From NCBI GenBank assembly GCA_964618545.1, contig CAZUBG010000004.1, positions 73 through 64,072 of the forward strand: 64,000 nt of DNA. The letters run 5' to 3'. Below the pieces are notes generated by a model that worked only from the letters and a program-made list of their open reading frames with translations, was not told where the DNA came from and ran no database searches. Numbering within the stretch: position 1 is the stretch's first letter; the number at the start of each line of letters is the position of its first letter. A program made the translations under genes and the position numbers. Source of the stretch: an uncultured Bifidobacteriaceae bacterium (GTDB taxonomy: Bacteria > Verrucomicrobiota > Verrucomicrobiia > Limisphaerales > UBA11358). Below, piece by piece: positions 1-64,000 of this stretch.

Positions 1-61
1 GGGGAAGGGTTGTGTTTACTGCGTTGCAGACGTTGCACCTGGGTCCGTTGAAGTTGCTCAC
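1..61 (-). CDS. 5' end of an unnamed CDS running off the left edge (GTG start at 59-61)
   Basis: Read by eye on the minus strand: AAGGAG about 6 nt upstream of a GTG, then an open frame (VSNFNGPRCNVCNAVNTTLP) to position 1. It starts 22 nt downstream of the stop of the 1253-aa ORF, so it is probably co-transcribed. It is absent from the ORF track because it is truncated. Confidence 0.35.
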   Translation of the reverse strand, partial: MSNFNGPRCNVCNAVNTTLP

Positions 62-83
62 GTTGTCTCCTTTTCGTTAATGG

Positions 84-3000
84 TTAGTTGTCTATGGGAA
101 TGGTAAAAACTCTGGCATTGGCCAGCGCCGAAGTGATCGCATGGTCGTAACCTCCCGCGCCGCCCGCGCCGGGGAGGATCGTCACTTCCGCCTCGTTGTT
201 TTCCACCGTATTGTCGGCAATAAATGGGATGCCGGAATCTCCGCCCGCGTCAAACAGCGCCGGGTTGGCCGAACACCATGCGACATCCAGATATGCGTAA
301 TTCTGCGGTAGCGCGATGACGGCGGTGTCTTGCAGCCCTTCCAAAAGGTAAACCAGCGCCGTCACGCCAACCATGCTTTGGGGTGGAATTTCATCATCAT
401 TAAGCACGAAGTCACCAAACCATCCTGTTGGAATGATGCCTCCGTCAGTGACGGAACCATCAAAGTAATGCAGGGGCGCAATCGGAGAAGTGGCGGCGCA
501 CAAATTCACGTCAAAATAGGCGTAAGCCCTCAAATAATCCCCGCCAGTGTCTTCAAAGAAATCAGCCGCAAACATTATTGACGAAGCAACCTGAGAAATT
601 GGGGGAGTAGTGAATTGGGCGTAATCACCCGCTTGAACCGACCAGCGCATCGGAACGGCGACCTGGTTTAGAATGAACGGAAGGTTAAGACGGGCATACA
701 GAGTCCGTGCGTCCGCAATGTCAACCCAGCGGTAGGTTTGCGCCACGGTCTGGAAGGTGGAATCGAAACCATAGGCAGCCCAGATAACCGACGCTGGCGT
801 GGTGGTTCCATAATTGTCATATGTAAACACAATTTCCGCAGCCAAGGGAGCGCCATACCCATCCGGCAGTGTCGCCTGCACCGTCATCCCAAGGGATCCC
901 AGGTATGTGCCGACCGGGTCAGCGCCCGTGGTGCCCGCCGCATTTGTGCTGGGTCCATTCCAACAGAAATAAGCCGTGCGAGGCCAGTACGTTTCCGGCC
1001 ATGGGGTGCCACTCCCGCCACCATTGGGCTGCTCCTCGTCGCCATCGCCGGGCGGCGTGGGGATTGCGACCGGGTAAAAAAACGGGATGAAGCTCAAGCC
1101 GGAACCGTCACCAACGCTGGTATCAAACGTGGCGGGGGAACCAATCAGTGGCGGATAAAGAAGTGGGTTACTGGGGTCTGCTGCGGTCCATGGCCGCAGT
1201 GGACAAGCAAGTGCGTTACACGAGAGGATGGTCGGGGTGGTGCCTGACGCCTGTGCCACCGTGACAATGCCGCCGGTGGCATTGACGGTGGCAACCACAA
1301 GGTTCATCCCGATTGGATCGCCAGCTTGATAACTGACACCCGGGTTTACGATGATGATGTTTGCCGGCGCAAAGTTCAGCGTAAACAGCATCGTATTCTC
1401 CGGAGAATCAGGCGGCAGCCACTTGGATGGCGGGGCGGCGTTCAGAAGGCCGGCCAGCGTGTTGTAGTGTTCGGCCTGGCATGGCAGGACATTCTCCGCT
1501 TCAACCGTGACCCCGTCAAAGGCTTCTCCCCCGTATGCGCCGCCAAAGTATGGGCTTCCCGGAAGCAGGCCGCCTGGGAAAGGAGCTCCGGCCAGCACCA
1601 CTTGGTAGTTATACAATCCGGCCGGGCTTCCGATGCTCTGAAACATCCAGTCGGTCAGCGGGCTGTTGCCGGGAAAGACGGAGGTGTTCTTTTCAATCCC
1701 CGCGCTCTCAAACGTCCCCAGGTCGTTCAGCCATGAATTAAACACCGACCACACATCCGGCGTCGTCGAGAACTGTCCCGGTCGGGATATGCCGGTCTCC
1801 GGCACCAGCGCCGGCGTCGCCACGGTGTCCACGCTGATCGGATTCGTTGAGTAAAACGGCACGAGGTTGGACTGCTGAAAAGTGTAGCAGTGGTCGGTGC
1901 GCGGGAAGTTCCACTGCATGAACCTGGTGGACGGGCTGGTCGGCGGGAAAATGCCGAACTCGTATGGCCATTCGTTGCCGGTGCCGCTGGAATTCCAGTA
2001 CCGCGTCTGGTTCAGGTAGATTCCCCTCGTCACAATCAGTGCCAGTCCATTGGCTTGAACTGAGAGAATAAAGACCCGGCCGTTGGTCGCCCCCCCCACG
2101 CCGTTGAATGTCGCGTTCAGCGGCCACGTCTCCTGCCAGGTCAGGATGTGGCCGTGGACGGTGGATTGCAGGTTAAAGTTGCCAGCCGTCACCACCGAGC
2201 CGGTCCCGGCCGCAGCGTTCTGTACGGTGTTCGTTATCAGGGACTCGGCGGTCGCCACACTGGTCATGACAGTCAGCAGCTCGGATGCTTCTGTCATCGT
2301 GCTCCCGGCATTCGTCACCGTCACCGTCGCGCTTCCCGTTTCAGTGGGATTCCCGTCGTCATCGTCACCCCGTTCATTGTAGCTGTAGTTCGTAGTGGCC
2401 GAAGTCGGGGCGATGCACCACATATTAAACCAGAACAACGGCAACACCACACTTGGCGCGATTGCCACCCCTCCAATGCCGGTTCCCGGCGTCTGCGACG
2501 GCCCCACCGCCACGGCCGGCACCGGCGTTGACCCGCCGGTGCAGAACGTCGCGAACGGGCTGCTCAGGTCAATCAATGCCAGCGTCACCGTCGCTTCCGT
2601 CGAATTGTCCCAAAAGGGGGCGTATAGCTCAATATTGGCGACCCCGGAAACCGTGATCGGGCGCTGGCTTATCCCGGACCCGGACAGCATGTTTGACAGG
2701 TTGGCGAACCCGGTGAACGGCAGCACCGCCGAAGTGCCGTTGCCCCGGAGAGCCACCATGACGTTGCCTTTGGAGATCGCCAGGTCGCCGAGCAGATCGC
2801 CCGTCCCAAGCGCCGGGAAGTATCCATATTTCGTCCCGTTTAGCACCGGCAGCGGATTCTCCGCGCTGCCCGGTGTGTACGATGCGTTATTCAACACTGG
2901 CGATGCGTCCCAGAACTGTGTGGCGTTGAATGTCTTGCCAAAATTCGTCGGGCTCACCGCCGCCAGCACGTCTGCGACGATGCCCGGGGCGAACGGTGCG

Positions 3001-3845
3001 GCGGCGCCGCCGGACGTCTCCAAGTGCTGAAGGAATCTTGGATCCCCTGATTCCATCCAATGGAAATAACTGCCGCATCCGCCCCACGTCCCGGATGCCA
3101 GCTTCCGTGCGCAGAACGATGCTCCAGCCCCGACCGTCTGTGTCACGCCGCCGAACGTCGCGCTAATGCTTCCATTCGAGCAGTTGTGCAGCCGCACAAA
3201 GCTGTACTTGTTCCAGGCGGACGACCAGGTGAAATTGCCAGCCACGAACACATCCACCGGCTTGAACAATTGCACATGCTCCGCCGTCGTCTGGTCCTTA
3301 AACGAAACCGCATAACTTGTGCCTCCAATGTTTACCGTCCACACCTGCAGGCTGACATCAAGACAGTTGATCAGCGGGATGGTCGTTTGGATCGTGCCGC
3401 CGCCCGTCGTGTAGATGGTCGCCACTCCATATGCCGTATAATTCGTCGTCGGCAATCCATTCGGATACACCGCCGCCAGCCAGGTGGCCCAGGGCGCATG
3501 GTTAAGCACCGCCACCCCCGTGGTGGACGAGTGCGACGCCACCGTGCAACCGGCCAGCAAACTCGCAAACGGGGCGTCATTGTATTGCCGGCAGAACAGC
3601 AAATAGACCCAAAACGGATTGCTGCCGAAAAAATTGGCGAGCCAGCTCTGGGCGGCCGGATGCAGGTTGGCGGGGGCCGTTAGTGGATTGAAAAAGAAAA
3701 ACGGACGGTCCCAATGGGTGTCCACCCCGGCCAGCACTGCCGAAAACCCGCCCAGCGCCGTCTTCATCTGCGCATCCGCCGCCTGAAAGATCGCATTCCA
3801 CTGCACCGCCGTCAGCGACGCCCCTGGATTGATGTAACTGATCAT
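84..3845 (-). CDS. Giant hypothetical protein (1253 aa), possibly a virion, tail-fibre or receptor-binding type structural protein
   Basis: Uninterrupted 3.76-kb ORF with an ATG at 3843-3845 preceded by GAAGGA. Composition is complex and rich in G/T/S/N/A, with no catalytic motifs I recognise. All overlapping ORFs are short with R/P-rich shadow composition. The function is guessed only from size, composition and context. Confidence 0.75.
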   Translation of the reverse strand: MISYINPGASLTAVQWNAIFQAADAQMKTALGGFSAVLAGVDTHWDRPFFFFNPLTAPANLHPAAQSWLANFFGSNPFWVYLLFCRQYNDAPFASLLAGCTVASHSSTTGVAVLNHAPWATWLAAVYPNGLPTTNYTAYGVATIYTTGGGTIQTTIPLINCLDVSLQVWTVNIGGTSYAVSFKDQTTAEHVQLFKPVDVFVAGNFTWSSAWNKYSFVRLHNCSNGSISATFGGVTQTVGAGASFCARKLASGTWGGCGSYFHWMESGDPRFLQHLETSGGAAAPFAPGIVADVLAAVSPTNFGKTFNATQFWDASPVLNNASYTPGSAENPLPVLNGTKYGYFPALGTGDLLGDLAISKGNVMVALRGNGTSAVLPFTGFANLSNMLSGSGISQRPITVSGVANIELYAPFWDNSTEATVTLALIDLSSPFATFCTGGSTPVPAVAVGPSQTPGTGIGGVAIAPSVVLPLFWFNMWCIAPTSATTNYSYNERGDDDDGNPTETGSATVTVTNAGSTMTEASELLTVMTSVATAESLITNTVQNAAAGTGSVVTAGNFNLQSTVHGHILTWQETWPLNATFNGVGGATNGRVFILSVQANGLALIVTRGIYLNQTRYWNSSGTGNEWPYEFGIFPPTSPSTRFMQWNFPRTDHCYTFQQSNLVPFYSTNPISVDTVATPALVPETGISRPGQFSTTPDVWSVFNSWLNDLGTFESAGIEKNTSVFPGNSPLTDWMFQSIGSPAGLYNYQVVLAGAPFPGGLLPGSPYFGGAYGGEAFDGVTVEAENVLPCQAEHYNTLAGLLNAAPPSKWLPPDSPENTMLFTLNFAPANIIIVNPGVSYQAGDPIGMNLVVATVNATGGIVTVAQASGTTPTILSCNALACPLRPWTAADPSNPLLYPPLIGSPATFDTSVGDGSGLSFIPFFYPVAIPTPPGDGDEEQPNGGGSGTPWPETYWPRTAYFCWNGPSTNAAGTTGADPVGTYLGSLGMTVQATLPDGYGAPLAAEIVFTYDNYGTTTPASVIWAAYGFDSTFQTVAQTYRWVDIADARTLYARLNLPFILNQVAVPMRWSVQAGDYAQFTTPPISQVASSIMFAADFFEDTGGDYLRAYAYFDVNLCAATSPIAPLHYFDGSVTDGGIIPTGWFGDFVLNDDEIPPQSMVGVTALVYLLEGLQDTAVIALPQNYAYLDVAWCSANPALFDAGGDSGIPFIADNTVENNEAEVTILPGAGGAGGYDHAITSALANARVFTIPIDN

Positions 3846-3883
3846 TTATCCTTCGTTTCTTTTTTGTTCGTGTCGGTCTTTTT

Positions 3884-4085
3884 CTTTGTGTTCTCTGCGT
3901 TCTTTGCGGTTAAAACCAGGCCGAGGTCCGGCTTTCGCGGTTAATTTTTTCCATTTCCCCGGCTTTCTTCGTTGCCTTCGTTTGCTTCTGTTAAATTTCC
4001 GCTTTCCGCTTTCCGCTTTTGTCTATGTGTTCTTTGCGTTCTCTGCGGTTAAATTTTCCCCGTTTCCGCTTTCTGCTTTCACCCC
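3884..4085. repeat. Intergenic modular repeat array A
   Basis: R1 GTGTTCTCTGCGTTCTTTGCGGTTAAA at 3888-3914 and a variant at 4027-4053. R2 GGCTTTCTTCGTTGCCTTCGTTTGCTTCTGTTAA at 3961-3994. CCGCTTT heptad runs at 3995-4020 and 4060-4080. A GGCCGAGGTCCGGC hairpin-type module at 3918-3944. Confidence 0.9.
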
Positions 4086-6725
4086 TCACATCCAAACCGC
4101 CCCCGTGGACGTGCTTCCGCCCCCGGCCCCCAACCGCACCTTGATGAGTTGCACCCCCGTTCCCGTGATCGCCTGCAGCGCCACCCCCACGCTCGGCGTG
4201 CCCCCCGCCACCAGGTACGCCCCGTTCGTTGAGAAGTCCGACCCGCCGGTCGAGGACAACCCAATCGCCTGGTTCACCGTCACCGGCCCCATCACCTGCG
4301 CGTAACTGTCCCCCGCCATCTGGAGCGGAAATGTCCCGCCCGTCGGCTCGTTGTGCCGCACCGTCACCCCCAGGAATACATTCGTCCCCGTCGCCGCCAC
4401 CGACGCCGGCGGCGTCGCCACATTCGCGCCCGCCGTGCCAATGATCGGCGATCCCACCGGCAGCGTCGCCGGCAGTCCCGTGGCTCCCGGCGTAAACCAG
4501 GTGTAATGCAGGTTCTCGTCCACCTCGCCGCGCAGCACCTTCTGAAACAGCTTCAGCAAATTCTGATTCTCCAGCGTGCGCAACCCCGCGTTCAACCGCT
4601 TCTGGTCCGCCGTCTCCTGCCGCAACTCCTGTTGCCCGGGAAACAACGAGTTCTGCAGGCTCCGCCGGTCCAGTTCCCGCTCCGGCTCGAACCGGTCCCG
4701 CGCGCGTTCCGCCGTGAAATCCACCACTTCAATGATTCCGTCCGGCCCCACCTGGATCTGCACCCGGTCAATGCACGAACTCGTCCCCGGAGCCAGCGCC
4801 TGCCCGAATTCCTCGATCGGCAGCTTCGGATTCCATTTCAAATTGTAACCCCCTTGCAGATAAAATTGCTGCACCAGCAGTAGCGCCTCCGCCACCGTGG
4901 CCGCCTTCTGATTTGCCGTCAGATTGTCCGCGTACGGGATTTCCGTGAACACTCCGGGATTGTTCGCGTCATTCAAAAACTCCTGCATCAGACCGTTCAC
5001 CGGTTCCACCCGGTTGCGCCCCGGCGTCGCCTGGTCCGCCGTATAGACCGGCTGCCCGCTCGCCGTCACCCACCCCGTCGTCCCCTGCCAAAACGTGTAA
5101 CGCTCCGCCTCGAACACCAGCGCCGCCATCACCGTCGGCGTCTGCAGTTGAAAGGCCGCGTTCAAAAATGTGTAATTGTTGGGATTGTTGGCCGGCGGCG
5201 TGATCAGGATCCCGTTCGGGTCCGGCGCCGCCACAAACACCGGCGTGTCAGCAATCACAAACCGGATGCCCTCCCCGCTGTCGTCAATCTGGAAATTCAC
5301 CGAACTCCAGCCCCGGCTCCCCGCGTTGAAAAATTTCTGGTTGATCCGGTCCGGCTGCGCCAGCCGGAACAAATCCTCCCCCACCTGATAACCCTGCACC
5401 GCCAGCACCCCGTTCCCGTCCACCGGCTGCGTCGGGTCCGCCGTCATCAACCCCGTCGCATAGTCCAGATACACCCGGCACAACAATTGGTCCGCGATCG
5501 GCGCGCTGTCCAGCGGGATCAACTTCCCCTGCGCATTCTGAATGTCCGTGAAATTCGGCTTGAACGCCCGGAACACCAGGCTCGATAGGTACAACGCCGC
5601 CGGCATGTCCATCCGCCACCGGCCGCTGAACTTCCGGTTGTCCGTGAAATTCGCCGCGTCCGCGTTCCCCGACCGCGCCGCGCGCAGCGCAATGTATTGC
5701 CCCACCGTGATCTCCAGCGCCATCGCCTTCGCCGCCCCGTACCCGAACCATTGATCCGTGTCCCCGGTGAAGGCCGTGAACGGTGTCATCACCCCCGTCG
5801 CCGGGTCAATCCCGCTCTCATTCTGGAAGATGTCCTGCACGAACAATTCCACGTCAATAAACTGACTCCACGCCGCCGCCCAATCCGCCTTCATCGGCAA
5901 ATTCAAAATCTGGTACCGGCTCCGATCCCCCAGCACAATGATGTTCGTGGCATTCTCCGTCAGCGTGATCCCCTGCCGCCGCTCATCCGCATTCACCGGA
6001 AACGGCAGCGGCAGCAGCCCGTAACCCTTGCGGTTGAACACCAGCCGGAAATCCCCCGCCCAGATCGGCGCCCCCTCGTCCTGGGCCGGACGCGGATCAT
6101 GACAGAACACCAGCCCCGTTTTTTCACAGACCAGGTTCAAAAAGGCGTCCAGCCGCATCCCGCTCGTCGCATCCATCTCAAAAATCGGCCCGTTCAGCAG
6201 CCCCGCCGGCCACAACCCGTTCCCCGTCAAATCCCATTCCCAGTCCGTGTAAACCGTCGGTGCCTGAAATGCATACTCCAAAATCTGCCATGCCATCAAT
6301 GGACTGTTGGTGTACGTCTTCGTCTGGCTGAACCAATTCTGCGGCAGAATGTGCCAGTAGCGCTTTATCCGCATCCCGTTGATCAGCCGCACATCCGGCA
6401 TGTTGAACGCCCCCAGCACCCAGTCCCAGGTCAGGAAATACCGCAAATCCACAAATTCCAGCGTCCGCAGCATCCCCGAACTCGACTGCACCAGCGTGTC
6501 CGATTTGCACACCCCCGCAAAATAATGCCCCCCGATCTGGATCGTCACCAGCGCCCCCGCCGTCACTGGCACCGTCGTGCCCACATATACCAGCGTCGCC
6601 GTCGCCGGCGACGAGCCCCACGAAAAACTCCCCGCCATGGACTGTGCCGCCAGCGTCCGCGCCGCCTGCGTCGCCCCTCCCCGCGGGGGGGCCCCGCAAT
6701 TAACCGTGATCGGTGCTCCATTCAT
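4086..6725 (-). CDS. Large hypothetical protein (879 aa), possibly a tail or baseplate-type structural protein
   Basis: 2.6-kb ORF with an ATG at 6723-6725. It contains a coiled-coil-like stretch (ERELDRRSLQNSLFPGQQELRQETADQKRLNAGLRTLENQN) followed by a G/T/A-rich C-terminal domain. I recognise no enzymatic motif. The function is inferred from context only. Confidence 0.75.
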   Translation of the reverse strand: MNGAPITVNCGAPPRGGATQAARTLAAQSMAGSFSWGSSPATATLVYVGTTVPVTAGALVTIQIGGHYFAGVCKSDTLVQSSSGMLRTLEFVDLRYFLTWDWVLGAFNMPDVRLINGMRIKRYWHILPQNWFSQTKTYTNSPLMAWQILEYAFQAPTVYTDWEWDLTGNGLWPAGLLNGPIFEMDATSGMRLDAFLNLVCEKTGLVFCHDPRPAQDEGAPIWAGDFRLVFNRKGYGLLPLPFPVNADERRQGITLTENATNIIVLGDRSRYQILNLPMKADWAAAWSQFIDVELFVQDIFQNESGIDPATGVMTPFTAFTGDTDQWFGYGAAKAMALEITVGQYIALRAARSGNADAANFTDNRKFSGRWRMDMPAALYLSSLVFRAFKPNFTDIQNAQGKLIPLDSAPIADQLLCRVYLDYATGLMTADPTQPVDGNGVLAVQGYQVGEDLFRLAQPDRINQKFFNAGSRGWSSVNFQIDDSGEGIRFVIADTPVFVAAPDPNGILITPPANNPNNYTFLNAAFQLQTPTVMAALVFEAERYTFWQGTTGWVTASGQPVYTADQATPGRNRVEPVNGLMQEFLNDANNPGVFTEIPYADNLTANQKAATVAEALLLVQQFYLQGGYNLKWNPKLPIEEFGQALAPGTSSCIDRVQIQVGPDGIIEVVDFTAERARDRFEPERELDRRSLQNSLFPGQQELRQETADQKRLNAGLRTLENQNLLKLFQKVLRGEVDENLHYTWFTPGATGLPATLPVGSPIIGTAGANVATPPASVAATGTNVFLGVTVRHNEPTGGTFPLQMAGDSYAQVMGPVTVNQAIGLSSTGGSDFSTNGAYLVAGGTPSVGVALQAITGTGVQLIKVRLGAGGGSTSTGAVWM

Positions 6726-6843
6726 GTTTCAATCATCCCGGTGGGGCGGCGCTGCGGCGCCGCCCAAATATTAGAACCAGCCGCAGGCTGGTAAAATCCC
6801 CTTTTTTGTTCGCATGTTTCTAGGTTTAATAAATTCCAGGTTT

Positions 6844-6925
6844 CCCGGCTTTCTTCGTTGCCTTCGTTTGCTTCTGTTAACTTTCTGCTTTTGTCTATGC
6901 GTTCTCTGCGTTCTTTGCGGTCAAA
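6844..6925. repeat. Intergenic modular repeat array B
   Basis: R2 at 6847-6880 is identical to the 34-mer at 3961-3994. R1 at 6896-6925 overlaps the 3' end of the 209-aa ORF. A separate perfect 9-bp GC hairpin (GGGCGGCGC TGCG GCGCCGCCC, 6744-6765) lies 18 nt upstream of the 879-aa start codon. Confidence 0.9.
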
Positions 6926-7524
6926 TATCCCTGTTTCTGCTTTAACTCTATGTCCACCACCCCCCAGCATCGCGCGATCGCGTCCAGTATTTCCCGGCTC
7001 TCCGCCGTCAACCCCGCCCGCCGGGCCTCGTCATAAACCCGCCAGAAATCCATCAGTTCCAACTGATGCTCCAATAACCGGTCATCCCCCGGTTGCCGCA
7101 GCAGCGCCACCAATTGATCCAGCAGCGGCATCCCCTCCTCTTTAAAATTATCATACGCCGCCCGCAGCTCCGGCGAATTTCGTAGCTTGCTCAGCGCCGA
7201 CCGTTCCAGCACCTCCACCTGCCCGAGCGTCAGCCCCAGGGCCTCGCCAATCTCCCGCTTCCCCCGGAACTCCCCCGGCTTCGCCCCGATCCCCAGTTTG
7301 TGTGGACAACGGTGGTCATTCTTCTTGTGCAGCCATTGCTTCCGCGCCTGGGCGCAGGCCGGGCAAACCCGCCGGTTCACTCGCCGCCAGACCTCCTTGT
7401 TGCCTTTGCCCTGAGACTGCCCCGTCTGAAATTTCAGTTTTATCCGTTTCTGCACATATTCAAACGGCTGTCCACAGTGGACACACCGCCCGCGCTTCAT
7501 TGCTTCATTTGCCTTTGTTCGCAT
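6895..7524 (-). CDS. Zn-ribbon protein with a sigma-70 region-4-like HTH (putative transcription regulator or late-gene activator)
   Basis: CVHCG...CPAC cysteine pairs lie in the N-terminal 60 aa. REIGEALGLTLGQVEVLERSALSKLR matches the sigma-70 region 4 / LuxR-type HTH pattern, and no region 2 is present. The start is ATG at 7524 or 7500. The last ~12 codons (LTAKNAENA) are encoded by repeat module R1. Confidence 0.65.
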   Translation of the reverse strand: MRTKANEAMKRGRCVHCGQPFEYVQKRIKLKFQTGQSQGKGNKEVWRRVNRRVCPACAQARKQWLHKKNDHRCPHKLGIGAKPGEFRGKREIGEALGLTLGQVEVLERSALSKLRNSPELRAAYDNFKEEGMPLLDQLVALLRQPGDDRLLEHQLELMDFWRVYDEARRAGLTAESREILDAIARCWGVVDIELKQKQGYLTAKNAENA

Positions 7525-7544
7525 ATTTCGCGGTTAAAAATTCC

Positions 7545-7787
7545 AGCCTTTTTCTTTGTGTTCTCTGCTTTCCGCTTTCAGCATTTGGTCTTTGCGTTCT
7601 CTGCGTTCTTTGCGGTTAAATTTCCCGTCTTTTCTTTCGGCCTCTGTGCCCTCTGTGCCTCTGTGGTTAAAAAATTTCAGCTTTCTGCTTTCCCGCTTTC
7701 CGCTTTGATCTATGTGTTCTCTGCGTTCTTTGCGGTTAAATTTTTCCGTTCCCGCTTTTCCGCTTTCCGCTTTCCGCTTTTGTCTTT
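7545..7787. repeat. Intergenic modular repeat array C
   Basis: R1 with three 9-mers at 7588-7620 and R1 at 7714-7740. R5 CCTCTGTGCCCTCTGTGCCTCTGTGGTTAAAAAA at 7641-7674. Heptad (CCGCTTT-type) runs at 7563-7580, 7677-7707 and 7745-7782. Confidence 0.9.
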
Positions 7788-10298
7788 TCACTTTTCCTCC
7801 TCGTGTTCTTTCTCGTATTTCAAAACCCCCTCGATGATGGCGAACAACGGTCCCTGCCGCGGATCCCCGTCCCTAAAAACCATCCCCACGTCCCCGATGC
7901 GCAATTCCGCCACCGGCTTCTTTGCCGCCTCCAGTTCCTCATCACTGATGTCCTGCAGCCCCAGCGGATGCAGGTCCACATAAAACCCCCACGCCGTCTT
8001 GCTCACCATGCTCCCCGGCCGGCCAAACCGCTTCTTCAACCCGATTTGCGACGGACCCGCGATGAAAAACTGATTCTTGCTCAATTGATCCCGCAAATCC
8101 TTGTAGCGCAGTGTCACGCTCAACCCCTGCTTGCGCAGGTAAATCTGAAGCTGGCTGATCGCCCCGTGCGGCTCGATGAACAGCTTGTAACTCGTCCACG
8201 GCCCCTGGTTCGGCTTGCCCGGCGGACAGGCGATTTTCGTCCCCTCCACCCGGAAACAATCACTCGAGATTTCCCCCGCGCTGTACGCCACGATCAGGTC
8301 CTGGATGAACACGTTCACATTCACATCCGTCTGCACGTCCACCGCCGTCGCCATCGCGTGTTCCACCAGAAACTTGCGGTATTCGATCAGTTCTTGGCCG
8401 CCGTGGCTCGCCAGCATCGCCGCCGCCGCCGTGAACGCCGCGTAACACACCGAATGGCTCACGCGCACCCGGTCCTGCACCCGGGCCAGATCCGGATGCC
8501 CCAGCCAGAAATCCACCTGCTTCAACGTGTACGCCACAAACTCCCGCCGCCGCACCAGCAGCTCGCGCCAGATCAAAAAGAAAAATTCATGGTGCGCCTG
8601 CATCCACTCAAAGTGATTCGCCAGCCGCCGCTGCTCGCTGATCAACACCTGCGGATACCGGCTTCGCATCGCCGCGTCGCTCGACGTGCTCTCCCCGCTG
8701 ACAATCGGCATCGTCCGGATCACCCGCTGAATCCCGTCCGGCGTCCACTTCCCGGCGAGTTGGCGGTTGTAGGAATCCCGCAGCAGCGGCTCTTTCTCCG
8801 GCGGAATCTGGTTCTGCCGGAACTCATCCAGCCACAGCGGCAGATTCGAATAATTTTCGAGCTGACACGCAATCCCCACCGCGCTCACATTCTTCGAGAT
8901 CAACCCCATCCCGGAGGGCACCCGGAAACCCGCCAGCGACATCAGCCACCCCACGAACGTGCTCTTCCCGCTCCCCATCTGCCCGCTGATCCACACGCTC
9001 GGAAAATTGTTCTGCTTGGCGAACAACTCCGGCGCCGCCAAATACCCCAGCACCGCCCCCAGACTCAGCCACCCCTCGTACCCCCCCGCCGTGTCAAAAA
9101 ACCGCCGGCTCACTTCCCGGAAAAACCCCCCGATCTGATTTTTGGGATCACCCTCATACAGGCTGCGCGCCATCGGCTCCCAATCCTCCGTGTCAAACTT
9201 CACCTGCTCCATGCACAACCCGCCGCCCTCCGGCGTCGGCGGCTGCATCTTCGGCCGTTGCTGGATGAATTCCAGTTCCCGTCCTCGTCGCGACAACGCG
9301 TAACCCTCCCCCTCATGCCAGAATATTCCGTCCTCATCCGGCAGGATGAAATGCCCGTCCCATTCAATCGCGCATTCATCAAACACCCACAACCCTTTCA
9401 AACACTCCGGCCCCGGCTCAATCTGGCTCGTTTCCGCTTTCCCGCTTTCCAAATTTCTGCTTTCGGCTTTTGCTTTTGCTGTCTTCAACTCGTACCACCC
9501 GCAATATTCAATCAGTTTGATCACCCGGTAGGCCGCTTCCTCCGTCACATCCTTTTGCAGCAATTGCAGCTCCGCATTCCCGGCCCCGCCCTCGCAACCC
9601 CAGGTGAAATTCCCCTTGCTCGCCACCCATTGCCGGAACTTTTCCGACCCCGCGTACATGTCGTTCGGCAGCACGTCCGCCCCGCCGATCTGCTGGCCCT
9701 CGCTCATCTCACCCTTGGTGTTTGTCAGCCGCACCAACCGCGTCACATTCCCGTCCGCCCCGCGCAGCAGATAAAGGCACTCCATCTTGAAATTGCTCAC
9801 CGGTTGCGGACATCCCTGCAAAATGTAATCTGCCAGCCACTTCTTCAGCCGGTGCTTCGTCGCCCCCGCCTCGCGCCGCAAATCCGTCGCCGCCAGCCAC
9901 AGGCTTTTGTTCGTCAGCTTCGTCACTGCCTTGCGCGTGTAGTAACAGCCCGGCAGCGTCATCGTCTTCCCGTTGGCCTTGCGTATCCATTCCTGCCGCG
10001 GCAGGCACCGCTCCAGCGCCGACGCATAACGCAGCGCCGCCATCTTGATGTCCGCCACCAGCGACTCATCCCGGCCCAGCTCCCGCAACTGCTTCAAGTC
10101 CCGGCGCTCCATCTCCCCCGCATTCGGCAGCAACGGCTCCCACAACAGCCGCTCCACCTCGCGCTGGACATAACGCTCCTCCTCGTCCGTGAACAATTCG
10201 AGCTGGCCGGGCTGGGACGGGTCAATCGCCGAGTCCAGGACCGCCTCAAAGGCGCGCCGCACCCAAGCATGTTGCTCCAGCGTGATGGCTGATGTCAT
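7788..10298 (-). CDS. P-loop NTPase, SF3 (D5/P4-type, DUF927-like) replicative helicase candidate
   Basis: 836-aa ORF with an ATG at 10296-10298. Walker A is GQMGSGKST and a Walker B-like motif is LPLWLDEF. Its position next to a primase gene fits the call, though the family name comes from memory of similar phage and island helicases. It contains an in-frame repeat module at 9427-9479. The mirror ORF 7803..10292(+) has R/P/Q/H shadow composition. Confidence 0.7.
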   Translation of the reverse strand: MTSAITLEQHAWVRRAFEAVLDSAIDPSQPGQLELFTDEEERYVQREVERLLWEPLLPNAGEMERRDLKQLRELGRDESLVADIKMAALRYASALERCLPRQEWIRKANGKTMTLPGCYYTRKAVTKLTNKSLWLAATDLRREAGATKHRLKKWLADYILQGCPQPVSNFKMECLYLLRGADGNVTRLVRLTNTKGEMSEGQQIGGADVLPNDMYAGSEKFRQWVASKGNFTWGCEGGAGNAELQLLQKDVTEEAAYRVIKLIEYCGWYELKTAKAKAESRNLESGKAETSQIEPGPECLKGLWVFDECAIEWDGHFILPDEDGIFWHEGEGYALSRRGRELEFIQQRPKMQPPTPEGGGLCMEQVKFDTEDWEPMARSLYEGDPKNQIGGFFREVSRRFFDTAGGYEGWLSLGAVLGYLAAPELFAKQNNFPSVWISGQMGSGKSTFVGWLMSLAGFRVPSGMGLISKNVSAVGIACQLENYSNLPLWLDEFRQNQIPPEKEPLLRDSYNRQLAGKWTPDGIQRVIRTMPIVSGESTSSDAAMRSRYPQVLISEQRRLANHFEWMQAHHEFFFLIWRELLVRRREFVAYTLKQVDFWLGHPDLARVQDRVRVSHSVCYAAFTAAAAMLASHGGQELIEYRKFLVEHAMATAVDVQTDVNVNVFIQDLIVAYSAGEISSDCFRVEGTKIACPPGKPNQGPWTSYKLFIEPHGAISQLQIYLRKQGLSVTLRYKDLRDQLSKNQFFIAGPSQIGLKKRFGRPGSMVSKTAWGFYVDLHPLGLQDISDEELEAAKKPVAELRIGDVGMVFRDGDPRQGPLFAIIEGVLKYEKEHEEEK

Positions 10299-10361
10299 AT
10301 TTTACCGCTCTGCTTTCCCCGGCGGCCGCCCCGCCCGCCCGCCCCGGCGCCTTCGTCCAAC

Positions 10362-10521
10362 TGTAGGCCCGGTCCCCTGACCGGGCGTCTCAATGGTTTG
10401 TAACCGACCAGGTCACGAGACTCTGATATTGCCCTGTCTTTTCTTCTCTGTGCCCTCGGTGCCTCTGTGGTTTAAAAACTCCGGTCTTTTCTTTGTGTTC
10501 TCTGCGTTCTCTGCGGTTAAA
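10362..10521. repeat. Intergenic modular repeat array D
   Basis: Hairpin module R6 TGTAGGCCCGGTCCCCTGACCGGGCGTC at 10362-10389, R5 variant at 10446-10477, and R1 at 10495-10521. Confidence 0.9.
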
Positions 10522-10530
10522 TTTCCCCGT

Positions 10531-11646
10531 TCAGGCCGGTGGCACCCACCATGTCACCGCCTCCGGCACCGGTGTCCCCGGCCACGCCGACACCTTCCCC
10601 CAGTGCTTTTCCAGCCAGGCCTTCACGTCCCGGCCCAGGACACCGGGCCCCAGACGCGAACTCCAATCCATCAGCGTCTCATCCGGCCACAAATGCAACA
10701 CGTCATCCCCGATCCCCGCTTGGCGGGCCAGCAGTTCAAACTGATTCAACTGGTTCCACGCGTAATGCGCCCACAAATCATTGCCGGCAAACACCTCCGT
10801 CCGCACCTTGCGCCCCAGCGCCCGGGCCCGGTCCTCAATGCGCTTCACATTCCCGCCCCGGATGTTCAACGGCTCCATGAACACCGTCACCGGCTCCAGC
10901 GCCGCCACCGCCGCCAGCGTGGACCGCAGGTCGGTCATCGAACAATCCGGATAGGCCGGCGCGACTGCCGCAAACACATGCAATCCCGCCGCCTTGGCCG
11001 CCCGTAGCGTCTCCAGCCGTTGCGACGGGGCCGGCGCCTTCGGCTCATAAATCCGCGCCAGGTCATTGTCCAGCGTTGGCAGCGACATCCCAAACGTCAG
11101 CCGGTTCCCGAACGCCTTCATCAAATCAAAATCCTGGCGTGCCAGCGGCGACCGCGTCAGCATCCGCACATTCAACGACGAATGCTCCAATATCAGTTCC
11201 AGCGCCCGCCGTGTCCCCAGTTCCAGAGTGGCAGAGGCGTCCCGCCTCTGATCCCCCGTTCCCGTTGGACTTTGAGTTCTGAATTTTGAATTCTCACGCC
11301 TCACCACCTGATACGGATCCGTCGTTGTGCAAAACATCACCGCCCGGTTGCCGTCCGCGTTCAGGCTCTGCGGTTTCTCCGCTTCCGCCTTCCTGAGCGA
11401 CGCCAGAAAAACCTTTTCATCAAACGGCCGGGGAAAAACATAATTGCCCCACTCTTCATCCGAATCCTCCACCCCGCGCGGTCGCAACACCGACGCCATC
11501 CGGTTCGTGGACACCTTGGGCACATAACAAAACGTGCAGCCATGCCCGCACCCCACCGCCACATTGCACGACCACACCGAGAGCGACTTGTGCTTGAAAT
11601 GGTTGCGTTCAATCGTCACCGGCTTTTTCCACCATTCTGTAATCAT
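10531..11646 (-). CDS. Radical SAM enzyme, SPL / COG1533 (DNA repair photolyase-like) type
   Basis: The CX3CX2C cluster motif is in VAVGCGHGCTFCYVP, and TTTDPYQ follows as in SplB-like proteins. The ATG at 11644-11646 overlaps the upstream stop (ATGA). There is an in-frame repeat-derived insertion at 11231-11295. Confidence 0.7.
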   Translation of the reverse strand: MITEWWKKPVTIERNHFKHKSLSVWSCNVAVGCGHGCTFCYVPKVSTNRMASVLRPRGVEDSDEEWGNYVFPRPFDEKVFLASLRKAEAEKPQSLNADGNRAVMFCTTTDPYQVVRRENSKFRTQSPTGTGDQRRDASATLELGTRRALELILEHSSLNVRMLTRSPLARQDFDLMKAFGNRLTFGMSLPTLDNDLARIYEPKAPAPSQRLETLRAAKAAGLHVFAAVAPAYPDCSMTDLRSTLAAVAALEPVTVFMEPLNIRGGNVKRIEDRARALGRKVRTEVFAGNDLWAHYAWNQLNQFELLARQAGIGDDVLHLWPDETLMDWSSRLGPGVLGRDVKAWLEKHWGKVSAWPGTPVPEAVTWWVPPA

Positions 11647-12077
11647 AATTTATTTGTTGTTGTTAATTGCGCCCGCAAAATCGCCCCCAAATCCGGCAGC
11701 CCAAATCTTGTCGGCCCGGTGCCCTCACCAGGCGTCCTCGTAGCCGCCGAGGTCACGAATGCCATGCCGAGGTTCGGCCTCTGATTAATTGAATCATCCA
11801 ATTCAACCACGCCGCCCGCCACACCCTGGACTGCCGAACCATCCCCCCTCTCCTTGGGGAGAGGGCCGGGGTGAGGGAGGTCATGTCTCGCCGCAGGCCC
11901 AATCTTCCCGGCCCCCGTTTCCGCTTTCCCGATTTCTGCTTTCTGCTTTTCACACTGCCGGCCCGGTTTCCACCCCGCCGAAACCTTGTTTTCTTCCTCC
12001 TGCAGAATCCGCAGCTTTTCCTTCAACTCGAACACCGGCAACCGCTCCAGATAACGGCGGTACCGCCCCGGCGTCAT
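11643..12077 (-). CDS. Hypothetical ORF composed largely of repeat modules (doubtful CDS)
   Basis: The track ORF is 11643..12206. I trimmed it to the ATG at 12075-12077 (MTPGRYRRYLERLPVFELKEKLRILQEEENK). Downstream of about 11960 the frame runs through heptad, CCCTCTCC-TTGG-GGAGAGGG hairpin, GGCCGAACCTCGGC and R6-like modules. Its stop overlaps the radical SAM start (ATGA). Confidence 0.3.
   Translation of the reverse strand: MTPGRYRRYLERLPVFELKEKLRILQEEENKVSAGWKPGRQCEKQKAEIGKAETGAGKIGPAARHDLPHPGPLPKERGDGSAVQGVAGGVVELDDSINQRPNLGMAFVTSAATRTPGEGTGPTRFGLPDLGAILRAQLTTTNKL
11709..11950. repeat. Modular repeat array E (further R1 copy at 12123-12149)
   Basis: Degenerate R6 at 11709-11737 and a GCCGAGGTTCGGCC hairpin at about 11766-11779. 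A hairpin CCCCTCTCCTTGGGGAGAGGGCCGGGGTGAGGG at 11844-11877. A heptad run at 11915-11950. R1 GTGTTCTCTGCGTTCTTTGCGGTTAAA at 12123-12149. Confidence 0.85.
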
Positions 12078-12144
12078 CGGCTGCGCCAGCTCCACGCGAA
12101 GTAAAATAATTTTTTCATCTTTGTGTTCTCTGCGTTCTTTGCGG

Positions 12145-12504
12145 TTAAATTTCCGCTTCCACGCTTTTTTGAATTTCGCTTTTCGGAAACGCCTCCGTCC
12201 GCTCATATTTTCCCCGGGCCGTCTTTTTCAGCCAGCCCTTGTCCTTTGAAAAGATCCAGATCAAGTGAGCGCAGTACTGGATCTTCCTGCCCAGCGCCGC
12301 CGCCAGCCCCTCGGCCGTGATTGGCTCCGCCATGACCCTCATCGCTTTCAAAACCTGCACATTCACCTCCGGCCCCCTGGGCCCGCTCCCCACTGACCGC
12401 CTCCTGGCCGGCACAACCGGTTCAGGTTGGACTTGGCTTGTTTCAGCTTTCTCGCTGTCGTCCGGCCGGGGTTCGGCCCGATTTCCGCTTTCATCCGCAC
12501 TCAT
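12145..12504 (-). CDS. Small putative winged-helix DNA-binding protein (119 aa)
   Basis: The ATG at 12502-12504 immediately follows the primase stop (TAAATG), which suggests translational coupling. The C-terminal half (ITAEGLAAALGRKIQYCAHLIWIFSKDKGWLKKTARGKYERT) looks wHTH-like. The N-terminal ~30 aa are repeat-encoded, and the stop is the TAA of a TTTAACC R1 module. Confidence 0.5.
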   Translation of the reverse strand: MSADESGNRAEPRPDDSEKAETSQVQPEPVVPARRRSVGSGPRGPEVNVQVLKAMRVMAEPITAEGLAAALGRKIQYCAHLIWIFSKDKGWLKKTARGKYERTEAFPKSEIQKSVEAEI

Positions 12505-14661
12505 TTACATTCCTTTCTCATTTTTGTTGTGTTTGGTTTCCGCCAGCAGTTTCACCAGCGCCCCGTCCCAGTCCGCCTTGCCCTTGGTGTTGCGCCACTC
12601 CACGGGCAGCGGCGCGTACAGCCCGCGCAGATGCCTTTCCTCCTTCAAATATTGGGCCAGGTAACGCATGTAGATCTTCGCGTCAAACCGCCGCGCCAGC
12701 GGCTTGTGGCTGTTATCCTCCTCGTCGAACGACACGATCACCCGCTGGCAGCCGGCCCCGATCAGCCAGTCCAGCAGATCCGCGCGATAATGCTTGTTGC
12801 GCACAAACGAAATCCCCGGCAGCGCGCACGACCCCACCGCCTCCCGCTTGTCCCCGTAATTCAAAAACGCCCCCGCCCCCGCCTCCTGCCAGAGCGCCGC
12901 CGCCTTGTATTCCCCCTCGCAAACCACCACCGTGAAAAACTTCTCCTCACAATGAACGCTCTCCCCCGTTCCCGATTCAAGAACCTGTCGCGGGATATAA
13001 ACCCGGCCGCTGCCCGCCGCCGTATCCGCCGCCGCCCCCCCCTTGTGTGGCCGTAACTTCACCAGCCGGCCCAGTTCGTCGAAGTACGGAATCAATACCG
13101 GCTGGCTCCAGCCCCAGTGCCACTTGTCATCCGGGTTGCGGCGCTCATTGTCCTCCTTGCGCCCCACCAGCCCCTTGCCGCAGAACTGCGGGTTGGGACG
13201 CCGATCCAGCCGCCGCTTCCGGTCCGATGGCAGCCAGAGCCCGCTGGCCGCCAGGTCATGCCAGTCAAACTCCCCCGTCATCGCCTGCAAAATCTCTTCG
13301 TTGCTCCGGGGATTCGCCCGGAAACCCAGCAGCGCGCACGTCTCCGGCGTCAACCCCCGCTTCTCCAGCAGCGACACCGGCACCCATTCCAACTTGCGCA
13401 CCACCCCCGCCGTCAGCGCCTCCGGCAACGGCGCGCCCCCCGGCAGCACCGGTCGCATCTCCGACGACGTCGGCGTCAGCTTGTCATAAAACCACCGCAA
13501 CGCCGCCATCCCCGGTGCCAGCGCGGCCGCCGGCGTCCCGTCGCCCGGCTTCCCCTTTTCCTCGTTTCCGCTGTTGCCAGGCCGAGGTTCGGCCCGGTTT
13601 CCGCATTCCGCTTTTTCGCCCGCGCCTTGAAACAACGCCACCACATTTTGCGCCACCTCCTTGATTGTACCGTCCGAAAGCGTCACGCCGCCATCCCCAC
13701 CGGCCACGGTGGAAAGGGCGGCGACTGACTGCGCTGTTTGCAACCCGTCAGCGGGATTGTTATGAACAGCCTGCGCAGCCAATGGCCCACTCGTCGGGAG
13801 CTCCGCAGACCCGGGAACAGCACTGCCCGCATTCGTTTCCCCGACATTAATTTCCGGTGCCGGCGCCGCGCCGCCATCACTCGGCGCGGACGCCGGCACG
13901 GGAACACCGCCCGACGGCGGTAAATTCTCAAACGAAATCTCCTCCGCCACCTCCGGCGGCATCACCGGATTCGGCCGCCCCCCTGTAGGCCCGGTGCCCC
14001 CACCGGGCGTCCCTTTCCTGAACGCCACCGGATTAAACCGGGCATCCACCCGGATCTCCCGCGGCTCGGCTCCCTTGGCGGGACCGACCAGTCCGCGCCG
14101 CTCCAACTCATCCATGATGCGCGCCGCCCGGGCATAACCCAGCTTCAGGCGCCGCTGCAGCAGCGAGACGCTGGCCCTTTGCTCCGCCCGGATGACATCC
14201 AGGCAATTCTGGATCAACTCCTCATCCTCGTGCTCCTCGGCCGGGGGTGCCGGTGGGGTTTTAATTTGCGGTGGATTTTGATCTGTGGAATTTGAAGTTT
14301 TCCTGGACGGCTCCTGCCACAGCCCGGCCATCTTCAGCAAATGTTCATAAGCCGGCGCCGGCCCCCATTCCGGCTTCTGCTCACTCAACCCCAGCTTCAA
14401 GTTGATATACCCCGTCTCCGCGACCACGCGGCCGCCCGTGGAACAATCCGGGTTATGACATTTGAAGAATTCGGCTCCGTCTTTGGTGTAGACCCCGGCC
14501 TTGTCTTTTTTACCGCAGAAGGGACATTGGGGAAACGACTTCCATTTATGATCAAACGGCGGCGCATCCCCCAGCTTGGAAATAACTCCCTTCAAGCCGC
14601 CCACGGCCGCGCGCACCTGCGAAAATTCCGGAAAATTTGGAGCAGAATCAGGCACACCCAC
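12505..14661 (-). CDS. Composite DNA primase: CHC2-type Zn finger + FtsK-gamma-like wHTH + Toprim domain
   Basis: The Zn finger is CPFCGKKDKAGVYTKDGAEFFKCHNPDC. The FtsK-gamma signature is RASVSLLQRRLKLGYARAARIMDELERRGLVGPAKGAEPREI. Toprim-like motifs are VVVCEGEYKAAAL and VIVSFDEEDN. The start is a GTG at 14659-14661 or 14653-14655 after AAGGGG. Three in-frame repeat modules lie between the domains. Confidence 0.75.
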   Translation of the reverse strand: MGVPDSAPNFPEFSQVRAAVGGLKGVISKLGDAPPFDHKWKSFPQCPFCGKKDKAGVYTKDGAEFFKCHNPDCSTGGRVVAETGYINLKLGLSEQKPEWGPAPAYEHLLKMAGLWQEPSRKTSNSTDQNPPQIKTPPAPPAEEHEDEELIQNCLDVIRAEQRASVSLLQRRLKLGYARAARIMDELERRGLVGPAKGAEPREIRVDARFNPVAFRKGTPGGGTGPTGGRPNPVMPPEVAEEISFENLPPSGGVPVPASAPSDGGAAPAPEINVGETNAGSAVPGSAELPTSGPLAAQAVHNNPADGLQTAQSVAALSTVAGGDGGVTLSDGTIKEVAQNVVALFQGAGEKAECGNRAEPRPGNSGNEEKGKPGDGTPAAALAPGMAALRWFYDKLTPTSSEMRPVLPGGAPLPEALTAGVVRKLEWVPVSLLEKRGLTPETCALLGFRANPRSNEEILQAMTGEFDWHDLAASGLWLPSDRKRRLDRRPNPQFCGKGLVGRKEDNERRNPDDKWHWGWSQPVLIPYFDELGRLVKLRPHKGGAAADTAAGSGRVYIPRQVLESGTGESVHCEEKFFTVVVCEGEYKAAALWQEAGAGAFLNYGDKREAVGSCALPGISFVRNKHYRADLLDWLIGAGCQRVIVSFDEEDNSHKPLARRFDAKIYMRYLAQYLKEERHLRGLYAPLPVEWRNTKGKADWDGALVKLLAETKHNKNEKGM

Positions 14662-14823
14662 CCCCTTGAAAAGAAACCGGAAAAAAAGTTAAAAAAAGAA
14701 GAAATCCAGCAGCTTGGGCATACTCTGGGCATACCCCCATCAAAACCCCCAATGAAATCAAGCGCCAGAGAAATACGTATGCGTACCATGCGAGAGATTC
14801 GTCGGCTGCCTTTGCCTTTTCCC

Positions 14824-15023
14824 TCTCTGCGATCTTTGCGATCTTTGCGGTTAAACATTCCCTGTGTTTCTTGTTTCCGCTTTGGTTTTCCCATCCGTGT
14901 TAATCCGCGAAATCCGTGGTCAAAAACGCCCCGTCTTTGCGCTCTGCGGTTAAATTTCCCCGCATCAGATCATCCCCGGTGAAGGCTGTCCGAATTGTAG
15001 GCCGGGTCCCCTGACCCGGCGTC
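14824..15023. repeat. Modular repeat array F at the right edge of the phage-like block
   Basis: R1 variant with three 9-mers TCTCTGCGATCTTTGCGATCTTTGCGGTTAAA at 14824-14855. Module CCGTGTTAATCCGCGAAATCCGTGGTCAAAAA at 14895-14925. R1 at 14933-14954. Hairpin module R6 at 14996-15023. Confidence 0.9.
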
Positions 15024-15330
15024 GGCTGTCAAACCGGGTCAAACTCAATCCAACCTTTCAACACAGCCGGGCAATTGGTCCCCCGCAAGCCACTCCATCT
15101 GGCTAAGGCATTGAACCAACGGACTTTACCCACAAACATGCCTTCACCATAATCTAAGTCGTCATTTCAGAAACGCAAGGGGTCACCCGTCGTCAGACCC
15201 GTTGACCATCGGGGGCAGGGCCAGGTGGCGCCCGTCAAAAACCGCCGCCAAAAGAATTTGAAATTAACGCCCGGCTGGGACATGATGCAGGTTCGCTTTG
15301 GAATTCCAGTTTGGGAATTCCCCGCTTTAC

Positions 15331-17130
15331 ATGAAACGCACACATCATTGCAACGAACTGCGCCCGGTCCACCTCGGGCAAACCGTCACCCTGTCCGGCT
15401 GGGTTCACTCCCGGCGCGACCTCGGCGGCCTCATTTTTATTGATATCCGCGACCGCGAGGGCCGCACTCAGACCGTGTTTGACCCCTCCGGCCTCCCGCC
15501 GGCACTGTTTGCACAGGCCGCCGCCCTGCGCAGCGAATGTGTCGTCAGCATCACCGGCGCCGTGCGGCAGCGCCCGGAAGGCACCACCAATCTCAAAATC
15601 CCCACCGGCGCGGTCGAGGTCGCCGTCACCGGCCTTGAGGTCTTGAACATGGCCGCCGTGCTGCCCTTCCCCGTGGACGACCCGGAAATCGCCAGCAAGG
15701 TGAACGAGGAACTGCGCCTGCAATTCCGCTATCTGGACCTCCGCCGTCCCGAGATGGCCCGCAATTTGAAACTGCGCAGCAAGGTGGCCATCGCCACCCG
15801 CAGCTACATGGACGAGCAGGGCTTTCTCGAAGTCGAGACGCCCACCCTGTTCAAATCCACCCCCGAGGGCGCGCGCGAGTTTCTCGTTCCCAACCGCCGC
15901 GAGCCCGGCACCTTCTACGCCCTGCCCCAGTCGCCGCAGCAGTTCAAACAAATCCTGATGGTGGCCGGCGTGGAAAAATATTTCCAACTCGCCCGCTGCT
16001 TCCGCGATGAGGATTTGCGCGCCGACCGCCAGCCCGAATTCACCCAGGTGGACATTGAAATGTCCTTCATTGACCGGGAGGACATTTACGCCCTGATCGA
16101 AGGGCTGCTCAAGCGCATCTGGAAAACCGCGCTGAACCAGGACCTTCCCACGCCGTTCAAACGCCTCACCTTCGAGGAGGCCCTGAACCGCTTCGGCATT
16201 GACAAACCCGACACCCGCTTTGCCATGGAACTTGCCGACTTCACCGAGGAATTCCGCGCCAGCACCTTCAAGGTGTTCAGCGCGGCCATCGCCGCCGGCG
16301 GCGTCGTCAAGGCGCTGAATGCCAAGGGCCTCGCCGGGGCCACCCAGGGACAGCTTGAGACCATGACCGAATACGCCAAGAGCTTTGGCGCCAGGGGGCT
16401 GGCCTACATCAAGGTGGAAAAAGGCGAATGGAAATCGCCCATCGTGAAGTTTTTCAACCCCGCCGAAAAACAGGCGCTGATCACCAAATTGAACATCGAG
16501 GAGGGCGATTTGATTCTGTTCGCCGCCGATCAATGGCTGACCGCCTGCGAGATCCTCGGCAAAATCCGCCTGTATTGCGCCGATGTCCTGAAGGGACAGG
16601 GCAGGCTTGTCATCCCCGCCGACCAGTTCAATTTCCTGTGGGTCATTGAATTTCCCCTGCTCGGCTTCGACCGGGAACAGAACCGCTGGTATTCCAGCCA
16701 TCACCCGTTCACCGCGCCCGTGGCGGAGGACATCCCGCTGCTCAAGACCAACCCGAAGAAAGTCCGCGGCCAGCACTACGACGTGGTCGTCAACGGCGTG
16801 GAACTGGGCGGCGGCTCGATCCGGATTCACCAGCCGGAGGTCCAGAAGACCGTCTTCGAGGAAGTCCTGCAAATTCCGCCGGAGGAAACCAAACTGCGCT
16901 TTGGCTACCTGCTGGAAGCCTTCCGTTACGGAGCCCCCCCGCACGGCGGCATCGCCCTGGGCTTCGATCGTTTGATCGCCATTCTCTGCGCCACGCCCAG
17001 CATCCGCGATGTGATCGCCTTCCCGAAAACCGCCAAGGGCACGGATCTGATGACGGACTCCCCCGCCACCGTTTCCCCCAAGCAACTGCGCGAACTGCAC
17101 ATCGAGCTGAGGGTGCCCAAGAAGGAATGA
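15331..17130 (+). CDS. aspS: Aspartate--tRNA ligase
   Basis: Class II aaRS motifs are FRDEDLRADRQPEFTQVD, GGGSIRIH and GIALGFDRLIAIL. The start is moved to the ATG at 15331 (MKRTHHCNELR); the track ORF begins at 15298. Confidence 0.95.
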   Translation: MKRTHHCNELRPVHLGQTVTLSGWVHSRRDLGGLIFIDIRDREGRTQTVFDPSGLPPALFAQAAALRSECVVSITGAVRQRPEGTTNLKIPTGAVEVAVTGLEVLNMAAVLPFPVDDPEIASKVNEELRLQFRYLDLRRPEMARNLKLRSKVAIATRSYMDEQGFLEVETPTLFKSTPEGAREFLVPNRREPGTFYALPQSPQQFKQILMVAGVEKYFQLARCFRDEDLRADRQPEFTQVDIEMSFIDREDIYALIEGLLKRIWKTALNQDLPTPFKRLTFEEALNRFGIDKPDTRFAMELADFTEEFRASTFKVFSAAIAAGGVVKALNAKGLAGATQGQLETMTEYAKSFGARGLAYIKVEKGEWKSPIVKFFNPAEKQALITKLNIEEGDLILFAADQWLTACEILGKIRLYCADVLKGQGRLVIPADQFNFLWVIEFPLLGFDREQNRWYSSHHPFTAPVAEDIPLLKTNPKKVRGQHYDVVVNGVELGGGSIRIHQPEVQKTVFEEVLQIPPEETKLRFGYLLEAFRYGAPPHGGIALGFDRLIAILCATPSIRDVIAFPKTAKGTDLMTDSPATVSPKQLRELHIELRVPKKE

Positions 17131-17990
17131 TCCGCCTCTCAGCCGCGTTTATGACCCCACCCCAATCCCATTGGCCGCGCCGGCTGCTGATGAGTTTGGT
17201 GCGCATCGCCGTCGCCGCTTATCTGGGAATCATTCTGTTCATGGCGGTTTATCAACGGCAGTTGCTCTTCCTGCCGGAGAAAATGCCCATGGACAAAGCC
17301 ATCGGCATGGCGGCGGATCAGGGGCTGAGTCCGTGGACGGACGCCGCCGGCGGATTCCTCGGTTGGCGGCGCCCCGCCGGCGGGCGAACCGCCGGCAGTG
17401 TGCTGATTGTTCACGGCAACGGCGGCAGTGCGCTGGGGATGGCGCCCCTGGCGCAGACGATCAGCGAGGCCGCAAATCTGGACGCCTGCCTGCTGGAATA
17501 TCCCGGCTACGGCCCGCGCGGGGGCGCCCCCACTGAAACCAGCCTGCTGGCGGCGGCGGACCAGGCCTTTGAAACCCTGCCCGCCAACCGGCCCGTTTAC
17601 GTCGTCAGCGAATCCCTCGGCACCGGCGTGGCCGCGCATCTGGCTCAGAAATACCCGGCGCGCGTGGCGGGCATGGTGATGTTCGTCCCCTACGACCGCC
17701 TGGCTTCCGTGGCGCAAAACCATTATCCCTTCCTGCCCGCATATTTTTTGTTGCGCGACCGCTTTGCCCCGCTGGATTGGATGAAGGACTATCGCGGCCC
17801 CGTCAAGATCGTCATCGCCGGGGCGGATGAAGTCATTCCGCCCGGGCGCGGGCAAAAACTGTACGACGCTTACCCGGGCCCCAAATCGCTGCAAATCATC
17901 CCCGGAGCCCGGCATAATGATGCCATCAGCCAATCGCCCGAGTGGTGGCGGGAGGTGGCGGCCTTCTGGCACTCAGTTCATGAACAATAA
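17127..17990 (+). CDS. Alpha/beta-fold hydrolase
   Basis: HG oxyanion motif (IVHGNGGSA) and nucleophile elbow GxSxG-like SESLG. An N-terminal hydrophobic segment is present. The start overlaps the aspS stop (ATGA). Confidence 0.75.
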   Translation: MIRLSAAFMTPPQSHWPRRLLMSLVRIAVAAYLGIILFMAVYQRQLLFLPEKMPMDKAIGMAADQGLSPWTDAAGGFLGWRRPAGGRTAGSVLIVHGNGGSALGMAPLAQTISEAANLDACLLEYPGYGPRGGAPTETSLLAAADQAFETLPANRPVYVVSESLGTGVAAHLAQKYPARVAGMVMFVPYDRLASVAQNHYPFLPAYFLLRDRFAPLDWMKDYRGPVKIVIAGADEVIPPGRGQKLYDAYPGPKSLQIIPGARHNDAISQSPEWWREVAAFWHSVHEQ

Positions 17991-18151
17991 GGCGTCACGA
18001 AAAAAATAACTTGGGCAATTATGGCGCAGGAATTTTGGCTGCTGGCCAGGCGCTCGCGCGGCGCATGTCCGCAGGATCTGTAACGGGCGGGCAACGCCGC
18101 CGGCGGCCAAAAGAACCAGCCAGAATGCTCGGGTTGTTTTTTCGTGATGCC
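17991..18151 (+). ncRNA. Candidate structured RNA or long 3'-UTR hairpin (6S-like long irregular hairpin architecture; identity unknown)
   Basis: 17991-18017 pairs with 18126-18151, giving 25 bp around one small internal loop. Four of these pairs are G-U only if the plus strand is transcribed; on the minus strand they would be C-A mismatches. The interior is GC-rich with further nested pairings (GCGGCG/CGCCGC, GGCTG/CAGCC). It lies in a 390-bp gap between convergent genes. Confidence 0.3.
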
Positions 18152-18381
18152 TGACGATTCGGAAGGCCGGGGGCACCGCGGATTTCTTGACCACCGGTTG
18201 CCCGGATAAACACGGCTGGGGACCGGGAATGAATTGAACGGCCACAAAATTCTTGGACCGAATGAACCGAATCTTTTATAAAGTTGAAAATCCATTCTGG
18301 ACCTTCGGTCACTCTGTCAAAAAAAGGAATCTCCTGCTCTCGGAAGCAACGCTTGCCTTGTTGAAAACCTGACCCGCGCCC

Positions 18382-21300
18382 TCAAAGCACTTCCGCACGC
18401 TCCTCAGGGGCGCGCCGGCCGAGATTTCCGTAACGGTGATAATCCGTGCTGATGCTCTGTTCCCGCAGATACCAGAGCATTTCCAACCGTCCCTCGCTGG
18501 AGACGGGCGTGCTGACCAGGCAGCCGCCGGCTTCGCCGCCCGTGCGCAGCACCTCCGGCGGCACACGGTCCGGCGCGGCATAACGGACACGCCCCGCCTG
18601 GCCGGCGCGGATCCTGGCCGCCAGTTGCCCGTCCGTTTCCCGGATGAATTCAATGGCCCCCGCCCACGACCGGGTCAGTTCCTCCAGCAACGTTGCCGGC
18701 CCCGGCGGGAGGCCGGGCGGAAGGCTCACCGTCACCCGGCCGCCCGCGAGGTGGGCGGCACACGCGCGGACAAACACCTCAAACAGGCTGTCGTCGCCGT
18801 GAACCCGCACGCACACACGCTCAAACGGCCGGTAGCGGCGCACATTATCCTGGCCGACCAGCTTGCAAGAGTCGTGCTCGCGTCCGAACTCCTCGCGTTG
18901 GGCGGCTTCACAGCTCACCATCGCGCAGATGATCCGCTCCGCCCCGGCATTGTGTTGGGCGAGCAGCCGCGCGCCTAAAACCGCCCACGCGGGGCGGGCG
19001 GGCGGGCGCGGTCTCGTTGGCGGCGGCGCATCGGTGAACTCCATGAATTGGGCGGCATAATTGGGTCCGCCGGCCTTCATCCCCGCGCCGAAAACCGATT
19101 TCCCCCAGCCGCCGAACGGCTGGCGCAAAACCACCGCCCCCGTGGTGACGCGGTTGATGTATAGGTTGCCGGCACAGATGTTTTCCTTCCAGTAGTCCCA
19201 TTCCCGTTCGTCCAGGCTTTCGAGTCCGCTGGTGAGGCCAAAACCGGTTTGGTTCACCAGCGCCACCGCTTCGCTTAATTTCTGAAAACGCATCACGGCC
19301 AGCACCGGGCCGAACAACTCGGTCCGGTGGGTAAATCCGCCCGCGCACACGCCGTATTTGATTCCCGGCGTCCACAGATTGGGGTTCCCCGCCATCGGCT
19401 TCGGCCGGAGCGCCCATTCCTCGCCCGGCTCCAGCGTCGTCAACGCCCGCTCCAAATCACCGGCCGGGGGACGGATCAGGGGTCCTGTTTTTGTGTCCAG
19501 TTCCCACGCGGAACCGGCTTTCAGGCTGGCCGCCGCCTCGGCTAATGTGCGCCGAAACTCCGCATCGTCATAAACTTCCGCCTGCAGCAGCAGCAACGAC
19601 GTGGCGGAGCATTTCTGTCCGGCGTGGCTGAACGCCGAATGCAATGCGTGCCTGATCGCCTGGTCCCGGTCGGAAACCGCGCTGACAATCGTGGCATTTT
19701 TGCCGCCGGTTTCCGCAAACAAATTCAGGCCCGGATGTTCGCGCAGCATCGTCCAGGCGGTCTCCGTGCCCCCGGTGAGAATGACGGCGCCGACCTTGGG
19801 ATGACTGAACTTGCCCCCCGCCCCGCCCCCGGGGCAGGGAACGAATTGCAACACCCTCGGCGGGACGCCCGCGCGCCAAAAACACCGGCAAAGCTCCCAC
19901 GCCACGAGCACCGCATCGGAGGCCGGCTTGAGAATCACGGTGTTCCCCGCCGCCAGGGCCGCCGCCACGCCGCCGCAGGGAATCGCGATCGGAAAATTCC
20001 ATGGGGAGACCACCACCACCACGCCCCGGCCGGTCGCCTTGAGCGAGGGCAGTTCCTGCCACCACCGCGCGGAGGCGCGGTAAAATTCCACAAAATCAAT
20101 CGCTTCGGAAACTTCCGGGTCGGATTCCAACAGCGTTTTGCCGCCGTTGGCCAGCGCCGCGCCCATCAAATCACCGCGCGCCGCGCGCAATTCCCGGGCG
20201 ACCCGGCCCAGAATTTCCCAGCGCGCGGCGGTGGGCAATTGACGCCAGCCATCGGCATCCGCGGCGGCGGTTTCAACCGCGTGAACCACGTCGCGTTCAT
20301 TGGCCTGGCGATAGGTTCCCACCACCACGCCGGGTCGCGACGGGTCAAGGCAGTCACAGCATCGGCGGTGCCCAAAGATTTCCTCCCCGCCCAGCACGAG
20401 CGGGATCTGCGCCGCCTGCTCGCCGCAGCGCGGCCGCCACCGCACCAGGATCTGTTGCGCCCATTCCCCATTTTGCGGCAGGGTGAAATCGGTGTCCGGC
20501 TCGTTCTCCAAGTGCTGCCAGCCGCGCGCCACGGCCTGCACTTGGGACGGCGGCCGCATCCGGTTTTGCGTCCGGCGGGGCGTGGTGGGCGTCGTTTCCA
20601 CCGCGGCCAGCGAATCGAGAAAACCCTGTTCCAGCCGGTTCCATTCCGGCGTGCCCGCCTTGAGGTTGAAGGCGTGACGCAGAAAATTGTCCGGCCCGGT
20701 GTTTTCATCCAGGCGGCGGAGGAGATAACCGATGGCGTTGATGAAATGTTTTTCCTGGCAGGCGGGCGCGTAGAGCAGCAGGCGGTGCGACATTTCAAAC
20801 AACGCGCGGCGCTGGGGGCCGGCCATGCCTTCGAGCATTTCAAACTGCACGCGGTCGGGCGCGCCGCTTTCCTGCGCCAGCACCAGACCGTAGGCGAGAT
20901 CGAACACGTTGTGCGAGGCGATGCCCGCGTCCATCGCCGCAAGATTTTCCGATTTCAACGATTCGCGGACCATCCGCTTGTAATTCGCATCCGTCTCGAG
21001 CTTGGTGTGATAGGGCGCCTGCGGCCAGCCGTGCAGCGACGCCTCGACGCGCTCGCTTTCCAGGTTGGCGCCCTTGACCAGCCGAATGGTGATGCGGCCA
21101 CCGTGGCCGGCGGCGCGCCGGCGCGCCCAGTCCTGGAGTTGCAACAGCGTGCCGAACGAGTCGGGCAGATAGGCCTGCAAGGCAATGCCGGCGCAGAGGT
21201 GCTTCAGGCCGGGGCGGTCCAGCGTCCGCATAAACGCCTCGGCGGTCAGATCCTTGTCCCGGTATTCCTCCATGTCGAGACAGACAAATTTGGGAACGAC

Positions 21301-22017
21301 CCGGCCATCGGGCCGCGTGAAGCGCGCCTGGCCGGCCGCCGCCAGCAGGGTTTCCAACCGGTCGCACAGCACGGCTGCGGTGGCCTCGCGCGCCAGCGCG
21401 GAAATCTGCGAGTACAGCGTGGAAATCTTGATGGAAACCACTTCCGTCTCCGGCCATTGCAGCGCCTGCAAATACTGCTGCAACCGCCGGGCCGCTTCCG
21501 GCTCGCTCAAAATCGCCTCGCCCAGAAAATTGACATTCATGCGCACCCCCTCGCGGGCGCGCCCGGCCAGGCGCCGCGCGAGCCGTTGCTTTTCGCCCGG
21601 GAGGATCACGTTCGCCGTTTCCCGCCGCAGGTGCTCCTTGACCAGCGGCAGCGCCACGCCCGGCCAGTAACGGCCGAAGGATTGAAAAACTTTCATCAGC
21701 GTGCGGTCCACCGGCCCCAAAAAACGCGGCGCCCCCTGCTCCTCAAGAAGATGAAGGAGCTGTTCGACCGCGCGCGGCGCGTCCCCCGACCGAAACGCCT
21801 GGTCGGTCATCTGCATCAGCGTGGCTTTGTCCGACGGCGTCTGCACCATCCGGTCGAGGGCCGCCTGCCGGCGTTTCTCCGACGCCGTCTGAAGCCGGAC
21901 CGCGCGTTCTTGCAGGCGACGCGCGAGAAACAACGCCTTCTGCACCGCCAGCGGGCGCGGCGATGGCCAATCCGGCTGAAAGCCGGTTAGAATTTGTTCA
22001 AGCAGCTCAAAATTCAT
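18382..22017 (-). CDS. putA: Bifunctional proline dehydrogenase / 1-pyrroline-5-carboxylate dehydrogenase
   Basis: An N-terminal PRODH-like region is followed by ALDH motifs FAETGGKNATIV and HAGQKCSATS. The start is set to the ATG at 22015-22017 with GGGGGAG upstream; the track start at 22035 is a TTG. I saw no obvious N-terminal RHH DNA-binding domain. Confidence 0.9.
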   Translation of the reverse strand: MNFELLEQILTGFQPDWPSPRPLAVQKALFLARRLQERAVRLQTASEKRRQAALDRMVQTPSDKATLMQMTDQAFRSGDAPRAVEQLLHLLEEQGAPRFLGPVDRTLMKVFQSFGRYWPGVALPLVKEHLRRETANVILPGEKQRLARRLAGRAREGVRMNVNFLGEAILSEPEAARRLQQYLQALQWPETEVVSIKISTLYSQISALAREATAAVLCDRLETLLAAAGQARFTRPDGRVVPKFVCLDMEEYRDKDLTAEAFMRTLDRPGLKHLCAGIALQAYLPDSFGTLLQLQDWARRRAAGHGGRITIRLVKGANLESERVEASLHGWPQAPYHTKLETDANYKRMVRESLKSENLAAMDAGIASHNVFDLAYGLVLAQESGAPDRVQFEMLEGMAGPQRRALFEMSHRLLLYAPACQEKHFINAIGYLLRRLDENTGPDNFLRHAFNLKAGTPEWNRLEQGFLDSLAAVETTPTTPRRTQNRMRPPSQVQAVARGWQHLENEPDTDFTLPQNGEWAQQILVRWRPRCGEQAAQIPLVLGGEEIFGHRRCCDCLDPSRPGVVVGTYRQANERDVVHAVETAAADADGWRQLPTAARWEILGRVARELRAARGDLMGAALANGGKTLLESDPEVSEAIDFVEFYRASARWWQELPSLKATGRGVVVVVSPWNFPIAIPCGGVAAALAAGNTVILKPASDAVLVAWELCRCFWRAGVPPRVLQFVPCPGGGAGGKFSHPKVGAVILTGGTETAWTMLREHPGLNLFAETGGKNATIVSAVSDRDQAIRHALHSAFSHAGQKCSATSLLLLQAEVYDDAEFRRTLAEAAASLKAGSAWELDTKTGPLIRPPAGDLERALTTLEPGEEWALRPKPMAGNPNLWTPGIKYGVCAGGFTHRTELFGPVLAVMRFQKLSEAVALVNQTGFGLTSGLESLDEREWDYWKENICAGNLYINRVTTGAVVLRQPFGGWGKSVFGAGMKAGGPNYAAQFMEFTDAPPPTRPRPPARPAWAVLGARLLAQHNAGAERIICAMVSCEAAQREEFGREHDSCKLVGQDNVRRYRPFERVCVRVHGDDSLFEVFVRACAAHLAGGRVTVSLPPGLPPGPATLLEELTRSWAGAIEFIRETDGQLAARIRAGQAGRVRYAAPDRVPPEVLRTGGEAGGCLVSTPVSSEGRLEMLWYLREQSISTDYHRYGNLGRRAPEERAEVL

Positions 22018-22225
22018 AACCGTGAACTCCCCCAAGCCAACTATAGCACGCGGGAGGCCGGGGAATATTATGAACCTCCCCTGGGTTCCCCGGGGCCAGT
22101 GCCAGGCGCCCCGCGGCGGAGGACGTGCGTCCGCCGCCCGGCCGGACAGTGCCGCCGGGCGGCTTGGTCATGCTGAATCATTTTCATAATCCACCCCCAG
22201 TTTACCCCCGGTCGGAAAAAAAGCC

Positions 22226-22240
22226 CGTTACCTGGTAACG
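22226..22240. promoter_or_regulatory. Palindromic operator-like site CGTTACC-T-GGTAACG
   Basis: Perfect 7+1+7 palindrome about 210 bp upstream of the putA start. A near-identical site lies 123 bp away. Confidence 0.4.
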
Positions 22241-22348
22241 TAAAACGGCCATTCTGAAAATATTTTTCTCCTTGACAACATCACCCGCAAATCATTGGGG
22301 TTGTAACGATAATGCCAACCCACCAGAAGCGGTCATTCCGTCAGATCG

Positions 22349-22363
22349 CGTTACTAGGTAACG
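22349..22363. promoter_or_regulatory. Palindromic operator-like site CGTTACT-A-GGTAACG
   Basis: Second copy of the same half-site pair (6 of 7 arm positions symmetrical), in the same intergenic region. Confidence 0.4.
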
Positions 22364-22390
22364 AACTTTGCCGGTCTTTTTTATTTTTTT

Positions 22391-22467
22391 GGGCGGCGCG
22401 AAGGCGGAGTTGAACCGCCGCAGCCAGGCCTGTGAAGTCCTGACCGGCACCGGTGTTCGCGTCGCCC
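22391..22467. other. 77-nt tRNA-sized three-way-junction fold of unknown nature (not a tRNA)
   Basis: A 12-bp closing stem (GGGCGGCGCGAA / TTCGCGTCGCCC) has one G-T pair. It encloses a T-arm-like hairpin GGCGG-AGTTGAA-CCGCC (GGTTCAACTCC on the minus strand) and a second hairpin. The fold is preceded by a T-rich run. Confidence 0.25.
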
Positions 22468-22639
22468 AGGAGAATCCCAAGCGCACTGAATCCAGCGCCC
22501 GGCCATTACTTCGACCGTGCGTGGTCTCTGCCGGCGGACTCAATTCACTTGGGAAAATGGGAGGGGGCTGAGCCGCGCGCGACCGGCGCCGCCGCTTCGC
22601 CAACCACAACCGGAACCGGCCGGCCGGCGGGATGGGGGT

Positions 22640-23386
22640 TCAGATTTCCACGACCAGGGAGGGATCAAACCCGGGGCACCCCCTGGCCGGGTAGCCTCGC
22701 TGATTGGTCAGGACGCGCGTTGACCCGATCACATGGTCCACATTGTGGTGCGTGTGGCCGTGAATCCACAGCGGAACACCGCTGGATTCGATCAACTCGT
22801 CCAGGTTGGAAGCGAAGGCGGCATTCAGCGGGCTGGCCGCGTGGCCGGGGGCTTCCGAACGCCGGCTGGGGGCGTGATGCGTCACCACGACCGTGCGCGA
22901 CCGGTCACATCCGTCCAAAGCCCTCCGGAGCCAGGCGACTGACGCCGAATGCAGCCGCACCGTGTCTTCCGCGCGAAGCCAGCGGTCTTCCGGATCGAAA
23001 TGAATGACGTGGTAATCGCTCAAGCTTTCCTCGGCCGCCAGCATGGCCGCGACCGGCAGACCTGACAACTGAAAGTCAGTCCACAAAGTGCATCCCAAGA
23101 AAGTGAAGCCGTTGATTTCAACCGGGCTGTTTTCCAGCAAATGAACGTGGCTGCCCTCCGTTTCCCGCCTCAAAAGCCCGGTCAGACCCGGCAACGAATG
23201 CCGGTAAAACTCATGGTTGCCCAAAACATAAACGACCGGTTTGTCAGGAAACTGATTTCGCGCCCACCGGAGCCCCTCGCGCCCCAGATGAACATCCCCG
23301 GCCAGCACGACGAGGTCCGCGTCCGCCGGCGGGATTTCGACGGGTCCGAACTCCAGGTGCAGGTCGCTCAGAATGTGCAGGCGCAT
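22640..23386 (-). CDS. Calcineurin-like metallophosphoesterase
   Basis: Motifs SDLHLEF, GDVHLG, GNHEFY, VTHHAP and GHTHH appear in canonical order. Confidence 0.85.
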   Translation of the reverse strand: MRLHILSDLHLEFGPVEIPPADADLVVLAGDVHLGREGLRWARNQFPDKPVVYVLGNHEFYRHSLPGLTGLLRRETEGSHVHLLENSPVEINGFTFLGCTLWTDFQLSGLPVAAMLAAEESLSDYHVIHFDPEDRWLRAEDTVRLHSASVAWLRRALDGCDRSRTVVVTHHAPSRRSEAPGHAASPLNAAFASNLDELIESSGVPLWIHGHTHHNVDHVIGSTRVLTNQRGYPARGCPGFDPSLVVEI

Positions 23387-23504
23387 GGTGTTATTTAATT
23401 CAAATTATTAACGGCCATCGAGAATAAAGTGCGGGCGGAAGCTCGCGCCTCCGCCCGCTTCGTTTCCTTGAACCTTCCGCTGTTGCCCTCATTGAGATGG
23501 TGTT

Positions 23505-27115
<3,611 letters not shown>

Positions 27116-27141
27116 GCAATTTCATTTTCCCTTAACTGACC

Positions 27142-29790
27142 ATGTCTGACGAAAACGAATCCAACGCGTCGCACGCGAGCGGCGGCGCCTACTCCGGCGG
27201 CGAAAAAATCGCCCGAATCAATGTAGCGGACGAAATTAAAAACTCGTTCCTGGACTACTCCATGTCCGTGATCATTTCCCGCGCCCTGCCGGACGTGCGG
27301 GACGGACTGAAGCCCTCCCAGCGCCGCATTTTGTACGCGATGCACGAGCTTTCGCTGTTTCCCGGGCGCAAGCCATACAAGTGCGCGAAGATTTGCGGTG
27401 ACACCTCCGGCAACTACCATCCGCACGGCGAGGCGGTGATTTACCCCACGCTGGTCCACATGGCCCAGCCCTGGGCCATGCGGGAGCGACTGGTGGATGG
27501 CAAGGGGAATTTCGGTTCGATTGAAAACGACCCGCCGGCGGCGATGCGTTACACCGAGGCGCGGCTGACCCACCTGGGCGCGGCCCTGATGCAGGACATG
27601 GACCGGGACACGGTGGATTTTGTCCCGAACTACGACGAGCGCATGACGGAGCCGACGGTGTTTCCGGCGGCGTTCCCGAACCTGCTGGTCAACGGCGGCA
27701 CGGGCATCGCGGTGGGGATGGCCACCAACATGCCGCCCCACAACCTGGGCGAGGTCATTGACGGGATCTGCGCGCAGATTGACAACCCGGCGATCACCAT
27801 CCCGGAGCTGATGAAGTTCATCAAGGGCCCGGATTTTCCGACCGGCGGCGTGATTTGCGGCGTGGAGGGGATTAAAAACTATTTCACGACCGGCAAGGGC
27901 ACGGTCAAACTGCGCGGGCGCGTGGGGGTGGAGGAATTAAAGGGCAACCGCGAACAGGTGGTGATCACGGAGATTCCCTTCAACGTCAATCGTGCGGCGC
28001 TGGAAGAGGCGATTGCGGCCCTGGTGAACGAAAAGATCATCACCGAGATTTCGGCGATGCGCAATGAGTCGGATGAATACACGCGGCTGGTGATGGAACT
28101 CAAGCGGGACGCCCTGCCGAAGGTGGTCATCAACAATCTTTTCCAGCACACGCAGATGGAGGTGAGCTTCAGCGTCAACGCCCTGGCGATTGACCATGGC
28201 AAGCCCAAGACCCTCAATCTGCGGGAAATCATTTCCTGCTACATTGATCACCGCCGGGAGGTGATTTTGCGCCGCACCCGGTTTGAATTGCGCAAGGCCG
28301 AGGAGCGCGCGGAATTGCTGGAAGGCTACCTGGTGGCGCTGTCCAATCTGGATGAATTCATCAAAATCATCCGGGGGAGCAAAACCAAGGAGGAGGCCAA
28401 GGTCAAATTGCTGGGGTTTGAGTGGAGCCGCCAGCAGGTGGAGACCTGGGGCATTCTGATCCGCCGGGAGGACCGCCTGGAGGGCGGGCGTTACGCCCTG
28501 ACCGAGCGGCAGGTGGACGCCATTTTGGAATTGCGCCTGTACCAGTTGACCGGCTTGGAAATTGACAAGGTGGACGCCGAGTACCGCGAGTTGATCGGGC
28601 GCATCAAGGATTTGCTGGACATCCTGGCCCGCGAAGAGCGCGTGATGGCGATCATCAAGGGCGAACTGGCGGTCATCAAGGAAAAATTCGCCACCCCGCG
28701 CAAAACGGAAATTGTGCCGGACGAAGGCGAAATCGCCATCGAGGACCTCATCGCCAACGAGGGCGTGATCATCACCCTCACGCACGCCGGACTCCTGAAG
28801 CGCACGAACGTCAGCTCGTACCGGGCGCAGCGCCGGGGCGGCAAGGGCGTCATTGGGATGACCACCCGCGAGGGGGAGACGGCGGAGGACAAGGATTTTG
28901 TGGAGCATCTCTTCACGGCGAGCACGCACGATTACCTGATGTTTTTCACCAATACGGGCCGGGTTTATGTGGAGCGGGTGCATGAAATCCCGGACATGGG
29001 CCGGACCGCCAAGGGCCGGAGCATTGCGAATCTTTTGGAATTGAAGGCGGACGAAAAAGTGGCCGCGCTCATCCGGATTCAATCCACGGTGGACGAAAAC
29101 AAGGAGGACGCCACCTGGCGGCAGGCCGGGGAACTGTTCTTCACGACGCGGCTGGGCACGGTTAAAAAAACCTCGCTGAATGAGTTTGGCAATGTCCGCA
29201 AAGGCGGGATCATCGCCATCGGCATCGAGCCGGACGACACGCTGATCGAAGTGAAATTGACGCGCGGCTGCACGGATGAAAGCGATCCGGGCGACGACGT
29301 GATTCTGATCACCAAGACCGGCATGAGCATCCGGTTCCACGAATCCGATGTGCGCTCGATGGGCCGGTCCGCCAGCGGCGTAAAAGGGATCACGCTGGAA
29401 GCCGGTGACACCGTGGTGGCCGCCGCCGTGGTGGTTCCCGATGCGGCCCTGCTGGTGGCCGGTGAAAACGGGATCGGCAAACGCACGGATTTCGAGGAAT
29501 ACCGGGTTCAGTCCCGGGGCGGCAAGGGCATTATCACCATGAAGACCGGGGAAAAAACCGGGAGCGTGATCGGCGCGCTGACCGTGCGCGACAATGACGA
29601 AATCATGCTGATCACGGTGAGCGGCCAGATGGTGCGCACCAGCGTCCGGGACATTCGCGAAGTCGGTCGAAACACAATGGGGGTAAAACTGGTGGAGCTC
29701 GATGCCGAGGACAAATTACAGGCCATCGCGCCGGTCATCAGCGAGCCCAACGGAGAATCCGCCGGGGAAACCCCGGCAACCCCGGCCTGA
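27142..29790 (+). CDS. gyrA: DNA gyrase subunit A
   Basis: Motifs DGLKPSQRRILYAM, the AAMRYTE active-site Tyr region, and the GyrA box QRRGGKG. Confidence 0.97.
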   Translation: MSDENESNASHASGGAYSGGEKIARINVADEIKNSFLDYSMSVIISRALPDVRDGLKPSQRRILYAMHELSLFPGRKPYKCAKICGDTSGNYHPHGEAVIYPTLVHMAQPWAMRERLVDGKGNFGSIENDPPAAMRYTEARLTHLGAALMQDMDRDTVDFVPNYDERMTEPTVFPAAFPNLLVNGGTGIAVGMATNMPPHNLGEVIDGICAQIDNPAITIPELMKFIKGPDFPTGGVICGVEGIKNYFTTGKGTVKLRGRVGVEELKGNREQVVITEIPFNVNRAALEEAIAALVNEKIITEISAMRNESDEYTRLVMELKRDALPKVVINNLFQHTQMEVSFSVNALAIDHGKPKTLNLREIISCYIDHRREVILRRTRFELRKAEERAELLEGYLVALSNLDEFIKIIRGSKTKEEAKVKLLGFEWSRQQVETWGILIRREDRLEGGRYALTERQVDAILELRLYQLTGLEIDKVDAEYRELIGRIKDLLDILAREERVMAIIKGELAVIKEKFATPRKTEIVPDEGEIAIEDLIANEGVIITLTHAGLLKRTNVSSYRAQRRGGKGVIGMTTREGETAEDKDFVEHLFTASTHDYLMFFTNTGRVYVERVHEIPDMGRTAKGRSIANLLELKADEKVAALIRIQSTVDENKEDATWRQAGELFFTTRLGTVKKTSLNEFGNVRKGGIIAIGIEPDDTLIEVKLTRGCTDESDPGDDVILITKTGMSIRFHESDVRSMGRSASGVKGITLEAGDTVVAAAVVVPDAALLVAGENGIGKRTDFEEYRVQSRGGKGIITMKTGEKTGSVIGALTVRDNDEIMLITVSGQMVRTSVRDIREVGRNTMGVKLVELDAEDKLQAIAPVISEPNGESAGETPATPA

Positions 29791-29851
29791 CGTCAAAAAG
29801 CGGGGTCGCTGACAAATACCCTGCAAGATTTTTAAAATCATCAAGTAAGAA

Positions 29852-30784
29852 TTGAAAATGTGTATTTTTAGGATCCAAGTGAAAAGAATCCTCACTCTGC
29901 TGGCGACCTGCGCGACGGTGTTCTCCGGCCGGGCCGATTCAAATCCCGGCCCGGGCACCAATGCGGTGCTGTCCGTCACTGCGGGCACGAACCTGGTCGT
30001 GTCCATCAGGCAGGGCACCAATGTCATCACGACGGTGATTCCGGGCACCAATGCGGTGGTGACCATCCTGCAGGGAACCAACACCGTGGTGACGGTGTTG
30101 GAAGGCGCCAAGGCCATGCCCCCGGTTAAAAAATCCGCCTGGGCCAGCCTGATCGCCGCCGGGTTTGCCGTGACCCGGGGCAACAGTGACACCCTGCTGG
30201 CCACCGTCAAGGCCCAGAGCCAAAGAAAGGATGAGTACAATGAATGGCTGTTCGACATTGACGGAGCCTACGGGGTGAACAATTCGGTTGTCAGCGCGGA
30301 CAATTTGCACGGCCTGGCCCAGTACAACCATCTGTTCACCGAAAAATTCTACAACTATGTCAACGCGGACGCCCTGCATGACGACATCCAGGCTTTGAAA
30401 TACCGGGTTTCGCTCAGTCCGGGCGTCGGTTATTATCTGATCAAAACCAAACCCACGCTGCTCTCGGTGGAGATGGGCCCCGGTTTGGTATCGGAAGTGC
30501 GAGGCGATGACGAGGGAAATGATTCATACATGAGCTGGCGCATGGCCGAACATTGGGAGCACAAAATCACCCCGACCACGAAATTATGGGAAAAGGTGGA
30601 GATTCTGCCCGAAATAACCAGATTTGAAAATTACGCCGCCAACATGGAATTTGGAGTGGATACGGCCATCACCAAAACGCTGAGTCTGCAGGTGACCCTG
30701 GATGACAGCTATGTCAATGAACCGGCGGCGGGGCGAGTGAGCAACGATCTAAAACTGATCAGTGGCATCGCCTGGAAGTTTTAA
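29852..30784 (+). CDS. DUF481 (YdiY-like) outer-membrane beta-barrel protein with an N-terminal GTN-repeat segment
   Basis: A signal-peptide-like N-terminus is followed by five 10-aa repeats and then a C-terminal region with alternating beta-strand pattern ending in an aromatic residue (IAWKF). The DUF481 assignment is from memory of the family pattern (GNSDT...). Confidence 0.6.
   Translation: MKMCIFRIQVKRILTLLATCATVFSGRADSNPGPGTNAVLSVTAGTNLVVSIRQGTNVITTVIPGTNAVVTILQGTNTVVTVLEGAKAMPPVKKSAWASLIAAGFAVTRGNSDTLLATVKAQSQRKDEYNEWLFDIDGAYGVNNSVVSADNLHGLAQYNHLFTEKFYNYVNADALHDDIQALKYRVSLSPGVGYYLIKTKPTLLSVEMGPGLVSEVRGDDEGNDSYMSWRMAEHWEHKITPTTKLWEKVEILPEITRFENYAANMEFGVDTAITKTLSLQVTLDDSYVNEPAAGRVSNDLKLISGIAWKF
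29951..30100 (+). repeat. Coding tandem repeat, 5 x 30 bp (xGTNxVxxVx)
   Basis: The units start at 29951, 29981, 30011, 30041 and 30071. The core GGCACCAATGCGGTG recurs. Confidence 0.85.
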
Positions 30785-30793
30785 TCTCCCGGA

Positions 30794-31489
30794 TCACGGT
30801 GCCAACCGGTCCACACGCCAGGACTGATCCGCCTGCCGCACATAGCGAAAGCGATCATGAAACCGACCAGGCCGGCCCTGCCAAAATTCCACCCGGTCCG
30901 GCTGGAGAACATAGCCGCCCCAATGGGGTGGGAGCGGGACCTCCCCGGGAAATTTCGCCGCGATTTCACGCCATTTCAGTTCCAAGGCGGCGCGGTCGGG
31001 AACCACTTCACTCTGGTTGGAAGCCCAGGCACTCAAGCGGCTGTCCCTGGGCCGGCGGCGATGGTAGGCTTGGGATTCCGCCACCGGCAGTTTGACCACC
31101 GTGCCCGCCACGCAAACCTGGCGTTCCAAATCCGGCCAGTAAAAGGTCAGCGCCGCCCGGGGATTTTCCGCCAGTTCCCGGCCCTTGCGACTTTCATAAT
31201 TGGTGAAAAAAATGAAACCGCGCTGATCCACACCCTTGAGCAAGACATTGCGGGTGGAGGGCCGCCCCTCCGGGCCGACCGTGGCGAGGACCATGGCATT
31301 CACGTCGGTTGGCGGACGCCCCAGAATGGCCTGCCAGAGTTTGTACGCGGCGATGCCGATGCGCCGCCAGCGACCGCCGCGCATGGCTTCGGTAAACCAG
31401 CCCTCAAATTGCACCAGCGGATCCTCGGCCAGATCGGCCCGGTTCAACTGACCGCGCTGATAATTCTCCCGCAAATCGGCAAGATTCAT
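30794..31489 (-). CDS. pdxH: Pyridoxamine 5'-phosphate oxidase
   Basis: Motifs ATVGPEGRPSTRNVLLKG, FYWPDLERQV and WGGYVLQPDRVEFWQGRPGRFHDRFRY. Confidence 0.93.
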   Translation of the reverse strand: MNLADLRENYQRGQLNRADLAEDPLVQFEGWFTEAMRGGRWRRIGIAAYKLWQAILGRPPTDVNAMVLATVGPEGRPSTRNVLLKGVDQRGFIFFTNYESRKGRELAENPRAALTFYWPDLERQVCVAGTVVKLPVAESQAYHRRRPRDSRLSAWASNQSEVVPDRAALELKWREIAAKFPGEVPLPPHWGGYVLQPDRVEFWQGRPGRFHDRFRYVRQADQSWRVDRLAP

Positions 31490-31501
31490 GAAAAACCACG
31501 C

Positions 31502-32056
31502 TTACATGGTCCGGAAGGTTGTGCAGCCCAACCCGGCAATAAAGAGGTAAAAGGCCAGCCGCAAAACACAACCGAGGCGGACCCGGGACTCGGAGGCGGT
31601 CAGCCAGTTCAGCCAGTCGCGCAGCCGCCAGGGGGTGATGGTCAGCCACATGCCAATCAGCACAAAAAAATACGCCAGTCCCTGAATAATCAGCACACAG
31701 GGTGATTCCCCCAGATGAGGGCGCCCGGTATCCACCATTAATTTGCCGAGCAGCATCAGGACAATCGCCAGCCCGCGGACCGCGAGAAAATCCGACACAA
31801 AAATGCAGGAGAGCACCCCCACGAGTCCGAAACCAATCATCATGTAGGGTTTGAAGTCGGTGAAATCGGCAATCGGCTCATTGTTGACGATGTACACGAA
31901 CCAGGCCGTTCCCAAAAGCATCAGCCCCCAGCCCGCCGGGAGGGAGCGGGGGAATTTGCGCGCCAGGGCGGTGAATTGAGTGGGATTCGCCAGACCATAG
32001 ATCTGCGGCGCACTCAGTCCCAAACCCAGGCAGATGGACAACAAAGACAAGTTCAT
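31502..32056 (-). CDS. Integral membrane protein of unknown function (184 aa)
   Basis: Five or six hydrophobic helices. The gene is tightly spaced upstream of pdxH on the same strand. Confidence 0.6.
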   Translation of the reverse strand: MNLSLLSICLGLGLSAPQIYGLANPTQFTALARKFPRSLPAGWGLMLLGTAWFVYIVNNEPIADFTDFKPYMMIGFGLVGVLSCIFVSDFLAVRGLAIVLMLLGKLMVDTGRPHLGESPCVLIIQGLAYFFVLIGMWLTITPWRLRDWLNWLTASESRVRLGCVLRLAFYLFIAGLGCTTFRTM

Positions 32057-32070
32057 GGCCTAAATCTAAT

Positions 32071-32100
32071 CACGAATTGACACCAATTGACACGAAAAAT
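32071..32100. repeat. 3 x 10-bp tandem module (CACGAATTGA CACCAATTGA CACGAAAAAT)
   Basis: It has the same tandem-short-unit architecture as the modules in the phage-like block. It resembles the reverse complement of the 14895-14925 module. Confidence 0.6.
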
Positions 32101-32144
32101 TCAAACGAGCGGACGTTTTTTGCCTTGCTGAACCGGAGCCAGCC

Positions 32145-32312
32145 TCATTTGCTCACGCGGGCATAGTTGACCAGCATGACGGCCACCAAGATCCCAGAGG
32201 CGAGCGCCGAGACCACCGCCACCAGAATGATCGTGTTCAATCGCTTGAACCCTTCATCCGGCCGCAATTTGGGGAACAGCCATTTGGCCAGCTCATAGTT
32301 CATACCATCCAT
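32145..32312 (-). CDS. Small single-pass membrane protein (55 aa), doubtful
   Basis: Read by eye and below the track cutoff: MDGMNYELAKWLFPKLRPDEGFKRLNTIILVAVVSALASGILVAVMLVNYARVSK. No clear SD sequence. Confidence 0.25.
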   Translation of the reverse strand: MDGMNYELAKWLFPKLRPDEGFKRLNTIILVAVVSALASGILVAVMLVNYARVSK

Positions 32313-32387
32313 TAGCAGCCCGGGGGAGGAAAGGAAATGAAATTAATTCAAACTTCCAGATTTTCAGGCGCGCGGATTTTTGATTAA

Positions 32388-33164
32388 ATGCCTTTCATGG
32401 ATGCCGCCTCATTGCCGCCCCTCACACCCGGAACGCTTTACCTGGTCGCCACCCCGATTGGCAATCTGGAGGATATCACCCTCCGGGCGCTGCGCGTGCT
32501 GCGCGAATGCGATGTGGTGGCGGCGGAGGACACCCGGCGCTCCGGGCAACTTCTGAAACATTTTGGCATCGCCCGGCCGCTCCTCAGCTATTTTCAATTC
32601 AATGAAGCCCGGCGCAGCGAGGAAATCATTGAACGGCTCCGGCACGGCGGCAAGGTGGCGCTCGTCACCGACGCGGGCAGCCCCGGCATCAGCGATCCCG
32701 GCGAACGGGTCGTCAAAGCGGCGATTGCGGCCGGTTTGCGGGTTGAATCCGTGGTGGGCCCGTGCGCGCTCGTGGGCGCGCTCACCGCCAGCGGACTGCC
32801 CACGGACGAATTTCACTTCATCGGTTTTCTCCCGCATAAATCCGGCCAGCGCCGGAACCGCCTGACGTCGCTCGGAACGGTTCCCGGGACGCTCGTATTC
32901 TATGAATCGCCCTACCGCATTGAAAAACTGCTTGGCGAACTAAACGAAGTTTTTCCCGGACGCGACGTGGTGCTCGCCCGGGAACTGACCAAAAAGTTCG
33001 AGGAATTTCTACGGGGCAAACCCGCCGAGTTGCTGGCTGTGGCGGCCAAGCGTTCGCTCAAAGGCGAGTTTGTCGTGATGGTTTCCGGCAACGGTTCCGC
33101 AGGCGACACCACCCCGGAACCCGCCGAGCCGGCCAAAAGCAATTCCGATCTCAGCGGGCTTTGA
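32388..33164 (+). CDS. rsmI: 16S rRNA (cytidine1402-2'-O)-methyltransferase
   Basis: GTLYLVATPIGNLEDITLRALRVL...AAEDTR, with a tetrapyrrole-methylase fold pattern. Confidence 0.9.
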   Translation: MPFMDAASLPPLTPGTLYLVATPIGNLEDITLRALRVLRECDVVAAEDTRRSGQLLKHFGIARPLLSYFQFNEARRSEEIIERLRHGGKVALVTDAGSPGISDPGERVVKAAIAAGLRVESVVGPCALVGALTASGLPTDEFHFIGFLPHKSGQRRNRLTSLGTVPGTLVFYESPYRIEKLLGELNEVFPGRDVVLARELTKKFEEFLRGKPAELLAVAAKRSLKGEFVVMVSGNGSAGDTTPEPAEPAKSNSDLSGL

Positions 33165-34092
33165 TGTCCCAGGCATCGCGCAGGCCGTCGCCGAGAAAGT
33201 TCAGGGCCAGCAGGGTCAGGACCAGCACGCCGCCGGGGAAAACGATCAGCCACCAATAGATGCGGACGGGATTAATCTGACCCACCCCCTCGGCAATCAG
33301 GGTGCCCCAGCTCGCCATGGGCGGTTGAATGCCCAGTCCGAGGTAGCTCAGGAAGGATTCGTACAACACAATCGAGGGCATCGTCAGAGCCAGGTAGGTG
33401 ATGACGACGCCCAAAATGTTTGGGATAATGTGCTTGGAAAGAATCCAAACCGGCCCGGCCCCGAGGGTCCGGCTGGCTTCCACAAAAGCCCGCGTCCGCA
33501 AGGTCAGCACCTGGCCGCGCACGATGCGCGCCATGGTCAGCCAGGAAACGGCGCCCAAGCCCACAAACAGCAGGATCACGCGCAGCGCCGCCTGGACGGA
33601 CGGCGAGTGGGCGAAGGTTTGTTTGAGCCATTCGCCCAGGGTGGAAATCAGCACGATGACGAAAATCACAGTGGGCAGGGAATACAACACATCCACCACC
33701 CGCATCAAAAAGCTGTCCAGCCGCCCACCGACATAACCGGCCACGGCACCCCACAGAACGCCGATCAGCAGACTGACCAGCGTGCCGACCAGGCCGACCA
33801 GCAGGGAAATCTGCGCCCCAAACAACACCCGCGAAAAGACATCCCGACCGTGAACATCCGTGCCAAACCAATGCTGCGCCCCGGGCGGGGCAAACTGGGC
33901 GTCGGAAAGCTGGTCAGGGTTGTGAGCGTGGCCGAAGGTTCCGCCGATGACGGTTAAGAGCAGCGGCCACAGGATAACGATCAGCGTCAACAACCCCAGA
34001 AACCAGGCGCTCCAGACGGCGGGGCGGTTTTTCTTAAACCGCCGCCACGCCTGCTGGCCGGGCGAAAAATGGAGGGGGGCTGGTTTACTCAT
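33151..34092 (-). CDS. Peptide/nickel-type ABC transporter permease (DppC/OppC-like)
   Basis: EAA-loop EASRTLGAGPVWILSKHIIPN and six TM segments. It overlaps the upstream permease by 8 nt. Confidence 0.85.
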   Translation of the reverse strand: MSKPAPLHFSPGQQAWRRFKKNRPAVWSAWFLGLLTLIVILWPLLLTVIGGTFGHAHNPDQLSDAQFAPPGAQHWFGTDVHGRDVFSRVLFGAQISLLVGLVGTLVSLLIGVLWGAVAGYVGGRLDSFLMRVVDVLYSLPTVIFVIVLISTLGEWLKQTFAHSPSVQAALRVILLFVGLGAVSWLTMARIVRGQVLTLRTRAFVEASRTLGAGPVWILSKHIIPNILGVVITYLALTMPSIVLYESFLSYLGLGIQPPMASWGTLIAEGVGQINPVRIYWWLIVFPGGVLVLTLLALNFLGDGLRDAWDIKAR

Positions 34093-34999
34093 ATTTCACA
34101 CGGGGATCGAGCACGGTGTAGGCGAAGTCCACAACCAGATTCAGGCCGATGAGAAGGAGGGCGTACAGCAGCGAGAGCCCGACCACCACGGGGTAATCGC
34201 GGTTCAATGAGCTGTTGACCAGAAACACGCCGATGCCGGGGATTTGAAAAATGTTCTCAATGACAAACGAGCCGGTGAGCAGGTCCGCCAGCATGGGGCC
34301 GGCATACGAAACCACCGGCAGGACCGCAATGCGAAAGGCGTGCTTGAACAGCAGCTCGTTTTCACCCAGCCCCTTGGAACGGGCGGCGGTGACAAACTCG
34401 GATTGCATGGCACTGAGCATGCCCTCGCGCATCAGGCGGGCGACCTGGCCGGCAAAATACAACCCGAGCGCAATGGTGGGCAGAATCAGGTGCAAGGGGG
34501 ACTCCCACAAGGCCACCGGCAGCCATTGCAGCTTCACGGCGAAGATCATGATCAGCAGCGGGGCGATTACAAATCCCGGCACACACACGGCCAGCATGGC
34601 CAGAAAGCCGCCCAAATAATCCGGCCAGCGCCCGCGATTGGCCGCTGAAAAAAAACCGACGGGCAGGCCAATCCCCAGGGCGAAACAAAAGGCCAGTCCG
34701 CCGAGCGTCATCGAAACGGGCAGCCCCTGTGCGATGAGGTCGTTGACCGAATGATTGCGGTACTTGAGCGAGGTGCCGAAATCGCCGTGCGCCAGACCGT
34801 CCAGAAACCGGAGGTATTGTTTCCAAACCGGTTCGTCCAAATGATACTCGGCCAGCAGATGGCGCTCGATTTCCGGCGAGGCCGGGACGCGTTGCCGGTC
34901 AAACGGGCCGCCCGGGGCCAGGCGCACCAACGCAAACGCCAGCGCGCTGATGACCAGCAGCAGCGGAATCGCGAAGAGGATGCGGCGGAGATAATACAT
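34085..34999 (-). CDS. Peptide/nickel-type ABC transporter permease (DppB/OppB-like)
   Basis: Typical N-terminus MYYLRRILFAIPLLLVISALAF and the loop VTAARSKGLGENELLFKHAFR. Confidence 0.85.
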   Translation of the reverse strand: MYYLRRILFAIPLLLVISALAFALVRLAPGGPFDRQRVPASPEIERHLLAEYHLDEPVWKQYLRFLDGLAHGDFGTSLKYRNHSVNDLIAQGLPVSMTLGGLAFCFALGIGLPVGFFSAANRGRWPDYLGGFLAMLAVCVPGFVIAPLLIMIFAVKLQWLPVALWESPLHLILPTIALGLYFAGQVARLMREGMLSAMQSEFVTAARSKGLGENELLFKHAFRIAVLPVVSYAGPMLADLLTGSFVIENIFQIPGIGVFLVNSSLNRDYPVVVGLSLLYALLLIGLNLVVDFAYTVLDPRVKYE

Positions 35000-36627
35000 T
35001 ATTTGTTGAGGGCGGCGGGGACGATTTTTTGAATCGCCCGCAGGGGATGATCGTCCAGCACATTCGCGTAAATGCCCCGGATGCGTTTGGGGTCGTAGTA
35101 ATTCACGCCGACATAGTTATAGATCGGAACGATGGGCGCGGACTCATGCACGAGCAGGGTTTCGGCCTGCTGAAAAGTTTTTTCGCGGGCGGCAAGGTCG
35201 GGTTGTTCCCCGGCGGCGTTAATCAGGGTGTCGTATCCGGAGTTTTTCCAACCGGTGTGATTGTTGCCATCCCCGCTAGTGAACATGCCCAAAAAGGTTT
35301 GGGCGTCATTGTAATCACCAATCCAGTCCGACAGGGAAATGTCATAATCCAGGTGGTTCTCGGTGCTCAGGTACACCTTCCATTCGAGCGGTCGCAATTC
35401 CATGTTGAGGCCGAGATTGTCGAGCCACATCTGCTGCAGTTCCACGCCAATGTCTTCGTTCATTTTGATGCCGTAAACCAGCGCGTCAAAACGCGGGAAT
35501 CCCTTTCCGCCGGGGTAACCCGCTTCGGCCAGTAGTTTTCGGGCCGCCGCCGGATTGTATTCCAGCCCCGGAACGGGATGATAATTCGCCGTGCCCGGAG
35601 GCACGAGGCTGGTGGTGGCGGGTTCACCGCTCTTGGTGATTTTTTTCACGATCCGTTCGCGATCCACCGCCATGCCCAGGGCGCGGCGCACGCGCTCATC
35701 ATCGAAGGGCTTGCGGGTTACATTGAAGCGCAGGAACACGGTGCCGAGATAATTGAACGTGTGAAAATCCGGCCGGCGCAACAATACATCCAGCAATTCC
35801 GAAGGCACGAGTTCCTTGTCCCAGACGATGTCCGCACGCCCCTGTTCATAAACATTGAAGGCCGTGCTGGGGAAGTTGAAGGGCAGGACATCAATGAGTT
35901 CAGACTTGGTGTTCGCGGCGTCCCAGTAACGGGGGTTTTTGAGCAGCCGCACCTTGTCATTCAACCGCCAGTCCACCAGTTCAAACGGCCCGCTGCTGGG
36001 CAGCGGCCGGGCCATGATCCAGGCGTCGCCGTATTTTTCAATCGTGCGGCGGGGCACGACATACAACGTGGGGAAGGCGCAGAGGTCCAGAAAAAACGCG
36101 GTGGGCTGCTTCAATTCCACCCGCAGGGTATGGGCATCCAACGCATGAACACCGACCAGCCTGGGGTCCGTGATTTTGCCGTTGTTGAATTCCTCCCCAT
36201 TTTTTATGTAATACAATTGGCCGGCATACTCCGACGCCGTCGCGGGCGACAGGGCGCGAATCCAAGAATAGACCACATCCTCCGCGAGGATGGGCTCGCC
36301 GGTGGACCACACCAGATTGGTGCGCAAATGAAACGTGTAGGTTTTGCCATCGGGCGAAAGCTCGTAACGCTCCGCCAGACCTGGAATGGCGCGGGCGGTT
36401 TTGGGGTCCAACCGCATCAACCCTTCAAACATTCCCTCGACGATGCGCATTTCGGCCTGACCGGTGATGATCTGGGGATCCAGCGATTCAGGCTCGCCCT
36501 TATTGATGAGGGTGAGGTCCGCCGGGGGGTCATGACGCAGACAACCAGAGAGCCAGAAGATGGCGGCCACTAAAAGGAAAAAACGCGCCGGGAGATGAAA
36601 TCGCCAGGCGCGTTTGCAATTGGACAT
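34999..36627 (-). CDS. ABC transporter substrate-binding protein, family 5 (peptide/oligopeptide type)
   Basis: 542 aa with a lipoprotein-like signal (LSGC) and an SBP_bac_5-like pattern throughout. It lies directly upstream of the two permeases. Confidence 0.8.
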   Translation of the reverse strand: MSNCKRAWRFHLPARFFLLVAAIFWLSGCLRHDPPADLTLINKGEPESLDPQIITGQAEMRIVEGMFEGLMRLDPKTARAIPGLAERYELSPDGKTYTFHLRTNLVWSTGEPILAEDVVYSWIRALSPATASEYAGQLYYIKNGEEFNNGKITDPRLVGVHALDAHTLRVELKQPTAFFLDLCAFPTLYVVPRRTIEKYGDAWIMARPLPSSGPFELVDWRLNDKVRLLKNPRYWDAANTKSELIDVLPFNFPSTAFNVYEQGRADIVWDKELVPSELLDVLLRRPDFHTFNYLGTVFLRFNVTRKPFDDERVRRALGMAVDRERIVKKITKSGEPATTSLVPPGTANYHPVPGLEYNPAAARKLLAEAGYPGGKGFPRFDALVYGIKMNEDIGVELQQMWLDNLGLNMELRPLEWKVYLSTENHLDYDISLSDWIGDYNDAQTFLGMFTSGDGNNHTGWKNSGYDTLINAAGEQPDLAAREKTFQQAETLLVHESAPIVPIYNYVGVNYYDPKRIRGIYANVLDDHPLRAIQKIVPAALNK

Positions 36628-36631
36628 CGGA

Positions 36632-37054
36632 TCAGTTCTTGGTGGCCGGGGCCGCCGGAGCAGTGGTCCCAGGGGCCGACAGCAACTGGATGGAATTGGT
36701 CGGAGCGGCGGCAGGATGAGCCACGGGCTGGGTTGCCGGTGCCGGAGTCATGGCAGACTGCTGCTGTTGCTGAACTTTTTTGGCGAATGCGGAAACGTCC
36801 GCCCCGGAGTTCAGGTGATCATGCACATAGCTCAAGGTGATAATGACCCCGATGAACGCGATGGTGGCATAGGTGGTGATTTTGGTGAGAACATTGCCGG
36901 ACCCGGCGCCAAACAAGGCGTCGGCGGTTGCGCCGCCAAAGGCAATCCCCGTGCCGGCGTCCTTCTTGGGCAATTGCACCAGCACCAGCAGTATCAACAA
37001 GGCGCTCAACAGCACCAAAGCCACCGTCAACAGACCAAAAAACAGAGTAAGCAT
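36632..37054 (-). CDS. secG: Preprotein translocase subunit SecG (with Q/A/P-rich C-terminal extension)
   Basis: Two TM helices flank LPKKDAGTGIAFGG...LFG. It follows tpiA, the classical gene order. Confidence 0.8.
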   Translation of the reverse strand: MLTLFFGLLTVALVLLSALLILLVLVQLPKKDAGTGIAFGGATADALFGAGSGNVLTKITTYATIAFIGVIITLSYVHDHLNSGADVSAFAKKVQQQQQSAMTPAPATQPVAHPAAAPTNSIQLLSAPGTTAPAAPATKN

Positions 37055-37063
37055 GACCTTAGA

Positions 37064-37828
37064 TTAAATGGAATTTTTGATAATGTCAGCAAAACTTCTC
37101 GGTTCAAGGGAAGCCCCGCCCACGAGCGCGCCGTCGACATCCGGCTGGCTCATCAGTTCCTTTGCGTTGTTGGCCTTGACGCTGCCACCATACTGAATGC
37201 GCACCTTGCGGGCCACGGTTTCGTCGAAAATTTTTCCGAGGAGGGAACGGATGAAGGCATGGGCGGCTTGTGCCTGCTCAGTGGTGGCGGTCTTTCCGGT
37301 GCCAATGGCCCAAACAGGCTCATAGGCCACCACGGTTTCGATCATCTGTTCCTTCGTCAGGCCGGCAAGACTGCCGCGCACCTGCCGGTCAAGGACTTTT
37401 TCCATCAGTCCGCCCTCACGTTCGGCCAGGGTTTCGCCCACACAAACGATCGGCTTGAGCGAGGCCCCGTGAACAGCAACGGCCTTTTTGGCGATCAACG
37501 CATCCGACTCCTTTTGATATTGGCGGCGCTCGCTGTGGCCGAGAATGACGTAGCGCACGGAGAATTCCTTGAGCATTCCGGCACAGGTTTCCCCGGTGAA
37601 GGCACCGAAATTGTTCTCGCTCATGTTCTGGGCGCCCAGACGGATGTTGGAGTCCAGAATTTCCTTGGAAATGGCGTCCAGCACCGTGAAGGGGGGACAC
37701 ACGACGATGTCCACTTCCTTGACCCCGGCAAGTTCGCGCTTCAAATCACGGACGAGGGACAAACCCTCGGCCACGGTTTTATTCATCTTCCAGTTGCCGG
37801 CAATAATCAGTTTGCGTTCTTTGTTCAT
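37064..37828 (-). CDS. tpiA: Triose-phosphate isomerase
   Basis: Motifs AGNWKMNK, LGHSERR, AYEPVWAIGTGKTAT and IQYGGSV. Confidence 0.96.
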   Translation of the reverse strand: MNKERKLIIAGNWKMNKTVAEGLSLVRDLKRELAGVKEVDIVVCPPFTVLDAISKEILDSNIRLGAQNMSENNFGAFTGETCAGMLKEFSVRYVILGHSERRQYQKESDALIAKKAVAVHGASLKPIVCVGETLAEREGGLMEKVLDRQVRGSLAGLTKEQMIETVVAYEPVWAIGTGKTATTEQAQAAHAFIRSLLGKIFDETVARKVRIQYGGSVKANNAKELMSQPDVDGALVGGASLEPRSFADIIKNSI

Positions 37829-37845
37829 GTTAAGCTTGGTAATAA

Positions 37846-39102
37846 TTATTTGTTGGACAGCGCCGCCACCCCCGGCAACTCGGCGCCTTCCAAAAATTCG
37901 AGGCTCGCGCCGCCGCCGGTGCTCATGAAAGTCACTTTGTCACCGAGTTTGGCCTTGTTCAGCGCTTTCACGCTGTCGCCGCCGCCAATGATGCTCTTGG
38001 CCCCGCTCTTTTGCGTGGCGTCCACAACAGCCTGCGCGACGGCGTTGGTGCCGGCGGCAAACTGTTTGTTCTCGAACAAGCCCATGGGGCCGTTCCACAA
38101 AATCGTTTTGGCGCCTGCCACTTCGGCCGCATACGCCTTCACCGTGGCCGGACCGATGTCCAGACCGGCCGTTCCCTCGGGAACATTCAGGTCGGAACTG
38201 ACGGTCGGGTTTTGAAATTCGATGACCGGCTTGCCCTTTTTGTCCAGCTTGTCGGTCTTGACCGGCGTGGCGACAACATCGTCCACCGGAAGCAGGAATT
38301 TCACCTTTTTGGCCTTGGCCTTGACCAGCGCGGATTTCGCGGTTTCAATCGCATCGGGTTCCACGAGCGATTTGCCGGTTTTATAGCCCTGGGCCAGACG
38401 GAAGGTGTAGGCCATCGCGCCGCCGATGAGGATGGTGTCAGCTTTTTCCAGCAAACGGTCAATGACCTTGATCTTATCTGAGACTTTCGCGCCACCGAGA
38501 ATGACGACGAACGGACGCACGGGCTTGTCCAATTCATCACCGAGGAACTTCAATTCGCGTTCCATCAACAGACCGGCCGCGCACTTGCCGCCACGGGCGG
38601 CGACGATGACGGCCACCCCGGCGGTGGAGGCGTGGGCGCGATGGGCCGCGCCAAAGGCGTCGTTCACATAGACATCCGCCACCTTGGCCAGCTTGGCGGA
38701 AAACGCGGGATCGTTGGCCTCTTCTTCGTTGTAATAACGGACATTTTCCAAGAGGATGACGTCGCCATTTTTCATGGCCGCCACGGCCTTTTCCACCGGT
38801 TGGCCGATGCAATCAGAAACAAACGTGACAGGCTTGCCGAGCAGTTGGCTCAACTTGACGGCGACCGGGGCCAGCGACATGGTGGCTTCGCGCTTACCCT
38901 TGGGACGGCCAAGATGGGCCGTCAAAATGAGTTTGCCGCCCTTTTCGATGAGCAATTTGAGGGTCGGCAGGGTCTCGACGATGCGGGTGGCATCGGTGAT
39001 GACCATCTGGCCGTCTTTTTCCTCGAGGGGAACGTTGTAATCAACGCGCATGAAAACCCGTTTTCCGCGCACATCCAAGTCACGAACTGTCAGTTTAGCC
39101 AT
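37846..39102 (-). CDS. pgk: Phosphoglycerate kinase
   Basis: Motifs RVDYNVPL, LTAHLGRPKG, GGAKVSDKI and STGGGASLEFLEG. Confidence 0.96.
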   Translation of the reverse strand: MAKLTVRDLDVRGKRVFMRVDYNVPLEEKDGQMVITDATRIVETLPTLKLLIEKGGKLILTAHLGRPKGKREATMSLAPVAVKLSQLLGKPVTFVSDCIGQPVEKAVAAMKNGDVILLENVRYYNEEEANDPAFSAKLAKVADVYVNDAFGAAHRAHASTAGVAVIVAARGGKCAAGLLMERELKFLGDELDKPVRPFVVILGGAKVSDKIKVIDRLLEKADTILIGGAMAYTFRLAQGYKTGKSLVEPDAIETAKSALVKAKAKKVKFLLPVDDVVATPVKTDKLDKKGKPVIEFQNPTVSSDLNVPEGTAGLDIGPATVKAYAAEVAGAKTILWNGPMGLFENKQFAAGTNAVAQAVVDATQKSGAKSIIGGGDSVKALNKAKLGDKVTFMSTGGGASLEFLEGAELPGVAALSNK

Positions 39103-39227
39103 AAAATTTTCAAGTTAGTCCGCCAAAAAAATCCAAGCTGGGATAATAGCTTGTTGGGAAGCGTAGTAAAGTTCAAAAATTCCCTGATTGACGACCGGAG
39201 GCGGGCCATTCATCCGTGACCACGGGG

Positions 39228-40328
39228 CTAGAGGAGTGGCAGGGTGAACCAGAAAGTGTTTTCTTGCAAGGAATCACCCGTGACGCCGATGGTGCCGCCA
39301 TGGGTCTCGACGGCGAGTTTGCAAAAGGTCAGTCCCAAACCGGTGCCATATTTTCTCTTCTCCCCCTCCACCTGGGTGAATTTTTCAAAGATTTTCCCCC
39401 GATATTCCGCCGGAATTCCCGGACCGTGATCAGTGATGGACACCCGCGCATTCGGCCCGTCGCGGGTGATGGCGACGATGACCTCGTCCCTGGGAACGGT
39501 GAACTTCAGGGCGTTGTGCAGCAGGTTGGTGAGAATGCGCCGGACGATGTCCTGATCATAAGATGACAGAACGGGTTCGGAGGGAGCCAGCGTCATGCGC
39601 CGGTCAGCCGCCAAGGTATGCAGCGAATCCATGACCGATTGCACGGTGGCGACGAGGTCGCCCTGAGTCTTGTTCAAGGGCATCCGACCGGCCTCCATGC
39701 GGCTGATATCGAGCAGTTGGTTGACCATCTCGGTGAGTTTGGCGACGCCGTCCAAGGCCATGTCCAAATACTTGACGGCTTTGACCGGGGGATTGGGGAG
39801 GTTGACTTTCACCAAATCCAAAGACATCTGCATGGTGAAAAGCGGGGAACGCATGTCATGCACCACCATGTGCGCCAAATTGTCCCGCAGTAATTCCAGT
39901 TCTTTCAGGCGCTGGTAACTGAGTTGCAATTCCAATTTTTGCCGGCGCAATTCCAAGTGAGTACGCACCCGCGCCTCCACCTCGGCGCATTGAAAGGGTT
40001 TGGCGACATAATCCACCCCCCCCATTCCAAAGGCACGGACTTTGTCCATGGCCTCATGCTGGGCGCTGATGAAGATGATGGGGACGGCAGCCAGCACCGG
40101 ATCGGCTTTAAAATGTTCACAGACTTCATAGCCGTTCATCTCCGGCATCTGAATATCAAGCAGCACCAAATCCGGCGGTTCGAGAGCCGCCGCGGCCAGA
40201 GCCATTCGACCGCGCGGAAAGGACCGCACCCGGTACCCCTGCCGCCCCAGGATTCCCTCAAGCAGCTTGAGGTTGGCGATGGTGTCGTCCACCACCATGA
40301 TTTTGGGTTTGGGTTCCGTCTCAGGCAT
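39228..40328 (-). CDS. Hybrid REC-histidine kinase (N-terminal receiver, HisKA, HATPase_c)
   Basis: The REC domain has VVDDTIANLKLL, LLDIQMPEMNG and AKPF. The kinase has H-box HDMRSPL, N-box LHNALKFT, G1 DHGPGIP and G2 GTGLGL. Confidence 0.85.
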   Translation of the reverse strand: MPETEPKPKIMVVDDTIANLKLLEGILGRQGYRVRSFPRGRMALAAAALEPPDLVLLDIQMPEMNGYEVCEHFKADPVLAAVPIIFISAQHEAMDKVRAFGMGGVDYVAKPFQCAEVEARVRTHLELRRQKLELQLSYQRLKELELLRDNLAHMVVHDMRSPLFTMQMSLDLVKVNLPNPPVKAVKYLDMALDGVAKLTEMVNQLLDISRMEAGRMPLNKTQGDLVATVQSVMDSLHTLAADRRMTLAPSEPVLSSYDQDIVRRILTNLLHNALKFTVPRDEVIVAITRDGPNARVSITDHGPGIPAEYRGKIFEKFTQVEGEKRKYGTGLGLTFCKLAVETHGGTIGVTGDSLQENTFWFTLPLL

Positions 40329-40338
40329 AAAACATGCA

Positions 40339-41526
40339 TTACAGGGTCACTGCGGCGGCGACGGGGAGAACGGTCTTAAACCGCACCGTAAATTTGAGTC
40401 CGGCGGGCACTTGGTTTTGAGCAGTGATTCGGCCGCCGAACAAGGAGATGATCCGCTGGGCCAGCGGCAGACTCAACCCCAGGTCTCCGCCAGGCACCAT
40501 TGCCTGTCCGGTCGCCAGCACTTGGAAAAAACCAGGGAACACGTCGTCGGCCACACACTGGCCGAGGGACTCGACCACCACCACCACCCCGTCCGCCTCC
40601 GACGCGCAGGACAAAACGATCCCCTGCCCCGCGTTGGAAAATTTCACGGCGGTCTCCAGCAACGCGTGCATCGCCTTCTGGAACAATTTATCATCGCCGC
40701 TGACGACCGGCAAATTTCCGGGCACGGACGGAAGCCCGACTTTGCGGCTGGCGGCGAGTCCAGCGGTTTGATTCACAGCCTGTTCCAGCATGGGGCTCAG
40801 CGGAACGGCCTCCGGGGAAAAATGCCCGGCATCCACATCCATCTGGGTGAGCAGGAGGGCATCCTCGATGATCCGCAGCAAGCGTTCCTGAGATTGTTGA
40901 AAAATGTCAATCAGTTCGGAATTGGCGGAATTGACCGGATAGGTGGCAAACAGAAGTTCCGCCACACCGAACAGGCCGTGCAAGGGCGTGCGCAACTCAT
41001 GGGAAATCAGCATGAGGAAATCGTTCTTGGCCTTGTCCAAAATTGAAAGCCGTTCGTTGGCGTCGGCCAACTCCCTGGTTTTCAGCCGCACCAACTCGTC
41101 CAGGCGCGCATTATGCAGTTCCAGCTCCTTTTGGAGCCGCCGCAGATTCAGGTGGTTCTCCACCCGGGCAAGAATCTCCTCAATTTGAAAAGGTTTTCCG
41201 ATGTAATCCACCCCGCCGCAGCCAAAAGCCTTCACTTTGTCGAGCATTTCATTCAAGGCGCTGATGAAAATGACCGGAATGGGGGCCAGGGCGGGATCCG
41301 CCTTGAGCCGGGTACACATTTCGTACCCGTTCATTTCAGGAATATTGATGTCCAGCAAGATCAAATCCGGCGGTTCCACCGCCGCCGCCGCCAGGGCCAT
41401 CCGGGTGCGTGGAAACGACCTGACCCGATACCCCCGCCGGCTCAGAATGCCGTCCAACAACTTGAGGTTGGCGATGGTGTCATCCACAACCATGATGTTG
41501 GTCTTTTTGTTCTGGTCGTCGGTCAT
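40339..41526 (-). CDS. REC-HisKA protein with a degenerate ATP-binding domain
   Basis: The REC domain has VVDDTIANLKLL and LLDINIPEMNG, and the H-box is SHELRTPLHG. The C-terminal domain is alignable to HATPase_c, but the N-box Asn position reads LETAVKFS and there is no DxGxG G1 box. Confidence 0.75.
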   Translation of the reverse strand: MTDDQNKKTNIMVVDDTIANLKLLDGILSRRGYRVRSFPRTRMALAAAAVEPPDLILLDINIPEMNGYEMCTRLKADPALAPIPVIFISALNEMLDKVKAFGCGGVDYIGKPFQIEEILARVENHLNLRRLQKELELHNARLDELVRLKTRELADANERLSILDKAKNDFLMLISHELRTPLHGLFGVAELLFATYPVNSANSELIDIFQQSQERLLRIIEDALLLTQMDVDAGHFSPEAVPLSPMLEQAVNQTAGLAASRKVGLPSVPGNLPVVSGDDKLFQKAMHALLETAVKFSNAGQGIVLSCASEADGVVVVVESLGQCVADDVFPGFFQVLATGQAMVPGGDLGLSLPLAQRIISLFGGRITAQNQVPAGLKFTVRFKTVLPVAAAVTL

Positions 41527-41537
41527 GAGCGGCTGGT

Positions 41538-43367
41538 TCAGGTTAACAGACCGAGGAGATGGTCGTAATCATATTGTTCCGCCAACGGGCGGAGAAACCC
41601 GGCCAACGCCGGATCAAGGACCACCACTTCCTTAAGCTGGGCTTCAAACCCCTCCAAATCACCGTTAATAATGGCGTCATGCATCGCCGAGCGCAAGACT
41701 GGCGGCAATTTGGCCAAGGATCTCGCCGGGGACTCCGGCGCCACCACGCCGACGGTGACAGGCCCGCTTACCGAGGGGGTCTCATAAAGGAATTGGATTC
41801 CCAAATGCGCATGCATTTTGTCAAAGAGCAGGCTTTCTTCCATCGGTTTGCCAAGCAAATCAGCCGCCCCCGCCACCAGAATCGCGCGCTGACTTTCCTC
41901 CAAAACCGTGGCGGTCAGCGCAATGATCACGGTATCCGCTCCCACAGGCGAAGCCTTGATGCGGCGGGTGGTCTCAAAACCATCCAACACCGGCATGAGG
42001 AGATCCATCAAGATGAGATGCGGTTTCCATTTTTCCCAAACCCGGATGGCTTCCTCACCGTTGGCCGCCTCCATGACCTGGCAGCCAATGAGCAGCAAGA
42101 GTTGTTTGAGCCAGTTCCGGTTGGGGGCGTTGTCGTCAGCCAGTAAAACCCGGATGGGGGGCTGGCCGGGTTGCAGACCGATCACGCGCCGGACGTTCGG
42201 CGATCCGACCGCATCGTGACGATCCCCTTCCCGAACGGGCAACTGCAATTGAAAGCAGCTTCCCCGCCCGATCTGGCTTGTCACGGTAATGTCTCCGCTC
42301 ATGAGACGGGCATATTCGCGGCTGATGGCCAACCCCAACCCGGTGCCCTCATTAAACTGTCGGTTGCCGTCGGTTTGTTCAAATTCACGGAACAATTTGG
42401 CGAGATCGCCGGCCGAAATGCCAATCCCGGTGTCGGTGACTTTGGCGTTCAACCACAATTGCAGATCTTCGTGGCGCTGAACCGCCACGTGCAATTCCAC
42501 GCATCCGTGATGGGTGAATTTGATCGCATTGCCCAGCAAGTTGACCAGCACCTGGCGGAACTTCCCTTCGTCGGCCACAATCAGCCGCGGCAGGACAGGA
42601 TCGGTAACAATTTTGAATTGAAGCCCCTTGGCTTCTGTCCGCAGCCGGAACATGGAAGTCAGGTCGCCCAGCACGCCGGGCAAATCGAAGCAGACCGGCT
42701 GCACGGAAACCCGGCCCGCCTCAATCTTGGACATTTCCAGAACGTCCTCAATCAACGCCAACAGATGCTGTCCACTGCGACTGATCATGTTCAGCTTGTC
42801 TTTTGCATCCGGCGGGAGGCCGGGATCGCGCTGCAACAACTGCGCATAACCCAGGATGGCGTTCATGGGGGTGCGGATCTCGTGGGACATGTTGGCCAAA
42901 AACGCGCTTTTGGCGCGGTTCGCCACTTCCGCCGCCTCCTTGGCGTGGCGCAACTCCTCATTTTGGCGCTCGTCGTCAGTGATATCGGTAAATATTCCGA
43001 GCAGATGGGCCTGGCCATCCAATTTGATCAGTTCCGCCGCCACCAGCACCGTGCCGACCAACCCGGATTTTCGACGGATCCTGGCCTTGTATTGCTGCAC
43101 CATCCCGTGTTCCCGCAAGATTTGAACCAGCCGGGCGCGCTCGGATGAATCGGCCCAGATGCCCAGATGCAGCGTGGTGTGAAAAAGGAGTTCCTCGCGC
43201 GCATAGCCCAGCATGGTGGCAAGGGTTTGGTTAACTTCAACGAACCGGCCCTGCGCCAGACAGGTGATGCAAATGCCCACCGGACTGGCACGAAAAAGAA
43301 TGGAATTGAACACCGCCTGGTTGAGAACCGGAGTCTGCTTCAAATCTGCCGTGTCAGTTACTGGCAT
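41538..43367 (-). CDS. PAS-containing hybrid sensor histidine kinase with C-terminal receiver and helical tail
   Basis: A PAS-like N-terminus is followed by H-box SHEIRTPMNAILG, N-box LLGNAIKFT, G1 DTGIGIS and G2 GTGLGLAIS. The REC domain has LLADDNAPNR, LMDLLMPVLDG and LGKPM. Confidence 0.85.
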   Translation of the reverse strand: MPVTDTADLKQTPVLNQAVFNSILFRASPVGICITCLAQGRFVEVNQTLATMLGYAREELLFHTTLHLGIWADSSERARLVQILREHGMVQQYKARIRRKSGLVGTVLVAAELIKLDGQAHLLGIFTDITDDERQNEELRHAKEAAEVANRAKSAFLANMSHEIRTPMNAILGYAQLLQRDPGLPPDAKDKLNMISRSGQHLLALIEDVLEMSKIEAGRVSVQPVCFDLPGVLGDLTSMFRLRTEAKGLQFKIVTDPVLPRLIVADEGKFRQVLVNLLGNAIKFTHHGCVELHVAVQRHEDLQLWLNAKVTDTGIGISAGDLAKLFREFEQTDGNRQFNEGTGLGLAISREYARLMSGDITVTSQIGRGSCFQLQLPVREGDRHDAVGSPNVRRVIGLQPGQPPIRVLLADDNAPNRNWLKQLLLLIGCQVMEAANGEEAIRVWEKWKPHLILMDLLMPVLDGFETTRRIKASPVGADTVIIALTATVLEESQRAILVAGAADLLGKPMEESLLFDKMHAHLGIQFLYETPSVSGPVTVGVVAPESPARSLAKLPPVLRSAMHDAIINGDLEGFEAQLKEVVVLDPALAGFLRPLAEQYDYDHLLGLLT

Positions 43368-43562
43368 TTCAATTTTTCCGGCGGTTGCTGTCTGATCGGA
43401 ACACTTTTTTGTTTCCGATTCAGGAGTTGAGTGTTAAGAGAAAGCGCCGGTGGCGGCAAGACTCTTTTTTTCACGGCTGCTCAGAATTGGTCAATTCATT
43501 GCAATTAAGATGTCCGTTTTGACGGTTTTACCCCATAATGAGCGCGTCGCATTTATATTATC

Positions 43563-44174
43563 ATGCATATCACGTCCGCTGTTTTTGACCTGAGCGCTCC
43601 GGATTTGGAGTCCTGTCCGCCGGAAAGCCTGCTGGAATTCGCCTTTATCGGCCGGTCAAACGTGGGCAAATCCTCCCTGCTGAACATGCTCGCGGGCAAA
43701 AAGGATCTGGCCCGGGTTTCGGTTACGCCGGGTCACACCAAAACAATCAATTTTTTCACCATGAACCAGGAATGGTATCTGGTGGATCTTCCCGGCTACG
43801 GGTTCGCCCAGGTGGCCCGGGAAAACCGCGCCAAGTTCAATGACGCCGTCACTTCGTATATTACAGACCGCACCAGCCTCGCCTGCGTGTTTGTTTTGAT
43901 TGACGCGCGGCATGAGCCCCAGGCGATTGATCTGGAATTCGTCCACTGGCTGGGGGATCGGTCCACCCGGTTCGTCCTGGTTTTCACTAAAACCGACAAG
44001 GTGACGCCGTCGCAGTTGGAGAAAAACATGGGGTTGTTCAAGGAACATTTGGCCGGCTGGTGGGAGGAGTTGCCGGAATTTTTCACCACCTCGGCCGTCA
44101 CCCGGCAGGGACGCAGCGAACTGCTCGATCACATCGCAAAGACTCTGGCCAAAGGACTGGATGATGAAGGCTGA
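43563..44174 (+). CDS. engB: Ribosome biogenesis GTPase EngB/YsxC
   Basis: G1 GRSNVGKSSLLN, G3 DLPGYG and G4 TKTDK. Confidence 0.9.
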   Translation: MHITSAVFDLSAPDLESCPPESLLEFAFIGRSNVGKSSLLNMLAGKKDLARVSVTPGHTKTINFFTMNQEWYLVDLPGYGFAQVARENRAKFNDAVTSYITDRTSLACVFVLIDARHEPQAIDLEFVHWLGDRSTRFVLVFTKTDKVTPSQLEKNMGLFKEHLAGWWEELPEFFTTSAVTRQGRSELLDHIAKTLAKGLDDEG

Positions 44175-45393
44175 TTCAACCGTGGCGGGACGAGGTGCCG
44201 GCGCCATCCCGAATGATTCCGACCGGGGGATGGCGACAAAACCCAACCCTGGAACCGCAGGAATTGGCCGGCGTGACGCTTTGAATCAACTCGGCTGGAA
44301 CGATGCCTTTGAAACGGAATTCGCCCCGTATCATCTCAAGGGCTGGCAACCCGCCCGTTTGATCCGGGACAATCGCATCAGCTACGGGGCGCTGGTGGCC
44401 GGCCCGAATGGGGTGCAGGAGCTGGTGACGACCCTGAGCGGCAAGGTTTACCATGACGCCGAAACCGACGCTGAACTGCCGGCGGTGGGCGATTGGGTCG
44501 CCTTGGAGATATCCGACGGCGGTCCGACGGCGGTCATCCAAGCCCGTCTGAGCCGCCAGAGCTGCCTTTCCCGCCGTGCGGTGGGTGAAAGCGAACAGGA
44601 ACAAGTCATCGCGGCCAATATCACCACCGTGGTCGTGGTGACCGATGCCCACGCGGATTTCAATCTGCGCCGGATGGAACGTTTTTTCACGGTCATCGCC
44701 CGGAGTGGCGCCCGGGCCGTGGTGCTGATCAACAAAGCAGACCTGTACTCAGAAACCCAAAATCAGGCGGCCGTCAAGACCATCAGCGCGCTCCAGGCCA
44801 AGGCCAAAATTCACTTGGTCAGCGCCAAAACCAGAAAGGGATTGAAGTTGGTGCGCAGTCTGTTGCAACCCGGGACCACCACGACCTTCATTGGTTCCAG
44901 CGGCGTGGGAAAATCCGCCCTGATCAACCGTCTGCTCGGGGACGATTCCCAGTGGACCGGCTTGGTCAACGAAACCACTGGCAAAGGGCGGCACACCACC
45001 ACCGCCCGCGAATTGCTGGTGCTGCCCCAGGGCGGCATGATCATTGACAATCCCGGCATCAAGGAAGTGCAAATGTGGACGGATGAAAAGACGCTGCGCG
45101 CGAGTTTTTCGGACATTGAGACCCTGGCCGGTCACTGTCAGTTTGCCGATTGCAAGCACGGCACCGACGCCGGTTGCGCCCTGCGCCAGGCCGTAACCCA
45201 AGGCAGGCTTGGCCCCGAACGTCTGGCGGCTTATCTGGCACTGGGAGAACAAATCGCCTCCCTGCGCCAGCGCCGTAAAAAGCGCACGCTGATTGTCGAG
45301 CGCCGCCACAAGCTCAATCGCAAGGATAAATCCCGCGAACGCATCGCCTTCGGCGGCGAGCACGAAGACGATTACAAACAGGCCGGCCGGTAG
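44161..45393 (+). CDS. rsgA: Ribosome small-subunit-dependent GTPase A (with N- and C-terminal extensions)
   Basis: Circularly permuted GTPase order: NKADL, then GSSGVGKSALINRL, then GKGRHTTT. The Zn motif is CQFADCKHGTDAGC. The exact start is uncertain because the ORF overlaps engB by 14 nt. Confidence 0.85.
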   Translation: MMKADSTVAGRGAGAIPNDSDRGMATKPNPGTAGIGRRDALNQLGWNDAFETEFAPYHLKGWQPARLIRDNRISYGALVAGPNGVQELVTTLSGKVYHDAETDAELPAVGDWVALEISDGGPTAVIQARLSRQSCLSRRAVGESEQEQVIAANITTVVVVTDAHADFNLRRMERFFTVIARSGARAVVLINKADLYSETQNQAAVKTISALQAKAKIHLVSAKTRKGLKLVRSLLQPGTTTTFIGSSGVGKSALINRLLGDDSQWTGLVNETTGKGRHTTTARELLVLPQGGMIIDNPGIKEVQMWTDEKTLRASFSDIETLAGHCQFADCKHGTDAGCALRQAVTQGRLGPERLAAYLALGEQIASLRQRRKKRTLIVERRHKLNRKDKSRERIAFGGEHEDDYKQAGR

Positions 45394-45407
45394 AGCAATG
45401 CGATCAA

Positions 45408-47843
45408 TCAGGGCCAAGCCAGACTTTTGGATCCATTCATCGTCTTCAAATTCCAGCCGCCGGGGTTTTCTGTGATTGTCACCGCCCCGGCGGTGCGCGT
45501 GTAGACCACGGGAATCCCGGTTTGTGCCAGCCGCGCTTGCAAGGCGTCGCCTGCCCGGCGCGACACCGGATATTCGGCATCCACGATCACGATGACCCTG
45601 GGTTGAACCGCTTGGATCAGAGCATCACAGAGTGGCTCGCCCTGGGCGGGCAGGGCCGCGATCACCAGGTCCGCCCGCAAGTCAGGCATCTGGTTTAACA
45701 GGGCGCTCTGACCGTTGCGTCCCAAACTGGCGAGGAGCAGAATCCGGGACTGGTAGAATTCCCCGCGCAACACCAGCGCATTGTCATCCGCGCGTGGAAA
45801 TTTTATTTCCGGGCCGGGATATAACACCTGCCAGCAACCTGCTGTCGCCCCGGGGAGCAGGATTTGATGGTGCGCCGGAGCTTGATCAAATTGTGCGGTA
45901 AACTCACGGCTCGCGGTCGAGTGAAACCGGCTGTCGCTGGTAAACAGTTCGTCCACACCAAAGAGTTGCTTCAACTTTGCTGCGCCGCCACAACTGCCTC
46001 CATCACCGGTCGTCAGGATCAGCCGGGAAATCCGGTTCACCCCCTGCGAATGCAGGAAGGGTTTAAGGGTGAAAATCACAGCGTCCTCGTTGCCGCAATT
46101 GATCAGCCAGCGGTTTTGTCGTCCCTCCACGAACACCGTCTGGCTGCCGCGGAGGGGCAGCACCGTCAGGGTGATCTTCCGTTGCGCGGTTTGCCAGGTC
46201 CAGAAAGCGGCGAACAAAGTTCCCGTCAAGCCCGTGACGATGGCAACCCGGGCTGGGTTTCGTTGGGGCCGCCGAAGATATCCGGTGAACACTGCAACCA
46301 ACGCCACATAGTACAGGCCGATGACCGGCCATGACGGTGCTTTCACATATTCATAGGCCCAGGGCAGATGGCAGGAGAGCTCGCTGACGCGGGTCATGGC
46401 CATCATTAAAAACCAAGCGCTGTGATTAAACAAAATCGAGACCCAGGGGAGCCAACCGCCGCACATCAGGCTGCCCAAGATGCTCATCAACACCCCTGCC
46501 CCCAGCGGAACCGCCACCACGTTGGCCAGCACGGAGACCGGACTGAACAAATGAAAATATTTGGCGGAAAGGGGAATCGAACCCATCCAGGCCGCGAACG
46601 AAAGCGCCAGAAAGCACAGGAAAGCCCGCAAGCGATTGACGCTGTACCGCTTCCATAGTGGAACCGAATCAACGGGCACGAGCGGATCCAATTCGACACG
46701 TTGTTTTATAAATTCATTCAGCGGCGGCAACATCACGCCGATGACCAGCACCACCAGAAATGACAATTGGAAGCCTGCTTCAAACAGTTGCCGGGGATCC
46801 CACACCAGGATGATGAAGGCCGCCGCCGCCAGCGAGTTCAACAGATCTCCCGGCCGATTCAACGCCCAGCCAAAGATGATGATCGTCATCATCACTGATG
46901 CCCTGATGGCGGATGGCTCCCAACCCGTGGCCGCCGTGTAAAACCAGATGGCCGGAATGGACAGCAAGCCGCACACCGCGCGGGAGAACCGGAACAACCG
47001 CAACAGCGTAAGCAGCATCCCGGAAACCAAGGCAATTCGCAACCCGTCAATGGCAAACAGGTGCATGGTTCCGGCCCTTAAAAAGGGGTCCCCCACATCA
47101 CCTGTAAACGCGGTTCGCCAGCCGAGCGCCATCGCCCAAATCAAGCGCAACGTTTCATCCTCCCCCGGCAAGCCCAGCGCCAGGGTCCGTTGTGACCAGT
47201 TCAGAAACCGTTGCGTCATCGGTGGATTTTCCAAATCAGAAGGACGCGTTCGCCAGTCATTGGTCGAAGTGGTTTTGAGTTGGTAATAAACACCCCGGGT
47301 CTGCAGGTACTCACGGTAATCCAGCAATCCTTCTGCCAGCGGCGGGGCCGGCGGCTCCATGGTGCCGGTGACTTCAACCGCCCGGCCCTTGTAAAAACGC
47401 GCATCCAAAGTTCCGGGCGTGATACCAGCCACCCGGCCTGAGGCCGACTGCCATTGATCGTCGCGCTCCAAGCCGGACACCTCCAACACGGTTGTGGAAG
47501 ACAGAGTCGTACTCCCTTCACGTTCGGTCACTTTCACCTGGGGTGGTTCGGCCAGAACCCCGCGCACCGTGACCGCGGCCGGGCTGCCGCCGAGGAGTTT
47601 CCGAAGGTCGTCCGGCGAAATGACAGCGGTGTGACTGACCAAATTGGCCCAGCCGGATACGATCAACAAGAGCCAGAGCAACCAGATTTGGCGCTGGCCA
47701 AACCGGAGTGCGAGTGCGCCGACGGCCAGAGCCAAACCCCACAGCAAGAGCGGAGGCGGCTCGAAAAAGTGGCCGAGCCAGATGCCCATCCCGTACCCGA
47801 GAATGACGCCGACCAACGGACGTTTCATAGGTTCCCACCGCAT
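45408..47843 (-). CDS. comEC: ComEC/Rec2-family DNA internalisation channel protein
   Basis: The N-terminal TM/OB region, a multi-TM competence domain and a C-terminal MBL-like domain appear in the usual order. The track start at 47870 is a TTG; ATG candidates are at 47843 and 47828. Confidence 0.8.
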   Translation of the reverse strand: MRWEPMKRPLVGVILGYGMGIWLGHFFEPPPLLLWGLALAVGALALRFGQRQIWLLWLLLIVSGWANLVSHTAVISPDDLRKLLGGSPAAVTVRGVLAEPPQVKVTEREGSTTLSSTTVLEVSGLERDDQWQSASGRVAGITPGTLDARFYKGRAVEVTGTMEPPAPPLAEGLLDYREYLQTRGVYYQLKTTSTNDWRTRPSDLENPPMTQRFLNWSQRTLALGLPGEDETLRLIWAMALGWRTAFTGDVGDPFLRAGTMHLFAIDGLRIALVSGMLLTLLRLFRFSRAVCGLLSIPAIWFYTAATGWEPSAIRASVMMTIIIFGWALNRPGDLLNSLAAAAFIILVWDPRQLFEAGFQLSFLVVLVIGVMLPPLNEFIKQRVELDPLVPVDSVPLWKRYSVNRLRAFLCFLALSFAAWMGSIPLSAKYFHLFSPVSVLANVVAVPLGAGVLMSILGSLMCGGWLPWVSILFNHSAWFLMMAMTRVSELSCHLPWAYEYVKAPSWPVIGLYYVALVAVFTGYLRRPQRNPARVAIVTGLTGTLFAAFWTWQTAQRKITLTVLPLRGSQTVFVEGRQNRWLINCGNEDAVIFTLKPFLHSQGVNRISRLILTTGDGGSCGGAAKLKQLFGVDELFTSDSRFHSTASREFTAQFDQAPAHHQILLPGATAGCWQVLYPGPEIKFPRADDNALVLRGEFYQSRILLLASLGRNGQSALLNQMPDLRADLVIAALPAQGEPLCDALIQAVQPRVIVIVDAEYPVSRRAGDALQARLAQTGIPVVYTRTAGAVTITENPGGWNLKTMNGSKSLAWP

Positions 47844-47866
47844 TTTCCCCGGCGCAAAGTCGGGGG

Positions 47867-48496
47867 TCAACTTTCCGCCGTTTTCGTTTTCCCGTTTTCC
47901 CGCGTTCCACTTGGCAGATTAATCCCGCGCCTTTTTTCCCTGGTCAGGTGCCAAAGCCACGCCGCCAGCAAACCGACGGTGCCGCCCGCCGTGTCAATCA
48001 TCACATCCTTGATCGCCGGAGTCCTGGTGGGCACGAAGGACTGATGAAATTCATCCGAAGAAGCGTAGAGAAAAACCAAGCCCACCACGGCACCAAACAG
48101 CCGCCATGACCAGGTGGACAGCCCCCGGCACAAGGCGTGGGTCAAGGTGCGGCGGACCAAGAGCGCAAAGAAAGCGTATTCTGAAAAGTGCGCACATTTG
48201 CGAATGAAATGATGGATTGCTTCCGCCCGAACGGGCGAGAGATGGGGAAAAAGCCAGTGCAACAAAGGAATGATAATGCGGGAGGTGCGTTCCGATGAAT
48301 GGCTGTCGGCCGAGGCGCAAAAAATCAGCGCCATCCAGAGGAGCGTTGGCATCCAGTATTTGATGAAAGTCCCTAATTTAGACACAGTGAATGAAAGCCG
48401 GAACGGACCCATGGCCGCAATAAAAATATGTTTCAATTTGCAAAAGTCCGCCATTTTTGGCAAACCAAGACCTCTTGATGAAGAAATATTTGGCAT
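47867..48496 (-). CDS. VanZ-like membrane protein
   Basis: Four TM helices with the pattern FIRKCAHFSEYAFFALL ... DEFHQSFVPTRT ... DVMIDTAGG, typical of the VanZ family. The true start is uncertain. Confidence 0.7.
   Translation of the reverse strand: MPNISSSRGLGLPKMADFCKLKHIFIAAMGPFRLSFTVSKLGTFIKYWMPTLLWMALIFCASADSHSSERTSRIIIPLLHWLFPHLSPVRAEAIHHFIRKCAHFSEYAFFALLVRRTLTHALCRGLSTWSWRLFGAVVGLVFLYASSDEFHQSFVPTRTPAIKDVMIDTAGGTVGLLAAWLWHLTREKRRGINLPSGTRENGKTKTAES
47871..47904. repeat. Heptad-type repeat module (CTTTCCGCCGTTTTCGTTTTCCCGTTTTCCCGCG) at the vanZ-like/comEC junction
   Basis: It resembles the CCGCTTT-type runs of the phage-like block in the same orientation relative to minus-strand genes. 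It encodes the C-terminal tail (RENGKTKTAES) of the vanZ-like ORF. Confidence 0.6.
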
Positions 48497-48532
48497 TTAT
48501 CACCGGCGTGGTATGGCGGTCAGCCCTGACTC

Positions 48533-49273
48533 ATGATTAAACTAGGTGTCAATATTGACCATGTGGCCACGCTGCGGGAAGCCCGTTATCGAGGTCTCCC
48601 CCAAGGGGAACCGGATCCGGTGGTGGCGGCTCAACTGAGCGAGGCCGCCGGAGCCCACGGCATCACCGCCCATCTGCGCGAAGACCGCCGCCACATTCTG
48701 GACCGGGACGTGTGGCGCCTGCGCGAGGTCGTCAAAACCCGCCTGAATCTTGAAATGGCGAATGTGCCCGAAATTGCCGCGATCGCCTTGAAGTTGAGGC
48801 CGGACATTATTTGTCTCGTGCCGGAACGCCGCTTGGAGGTGACCACGGAGGGGGGATTGGATGTGGCGGCGAATGAAAAGACGCTGGCCGAGACCCGCCG
48901 CCAAATGAACGATGCCGGCATCGAAGTCAGTTTATTTATTGGCCCGGACGAAGCCCAGGTTGCCGCCAGCGCCCGCGTGGGCAGCCAGTTCATTGAGCTG
49001 CACACCGGCAGATTTGCCAACTGCTTCGGGAACGAAGCGGATCAGGAAAGGGAATTGCAGCGTTTGATCGCCAGAGCCAGACAGGCCCATGATCTGGGCC
49101 TGCTGGTCAATGCCGGCCATGGTTTGAATTATCACAACCTCGCCCTCCTGCTCCGGGTTCCCCATCTGGTGGAATTAAACATCGGCCACAGTATCATCAG
49201 CCGCGCCGTCAGCATTGGACTCCCGGCCGCCGTGAGGGAAATGCTGGTCCTGATGCAAAACTATCCCGACTGA
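48533..49273 (+). CDS. pdxJ: Pyridoxine 5'-phosphate synthase
   Basis: Motifs [29 protein letters not shown] and NAGHGLNY. Confidence 0.95.
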
Positions 49274-49286
49274 CCACGCCAAAGTC

Positions 49287-49664
49287 ATGATCCTCGGCCT
49301 GGGCACGGACATTGTGGAAGTGGCACGCATTCAAGCCTCCCATGCGAAATTGGGGGAGGCCTTCCTCACCCGCATCCTGTTGGCTAATGAAATTGCCTAT
49401 TGCCAGTCATACCGGAATCCCGCGCCGCAGATTGCGGCACGCTTTGCCGCCAAGGAAGCCGTGTCAAAAGCGTTCGGCACCGGCCTTAGTGCGGCATTGT
49501 CCTGGCATGACATTGAAATCGCCCACGAGGAATCCGGATGTCCGATCGTGGTCCTGCACGGGCGGGGTAAAGCCTTGTTTGCTGCGCGCGGGGCGAAGGA
49601 GTTATTAATCAGTCTCAGCCACACGGAACATTACGCCACCGCCACGGCCATCCTGGCCGGGTAA
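49287..49664 (+). CDS. acpS: Holo-[acyl-carrier-protein] synthase
   Basis: Motifs GLGTDIVEVARI and FAAKEAVSKAFGTG. pdxJ-acpS is a classical pair. Confidence 0.93.
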   Translation: MILGLGTDIVEVARIQASHAKLGEAFLTRILLANEIAYCQSYRNPAPQIAARFAAKEAVSKAFGTGLSAALSWHDIEIAHEESGCPIVVLHGRGKALFAARGAKELLISLSHTEHYATATAILAG

Positions 49665-49675
49665 ATTCCAACTGT

Positions 49676-50848
49676 TCAAGGGACCAATTGAAATCCAACG
49701 GACTCAAGGTATTCTTTGTTCAGCGGGGGGGTTGCAAAGGGATCAGGTGGATTATCCCGCCGCGCCAGGAAATTGGCAACATACAGAATGGTGGCGGGAG
49801 TGATGGCAGTTTCCCCCGGTTGTTGCCAGGGTTCAAGATGGTTGGTCACGGTCCGACAGACGGACTCCGGCATGCCCCACAACTGCAACATGAAGCCGGT
49901 CAGTTCCGTGTTGTTCTTCCCGAACATTTGAGTTTCCACCGCTTCCAGGCCGGTCTTTTGAGCGAGAGCTTGTTTACAAGCCGAAGCATACTCTTCCCGG
50001 CGATTTTCCATGAGGATGAGCCGTCCGAGGTCATGAACCAAACCGGCGAAAAACACGTCGTGCAGGCTTCCGCCGCCGGATTGCTTCCGGGCCAGTTGTT
50101 GAGCGATGGTCGCGGTTAGGCAGCAATGGTTCCACAGTTTTGTGTAGTTGATTTCCGGCAAGTTGATTTTTTCGTAGCCTTGGAAGATGTGAACTGACAG
50201 AACCAGCGCCCGCATATTTCTGGTTCCCAGTTGCACCAACGCGGCACCGGCATCCTCGGCCACGGTGCCGCCGTGAAACAGCGGGGAATTGGCCAATTGC
50301 AGGGCCCGCGTCAGAATTCCACCATCTTCACTGATGAGCCGCGTGATATTGTCGGAGTTGACGTCGCCTTCCAGTTCCTGCAATAAGTTGACGCAGTTTT
50401 TTGGCAGGGCCGGGAAGGAGGTGATGGATCCCACGAGTTTGGCGAACCGGGGGTTGGCCAGGGATTCTTGGGCCGCAAACGCCCGTTTAACCGTGTCGGC
50501 GATTTCACGGATGTTGAAAGGTTTGGAAAGATATTGCTGGGCGGATGCAATTTTATTGGCAGTGGAGGCATGTCCGGAGATCAGGATTCTGATGATTTCC
50601 GGATATTTCTTGCGAATAATGTCAAACATTTCGGTGCCGGTGGTTTTCGGCATGGTTTGATCGGAAATAATCAGGTGAGGAGCCTCCTTCTCACAGGCCG
50701 CCAGCGCGCTGGCGGCGTCCGCAAAATCTTTGACCACCCATTTGGGCTGTATGCGTTCGAGCAGGGTTTTGAGGACTTTTCTCAGTTCGGGCGCGTCATC
50801 AATGAAGTATATGCGTTTATGGTCGAGGATGTCGGCTTCGTGAGGCAT
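49676..50848 (-). CDS. Response-regulator receiver fused to an HDOD domain
   Basis: The REC domain has IYFIDDAPELRKVL, IISDQTMPKTTG and LSKPF. The HDOD-like part has LPALPKNCVNLLQEL and GLVHDLGRLIL. Confidence 0.8.
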   Translation of the reverse strand: MPHEADILDHKRIYFIDDAPELRKVLKTLLERIQPKWVVKDFADAASALAACEKEAPHLIISDQTMPKTTGTEMFDIIRKKYPEIIRILISGHASTANKIASAQQYLSKPFNIREIADTVKRAFAAQESLANPRFAKLVGSITSFPALPKNCVNLLQELEGDVNSDNITRLISEDGGILTRALQLANSPLFHGGTVAEDAGAALVQLGTRNMRALVLSVHIFQGYEKINLPEINYTKLWNHCCLTATIAQQLARKQSGGGSLHDVFFAGLVHDLGRLILMENRREEYASACKQALAQKTGLEAVETQMFGKNNTELTGFMLQLWGMPESVCRTVTNHLEPWQQPGETAITPATILYVANFLARRDNPPDPFATPPLNKEYLESVGFQLVP

Positions 50849-51042
50849 GTTACGTTGTTAAAAGCCAATTTGCTTTGGCGCATTCTTCGGTCGTTATGGC
50901 TGACCCAGAGCGTTATTGTGTTTGATTTTTCTCTTTTGCAAGCACTTTATTATCCAGCCCATTGTTGCGCCAGTCGGCTGCATGAGCAACATAAATCAAG
51001 CCAAATCCCCAAAATGCCCCCCGGTACCTTCAGTACAACGGT

Positions 51043-51180
51043 GCTAGCAGCCTGTCGGACTTAGGGGTTTTTGCCCCAAAAACGGTCGTTTTAGACCATC
51101 AAAACACCTTCGCGGAAAATCAAAGTCGCTCATATGTCATTTGTGAGCGTCGTATTTTCTAAGTCCGACAGGCTGCTAGC
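51043..51180. repeat. 138-bp element bounded by perfect 22-bp inverted repeats (MITE-like or long hairpin)
   Basis: GCTAGCAGCCTGTCGGACTTAG at 51043-51064 is the exact reverse complement of 51159-51180. The 94-bp interior is AT-richer than its surroundings and contains the hairpin GTTTTTG-CCC-CAAAAAC. It lies about 200 bp upstream of lysC. Confidence 0.8.
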
Positions 51181-51376
51181 GATATCATCAGCAATTGGTG
51201 AGGTTGCCTAAACAATGGCCTTCAAAATCACCATGCCATTCTCCGCCTTGGGCGGCAGCCCAAAGCCTAAAACGGATCAACTTCCAACTTTTCAAATGCG
51301 CCGGCCCGGATTAGAATGTTCTTTCCATTGGATTCCGGCGGCGAAGGGCCGGCCGATGAATCCCAGGATTATTTGT

Positions 51377-52594
51377 ATGGCGTTGATTGTTCAAAAATAT
51401 GGCGGAACTTCGGTGGGCAACACCGACCGCATCAAGAATGTCGCCGCGCGCGTGGCGAAATACCGTGCCAAGGGTGACCGGGTGGTGGTGGTGGTTTCCG
51501 CCATGAGCGGGGTCACCGACAGCTTGATCAAGCTGGCCAAGGAGATCGCCCCGCTGCCGAGCGAGCGGGAAATGGACATGCTGCTGGCCACGGGGGAACA
51601 GCAGACCATCGCCCTGACCGCCATCGCGCTGCACTCGCTGAATTTTCCGGCGGTGTCGCTAACCGGGGCGCAGGCGGGGATCATGACCGACGGGGTCCAC
51701 ACCAAGGCGAAGATCCACAATATCACGCCCAAACGGGTGCATGAATTGCTGGACGCCGGGAACGTGGTCATTGTCGCCGGGTTCCAGGGGGAAACCGAGG
51801 ACGGCCAGATAACGACCCTGGGCCGGGGCGGTTCGGATTTGACCGCGATTGCGCTGGCGGCGGCGCTCAAGGCCGATTTGTGCCAGATTTACACGGATGT
51901 GGACGGGGTTTACACGGCAGATCCGCGGCTGGTGCCCCCGGCCCTGAAGCTTTCGGAGATTTCGTATGATGAAATGCTTGAGCTCGCAAGTCTGGGAGCC
52001 AAGGTCATGCAAAGCCGGTCGGTGGAATTTGCCAAAAAATTCGGCGTGGTGTTTGAAGTCCGATCCAGTTTGAACGATAATCCAGGGACCATTGTGAAAG
52101 AAGAAACGAAAAACATGGAAGACATCGTCGTGCGCGGCGTGGCGCTCGACAAAAATCAGGCCAAGGTGACGCTCGTGGGCGTGCCGGACAAACCGGGCGT
52201 GGCCGCGCGCATTTTCAAGGCGCTGGGCGATGCCGTCGTCAATGTGGACATGATTGTCCAGAACGTCAGCCACGGCAGCGGCACCCCGGCCACGGACCTG
52301 TCCTTCACTGTGGACAAGCCCGACCTGCTCAAGGCGCAAAAGGTGATTGGCGCGCTCAAAAGCGACATTGGTTTCAAAGATGTGCTGGCCAATGAAAACA
52401 TTGGCAAACTTTCCATTGTCGGCGTGGGCATGAAATCGCACACGGGCGTGGCCGGCAAAATGTTCGATGTCCTCGCCCGGGAAGGCGTCAACATTGACAT
52501 GATCTCGACGAGTGAAATTAAAATCTCGGTGATCATTGATCTGACCAGGGGCCCGCAGGCCACGGCGGCGGTCCACAAAGCATTCATTGGGTAA
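51377..52594 (+). CDS. lysC: Aspartate kinase
   Basis: IVQKYGGTSVG and VVVVSAMSGVTD, plus C-terminal tandem ACT domains. The start is moved to the ATG at 51377; the track ORF begins at 51215. Confidence 0.95.
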   Translation: MALIVQKYGGTSVGNTDRIKNVAARVAKYRAKGDRVVVVVSAMSGVTDSLIKLAKEIAPLPSEREMDMLLATGEQQTIALTAIALHSLNFPAVSLTGAQAGIMTDGVHTKAKIHNITPKRVHELLDAGNVVIVAGFQGETEDGQITTLGRGGSDLTAIALAAALKADLCQIYTDVDGVYTADPRLVPPALKLSEISYDEMLELASLGAKVMQSRSVEFAKKFGVVFEVRSSLNDNPGTIVKEETKNMEDIVVRGVALDKNQAKVTLVGVPDKPGVAARIFKALGDAVVNVDMIVQNVSHGSGTPATDLSFTVDKPDLLKAQKVIGALKSDIGFKDVLANENIGKLSIVGVGMKSHTGVAGKMFDVLAREGVNIDMISTSEIKISVIIDLTRGPQATAAVHKAFIG

Positions 52595-52600
52595 TCCGTC

Positions 52601-54259
52601 ATGCTCCCGGAGGCCGCCAAAAAATACCGTTCGTTCCCACCGGTGCCATTGCCCGACCGGCAATGGCCGGACCGCATATTGACGCACGCGCCACGCTGGT
52701 GCAGTGTGGATTTGCGCGACGGCAACCAGGCGCTTGCCGTGCCGATGAATGTAAGCCAGAAACTTGAACTCTTCCAGGCTCTGGTTAAAACCGGCTTCAA
52801 GGAAATCGAGGTTGGTTTTCCCTCCGCGTCGAACACGGAGTTCATATTCAACCGGCGCCTCATCGAGGAACACCGCGCGCCGGAGGATGTCTGGCTGCAG
52901 GTGCTGGTCCAGGCCCGCGAGGATTTGATTGAGCGCACGGTTGAGTCCCTCATCGGCGCGAAGCGGGTGATCATTCACATGTATAATTCCACGTCCCCCG
53001 CCCAGCGGCGGGTGGTCTTTGGAAAATCGAAGGACGAAATCAAGGCCATCGCGGTGAATGGGGCGCGGATGATCAAGGAACGCCTGCACCGGCTGAAGGG
53101 GACGGAAATCATGCTCCAATATTCGCCGGAAAGCTTCAGTGGCACGGAAGTGGAATTCTCCCGGGAAATCGCCGAGGCGGTCATGGATGTCTGGCAGCCC
53201 ACGCCGGAACACCAGATGATTTTGAACCTGCCCGACACGGTCGAGGTGGCGATGCCGAATGTGTATGCCGACCAGATTGAGTGGATGTGCCGTCATCTGA
53301 AGCAGCGCGAGTCGCTGATCATCAGTTTGCACACGCACAATGACCGCAGTACCGGGGTGGCGGCTACCGAGTTGGGCCTGCTCGCCGGGGCGGACCGCGT
53401 GGAGGGCACGCTGTTCGGCAACGGCGAACGCACGGGCAATCTGGACCTTGTGACGGTGGCGCTGAACCTTTACATGCACGGCATTGATCCCCAACTGGAT
53501 TTCTCCCAACTCGGCGGATTGGTCGCCATTTACGAGCGCTGCACGGGCATGACGGTGCCGCCCCGCCAACCCTACGCGGGCGAACTGGTGTTCACGGCTT
53601 TCAGCGGTTCTCATCAGGACGCCATCAAAAAGGGTCTGGCTGAATGGGAGGCCGGCAGCCGTTCCCATTGGGACGTGCCGTATCTCACCATTGATCCCAA
53701 CGATATCGGACGCCAATACCGCGAGGTGATCCGCGTCAATTCCCAATCCGGCAAAGGCGGGGTGGCCTACCTGCTCGAAAGCGAATTTGGCATTGAGCTG
53801 CCCAAGGACTTCCAGCGGGAATTCGGGCCGATTGCCAACGAGGCCGTGGACAGGCTTGGACGCGAAGTCAGCGGCACGGAATTGAAGGAGATGTTCTGGA
53901 GCGAATATATTGAGCGCACGTCGCCGTGGGAACTCGGCACCCTGCAAACCACCAGCGAAAACGGGCGGGTGAACTGTCAGGGAACCTTGTTCCGAAACGG
54001 AGTCCAGGTCGCCCTCAACGGCGGCGGCAACGGCCCGCTGGCGGCGCTGGTGAATGGCATCTCCCGGCTGACGGATGCGCCGCGGTTCGAGATCACCAAC
54101 TATAGTGAGCACGCCCTGGGTTCCGGTGAATCGGCGGCGGCCATTGCCTACATCCAAATCAAGCACTCCCATGGAAAGGTCATCTGGGGAGCCGGAGTGG
54201 ACACCAACATTGAACTGGCCTCCGTCCGTGCGGTCCTGAGCGCTTTAAACCGTTCCTGA
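52601..54259 (+). CDS. leuA: 2-isopropylmalate synthase (long, LeuA type 2)
   Basis: WCSVDLRDGNQA and HTHNDRSTGVA, plus a C-terminal LeuA dimerisation/regulatory domain. Confidence 0.93.
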   Translation: MLPEAAKKYRSFPPVPLPDRQWPDRILTHAPRWCSVDLRDGNQALAVPMNVSQKLELFQALVKTGFKEIEVGFPSASNTEFIFNRRLIEEHRAPEDVWLQVLVQAREDLIERTVESLIGAKRVIIHMYNSTSPAQRRVVFGKSKDEIKAIAVNGARMIKERLHRLKGTEIMLQYSPESFSGTEVEFSREIAEAVMDVWQPTPEHQMILNLPDTVEVAMPNVYADQIEWMCRHLKQRESLIISLHTHNDRSTGVAATELGLLAGADRVEGTLFGNGERTGNLDLVTVALNLYMHGIDPQLDFSQLGGLVAIYERCTGMTVPPRQPYAGELVFTAFSGSHQDAIKKGLAEWEAGSRSHWDVPYLTIDPNDIGRQYREVIRVNSQSGKGGVAYLLESEFGIELPKDFQREFGPIANEAVDRLGREVSGTELKEMFWSEYIERTSPWELGTLQTTSENGRVNCQGTLFRNGVQVALNGGGNGPLAALVNGISRLTDAPRFEITNYSEHALGSGESAAAIAYIQIKHSHGKVIWGAGVDTNIELASVRAVLSALNRS

Positions 54260-54324
54260 TGATGAAAATGACTTTTGATTTTCAACTCGTCAATCCGCCG
54301 AACCTTCTCCAAGATTAGTCCTTT

Positions 54325-55194
54325 ATGATCACAAGCCGTTATTACCTGCTTTCCGTGGTGCTGGGATTGCTGGTTAATTTCAGCCCGTCCGGCGCCCGGG
54401 CACAGACCGCCCAAGCGGTCCCGGTCACCACCAAGCCGGCGTCGGTGCCGCCCTCGGCGGCCATTGGCGTCCTGTCGAGTGAAGTCCTGCGGTGGGATTC
54501 CGAAATGAAAACCATTGACGTGCATGTGGGAGACTCCCAGGGACACCTGGCCTTTTACTTCACCAATGTTTCGCCGGAAAATGTAGTCATCAAAGATGTC
54601 CATCCCGGTTGTGGTTGCACCACGGCTGAACTGCCGCCCCGCCCCTGGACGAACGCCCCCGGCGCCCATGGTCGAATCGGAGTGAGCATCAATATCCACG
54701 GCACCACAACCCTGTTTAAGAACCTCACGGTGACGACGGACAAAGGCATTAAAATGCTGAATTTTCGGGTTAACATCCTGCCGATGGTACGACCGCAGTT
54801 GACGGAGGCTGACCGGGCCAGGGGATTGATGATTGCCCGCACCAACCGGCAGGCAGTTTTTCAGGGCGAATGTGCCGCCTGCCACTCCAAACTGGGCGAA
54901 GGGACGTACGGCAAACCACTTTATGATGCGGATTGTGCCATCTGTCACGAAGGCGAACACCGGGCCGCCATTGTGCCGGATCTGCATGCATTGATGGTTC
55001 CCACCAGCCTTGAGTTTTGGAGCAACTGGATTTCCCATGGCAAACCCGGCAGCCTGATGCCGGCCTTTTCCGCGGCTGAGGGGGGGCCGTTGAACGACCT
55101 GCAGGTCAACTTGCTGGCCCAATATTTGATCACCGCTTTCCCCCCCAAAGTGGTCTCCGCCCCCGCAGTCGGTGGACCGACAAACAAACCATGA
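54325..55194 (+). CDS. Secreted DUF1573-like domain fused to a two-CXXCH cytochrome c domain (paralog 1)
   Basis: A signal peptide is followed by HPGCGCTTAEL, the CGC motif typical of DUF1573. The cytochrome part has CAACH and CAICH plus GSLMPAF (a Met ligand region). Confidence 0.75.
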   Translation: MITSRYYLLSVVLGLLVNFSPSGARAQTAQAVPVTTKPASVPPSAAIGVLSSEVLRWDSEMKTIDVHVGDSQGHLAFYFTNVSPENVVIKDVHPGCGCTTAELPPRPWTNAPGAHGRIGVSINIHGTTTLFKNLTVTTDKGIKMLNFRVNILPMVRPQLTEADRARGLMIARTNRQAVFQGECAACHSKLGEGTYGKPLYDADCAICHEGEHRAAIVPDLHALMVPTSLEFWSNWISHGKPGSLMPAFSAAEGGPLNDLQVNLLAQYLITAFPPKVVSAPAVGGPTNKP

Positions 55195-56093
55195 TATCAG
55201 CCTTGGCAGTCAGAATCATGCCATTGAGCCCCGGTCTCAGGCTGGCCGCCGTGATTGGATTGCTCCTCGGCCTCAACGGATGGGTGGCGGAAGCACAGAC
55301 TCCGCCATCCGTGATTGCGAGCAAGCCGGTGACCGCGCCGCCCCGGGCATCCAACAGTCCGCTGGCCAATTCCACGCTGGCCTGGGATTCTGAACTAAAA
55401 TCCATTGACGCCCACGTGGATGACACGGAAGCCCACCTGGCCTTTAACTTCACCAATGTCTCGCAGGGGAACGTCATTATCGTCAACGTCGCCGCCGGTT
55501 GTCATTGCACCACGACCAAGGTGGCACCCCTGCCCTGGACAATCGCGCCCGGCTCCAATGGTCAGATTGGTGTGACCATTGACCTTCACGGCAGAGCCAG
55601 CATGCCAAGCACCTTTTACAAAAGTCTCACGGTGTCCACGGACAAAGGCCTCAAGATTTTGAATGTTCGTGTCAACATCCTGCCGGTGGTGCTGCCCCAA
55701 CTGACCGACGCCGAACGCGCCCTGGATCTGAAAACCGCCCTGGCAAACCGGCAGGCGGTCTTTCAAGACGAATGCAGCGTCTGCCACGTCAGGCCCGGGG
55801 CCGACAAGTACGGCAAACCGCTGTATGACGCTGATTGCGCGATCTGCCATGAAGGCGAACACCGGGCCCCGCAAGTGCCGGATTTGCACTCCTTGAAGGC
55901 CGCCACCAACGTGGAATTCTGGCGCGTTTGGATTGCCCACGGCAAACCCGGCTCCCTGATGCCGGCCTTTTCCACAACCGATGGCGGCCCGCTGAATGAC
56001 TCGCAAATCATGACTCTGGCCCAGTATTTGAACCACGCCATACCTTCCAAACCGGCCGCCCCTGCGGCGGGCGGTCAGGAAAAAACACCCTGA
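55191..56093 (+). CDS. Secreted DUF1573-like domain fused to a two-CXXCH cytochrome c domain (paralog 2)
   Basis: It has the same architecture as the upstream gene: AAGCHCTTTKV, CSVCH, CAICH and GSLMPAF. The start overlaps the upstream stop (ATGA). Confidence 0.75.
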   Translation: MISALAVRIMPLSPGLRLAAVIGLLLGLNGWVAEAQTPPSVIASKPVTAPPRASNSPLANSTLAWDSELKSIDAHVDDTEAHLAFNFTNVSQGNVIIVNVAAGCHCTTTKVAPLPWTIAPGSNGQIGVTIDLHGRASMPSTFYKSLTVSTDKGLKILNVRVNILPVVLPQLTDAERALDLKTALANRQAVFQDECSVCHVRPGADKYGKPLYDADCAICHEGEHRAPQVPDLHSLKAATNVEFWRVWIAHGKPGSLMPAFSTTDGGPLNDSQIMTLAQYLNHAIPSKPAAPAAGGQEKTP

Positions 56094-56165
56094 AGTTGTT
56101 GCGGCCGCGGAGCAAGCCGTCAACCTGGGCAATTCAATGAGTTGACGCAGATTGTTCCCCGGCTT

Positions 56166-57272
56166 ATGCTGTCAATTATGACAGCGACACTAATTGACGC
56201 AGACCACCATTCCCGCATCGCCGACCTCGGCCGGCGCGTGCTCAGCGGATCCAAAATCAGCCGCACGGAGGCGCTCTGGTTGTTTGATTTGGAATCCAGT
56301 GCGGACATTTTTGATCTGCTGTCCTGGGCAAACCGCCTCCGCGAAGCCTTCAAGGGCAACAAGATCCACCTCTGCTCCATCGTCAATGCGAAGGCCGGAA
56401 CCTGTTCGGAGAACTGCAGCTTCTGCGCGCAATCCTCACATTATCAAACCGGATCGCCCCAATACGGCTTCATTGATCCCGAGCCCATTGCGGAAGCCGC
56501 CGGTGAAGCCAACCGGAATCATGTCACCGCCGTGGGGTTGGTGGCCGCCTGGAAAGGCCTGAATGAAGGCCCCCTGCTGGATGAAGTGTGCGACCGGATC
56601 GCCGAGTTGAAGGCCGGGGGCCAGACCCGGCCCGACGCCTCGCTGGGCATCATCAAAAGTCAAAAGGTGGCCGACCGCCTCAAAGCCGCCGGCCTGGAAT
56701 GTTACGGACACAATCTGGAAAGCTCCCGTCGCTTCTTCCCGAACACCTGCACCACCCACACCTACGACGACCGACTGCAAACGATTGCCCATTTGAAAAG
56801 GGCCGGCTTGAAAATCTGCTCCGGCGGCATCATCGGCATGGGCGAGACGCGTGAGGATCGTTGTGACCTGGCTTTTTCCCTGCGGGACATCGGGGCCAAC
56901 GTGGTTCCCATCAACATCCTCAATCCCGTCAAAGGAACGCCGTTTGAAAACAATCCGCCGTTGCCGGTCCTGGAAATTCTCAAGACCATCGCCTGCTTCC
57001 GGTTCATTTTGCCGCGGCAGGAAATCATGATTGCCGGCGGGCGCACCGTCAATCTGCGGGACGCCCAGAGCATGATCTTTCAGGCCGGAGCCAGCGCCCT
57101 GATGGTGGGCAATTACCTCACCACGCTGAACCAGCCCGTGGAGAAAGATCTGCAAATGCTCAATGACCTCGGCTTGGAACCCATCTGGGACAAACACGAC
57201 TTCAGCGACCAGGAAGCGGACGGTTGCGATGCCAGCCAGGAAAATCACCTCTGCGAAGCGACGGCCCATTGA
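56166..57272 (+). CDS. bioB: Biotin synthase
   Basis: Radical SAM motif CSENCSFCAQS and GGIIGMGET. The track start at 56142 is a TTG; ATG candidates are at 56166 and 56178. Confidence 0.9.
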   Translation: MLSIMTATLIDADHHSRIADLGRRVLSGSKISRTEALWLFDLESSADIFDLLSWANRLREAFKGNKIHLCSIVNAKAGTCSENCSFCAQSSHYQTGSPQYGFIDPEPIAEAAGEANRNHVTAVGLVAAWKGLNEGPLLDEVCDRIAELKAGGQTRPDASLGIIKSQKVADRLKAAGLECYGHNLESSRRFFPNTCTTHTYDDRLQTIAHLKRAGLKICSGGIIGMGETREDRCDLAFSLRDIGANVVPINILNPVKGTPFENNPPLPVLEILKTIACFRFILPRQEIMIAGGRTVNLRDAQSMIFQAGASALMVGNYLTTLNQPVEKDLQMLNDLGLEPIWDKHDFSDQEADGCDASQENHLCEATAH

Positions 57273-57336
57273 CTCAAAACCGGTCGTTCCGACCCGGGGC
57301 CGGCCGCACGATCCAAACGGCCTTTTTAAAAATCAA

Positions 57337-57365
57337 AAACCGGATGCAGTGTCTGCATCCGGTTT
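57337..57365. terminator. Bidirectional intrinsic terminator between convergent bioB and hpnJ
   Basis: Perfect 13-bp stem AAACCGGATGCAG-TGT-CTGCATCCGGTTT. On the minus strand it is followed by TTTTTGATTTTTAAAAA, and on the plus strand by TTTGGCTTTG. Confidence 0.75.
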
Positions 57366-57385
57366 GGCTTTGAAGGGGGTGTGCT

Positions 57386-58861
57386 TTATGCCGTCGCCAG
57401 GGCGGCCTTGGCGGTGGCGGCTTTGGACGCGGCCAGGTCGTGCTTCCGCTCGCGGAGGCTCTTGAAGAACTCGTAACCTTCGCGACAGCGGCGGACCATG
57501 ACATCCTTGTCCTCGAGCATGGTCTTGATGATGCGCAGAATCGGCTTGGGGCGCAGATAATAGGCGCGGTAAAAGCGGTCCACTTCCTCGAAAATCCTGT
57601 CCTTGCCCAGGCCGGGATATTCCAGCGCGCTCTGCTGGAAGCCGTCGCCGTGCAGGATGTCGCCCTTGTCCTTTTTGCTGAACCAGCCGTTTTGCCGGGC
57701 CATTTCGTATAGTTCCGTACCAGGATAAGGCGCGGCCAGGGACACTTGCAGGGAGAACACGTCCAGTTCCTTGGCAAAGTTGATCGTGTTTTGGATGGAT
57801 TTTTCGGTCTCGACGGGCAGGCCGAGAATGAAGGTGCCGTGAATCACCACGCCGGCCTGGTGGCAGGCCTGGGTGAAGCGGCGCATCTCATCCATGGTCA
57901 CGCCCTTCTTGATGCGGGAGAGAATATCGTCGTTGCCGCTTTCGTAACCGACCAAAAAGAGGCGCAGACCGTTGTCCTTGAAGGATTTGATCGTGTCGTA
58001 ATCCAGATTGGCGCGGCTGTTGCAGCTCCAGGGCACGCCGAGCGGACCGAGCTTTTTTGCGATTTCGCGCGCGCGCGGCAGGTTCGCCGTGAAGGTGTCG
58101 TCGTCAAAGAAAAACTCCTTCACCTGGGGGAAGATTTTCTTCATGTAGGCCATCTCATCGGCCACGTTTTGCGGCGAACGCACACGGTATTTGTGACCGC
58201 CGATGGTCTGCGGCCAGAGACAAAAGGAGCATTGGGCCGGACAACCCCTTCCGGTGTACATGGAGATGTACGGGTGCATCAGATATCCGATGAAATACTT
58301 CTCAATCACCAAATCGCGCTTATAGACATCCGCCACCCAGGGCAGCGTGTCCATGTCCGTGATCATCTCGCGTTCCGGGTTGTGCTTGATCTTCCCGTCC
58401 TTGTCCTTATAGGAGAGTCCGACAATGGTGGACAAATCCCGGTCTTCCGCCACTTCCTTGCAGGTGAAATCAAATTCCTTGCGTCCCACCCAGTCAATGG
58501 CGGGGGACGCCTTGAGGGTTTCGGTGGGCAGCACCATCGTATGGGCGCCGACAAAGCCGATCTTGGTGTCGGGCTTTTGGGCCTTGATGGCCTCGGCCAC
58601 CTTGCAATCGTTTTTCAGCGACGGGGTCGAGGTGTTGATGATGACGTGTTGAAAATCCTTCGCGATGCGCAGGGTTTCCTCCATGCCAATGTTATGCGGC
58701 GCACAATCCAGCAGTTTAGAATCGGGCACCAGGGCGGCGGGTTGAGCCAGCCAGGTGGGATACCAATAACTGGTCACTTCACGCCGGGCCTGATAACGGG
58801 CCCCCGCACCCCCATCAAAGCCATCAAAGCTGGGAGGGGATAGAAACAACGTCTTGCTCAT
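57386..58861 (-). CDS. hpnJ: Hopanoid biosynthesis-associated B12-binding radical SAM protein HpnJ
   Basis: The N-terminus MSKTLFLSPPSFDGFDGGAGARYQARREVTSYWYPTWLAQPAAL matches my recollection of HpnJ. The radical SAM motif is GRGCPAQCSFCLWP. It is adjacent to hpnH. Confidence 0.75.
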   Translation of the reverse strand: MSKTLFLSPPSFDGFDGGAGARYQARREVTSYWYPTWLAQPAALVPDSKLLDCAPHNIGMEETLRIAKDFQHVIINTSTPSLKNDCKVAEAIKAQKPDTKIGFVGAHTMVLPTETLKASPAIDWVGRKEFDFTCKEVAEDRDLSTIVGLSYKDKDGKIKHNPEREMITDMDTLPWVADVYKRDLVIEKYFIGYLMHPYISMYTGRGCPAQCSFCLWPQTIGGHKYRVRSPQNVADEMAYMKKIFPQVKEFFFDDDTFTANLPRAREIAKKLGPLGVPWSCNSRANLDYDTIKSFKDNGLRLFLVGYESGNDDILSRIKKGVTMDEMRRFTQACHQAGVVIHGTFILGLPVETEKSIQNTINFAKELDVFSLQVSLAAPYPGTELYEMARQNGWFSKKDKGDILHGDGFQQSALEYPGLGKDRIFEEVDRFYRAYYLRPKPILRIIKTMLEDKDVMVRRCREGYEFFKSLRERKHDLAASKAATAKAALATA

Positions 58862-58891
58862 GTAAAAGTAGAAGAATGTTGCGACGCCGAC

Positions 58892-60328
58892 TTACTTGGT
58901 TTTGCCGGCGTCCTTGATTTTGGCCAGTAAATCGTCGCGTTCCGAGCTGCCAGCCGTGCCGCAGGAATCGCCGGCGTGCGCCTCGTGCTGATGATCCTCC
59001 TCCGACTTGCGGGAGAACGCCGCCTGGGCGCCATTCATGGCCGCCCTCGGGGAATTGATGGCCGACCGCGCCTCGGCCAGATGGCCTTTGCCGACACTGA
59101 CGCCATTGAAGGCGGTTTTGACCAGTTCCACAGAAGCGGGCCAGGGCTTGGGCTTGGCCCCGAAATTGTAGGCGAAATTCTTCCAGTTGTCGCCGCGCTG
59201 GTAATTGGTGCCCAAGGCTCCGCTGGGATCGTAGCCGCAATGGACCATGCAGTTTTCACAGCGCGGGTCGCGGGCCACGCCGTTCACCACACCGTATTTT
59301 TCCCAATTCACCTTGGTCAGCATTTCCTGATAACCATCATAGTGGCCATCGGTCATCAAATAACAGGGGGCTTTCCAGCCCTTGACGTTGTAGGTGGGAA
59401 TGGCCCAGGCGGTGCAGGTCAGCTCGCGTTTGCCAGCGAGGAATTCCTGATAAACCGGGGTGCCGAAAATGGTGAATTTTTCACCCCATTCCTGAATCCG
59501 GGCGAATTTTTGCCGGGTCATTTTGCGCGTCAGGAAGAAATCCTCCGGCTGTTTGCCCAGGCGTTTGACCATGTCCTTTTTCGCGGCATCGTATTCGTAG
59601 CCGGGGGAAATCGTGTGGCCATCCACCTCAAGCGAACTCAAATACTTGAACATTTCCTCGAGTTCCTGCACATCGGTTTCCTTGTAGACGGTGGTGTTGG
59701 TGGCCACCTGATAACCGAGGATCTTGGCCATTTTGATGGCCTCGATGCATTCCTTGAACACGCCTTCGCGCTCAACAATGAGGTCGTGCGTGAATTCCAG
59801 TCCGTCCACATGCACATTCCAATACATCCACTTGGTCGGGCGAATGACGACCTTGGAGCGGGCGGCTTCGCCGGCGGTGCGGATGGCGTCGGCCTCCCTG
59901 TCGGAAATCAATTTTTCGGCGAGCAGTTTCTTCAGGGTGGGCTCCGCGGCGGGGGAATAAATGGCGGCGAGGTAATCCCGCATTTTTTTGCGCATGAACA
60001 CGCCGTTGGTGCAGATGTAGATCACGCGGCCCTGTTCGCGCAAGCCCGCGACCAACTCCTCGATCCTGGGATAAATCAACGGTTCACCACCACAAATGGA
60101 CACCATCGGGGCGTCGCATTCGACGGCGACGGCGAGACATTTCTCCAAGGGCACCATGTCCTTGAGGTTGGTGGAATATTCACGGATGCGCCCGCACCCG
60201 GTGCAAGTCAAATTGCAGGTGTGCAAGGGTTCGAGTTGCAAAACCATCGCGAATTTCGGGGTCTTGCGAACTTTATGTTTTACAATGTGGCTGGCGATTT
60301 TTACCGTCAGCGTGAGTGGGAAACGCAT
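58892..60328 (-). CDS. hpnH: Adenosyl-hopene transferase HpnH (radical SAM) with ~90-aa C-terminal extension
   Basis: FAMVLQLEPLHTCNLTCTGCGRIREY carries a CX3CX2C motif in the HpnH-typical context. The tail after about aa 385 is low-complexity and His/Asp-rich. Confidence 0.75.
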   Translation of the reverse strand: MRFPLTLTVKIASHIVKHKVRKTPKFAMVLQLEPLHTCNLTCTGCGRIREYSTNLKDMVPLEKCLAVAVECDAPMVSICGGEPLIYPRIEELVAGLREQGRVIYICTNGVFMRKKMRDYLAAIYSPAAEPTLKKLLAEKLISDREADAIRTAGEAARSKVVIRPTKWMYWNVHVDGLEFTHDLIVEREGVFKECIEAIKMAKILGYQVATNTTVYKETDVQELEEMFKYLSSLEVDGHTISPGYEYDAAKKDMVKRLGKQPEDFFLTRKMTRQKFARIQEWGEKFTIFGTPVYQEFLAGKRELTCTAWAIPTYNVKGWKAPCYLMTDGHYDGYQEMLTKVNWEKYGVVNGVARDPRCENCMVHCGYDPSGALGTNYQRGDNWKNFAYNFGAKPKPWPASVELVKTAFNGVSVGKGHLAEARSAINSPRAAMNGAQAAFSRKSEEDHQHEAHAGDSCGTAGSSERDDLLAKIKDAGKTK

Positions 60329-60334
60329 ATGTTA

Positions 60335-60541
60335 TTATCGAGCTTGGGCGACGACCATGACCTGATCAGGGGGTTCGTTCAGCATCCGTCCGCCGGGCGC
60401 CGGGTCGGCCTTCATGAGACCGGGCAGGAAAAACGAGGCTGGCGAAACGGTCGTGCCGGTGTTGATGCCGGAGCAACCCGTCGCCAACAACCCAAGCCCG
60501 GCCACGCAGGCCAGCCAGATGATTTTACCGTTTATTCTCAC
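60335..60541 (-). CDS. Small lipoprotein (about 68 aa)
   Basis: A GTG at 60539-60541 gives VRINGKIIWLACVAGLGLLATGCSG..., a signal peptide plus lipobox LATGC. The track ORF extends to 60622 but has no internal ATG. Confidence 0.45.
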   Translation of the reverse strand: MRINGKIIWLACVAGLGLLATGCSGINTGTTVSPASFFLPGLMKADPAPGGRMLNEPPDQVMVVAQAR

Positions 60542-60600
60542 TTGGCTAATATAAACGAGTCCCCCATAATGGCAAACACTTATTCCGAAGACCAGTTCGC

Positions 60601-61392
60601 ATGATTTCAACGACCAATTCACGCTTGGGCCGGCTCTTTTCCGCCCTGATTCTTTTGTTTTTGGCGCTGCGCCCGGTCCCAGCGGCTTATTCCGAGCCGA
60701 CCGACCAGGAGGTCTTCGCCCGGCAGGCGGCGGCGGAATATCGCCGGACCCAGGCGGCCTGGCGATCCGCGACCAATGACTCCCCGGCGGCCTGGCAATT
60801 TGCCAGCGCCTGTTTTGACCTGGCGGAATTTGCCACCAACGATGACAACCGGGCCGAACTGGCGGTGCAAGGCATTGATGCCTGCCGCAAATTAATCAAG
60901 GAACAGCCCCAATCCGCCCCGGCCCATTATTATCTGGCCATGAATCTGGGACAATTGGCCCGCACTGAATTGCTGGGGGCGCTCTCCCTGGTCCGGGAAA
61001 TGGAGACTGAATTCAAGACCGCCTGGAGTCTGGATAACCAGGTTGACCATGCCGGAGCGGCGCGCAATCTGGGGCAGCTCTATCGCGATTCGCCGGGCTG
61101 GCCGGCCAGCATCGGGAGCAAGCGCAAGGCGCGCGAGTGGCTGGAACGCGCCGTCCGCACGGCGCCTGACTTCCCGGAAAACCTGTTGCTGCTGAGCGAA
61201 TCTTATTTGCAGTGGGATGAAACGACCGCCGCCCTGAAAGAGTTAAAGCAACTGGATCTGCTGTGGCCCAAGGCCATGACCAATTTCACCGGGACGGCAT
61301 GGAAACAGAACTGGGAGGACTGGTCCGCTCGCCGGGCCGCCGCCCAAGACTTGGTTGACGGTCGGAGCGGAACCAAGAGCGATACCCGATGA
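60601..61392 (+). CDS. Secreted TPR/Sel1-like repeat protein
   Basis: A signal-peptide-like N-terminus is followed by helical repeat patterns (AHYYLAMNLGQLA, AARNLGQLY). Confidence 0.6.
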   Translation: MISTTNSRLGRLFSALILLFLALRPVPAAYSEPTDQEVFARQAAAEYRRTQAAWRSATNDSPAAWQFASACFDLAEFATNDDNRAELAVQGIDACRKLIKEQPQSAPAHYYLAMNLGQLARTELLGALSLVREMETEFKTAWSLDNQVDHAGAARNLGQLYRDSPGWPASIGSKRKAREWLERAVRTAPDFPENLLLLSESYLQWDETTAALKELKQLDLLWPKAMTNFTGTAWKQNWEDWSARRAAAQDLVDGRSGTKSDTR

Positions 61393-61416
61393 GCCAGTTG
61401 GCCCGGACATGAACCC

Positions 61417-61444
61417 GACGCCGGATCAGGGGACCCGGCCGACA
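61417..61444 (+). repeat. Host-region copy of hairpin module R6 (GACGCCGGATCAGGGGACCCGGCCGACA)
   Basis: It is the reverse complement of the 10362 and 14996 copies, allowing a few mismatches. It lies 25 nt downstream of a plus-strand gene, so it has the same orientation relative to transcription as the minus-strand copies. Confidence 0.65.
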
Positions 61445-61510
61445 GAGAGAGTGGGTATTGCGATATTGGCCTGACACCTCGCCGGCGGGCTTCGTGCTGA
61501 CGTGAAAGGT

Positions 61511-61614
61511 CGGATTGGGTTGGATTGGGTTGGATTAGGCGCTGCGGCCCAAAAAGATTTTTTTCTGGATAGCCTTAATTACCGTTAATTATCGGAAATT
61601 AACCTAAATTAAGG
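61511..61614. repeat. Short tandem modules: 3 x 10 bp CGGATTGGGT-type (61511-61540) and an AT-rich TTAATTA-repeat palindrome (61573-61614)
   Basis: CGGATTGGGT TGGATTGGGT TGGATTAGGC. The second module is CCTTAATTACCGTTAATTATCGGAAATTAACCTAAATTAAGG, whose ends CCTTAATT / AATTAAGG are inverted. Confidence 0.7.
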
Positions 61615-61888
61615 CGGCGCTCGCCAGAGACGCCGCTACAAACTTTCGCTGCGGGAACGAGCCGTCCCCGCCCCGAGGGTGTCTCCGCCGTTGGGCGGAA
61701 TATGTCAAAGAACACCGGCGGGAAGAAACCTCAGCCACCGTTGCTGAGCCTTTGGGGTTCAACGTTCATGGCTCCTCCCATGCTCCCAAGAGCAACATAG
61801 CACAGAGGGTGAGACTTGCAAAGTCTACTGTTAAAATATTTTCATCTTCTAATTGAACCTTTTCCAAGCGGGGCGGGATTGATATCAG

Positions 61889-62197
61889 ATGGGCATCAGC
61901 GACATCGGTGATGAATCTCAAAATCTGAAGGGACTCCTGGTTCAAGCCAGAACGGGGGATGTCCGGGCGTTTTGTCAACTGGCCGAACCGCTGCAAACGC
62001 GCCTGTTCCAGCAGGCGATGGCCCTGTGCGGCGACCCCGGGACGGCGGAAGATCTGGTTTCGGAAACCCTAATCGAAGCCTGGAAAGGCCTGGCCCGCTA
62101 TAATGAAACGTGCCGGTTCACGACGTGGTTTTACGCCATTCTCCTGCACCGGCATCAAAAAGAGGTCTGCCCCGCACGCTGGCGGCGGATGTCCTGA
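61889..62197 (+). pseudogene. Truncated ECF-type sigma factor (region 2 only)
   Basis: DLVSETLIEAWKGLARYNETCRFTTWFYAILLHRHQK is a sigma-70 region 2 pattern. The ORF stops after 102 aa with no region 4, and the next reading frame begins inside it. Confidence 0.5.
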
Positions 62198-63046
62198 CCG
62201 TGGCCGTCTTTGATTTTGAATCCAAAGACGAAGCGGTGCGCGATCTTGGCCCGAAAGTCGCCACGCTGGTCAACGCCAGCCTGTCCGCCGACCCGGACGT
62301 CATCACCGTGGAGCGCGCGGAATTGGACAAGGCGCTGGGGGAACAGGAGGCGGGCCTGTCCGGCACGATTTCCCCCGACACCGCGGCCAAAGTCGGCCAG
62401 TTGACCGGCGCCCAGGTGCTGGTCACCGGCCGCGTTTTCAAGGCCGATGAGCAGACCATCATCGTGGCCAAAATCATCGGCACGGAGACCAGCCGCGTCT
62501 ATGGCGAAATGGTCACCGGCAAACCGGGGGCGCTGATCACGGATTTGTCCGCCGAACTGGCGAAAAAAAATCGCGGCCGACGTGGCCCAAAAAGGCGGCA
62601 CGCTGACGGCCCGGGTGGAATCGCACGCGGAGCGCGTGGCCAAAATCAAACAGCAGCTCGAGGGCAAAAAACTGCCGGCGGTCTCGGTGAAGATTTCCGA
62701 ACAGCATTTTGGGCAGCAGGTCATTGACCCGGCGGCGCAGACGGAGTTTTCGGTGATCCTGCAGGAATGCGGATTCACGGTCGTGGATGAAAATTCCACA
62801 AACAAGGCGGCGGTGGAGATCACCGGCGAGGCGCTGAGTGAATACGGCCTGCGCCGGGGGAATTTGCTGAGCTGCCGGGCGCGGATCGAGCTCAAGGCGC
62901 ATGACGCGGCCTCGGGCGACCTGATTGCCGTGGACCGCCAGACCAGCGTGGCGGTGGACATTGCCGAACACATCGCCGCCAAGACCGCGCTGCAAAACGG
63001 GGCGGACGTTCTGGCCGAACGGGTGATTCCGAAATTGGCGAAATAG
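62110..63046 (+). pseudogene. Frameshifted gene for a CsgG/LpoB/TolB-N-like two-lobed periplasmic protein (frameshift in the A8 run at 62563-62570)
   Basis: ORFs 62110..62727 and 62582..63046 join into one coherent protein if one A is removed (…ELAKKIAADVAQKGGTLTARV…). The motif VAVFDFESKD...VTGRVF is typical of this fold family. No signal peptide is visible at the 5' end. Confidence 0.55.
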
Positions 63047-63193
63047 TCGGCCCGGCTGAATTTGGGGGACAGCCTGGGCCGGGGGCGACCGGAGCCCGGG
63101 GGGCTTCCGGCTCGTTCGGTCCAAATTTTTGCAAATGATCTGTTGCGGTTTATTTCTTTGTGGTAAACCAAGCCCGACCGCCATCATTGAATT

Positions 63194-64000
63194 ATGCCCA
63201 AATCCTTTTGCCAGCGCTGCCATCAGCCGTTTGAGGTGACCGCGCAAATGACCGGGCCGGACATCATCTGCCCGGTTTGCGGAAAAACCACCGCGCTGTC
63301 GTTTGATTTCACACCGTCGGCGCCCAAGCCGAAACTGACCATCCCCCCGCTCGAACAGCCCAAGGCCATCAGCCTGCCGGAGGTGGCCACGGTGGCCCGC
63401 CAGTTGATTGACAACATCGAACGCGTGATTGTGGGCAAACACGCCCAGGTGACCGCCGCCGTGGCGGTCATGATGGCCGAGGGCCACCTGCTGTTGGAGG
63501 ATGTTCCGGGCGTGGCCAAAACCATGCTCGCACGCGCTCTGGCCATCAGCGCGGGCTGCACGTTCAAGCGCATCCAATGCACCCCCGATCTCCAGCCCTC
63601 CGACGTGCTTGGCGAGACTTACACCGACCTGCAAACCGGCCGCACGGAATTCCGGTTCGGCGCCCTCTTTTCCCAAATCGTGCTGGTGGACGAAATCAAC
63701 CGCGCCAGCCCCCGCACCCAGGCGGCCCTGCTGGAGGCGATGGGCGAGGCCATGGTCACCATGGAACGCGTCACCTACCGTTTGCAACGGCCATTCATGG
63801 TGATTGCCACCCAAAATCCCATTGACCAGGAGGGCACCTTCCTGCTGCCGGAAGCGCAAAAGGACCGGTTTCTGGTCCGGTTGAGCCTGGGCTACCCCGA
63901 AGTGGCGGATGAAAAACAGATGATCCAGCGCTTCCAACTGCGGCATCCCATTGACAGCCTTCTGGCCGTCACCAACCCCGACCGCATCACGGAATGCCAG
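63194..64000 (+). CDS. MoxR-family AAA+ ATPase with N-terminal Zn-ribbon (partial, runs off the right edge)
   Basis: Translated by eye from the ATG at 63194. CQRCH...CPVCG is followed by GHLLLEDVPGVAKT (Walker A), IVLVDEINRASP (Walker B) and ATQNPIDQEGTFLLPEAQKDRF. It is not in the ORF track because there is no stop in the window. Confidence 0.85.
   Translation, partial: MPKSFCQRCHQPFEVTAQMTGPDIICPVCGKTTALSFDFTPSAPKPKLTIPPLEQPKAISLPEVATVARQLIDNIERVIVGKHAQVTAAVAVMMAEGHLLLEDVPGVAKTMLARALAISAGCTFKRIQCTPDLQPSDVLGETYTDLQTGRTEFRFGALFSQIVLVDEINRASPRTQAALLEAMGEAMVTMERVTYRLQRPFMVIATQNPIDQEGTFLLPEAQKDRFLVRLSLGYPEVADEKQMIQRFQLRHPIDSLLAVTNPDRITECQ

Follow-up and report, generated by a model that had tools for sequence, protein, structure and literature searches.

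The window, by which we mean the whole stretch of 64,000 nucleotides (64 kb) analysed, carries an integrated, phage-like element whose genes are read from the minus strand and whose intergenic gaps hold short repeat modules named R1, R2, R5 and H, together with heptad runs. Among its genes, gH encodes a primase-like protein in which an FtsK_gamma domain (E 9e-23) is joined by a zinc finger and a Toprim-like C-terminus that were read by eye; gD encodes a P-loop helicase-like protein, and gC a protein with a weak Sigma70_r4 match. The features are as follows, with the modules of gaps 1 to 5 listed in gene-strand order.

4000-14500, minus strand: extremely strand-asymmetric block; plus-strand GC skew -0.2 to -0.37, gene-strand third codon positions 47-62% G.
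3890, 4029, 6901, 7596, 7716, 10497, 12125 and 14831, plus strand: R1 copies, matched at ≤3 mismatches.
3846-4085, minus strand: gap 1, gB stop to gA start, with four TTAAC-headed units on the gene strand: R1 plus heptads (4029-4053 and 3997-4019), R2 (3961-3994), a short unit with a small hairpin, GCCGGACCTCGGC (3917-3944), and R1 (3890-3914).
6776-6792, minus strand: terminator-like hairpin upstream of gB, ACCAGCCTGCGGCTGGT, then a T-rich tail; not a repeat module.
6829-6960, minus strand: module part of gap 2, an R1 variant (6901-6925), then R2 (6847-6880), ordered as in gap 1.
7525-7787, minus strand: gap 3, gD stop to gC start, with a heptad run (7745-7787), R1 (7716-7740), heptads, R5 (7642-7673), R1 (7596-7620), heptads, and a short TTAACCGCGAAAT head directly 5' of the gC ATG.
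9420-9480, minus strand: heptad-type (GGAAAGC-like) sequence in gD, encoding a hypervariable linker (...ESGKAETS...).
10299-10530, minus strand: gap 4, gE stop to gD start, with R1 (10497-10521), R5 (10446-10477), hairpin H (10362-10389) and a GC-rich stretch.
11647-12149, minus strand: gap 5 region, with R1 (12125-12149), a heptad run (11913-11950), a whalefall-1-like hairpin (11844-11882), a GCCGAGGTTCGGC hairpin and an H-like hairpin (about 11708-11738).
13963-14034, minus strand: in-frame insertion in gH, containing hairpin module H (13984-14011).
14824-15023, minus strand: array past the att remnant, with an R1-like unit (14831-14855), a degenerate one (14933-14953), a CACGGATGG-type unit (about 14880-14903) and hairpin H (14996-15023).

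R1 (GTTCTCTGCGTTCTTTGCGGTTAAA) gave 8 matches at ≤3 mismatches, all on the plus strand, and 0 in 100 shuffles. An earlier note on this DNA had counted nine copies. Eight of these stand, while the ninth, at 14933-14953, is degenerate and has about 1.5 nonamers; it keeps TGCGGTTAAA and falls below the 3-mismatch cut. The R1 sites had been placed correctly, except that their starts lay 2-8 nt early, one preceding nonamer having been taken in. R2 is indeed present as identical 34-mers at 3961 and 6847, R5 as claimed at two sites, 7642 and (with 2 mismatches) 10446, and the hairpin module at both 10362 and 14996; the latter also has a third copy at 13984 within a 718-aa ORF and a degenerate copy near 11709. 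The rest of the 64 kb holds no further copy of R1, R2, R5 or the hairpin module. GCGGTTAA occurs 10 times and TTCCGCTTT 14 times on the plus strand and neither on the minus strand of the window, with all occurrences between 3.9 and 15 kb. The single orientation described before was borne out for every module copy.

The gene strand of gaps 1 and 3 contains 7.5-9% T (gap 1: 113 A, 44 C, 65 G, 18 T), and TTAAC opens each of their units. The main unit consists of an (A/T)TTTAAC head followed by 2-4 tandem nonamers of the form C-R-C-A-R-A-G-R-R, a T-free and purine-rich strand. R1 and R5 are variants of this one grammar of head and nonamers, and R2 is probably another. Several units touch coding sequence: R1 at 3890-3914 runs straight into the gA start, the gap 2 variant (6901-6925) has a TTTGAC head and encodes the final 10 codons of gC, the R1 head in gap 4 lies 7-10 nt past the gE stop codon, and R1 12125-12149 supplies the gG stop codon (12145-12147) through the TAA of its head. 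Both gC and gE are preceded by a TTAAC head and have no Shine-Dalgarno (SD) sequence. Heptad runs and small GC hairpins form further module types in the gaps, and R1-then-R2 and R1-then-R5 each come back as an order in more than one gap, an indication that blocks were duplicated. The motifs keep to gaps and a few protein linkers and are not spread through coding DNA. The statement that the gaps are almost entirely modules needs two corrections, since 11709-12149 also holds other hairpins and may include a small real ORF between the modules, and gap 2 also has the normal terminator-like hairpin. The array at 14824-15023 lies past the element's tRNA-3'-end-like att remnant (about 14720-14800).

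R1, R2 and R5 show no sigma-70-type promoter and no terminator features. Sigma-70-type sites (-35/-10 hexamers 16-18 nt apart) number 3 in 12 kb against 2.6 expected, and none coincides with a module. On the gene strand, R1, R2 and R5 have no stem followed by a U-tract, in agreement with the earlier view that they are not classical terminators. Terminator-like matches in the gaps on this strand are the hairpin at 6776-6792, the only good one, and two weak 5-bp stems beside modules (6836-6848 and 3920-3932). We found no significant RNA structure at R1, R2 or R5; their T-free strands cannot fold, and R1 read from the other strand yields no more than a weak 5-bp stem (-4.3 kcal/mol). A CRISPR array was likewise rejected, as had been proposed, because the units abut or alternate with other repeat modules and leave no unique spacers. 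Searches of the block with Pfam, NCBIfam and PADLOC returned no real cas gene; the sole hit resembles Csf1 weakly and falls in the zinc-ribbon region of gC (E 5.5e-4). Integron attC sites resemble the units in that the (A)TTTAAC head fits the RYYYAAC inverse core (GTTAAAT fits GTTRRRY), that both stand right after ORFs and are co-oriented along an array, and that both occur in many phyla. This candidate was rejected too: only the head fits, the window units lack the complementary second half of the R''-L''...L'-R' palindrome and are unable to fold, palindromic versions elsewhere are almost perfectly paired and show no obvious extrahelical bases, and the block contains no integron integrase (IntI).

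The gaps do share features with the BIME/REP mosaics of enterobacteria. Both are extragenic mosaics of a few motif types in recurring orders, here with interleaved heptads and hairpins, often lying past stop codons and non-autonomous; in other genomes, nonamer units are interleaved with REP-like GC hairpins. The folding, however, resides in separate GC hairpin modules, and the R1 core is non-palindromic and keeps one orientation per array, while the palindromic units of BIMEs alternate. Moreover, no RAYT gene was seen with R1-type units, and REP families are species-specific whereas R1 crosses phyla.

Indeed, the 24-base R1 core occurs without any mismatch in more than 116 genome stretches among the matches listed, a sample of matches and not a total, and in 19 viral stretches. 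The phyla include Cyanobacteria, Verrucomicrobiota, Bacteroidota, Proteobacteria, Acidobacteriota and others. All are diderm; Bacillota, Actinomycetota and Archaea gave no R1-core match among those listed. An identical 24-mer in phyla of 27-64% GC is hard to square with neutral DNA and suggests either recent transfer or a constraint. Near the distant R1 copies we found no homologue of the window proteins, apart from a weak FtsK-gamma-type match in locus L063, and no gene family recurred within 2.5 kb. A comparison of 120 non-redundant copies showed that conservation begins abruptly at the TTTAAC head and fades past the third nonamer. Positions -3 to -1 commonly read T[G/A]A, and sequence 5' of the TTAAC head is not conserved. 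Within the nonamers, copies differ solely by exchange of one purine for the other, at fixed positions.

These data bear on the proposal of the earlier note that the modules may be element-specific promoters, operators or iteron-like sites, and on the related idea of stoperator-like sites, putatively bound by the 209-aa sigma-r4-like or the 119-aa wHTH protein. The modules are oriented, intergenic and placed before most genes, gC has its weak Sigma70_r4 match, and there is a formal likeness to mycobacteriophage stoperators. Stoperators are asymmetric, one-way, intergenic sites. With these and the start-associated sequences of clusters A and K the modules share short asymmetric sequences in many small gaps, one orientation and overlap with stop and start codons; stoperators, however, are cluster-specific and bound by a phage repressor, and R1 is not specific to the element or its proteins. 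Since the exact core stands beside unrelated genes in many phyla, in genomes without these proteins, the modules are not control sites private to the element. The lack of promoter-like hexamer pairs and of a conserved upstream element, the relatives that keep the sigma-r4-like gene without arrays, and contigs in which modules run antisense to genes all speak against the proposal as well. We therefore disfavour it and consider it very improbable.

The relatives of the element carry only 0-3 single modules each, in much shorter gaps. One module makes up the entire stop-to-ATG gap in L119 and in three gaps of L136, L138 has no module, and L141 uses the same grammar with another nonamer (CACGGAATA, three copies) and a TAAACC head instead of TTAACC. 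The gaps of our element are several times longer, so its arrays represent a lineage-specific expansion. Close relatives whose replication genes are the same carry few units or none.

The position of units relative to genes differs between genome types. In compact genomes the unit ends 4-40 nt upstream of the ATG, and a forward unit right before a start codon is the arrangement in compact viral contigs and relatives, unlike chromosomes and the viral contigs L118 and L134. In chromosomes a unit after a stop codon is far commoner than one before a start: at low-GC loci the head usually lies 1-40 nt behind the end of a gene that runs in the same direction, and the unit lies ≤30 nt from a start codon in just 2/52 cases. 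The RNA of the nonamers could bind a conserved single-strand RNA-binding factor (S1 or Csp-like) that controls SD-independent initiation or re-initiation at the next cistron. The spacing to the ATG in compact genomes would fit such a role, as would the SD-less gC and gE behind TTAAC heads, the exclusively purine-to-purine variation of the nonamers, and a set of listed matches restricted to diderm phyla, many of which use SD little, with none in Bacillota or Actinomycetota. A published analogue exists in the TAACTGA heptamer direct repeats of Beggiatoaceae, Cyanobacteria and Bacteroidetes, for which a role of an RNA-binding factor in SD-independent initiation has been proposed; their phylum spread is similar but narrower and their function is unknown (MacGregor 2015, PMC4679880). 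Against such a role, transcripts of L118 and L134 carry the complementary, pyrimidine-rich strand of the module, chromosomal units mostly follow stops, and relatives do without arrays of 3-4 units per gap. On balance we regard this factor-binding role as unlikely, though it deserves consideration.

The TAACTGA repeats are also the closest analogue among described sequences. The earlier note knew of no functional description of the modules, and this held: R1, R2 and R5 match no Rfam family, we found no published paper carrying a module sequence, and the R1 family apparently constitutes a repeat family that had not been described before. Like the TAACTGA repeats and the STRR-type short tandem repeats of cyanobacteria, the modules are intergenic tandem direct repeats of short units (7-9 nt; here 2-4 nonamers) that carry stop codons, often lie near and point to SD-less start codons, precede genes that share no function and are patchily distributed over Cyanobacteria, Bacteroidetes and some Proteobacteria. 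R1-type units differ by a distinct, non-repeated TTTAAC head on the nonamer run and by being T-free, strand-asymmetric and often arranged as two inverted arms bounded by TTAA. Furthermore, they are abundant in viral contigs, their polarity tracks skew, and in chromosomes they follow stop codons instead of preceding starts.

Palindromic versions (TTAACC...GGTTAA) with 25-35-bp arms, TTAA at both ends and unrelated flanks were found in L126 (three copies), L038, L096, L042 and L115, and in viral contigs inverted arms bracket whole genes. Within the window, insertion is demonstrated only for the hairpin module. The gH insertion is flanked by a 9-bp direct repeat, CACCGGATT, at 13963 and 14026; the spacing of 63 nt is made up of 54 nt of inserted sequence and a single copy of the repeat, and the gH orthologue has a single 9-mer and lacks the segment. 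Related loci yielded no empty site for any R1, R2 or R5 unit, so insertion of these units and a role of TTAA in it are hypothetical. The units might be MITE-like non-autonomous transposable elements mobilised in trans by a TTAA-inserting transposase, in which case the window arrays would derive from repeated insertion into the TTAA ends of older copies or from decay to single arms. The palindromic copies, the sharp boundary at the head, the TTAA that opens every array unit, the bracketing arms and the hairpin module inserted with a direct-repeat duplication in the same element are all compatible with such an origin. As in MITEs, the palindromic versions measure 90-190 nt, have terminal inverted arms and identical TTAA ends, and occur in cells and viruses. 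The window copies, however, are single arms in direct orientation (on the plus strand, TTAACC occurs 0 and GGTTAA 10 times), and the arms are themselves tandem repeats. No transposase lies within arm pairs or near any copy, no target duplication is demonstrated for R1-type units, and the head in L141 is TAAACC. About 97% of MITEs are reported to be specific to one genus (PMC11602168), while R1 crosses phyla, and a palindromic target would not predict uniform, skew-linked polarity. A transposable origin of this kind thus appears rather improbable to us.

In the block 4000-14500 the purine-rich module strand is the G-rich strand. The same holds for 42/48 solo viral modules and 12/15 contigs, and for 10/10 contigs with at least two modules; the agreement is seen in strongly skewed contigs only, and in bacterial chromosomes polarity is unrelated to local skew (68 vs 52). 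That modules are co-directional with genes, as noted previously, is true in the window but not a general rule: in L118 and L134, the only two contigs where gene direction and strand skew can be separated, the modules are antisense to confirmed genes and yet agree with the skew. Module polarity hence tracks the locally G-rich strand rather than gene direction. When gaps of the window and of L118 were flipped in silico, predicted pairing rose from about 0.38-0.45 to 0.57-0.67 in 5/6 gaps and the minimum free energy (MFE) fell by 19-60 kcal/mol in 6/6. Mononucleotide-shuffled gaps behaved as native ones, and the flip test is largely a restatement of shared composition.

A polarity of this kind, with its replication-linked asymmetry, would also be expected of polar DNA signals for replication or translocation (of the Chi, KOPS/SRS, TraB clt or single-strand initiation type). 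A candidate reader would be gH with its FtsK_gamma winged helix, next to the helicase-like gD, and the units are G/A-rich, as are the known gamma-domain targets GGGNAGGG and GAGAAGGG. The modules, however, are motifs of 25-60 nt limited to gaps and linkers and not short genome-wide motifs of 5-8 nt, with no exact KOPS or SRS match. R1 is present in genomes without gH or gD homologues nearby, close relatives sharing the replication genes have few or no units, and chromosomes show no relation to skew. We accordingly attach little probability to polar signalling.

The gap modules are best read as a non-coding repeat mosaic and not as regulatory sites made for the element. Our tentative explanation, the one we favour, is that they belong to a proliferating class of intergenic repeats (BIME/STRR/TAACTGA-like) that persists only in the polarity that leaves the intercistronic RNA unpaired. 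The TAA of the head often doubles as the upstream gene's stop codon or follows it closely, and in compact relatives and viral contigs one unit fills the entire intercistronic space from stop to ATG. Here the units have multiplied and lengthened the gaps, partly by copying of multi-unit blocks between gaps and possibly in part by insertion. Polarity would be set by strand composition, copies persisting only with their purine strand on the G-rich strand, which would be the polarity that keeps gap RNA from pairing with neighbouring coding RNA. We infer both that the arrays have no function beyond that of a passive, structure-free, stop-carrying spacer and the manner in which units spread between genomes. 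A bolder reading sees the TTAAC-headed nonamer modules as functionally constrained, portable gene-boundary cassettes, exchanged among phages and bacteria of at least 10 diderm phyla and read by a conserved host factor, either as RNA, during SD-independent re-initiation or the processing of mRNA, or as single-stranded DNA at replication forks. It would account for both the perfect 24-mer at 27-64% GC and the strand-locked polarity; we rate its chances as low.

For the window itself, the results dispose of the idea that the element has a regulatory code of its own. There are consequences for annotation as well, as the modules give rise to spurious ORFs (...LCVLCG*), lengthen real ones (the gC tail) and insert in frame (gH), and annotation pipelines ought to recognise R1-type modules. 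If the family is real and constrained, it would be a widespread, unannotated gene-boundary feature of environmental bacteria, among them Cyanobacteria, Verrucomicrobiota, Bacteroidota, Acidobacteriota and others, and of their phages. Such a feature could mark a shared mechanism, post-transcriptional or linked to replication, in lineages that rely little on Shine-Dalgarno sequences, and it could trace the exchange of DNA across phyla.

The minus strand of the window carries seven to eight genes between 84 and 14661, which include gA to gH of the phage-like element.

12505-14661, minus strand: gH, 718 aa; FtsK_gamma domain at residues 145-205, N-terminal zinc finger, Toprim-like C-terminus by eye
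minus strand: gG, 119 aa
minus strand: 187-aa ORF, doubtful
minus strand: gE, radical SAM protein
7788-10298, minus strand: gD, 836 aa; P-loop, distant likeness to the C-terminal part of phage primase-helicases
minus strand: gC, 209 aa; zinc ribbon, weak Sigma70_r4 match
minus strand: gB, 879 aa
84-3845, minus strand: gA, 1253 aa

The domain order of gH is unusual, running from the zinc finger through an FtsK gamma winged helix and a long low-complexity linker to the Toprim-like C-terminus. The zinc finger weakly matched a phage primase PHROG, the C-terminus (CEGEYKA...FDEED) is a by-eye reading, and an FtsK motor domain is absent from gH. Searches of PDB sequences yielded no relatives of use for gA, gB or gD, and an IMG/VR protein search found none for gD or gB. 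Upstream of gH lies a degenerate stretch resembling a tRNA 3' end (14720-14800), followed by TTGATTTCATTGGGGG, TATGCCCAGAGTATGCCC and TCTTCTTTTTTTAAC, which are kept in relatives; ARAGORN detected no intact tRNA in the whole window. At the matching junction, relatives of the element carry a tRNA gene (L142) or a tRNA 3'-end stretch (L141, L136). From its sequence, 14720-14800 looks like an att-type junction and, since this junction is common to L142, L141 and L136, we consider the block an integrated primase-helicase element.

The intergenic gaps of this element (gaps 1 to 4, gB/gA, gC/gB, gD/gC and gE/gD; gap 5, the region behind gG) are built from the modules R1, R2 and R5, each a TTAAC head with tandem nonamers on the gene strand, together with heptads and a GC-rich hairpin module. 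Eight of the nine R1 copies reported in the earlier note were recovered with at most three mismatches, a cut-off at which shuffled sequence gave 0 matches; the ninth, at 14933, is degenerate. R2 is indeed an identical pair. Both R5 copies are present, but they differ by 2 mismatches, and the hairpin module, correctly described as a pair in the gaps, is not confined to them, as a third copy lies inside gH. The single orientation was borne out: all eight R1 matches lie on the plus strand, and the core words GCGGTTAA (10 vs 0 between strands) and TTCCGCTTT (14 vs 0) occur exclusively on one strand and within 3.9-15 kb. No inverted arm was found in the window. As for the gaps: On the gene strand, they divide into units (the gaps as a whole) that each open with TTAAC, and gaps 1 and 3 are nearly T-free (7.5-9% T). 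The order R1-then-R2 is found in gaps 1 and 2 and R1-then-R5 in gaps 3 and 4; part of the array growth was therefore block copying between gaps.

The units also reach into the genes. The stop codon of gG is the TAA of an R1 head (12145-12147); for gE, gB and gD, respectively, 7-10 nt, ~30 nt and ~46 nt separate the stop from the head. The last 10 codons of gC (6895-6925) are encoded by an R1 copy, whose third nonamer supplies the terminal TAG; the resulting tail reads LTAKNAENA before the stop. The C-terminus of gG (...VEAEI, then stop) is encoded by heptad-type sequence and the R1 head (12145-12149), and heptad-type sequence codes for a hypervariable linker in gD.

The earlier note had listed element-specific promoters or operators among the possible roles. 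No sigma-70-like site coincides with any module, and we regard this reading as extremely improbable. The exclusion of terminators in the earlier note stands, as R1, R2 and R5 contain no terminator-like site on the gene strand; the one good site lies at 6776-6792. No significant structure was predicted in the arrays on either strand, and on the non-gene strand R1 can form no more than a weak 5-bp stem. An Rfam scan of the region placed no family over the modules, and in nine R1-bearing loci it returned only unrelated families (Flavo-1, fluoride riboswitch) that do not overlap R1; miRNA-like hairpin matches at R1 loci were dismissed as meaningless. Flavo-1 matches occur in both Flavobacterium loci (L037, 4763-4844; L059, 7213-7290), the former ~70 nt from an R1 copy and sub-threshold (36.4 bits vs a gathering score of 42); this proximity is probably coincidental. 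That the modules serve as sites for an RNA-binding factor appears fairly unlikely. Several likenesses seen by eye were rejected as too weak or contradicted by polarity or distribution, namely to the DnaA box (TTAACCACA vs TTATCCACA), rrn boxA (GTTCTTTG), the XerD arm of dif (GTTAAAT), the Haemophilus uptake signal (TGCGGT plus an AT-rich tail), the T3 promoter (AATTAACC), sigma-54 and ECF promoters, the 16S rRNA 960 region and a -1 frameshift site. A literature search by sequence found nothing relevant and no paper with the R1 sequence.

The modules are not confined to the element: an exact scan for the core TTCTYTGCGTTCTYTGCGGTTAAA in species-representative genomes hit more than 116 stretches of many phyla among the matches listed, and a scan of IMG/VR hit 19. 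Among the matches listed, R1-bearing genomes belong to Cyanobacteria (~40, many of them Microcoleus), Verrucomicrobiota (~25) and Bacteroidota (~18, including isolates of Flavobacterium, Mucilaginibacter and Mangrovibacterium), as well as Proteobacteria, Acidobacteriota, Desulfobacterota, Planctomycetota, Chloroflexota and others; none of these matches was from Bacillota, Actinomycetota or Archaea. Within ~4 kb of R1 loci we found no homologues of window proteins, except a weak FtsK-gamma-type match to gH in the R1-bearing stretch L063 (E 9e-5). An all-against-all comparison of neighboring ORFs revealed no recurring family other than orthologous loci of related strains, and R1 is followed by unrelated genes (ATPase, amidohydrolase-like, glycoside hydrolases, helicases, NRPS, protease, phage portal). 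Exact searches of viral sequences matched the R5 core once and neither R2 nor the hairpin module (0 matches each). Blastn against phage and plasmid collections with gap 3 and a synthetic R1 palindrome produced only weak matches of 30-45 nt, mostly in cyanobacterial plasmids. In L079, L102, L011 (one Proteobacteria MAG) and L118, nonamer units alternate with REP-like hairpins such as GTAGCCCGGATAAGCGAAGCGCCATCCGGG, and one unit is interrupted by a small hairpin nested in it (TTAACCGCAG, CCCCGAAAGTCTTCGGGG, TGCAGAAC). Arrays of the mosaic kind seen in the window thus also occur in other phyla. The cross-phylum identity of R1 is the most surprising result, because MITEs are reported to be ~97% genus-specific (PMC11602168).

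We then compared 120 non-redundant copies. Conservation starts abruptly at (A/T)TTTAAC, with nothing conserved upstream, runs to the third nonamer C-R-C-A-R-A-G-R-R and fades beyond it; T[G/A]A is frequent at positions -3 to -1. ORF context was taken from low-GC loci, where ORFs are reliable, and from homology-checked contigs. In most informative low-GC cases a co-directional gene ends 1-40 nt before the head. Naive ORF statistics from GC-rich loci were dropped, since long antisense shadow ORFs such as 7803-10292 on the plus strand opposite gD (829 aa) make them unreliable. In compact viral contigs and in relatives, one unit fills the whole distance between stop and ATG; this is so in three gaps of L119 and in three of L136 (gD 71% identical). 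L141 (66% identical, same gene order) uses the same grammar with a different nonamer, TAA-ACC-(CACGGAATA)x3, and L138 (58% identical) has no units. Since relatives carry few or no modules in much shorter gaps (usually 3-60 nt vs 230-260 nt in the window element), the arrays are a lineage-specific expansion.

Many genomes carry facing arms, TTAACC-nonamers...nonamers'-GGTTAA, with stems of 25-35 bp, variable centers and unrelated flanks; L126 has three copies of this palindromic form, which also occurs in L038, L096, L042 and L115. In viral contigs inverted arms may bracket one or two genes, and no transposase lies inside these brackets. In the viral contigs L124 and L130 the downstream ORF holds an inverted arm within its 5' end. 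There the arm codes for a signal peptide's hydrophobic core (LCVLCVLCG, LFALFALFAV), so that a long 5' hairpin has the start codon in its loop. Neither a transposase nor an integrase could be linked to R1, and a true TTAA-targeting MITE is an unlikely explanation for the modules. Because related loci compared for presence/absence polymorphism contained no empty site for R1, R2 or R5, we can only infer their TTAA-targeted insertion. For the hairpin module, the copy within gH (13963-14034) sits in a 63-nt in-frame segment with the 9-bp direct repeat CACCGGATT on both sides, the two copies being 63 nt apart; in the gH orthologue of L136 the segment is missing and AATCCGGTG occurs once. In-frame insertions of palindromic elements are known from Rickettsia, and the insertion in gH resembles these. 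The hairpin CCCCCTCTCCTTGGGGAGAGG...GGGTGAGGGAGG (11844-11882) is another GC hairpin type; its Rfam match to whalefall-1 is below threshold (23.5 bits vs a gathering score of 37). Whalefall-1-like hairpins occur in many environmental genomes.

The polarity of the modules goes along with a marked strand asymmetry. GC skew on the plus strand is extreme at 4.0-14.5 kb (-0.2 to -0.37), and gene-strand third codon positions of gB-gH hold 47-62% G vs 16-23% C. This bias is absent from gA, directly downstream (37% G, 34% C), which is therefore probably of different origin. Relatives of the element also show a sense-strand G excess (0.15-0.3). Through the strand bias the non-coding strand acquires long spurious ORFs, which can mislead gene calling in the window and related contigs. 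With modules masked for skew, the purine strand was the locally G-rich strand for 42 of 48 solo viral modules, and at contig level in 12 of 15 viral contigs, including 10 of 10 with at least two modules. Agreement with gene direction was weaker (37 same vs 14 opposite). Two contigs separate gene direction from skew. L118 has terminase, portal and capsid genes on the plus strand, a C-rich sense strand and modules in pyrimidine orientation; L134 has its tape-measure gene on the minus strand and the purine strand of its modules on the plus strand. In both, the modules follow skew. In bacterial chromosomes module polarity and local skew are unrelated (68 vs 52). That the modules are a polar signal linked to replication and read by gH, the gamma-domain primase, is very unlikely.

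When gaps 1 and 3 were flipped in silico, predicted pairing of the gap RNA rose from 0.38-0.39 to 0.63-0.67 and its predicted pairing with flanking coding RNA from 0.12-0.18 to 0.45-0.60, and the predicted MFE of flipped window gaps was lower by 19-55 kcal/mol. The pairing of gap 4, which is partly GC-rich, barely moved (0.58 to 0.61), and L118, with polarity and skew both reversed, showed the same trend. The effect is one of composition, because shuffled gaps behave as native ones.

Our tentative preference, held with somewhat less than even confidence, is that the modules are a proliferating class of intergenic repeats, similar to BIMEs, STRRs or TAACTGA repeats. The latter, found in Cyanobacteria, Bacteroidetes and Proteobacteria (PMC4679880), share with the nonamer modules a short tandem unit, stop codons, often a position near SD-less starts, unrelated downstream genes, the phylum distribution and an unknown function. 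As such a repeat, the basic unit would also act as a stop-carrying, structure-free intercistronic spacer, which in the window element has expanded into arrays, and it would take the polarity that is compatible with its host DNA's strand asymmetry.

Follow-up and report, generated by a model that had tools for sequence, protein, structure and literature searches.

Short repeat modules lie both between the genes of the mobile element studied here and, in frame, inside its helicase and primase genes, which raises the question of what these long reading frames represent. An earlier note had offered three answers, namely that the repeats were exonised as flexible linkers, that separate genes were fused by read-through of intergenic modules, or that the long ORFs were over-called. 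The window (the whole stretch of DNA analysed, 64,000 nucleotides) carries at 1-15050 a replicating element, phage-like or integrative, whose host belongs to the Verrucomicrobiota and whose intergenic spacers are composed of several short-repeat families, all co-oriented with transcription. Our analysis revealed that the in-frame modules in the helicase and primase genes are a real event of a kind already documented ("REP-decorated" proteins), and that gene fusion is not what happened here. The five module sites first described proved exact in both coordinates and in-frame translation. The modules had been taken for a single system, yet they come from at least two sources: R6 is a host REP, and other repeats belong specifically to the lineage of the element or virus.

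Compared with 100 dinucleotide shuffles, the window holds 4 matches to the R6 pattern (0.00 expected), 14 to the heptad triplet (0.10), 8 to the 9-mer pair followed by GTTAAA (0.00), and 3 to GGCCGRGGTTCGGCC (0.06). Every match falls within 3850-15050 on the + strand and runs antisense to genes of the - strand. Taken by itself, the GGAATTTGAAG 11-mer is a weak signal in the window, with 7 matches against 1.97 expected and a single match in the element. GCGGAAA heptads are present in viral contigs and nearly absent from sampled host DNA, and the 9-mer/TTTAACC module is likewise present in viral contigs, with no copy in sampled host DNA. We accepted a TTCAAA-type module because a six-copy profile of the 32-nt module of the related element L003 (nhmmer) recovers 14272-14303(-) as its top match in the window (E 6.4e-4), followed by an insert in a radical-SAM gene (11265-11290(-), E 0.68); this module is common to both elements but occupies different sites in them. 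Heptads, the 9-mer pair with TTTAACC, and the TTCAAA module are element-lineage repeats, and the GGCCGAACCYCGGCC hairpin, found only in the window, may be another. The QRRDASA and GEGRGEG hairpins were singletons across all DNA compared, and the 23-nt pattern of heptad plus AEPRP hairpin had no exact match in IMG/VR. The fraction of repeated 12-mers was dropped as a measure of module load, as it scales with length and is uninformative. Identical modules occur both between and inside genes. The sense strand of most is stop-free in all three frames, and both the heptads and the AEPRP hairpin are open in all six. Because one hairpin, GGCCGAACCTCGGC, gives AEPRP in the primase and a 119-aa ORF but RPNLG, from another frame, in a 187-aa ORF, the repeat unit is DNA rather than peptide.

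The replicative helicase gene (7788..10298, - strand) encodes a Cch/MCM-like AAA+ protein, matched by Foldseek to SCCmec Cch (5dgk, E 5.8e-12) and modelled by AF2 with a mean pLDDT of 84. Within it, an imperfect GCGGAAA-type heptad tract at 9427..9479 (-) is translated in frame as AKAKAESRNLESGKAETS (aa 274-291) and sits in a hypervariable gap of the family alignment, between IEYCGW and GLWxxDEC. In the model, the module forms a loop of 22 residues that joins two strands of one N-terminal region, and residues 275-296 form the main segment with pLDDT<50, the remaining ones being 4-5 residues long. The same heptads, in different unit numbers, occupy this site in L003 and in another relative, L005, and unrelated GC-rich sequence occupies it in the closest relative, L001. 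A phase-variable simple-sequence contingency tract was considered and rejected, given the imperfect units (GCAAAAG, CAAAAGC, CGAAAGC and so on). The tracts covered by both of two samples, the intergenic ones, kept the same length. In the loci of 18 relatives, the helicase gene mostly had no exact 14-mer in common with its surroundings in the locus, beyond scattered chance-level matches; a metagenome scan yielded 32 loci with helicase relatives, most of them without a repeat common to gene and surroundings, and no helicase relative was found in IMG/VR.

The primase gene (12505..14661, -; start at 14616 in the collection's gene call, P0001) encodes a zinc ribbon (aa 7-120), an FtsK-gamma domain (143-205; Pfam FtsK_gamma, E 8.9e-23), a long disordered linker, and a DnaG-type catalytic domain (378-718), so that the order proposed earlier (Zn finger, FtsK-gamma, unknown, Toprim) was right. 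Foldseek searches with the AF2 model matched the S. aureus DnaG RNA polymerase domain (E 6.5e-4) and FtsK gamma (TMt 0.7-0.87). In the first linker, the A/C-rich TTCAAA-type module at 14272..14303 (-) is read in frame as RKTSNSTDQNP (aa 120-130), falling in a segment of pLDDT<50 (121-142); L003 has GCCAGAA heptads at this site and L001 a different direct repeat. After the FtsK-gamma domain, an extended R6 module (13976..14041, -; about aa 207-229, ARFNPVAFRKGTPGGGTGPTGG) combines a small CCGGTTTAATCCGG hairpin with a GTAG-tagged REP hairpin, and aa 217-227 are read in frame as GTPGGGTGPTG. This insert corresponds to clean gaps in L001 (about 51 nt) and L003 (45 nt), is missing from the 24 other primase homologues, and lies within the low-confidence segment 206-333. 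The CCGGTTTAATCCGG sub-hairpin has no further copy in the window, and its likeness to the pre-gamma segment of L003 (RFNPAAFNK...) is clear for about 20 nt only, so a second R6 insertion there is not claimed. The third module, heptads plus a GGCCGAGGTTCGGCC hairpin at 13549..13620 (-), is translated in frame as GEKAECGNRAEPRPGNSGNEEKGK (aa 348-371) within low-confidence segment 343-377; it is 79% identical over 52 nt to 12441-12492 (family D20), its hairpin is a 15-nt insert relative to L003, and the RNA hairpin has a predicted energy of -17.6 kcal/mol (z -3.6).

Further in-frame modules, absent from the earlier note, lie in two neighbouring reading frames. The radical-SAM gene (10531-11646) carries at 11222..11292 (-) a TTCAAA-type module with a CAGAGGCGGGACGCCTCTG hairpin, read in frame as ENSKFRTQSPTGTGDQRRDASAT; the insert has 45 nt more than the L003 orthologue, and a hairpin fold is predicted. 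Four in-frame modules occupy 11701..11958 (-) of the 187-aa ORF (11643-12206): an extended R6 (11701-11760), the GGCCGAACCTCGGC hairpin (11765-11779), a GEGRGEG-type hairpin (11845-11870), and heptads (11911-11958), and the N- and C-terminal parts of this ORF are homologous to L003 3302-3727. The 119-aa ORF (12145..12504, -) is a different matter. Its nominal residues 3-29 are encoded by heptads and a GGCCGGGGTTCGGCC hairpin (12420..12497, -) that lie between the primase stop and the probable real start of the next gene, and this module-encoded N-terminus is probably an over-call because the collection's gene call (P0180) starts at a GTG at V47, leaving a likely protein of 73 aa (12145-12366). 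The only homologue found was this 73-aa gene call of the window itself, and L003 has an unrelated gene at the position. The 82-, 85-, and 100-aa ORFs, which consist of modules only, are probably over-calls as well.

Modules also reach the C-termini of genes. As had been noticed, the 119-aa ORF stops at the TAA of a TTTAACC module (12145-12147), and the 209-aa and VanZ-like ORFs end in or at modules. The 209-aa ORF, with matches to sigma-region-4 and zinc-ribbon, ends in a 9-mer pair with a GTCAAA variant (6903..6925, -), one of eight co-oriented 9-mer copies (the others starting at 3892, 4031, 7598, 7718, 10499, 12127, and 14833); here the TTTGACC variant is read through, giving the tail ...LTAKNAENA. 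A heptad-like tract at 47867..47910 (-; families D5 and D7) forms the C-terminus of the host VanZ-like ORF (47867-48496), giving it the tail GTRENGKTKTAES. Modules do supply stop codons, but the supply is incidental: among 36 cases, the TAA terminates the adjoining ORF in 10, where about one-third would be expected, and we rejected TTTAACC as a dedicated stop-codon donor.

Comparison with related elements supported the proposal that the repeats became flexible linkers. The module segments of both replication proteins correspond to hypervariable columns of the family alignments, and those of the primase and radical-SAM genes are lineage-specific DNA indels, clean multiples of three against L001 and L003. 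The primase R6, primase hairpin, and radical-SAM inserts are absent from both of these relatives and from 24 other primases; the helicase heptads are common to L003 and L005 only. L003 carries a different module set, in frame at other sites, among them a Toprim loop and two C-terminal tails. Each of the four modules in the helicase and primase lies in a segment with pLDDT<50, for which the chance, by our own arithmetic, is about (197/718)^3 x 35/836, or about 9e-4, although the low pLDDT is partly circular, as alignment gaps at insertions depress confidence. No empty- or filled-site polymorphism was seen, the sole same-strain contig (L152, 99.94% identical, no indels) leaving the in-frame sites uncovered.

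Judged from its sequence and distribution, R6 is a host-type GTAG REP; its family is scattered over Verrucomicrobiota chromosomes and is linked to a RAYT (IS200-like Y1) transposase. GTAG-type REPs have an unpaired GTAG (or close variant) beside a 5-13 bp GC-rich stem with a short loop (PMC3733652). R6 reads GTAGGCCCGGTSCCC..ACCGGGCGTC; two of its four copies begin exactly with GTAG+GCC and one has GTCG, and the predicted stems of 6-8 bp with a 4-nt loop agree with this type. Two copies are intergenic within the element: an extended one between the radical-SAM and helicase genes (10354..10420, -; family D9) and one at the element/host junction upstream of aspS (14988..15042, -), which is 79% complementary over 47 nt to the host-side copy (pair I1). 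The latter (61398..61445, +; I1, I9) starts 6 nt past the stop of a TPR-like ORF (60601-61392). A scan with the exact pattern gave more than 107 stretches among the matches listed, nearly all from Verrucomicrobiota MAGs, in which as many as a dozen or more contigs can carry them; several sites lie on the complete chromosomes OY760937.1 and OZ260084.1. R6 is therefore high-copy and dispersed in Verrucomicrobiota genomes, the window's host showing 1 copy in its 49 kb flank, against 4 copies in the element of about 11 kb. With genes taken as crude longest-ORF calls, 74 of 122 copies (61%) are intergenic, compared with 14% of random positions in the same loci, and the family is thus mostly extragenic. 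Host ORFs translate it in all three phases (TPGQGTGPT, DAGSGDPAY, RRVRGPGLQ), and it lies in frame, with Pfam domains on either side, in a kinase-LRR-FGE protein, an Eco57I-type enzyme, an HrpA-like helicase, and a subtilase. The window has no RAYT gene. One is found on contig L022, from a genome other than the window's host, at 556-1317(-), matching NCBIfam NF047646 (REP_Tyr_transpos) with E 5.7e-21 and 74.9 bits, just below the cut-off of 80 bits; the match is interrupted by an in-frame REP insert and includes an HUH-like MPDHLHL, and R6 copies flank the gene, three on one side and two on the other, with a further copy within it. A constant co-orientation of R6 with the upstream gene was rejected for host genomes, where intergenic copies split 26 versus 23. 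Set beside this unbiased host distribution, the uniform orientation of the element's modules hints at selection or a strand-specific mechanism, which would speak against their being mere passengers.

We propose, with a probability of roughly 0.75, that the in-frame modules are repeats that landed or expanded in coding DNA and survive as linker passengers. Repeat copies have entered coding DNA or grown within it, as the insertions relative to orthologues show. R6 may have arrived by RAYT-type single-strand transposition, and the heptads and A/C-rich modules may have arisen by slippage or illegitimate recombination. Because the sense strand of most modules is stop-free, an insertion of 3n nt keeps the ORF open. 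Selection would then purge copies except where extra residues are tolerated, and the copies that remain lie in disordered interdomain linkers, surface loops, and termini. The outcome would be passenger peptides (TPGGGTGPT, AEPRP, and AESGK-type runs) translated as part of the conserved primase, helicase, radical-SAM, and 187-aa proteins. The heptads found at one helicase site in three diverged relatives point the other way, toward possible retention for function.

That the long ORFs might be artefacts, with smaller genes joined by stop-free modules or fused recently by read-through, draws on modules being open in most frames, so that ORFs extend across them, and on the over-extended 119-aa ORF and module-only ORFs described above. 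For the two replication genes, however, homology speaks against it. Fifty-nine helicase homologues align over 97-100% coverage, and 30 are full length with the same domain order; all 25 full-length primase homologues share one architecture, nearly all without these modules. Full-length homologues of both proteins have 36-72% identity over 97-100% coverage. Because such full-architecture homologues (about 25-30) mostly lack modules, the helicase and primase ORFs are neither over-calls nor module-mediated fusions. The helicase also forms one coherent AF2 fold that matches Cch across the module site, with the loop placed inside a single N-terminal region. Artefactual ORFs are thus highly improbable for these genes; over-calling was probably a correct suspicion for the small ORFs, and the multidomain architecture was not created by modules, which decorate linkers already hypervariable. 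It is just as improbable that protein-level selection for alike low-complexity, charged, or Gly/Pro-rich linkers led to codon convergence rather than shared repeat DNA. The module segments are indeed disordered linkers, and those of the primase homologues are likewise Pro/Ala/Glu-rich and variable in length. Yet copies of the same DNA are intergenic, hairpin complementarity is kept, the 27-nt R6 pattern recurs with 0-2 mismatches where 0.00 matches are expected, and one DNA gives unrelated peptides in different frames, which contradicts convergence.

A cis-acting role is unlikely, with the in-gene modules serving as origin iterons or helicase/primase-loading sites, as RNA hairpins or unstructured tracts tuning translation or mRNA stability, or as operator-like sites. 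Their presence in both replication genes, the co-orientation of every copy with transcription, the retention of heptads at the helicase site in the window, L003, and L005, and the R6 richness of the element would fit such a role. However, the same modules occur in the radical-SAM gene, the 187-aa ORF, and about ten spacers, with no single origin-like cluster; most orthologous helicases and primases have none, and in L001 the sequence at the helicase site is unrelated; R6, as a host REP, is spread genome-wide and also turns up within unrelated proteins of hosts; and the window gave no Rfam match at gathering score (only a sub-threshold Whalefall-1 match at 11844-11882) and no excess of promoter- or terminator-like sites over shuffles. 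In phage lambda, the origin lies inside gene O, where iterons unique to the origin encode an interdomain linker and are bound by the O protein. The modules resemble these in lying in a replication gene, at a domain boundary, and in encoding a linker; unlike them, they are scattered over 11 kb, reach into spacers and into genes outside replication, and are lacking in most orthologues. Origin iterons of this kind were rejected, with modules spread over 3850-15050 rather than in one cluster kept with the initiator gene. A bolder and rather doubtful idea is an active element-borne repeat system, in which the lineage-specific 23-nt 9-mer module and the heptads would bind an element protein (e.g., that of the 209-aa ORF) in a stoperator- or promoter-like manner and, with captured host REPs, act as recombination joints for the swapping of linkers and whole domains among these elements. 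The host-like FtsK-gamma domain, bracketed by modules, would then be an example of a swapped domain, and in-frame modules would be footprints of domain shuffling. "REP deserts" have been reported at mobile elements in Pseudomonas (PMC3390384). The opposite REP richness here, the strict co-orientation of modules, and the three different repeats at one primase site in three relatives leave room for this idea.

Passenger repeats in coding DNA have precedents. The Rickettsia palindromic elements (RPE) of Ogata et al. 2000 are reportedly selfish repeats inserted in frame in genes at folding-compatible sites. As with RPE, the same element is seen here both between and inside genes, but RPE-1 is 100-150 bp long and belongs to a reduced obligate intracellular genome, whereas the present modules measure 15-70 bp, fall into several unrelated types, and are carried by a mobile element. 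MIRUs, from Supply et al. 1997, are said to be intergenic direct repeats in operons, with small ORFs overlapping the flanking stop and start codons. The modules similarly contribute termini and stop codons; unlike them, MIRUs are 46-101 bp tandem chromosomal units, and stop donation here is at chance level. The R6 copies share the tag and hairpin of the REPIN/RAYT system (Nunvar 2010, PMC2817692; Bertels and Rainey 2011, PMC3116915; Ton-Hoang/Messing 2012, PMC3479197), and arrays flank a RAYT-type gene in one Verrucomicrobiota MAG, although the element's copies are single and co-oriented rather than inverted doublets, in a window without such a gene. The closest likeness is to the intragenic GTAG/CGTC REPs of "REP-decorated proteins" (Di Nocera, De Gregorio and Rocco 2013, BMC Genomics 14:522; PMC3733652). 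GTAG REPs are mostly extragenic, with a minority wholly inside ORFs, where inserts encode about 10-30 aa; the top count of intragenic copies is in the verrucomicrobium Opitutus terrae, with many in replication/repair genes and helicases, a location in flexible linkers or loops has been suggested, and N-terminal cases are often misannotated starts (PMC3733652). Every one of these features is matched here, as is the GTAG tag with a short GC stem-loop. The same DNA is intergenic and also wholly inside conserved ORFs, in frame and stop-free, and the inserts are lineage-specific and placed in linkers, loops, or termini (by pLDDT<50, a partly circular measure). Two differences stand out: the carrier is a mobile, phage-like element instead of a chromosomal housekeeping gene, and R6 is one of several families, of which the heptad, 9-mer, and A/C-rich modules are non-palindromic and not REPs.

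Although it reveals no new mechanism, the element lends itself well, as a natural system, to studies of the way selfish repeats turn into protein linkers. It presents a case of a host REP family within essential genes of a mobile replicon, and one of fast turnover of repeat families at the same permissive linker sites among related elements. For the annotation of Verrucomicrobiota and their mobile elements, stop-free modules inflate ORFs, and with them come small genes that are spurious, N-termini that are falsely extended, and C-termini with odd tails. Real proteins also acquire module-encoded peptides, TPGxGTGPT, DAGSGDPAY, and AEPRP among them, and recognition of the modules averts false calls of a "fusion" or a "novel domain".

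Our analysis confirmed the earlier note's overall observation that short repeat modules lie in frame within replication genes and small open reading frames (ORFs) of the element. For its five module sites, the coordinates were exact and the in-frame translations as stated, the predicted module-encoded segments including FRKGTPGGGTGPTGGRPNPVMPPE, GNRAEPRPGNSGNEEK, and AESRNLESGKAETSQ. The genes involved are the helicase (7788-10298, minus strand), the primase (12505-14661, minus), and a 119-aa ORF (12145-12504, minus). Judged against dinucleotide shuffles of the window, the 27-nt pattern of R6, which begins with GTAG and continues into a GC stem-loop of 6-8 bp, gave 4 matches (0.00 expected), GGCCGRGGTTCGGCC gave 3 (0.06), the GCGGAAA-type heptad triplet 14 (0.10), and the 9-mer pair plus GTTAAA 8 (0.00). 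All of these matches fell on the plus strand within 3850-15050, and thus all were co-oriented with transcription; the 11-mer GGAATTTGAAG alone gave a weak signal in the window. The repeats are genuine features of the DNA. A TTCAAA-type profile, for which six copies of a 32-nt module were taken from the related element L003, found its top match in the 64-kb window at 14272-14303 on the minus strand (E 6.4e-4) and its second in an insert of the radical-SAM gene. This in-frame copy (~11222-11292, minus), which DNA alignment with relatives resolved as 45 nt extra compared with the L003 orthologue, had gone unmentioned, as had four in-frame modules in a 187-aa ORF (11701-11958, minus). A sub-threshold match to the Rfam Whalefall-1 RNA (11844-11882, plus; 23.5 bits, gathering score 37) coincides with a GEGRGEG-type hairpin within the same ORF and is probably due to chance.

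The hairpin GGCCGAACCTCGGC encodes AEPRP in the frame of the primase and of the 119-aa ORF but RPNLG in that of the 187-aa ORF, and host ORFs use R6 in each of its three phases; DNA, not peptide, is the unit that is repeated. In most modules all three sense frames are free of stop codons, which accounts both for their being tolerated and for ORF finders running through them.

Three explanations had been offered for the modules within long ORFs: flexible linkers, fusion of separate genes by read-through of intergenic modules, and over-called ORFs that span several smaller genes. The window primase and 24 of its many full-length homologues, aligned together, all shared the order zinc ribbon, linker, FtsK-gamma, long variable linker, and conserved C-terminal core; Pfam detected FtsK_gamma in the primase, and its AlphaFold model matched FtsK gamma structures and the Staphylococcus aureus DnaG RNA polymerase domain. 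The helicase had 59 homologues, mostly with 97-100% coverage, and its model had its best structural match in the MCM-like helicase Cch of SCCmec (E 5.8e-12). Given the homologues and structural matches, over-calling is rejected for both genes, though it is likely for the N-terminus of the 119-aa ORF and for small ORFs made up only of modules. For these two long genes we likewise rejected fusion through modules, since the modules are missing from nearly all homologues and the domain fusion must therefore be the older event. Support fell to the flexible-linker reading, as the module-encoded residues occupied hypervariable, gap-rich columns in both family alignments and all four primase and helicase modules lay inside segments with pLDDT below 50 (primase residues 121-142, 206-333, and 343-377; helicase residues 275-296). 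We put the chance of this placement at about 9e-4; as a caveat, gaps in an alignment by themselves reduce model confidence.

DNA alignments were consistent with insertion into these linkers. Against L003 and the closest relative, L001, the extended R6 module of the primase stood out as a clean ~51-nt block, and alignment with relatives placed the GGCCGAGGTTCGGCC hairpin as a 15-nt insert within a purine-rich tract. The helicase heptads occupied one site common to the window, L003, and a further related element, L005, with differing unit numbers; L001 carried unrelated sequence there, and most other relatives examined had no helicase repeats of this kind. Directly after the conserved primase sequence GLWQEP, three relatives carried three different repeats. 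Such linkers are recurrent sites at which repeats land or expand. The FtsK-gamma domain of the primase (window 14047-14235, residues 143-205) was present in 25 of 25 homologues and was 77-82% identical to Verrucomicrobiota FtsK gamma domains; such a KOPS-type DNA-reading domain is unusual on a primase. Within the hypervariable linker, many homologues share a semi-conserved motif, NVG..GSG(D/N)P...GPT (window ~13760-13860, residues ~268-300, family-alignment columns ~503-545), a candidate short linear motif for interactions or an embedded signal at the DNA level.

The modules also bear on ORF ends. As claimed, the TAA within TTTAACC is the stop codon of the 119-aa ORF; in the 209-aa ORF, a TTTGACC variant is read through in the tail. 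The broader proposal that modules supply stop codons held for the 119-aa ORF but did not generalize, since in the 36 cases where an ORF of 80 codons or more abuts, the TAA served as the stop only 10 times, which is the chance level. ORFs of 82, 85, and 100 aa (6722-6970, 7534-7791, and 14592-14894, minus) consist almost wholly of stop-free modules, encode peptides of the FNRKERRERKD and AESGKAG types, and are very probably spurious. In the host flank, the VanZ-like ORF (47867-48496, minus) was found to end in a heptad-like tract (47867-47910, GTRENGKTKTAES followed by the stop); this stop overlaps the TTG listed as the start of an 820-aa membrane ORF downstream.

R6 has the features of a host repetitive palindromic (REP) sequence. 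A scan for the exact pattern, with each species represented by one genome, placed more than 107 stretches among the matches listed, almost all from Verrucomicrobiota and with many contigs per metagenome-assembled genome (MAG). In the loci among those matches, 61% of the copies were intergenic, compared with 14% of random positions, and intergenic copies were oriented without bias with respect to the 3' end of the nearest gene (26 versus 23), unlike the strictly co-oriented copies of the element. In one Verrucomicrobiota MAG locus (L022, JAKLFB010000047.1), R6 arrays flank a RAYT-type transposase gene (L022 556-1317, minus) matching the NCBIfam REP-associated tyrosine transposase (E 5.7e-21), with a score just under the cut-off because REPs split the gene in frame. 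The interrupting repeats there are R6 and another, GRVPSRG-type REP. Host proteins, too, carry R6 in frame with a Pfam domain to either side of it: a kinase-LRR-FGE protein, an Eco57I-type enzyme, a subtilase, and an HrpA-like helicase, in the last case inside the OB domain match. The single R6 copy of the window's host flank (15051-64000, 49 kb) starts 6 nt past the stop of a TPR-like ORF, whereas the element (1-15050) carries four copies in ~11 kb. Pseudomonas mobile elements, in contrast, map to "REP deserts" (PMC3390384).

The other repeats showed a different distribution. Across 744 kb of host loci from Verrucomicrobiota, the 9-mer module had no copies and the heptad triplet one, whereas the former occurred in 28 IMG/VR stretches and the latter in 21 viral stretches; the modules are therefore a mixture of a host REP and element- or virus-lineage repeats. 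Two 9-mers plus GTTAAA form a 23-nt module with eight copies co-oriented with genes (3892-3914, 4031-4053, 6903-6925, 7598-7620, 7718-7740, 10499-10521, 12127-12149, and 14833-14855), which resembles a lineage-specific site of protein binding or regulation, a stoperator- or promoter-like candidate. Near these modules, the 209-aa ORF (6895-7524) has weak matches to sigma-70 region 4 and a zinc ribbon. L003, syntenic with the window for the primase, radical-SAM gene, and helicase, lacks the window's module set and has eight TTCAAA module copies and GCCAGAA heptads, several of its modules being in frame elsewhere, among these places a Toprim loop and two C-terminal tails. Another related locus, L149, has its own repeat families with a 7-8-nt period, and its five tandem 20-nt units (3679-3778; TGACCGCTTCCAGAAGCGGT), each a small hairpin, look like iterons. 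A contig from a second metagenome (JGI Ga0181516_10070424) carries the same element, with 99.94% identity to window 7002-8763; its heptad and 9-mer arrays between genes are free of indels. Neither Pfam nor PHROG gave a match for the large ORFs at 84-3845 and 4086-6725, no helicase relatives were found in IMG/VR, and in L001 a tyrosine integrase adjoins the primase; rather than being a classical phage, the element may be an island capable of its own replication.

The Rickettsia palindromic elements (RPEs) are the classic parallel for such in-frame modules. GTAG and CGTC REPs were defined by Di Nocera et al. 2013 (PMC3733652), who reported REPs wholly inside ORFs, with the intragenic GTAG maximum in the verrucomicrobium Opitutus terrae and many cases in replication and repair genes and RNA helicases, and proposed a neutral position in flexible linkers or loops. 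Their caution that N-terminal REP cases are often misannotated starts (PMC3733652) fits the 119-aa ORF, since the collection's own gene call begins at V47 and gives 73 aa. The present case is one of the already known intragenic REP and RPE-like insertions, with the difference that here they occur on a mobile replicon and are mixed with non-palindromic, lineage-specific repeats.
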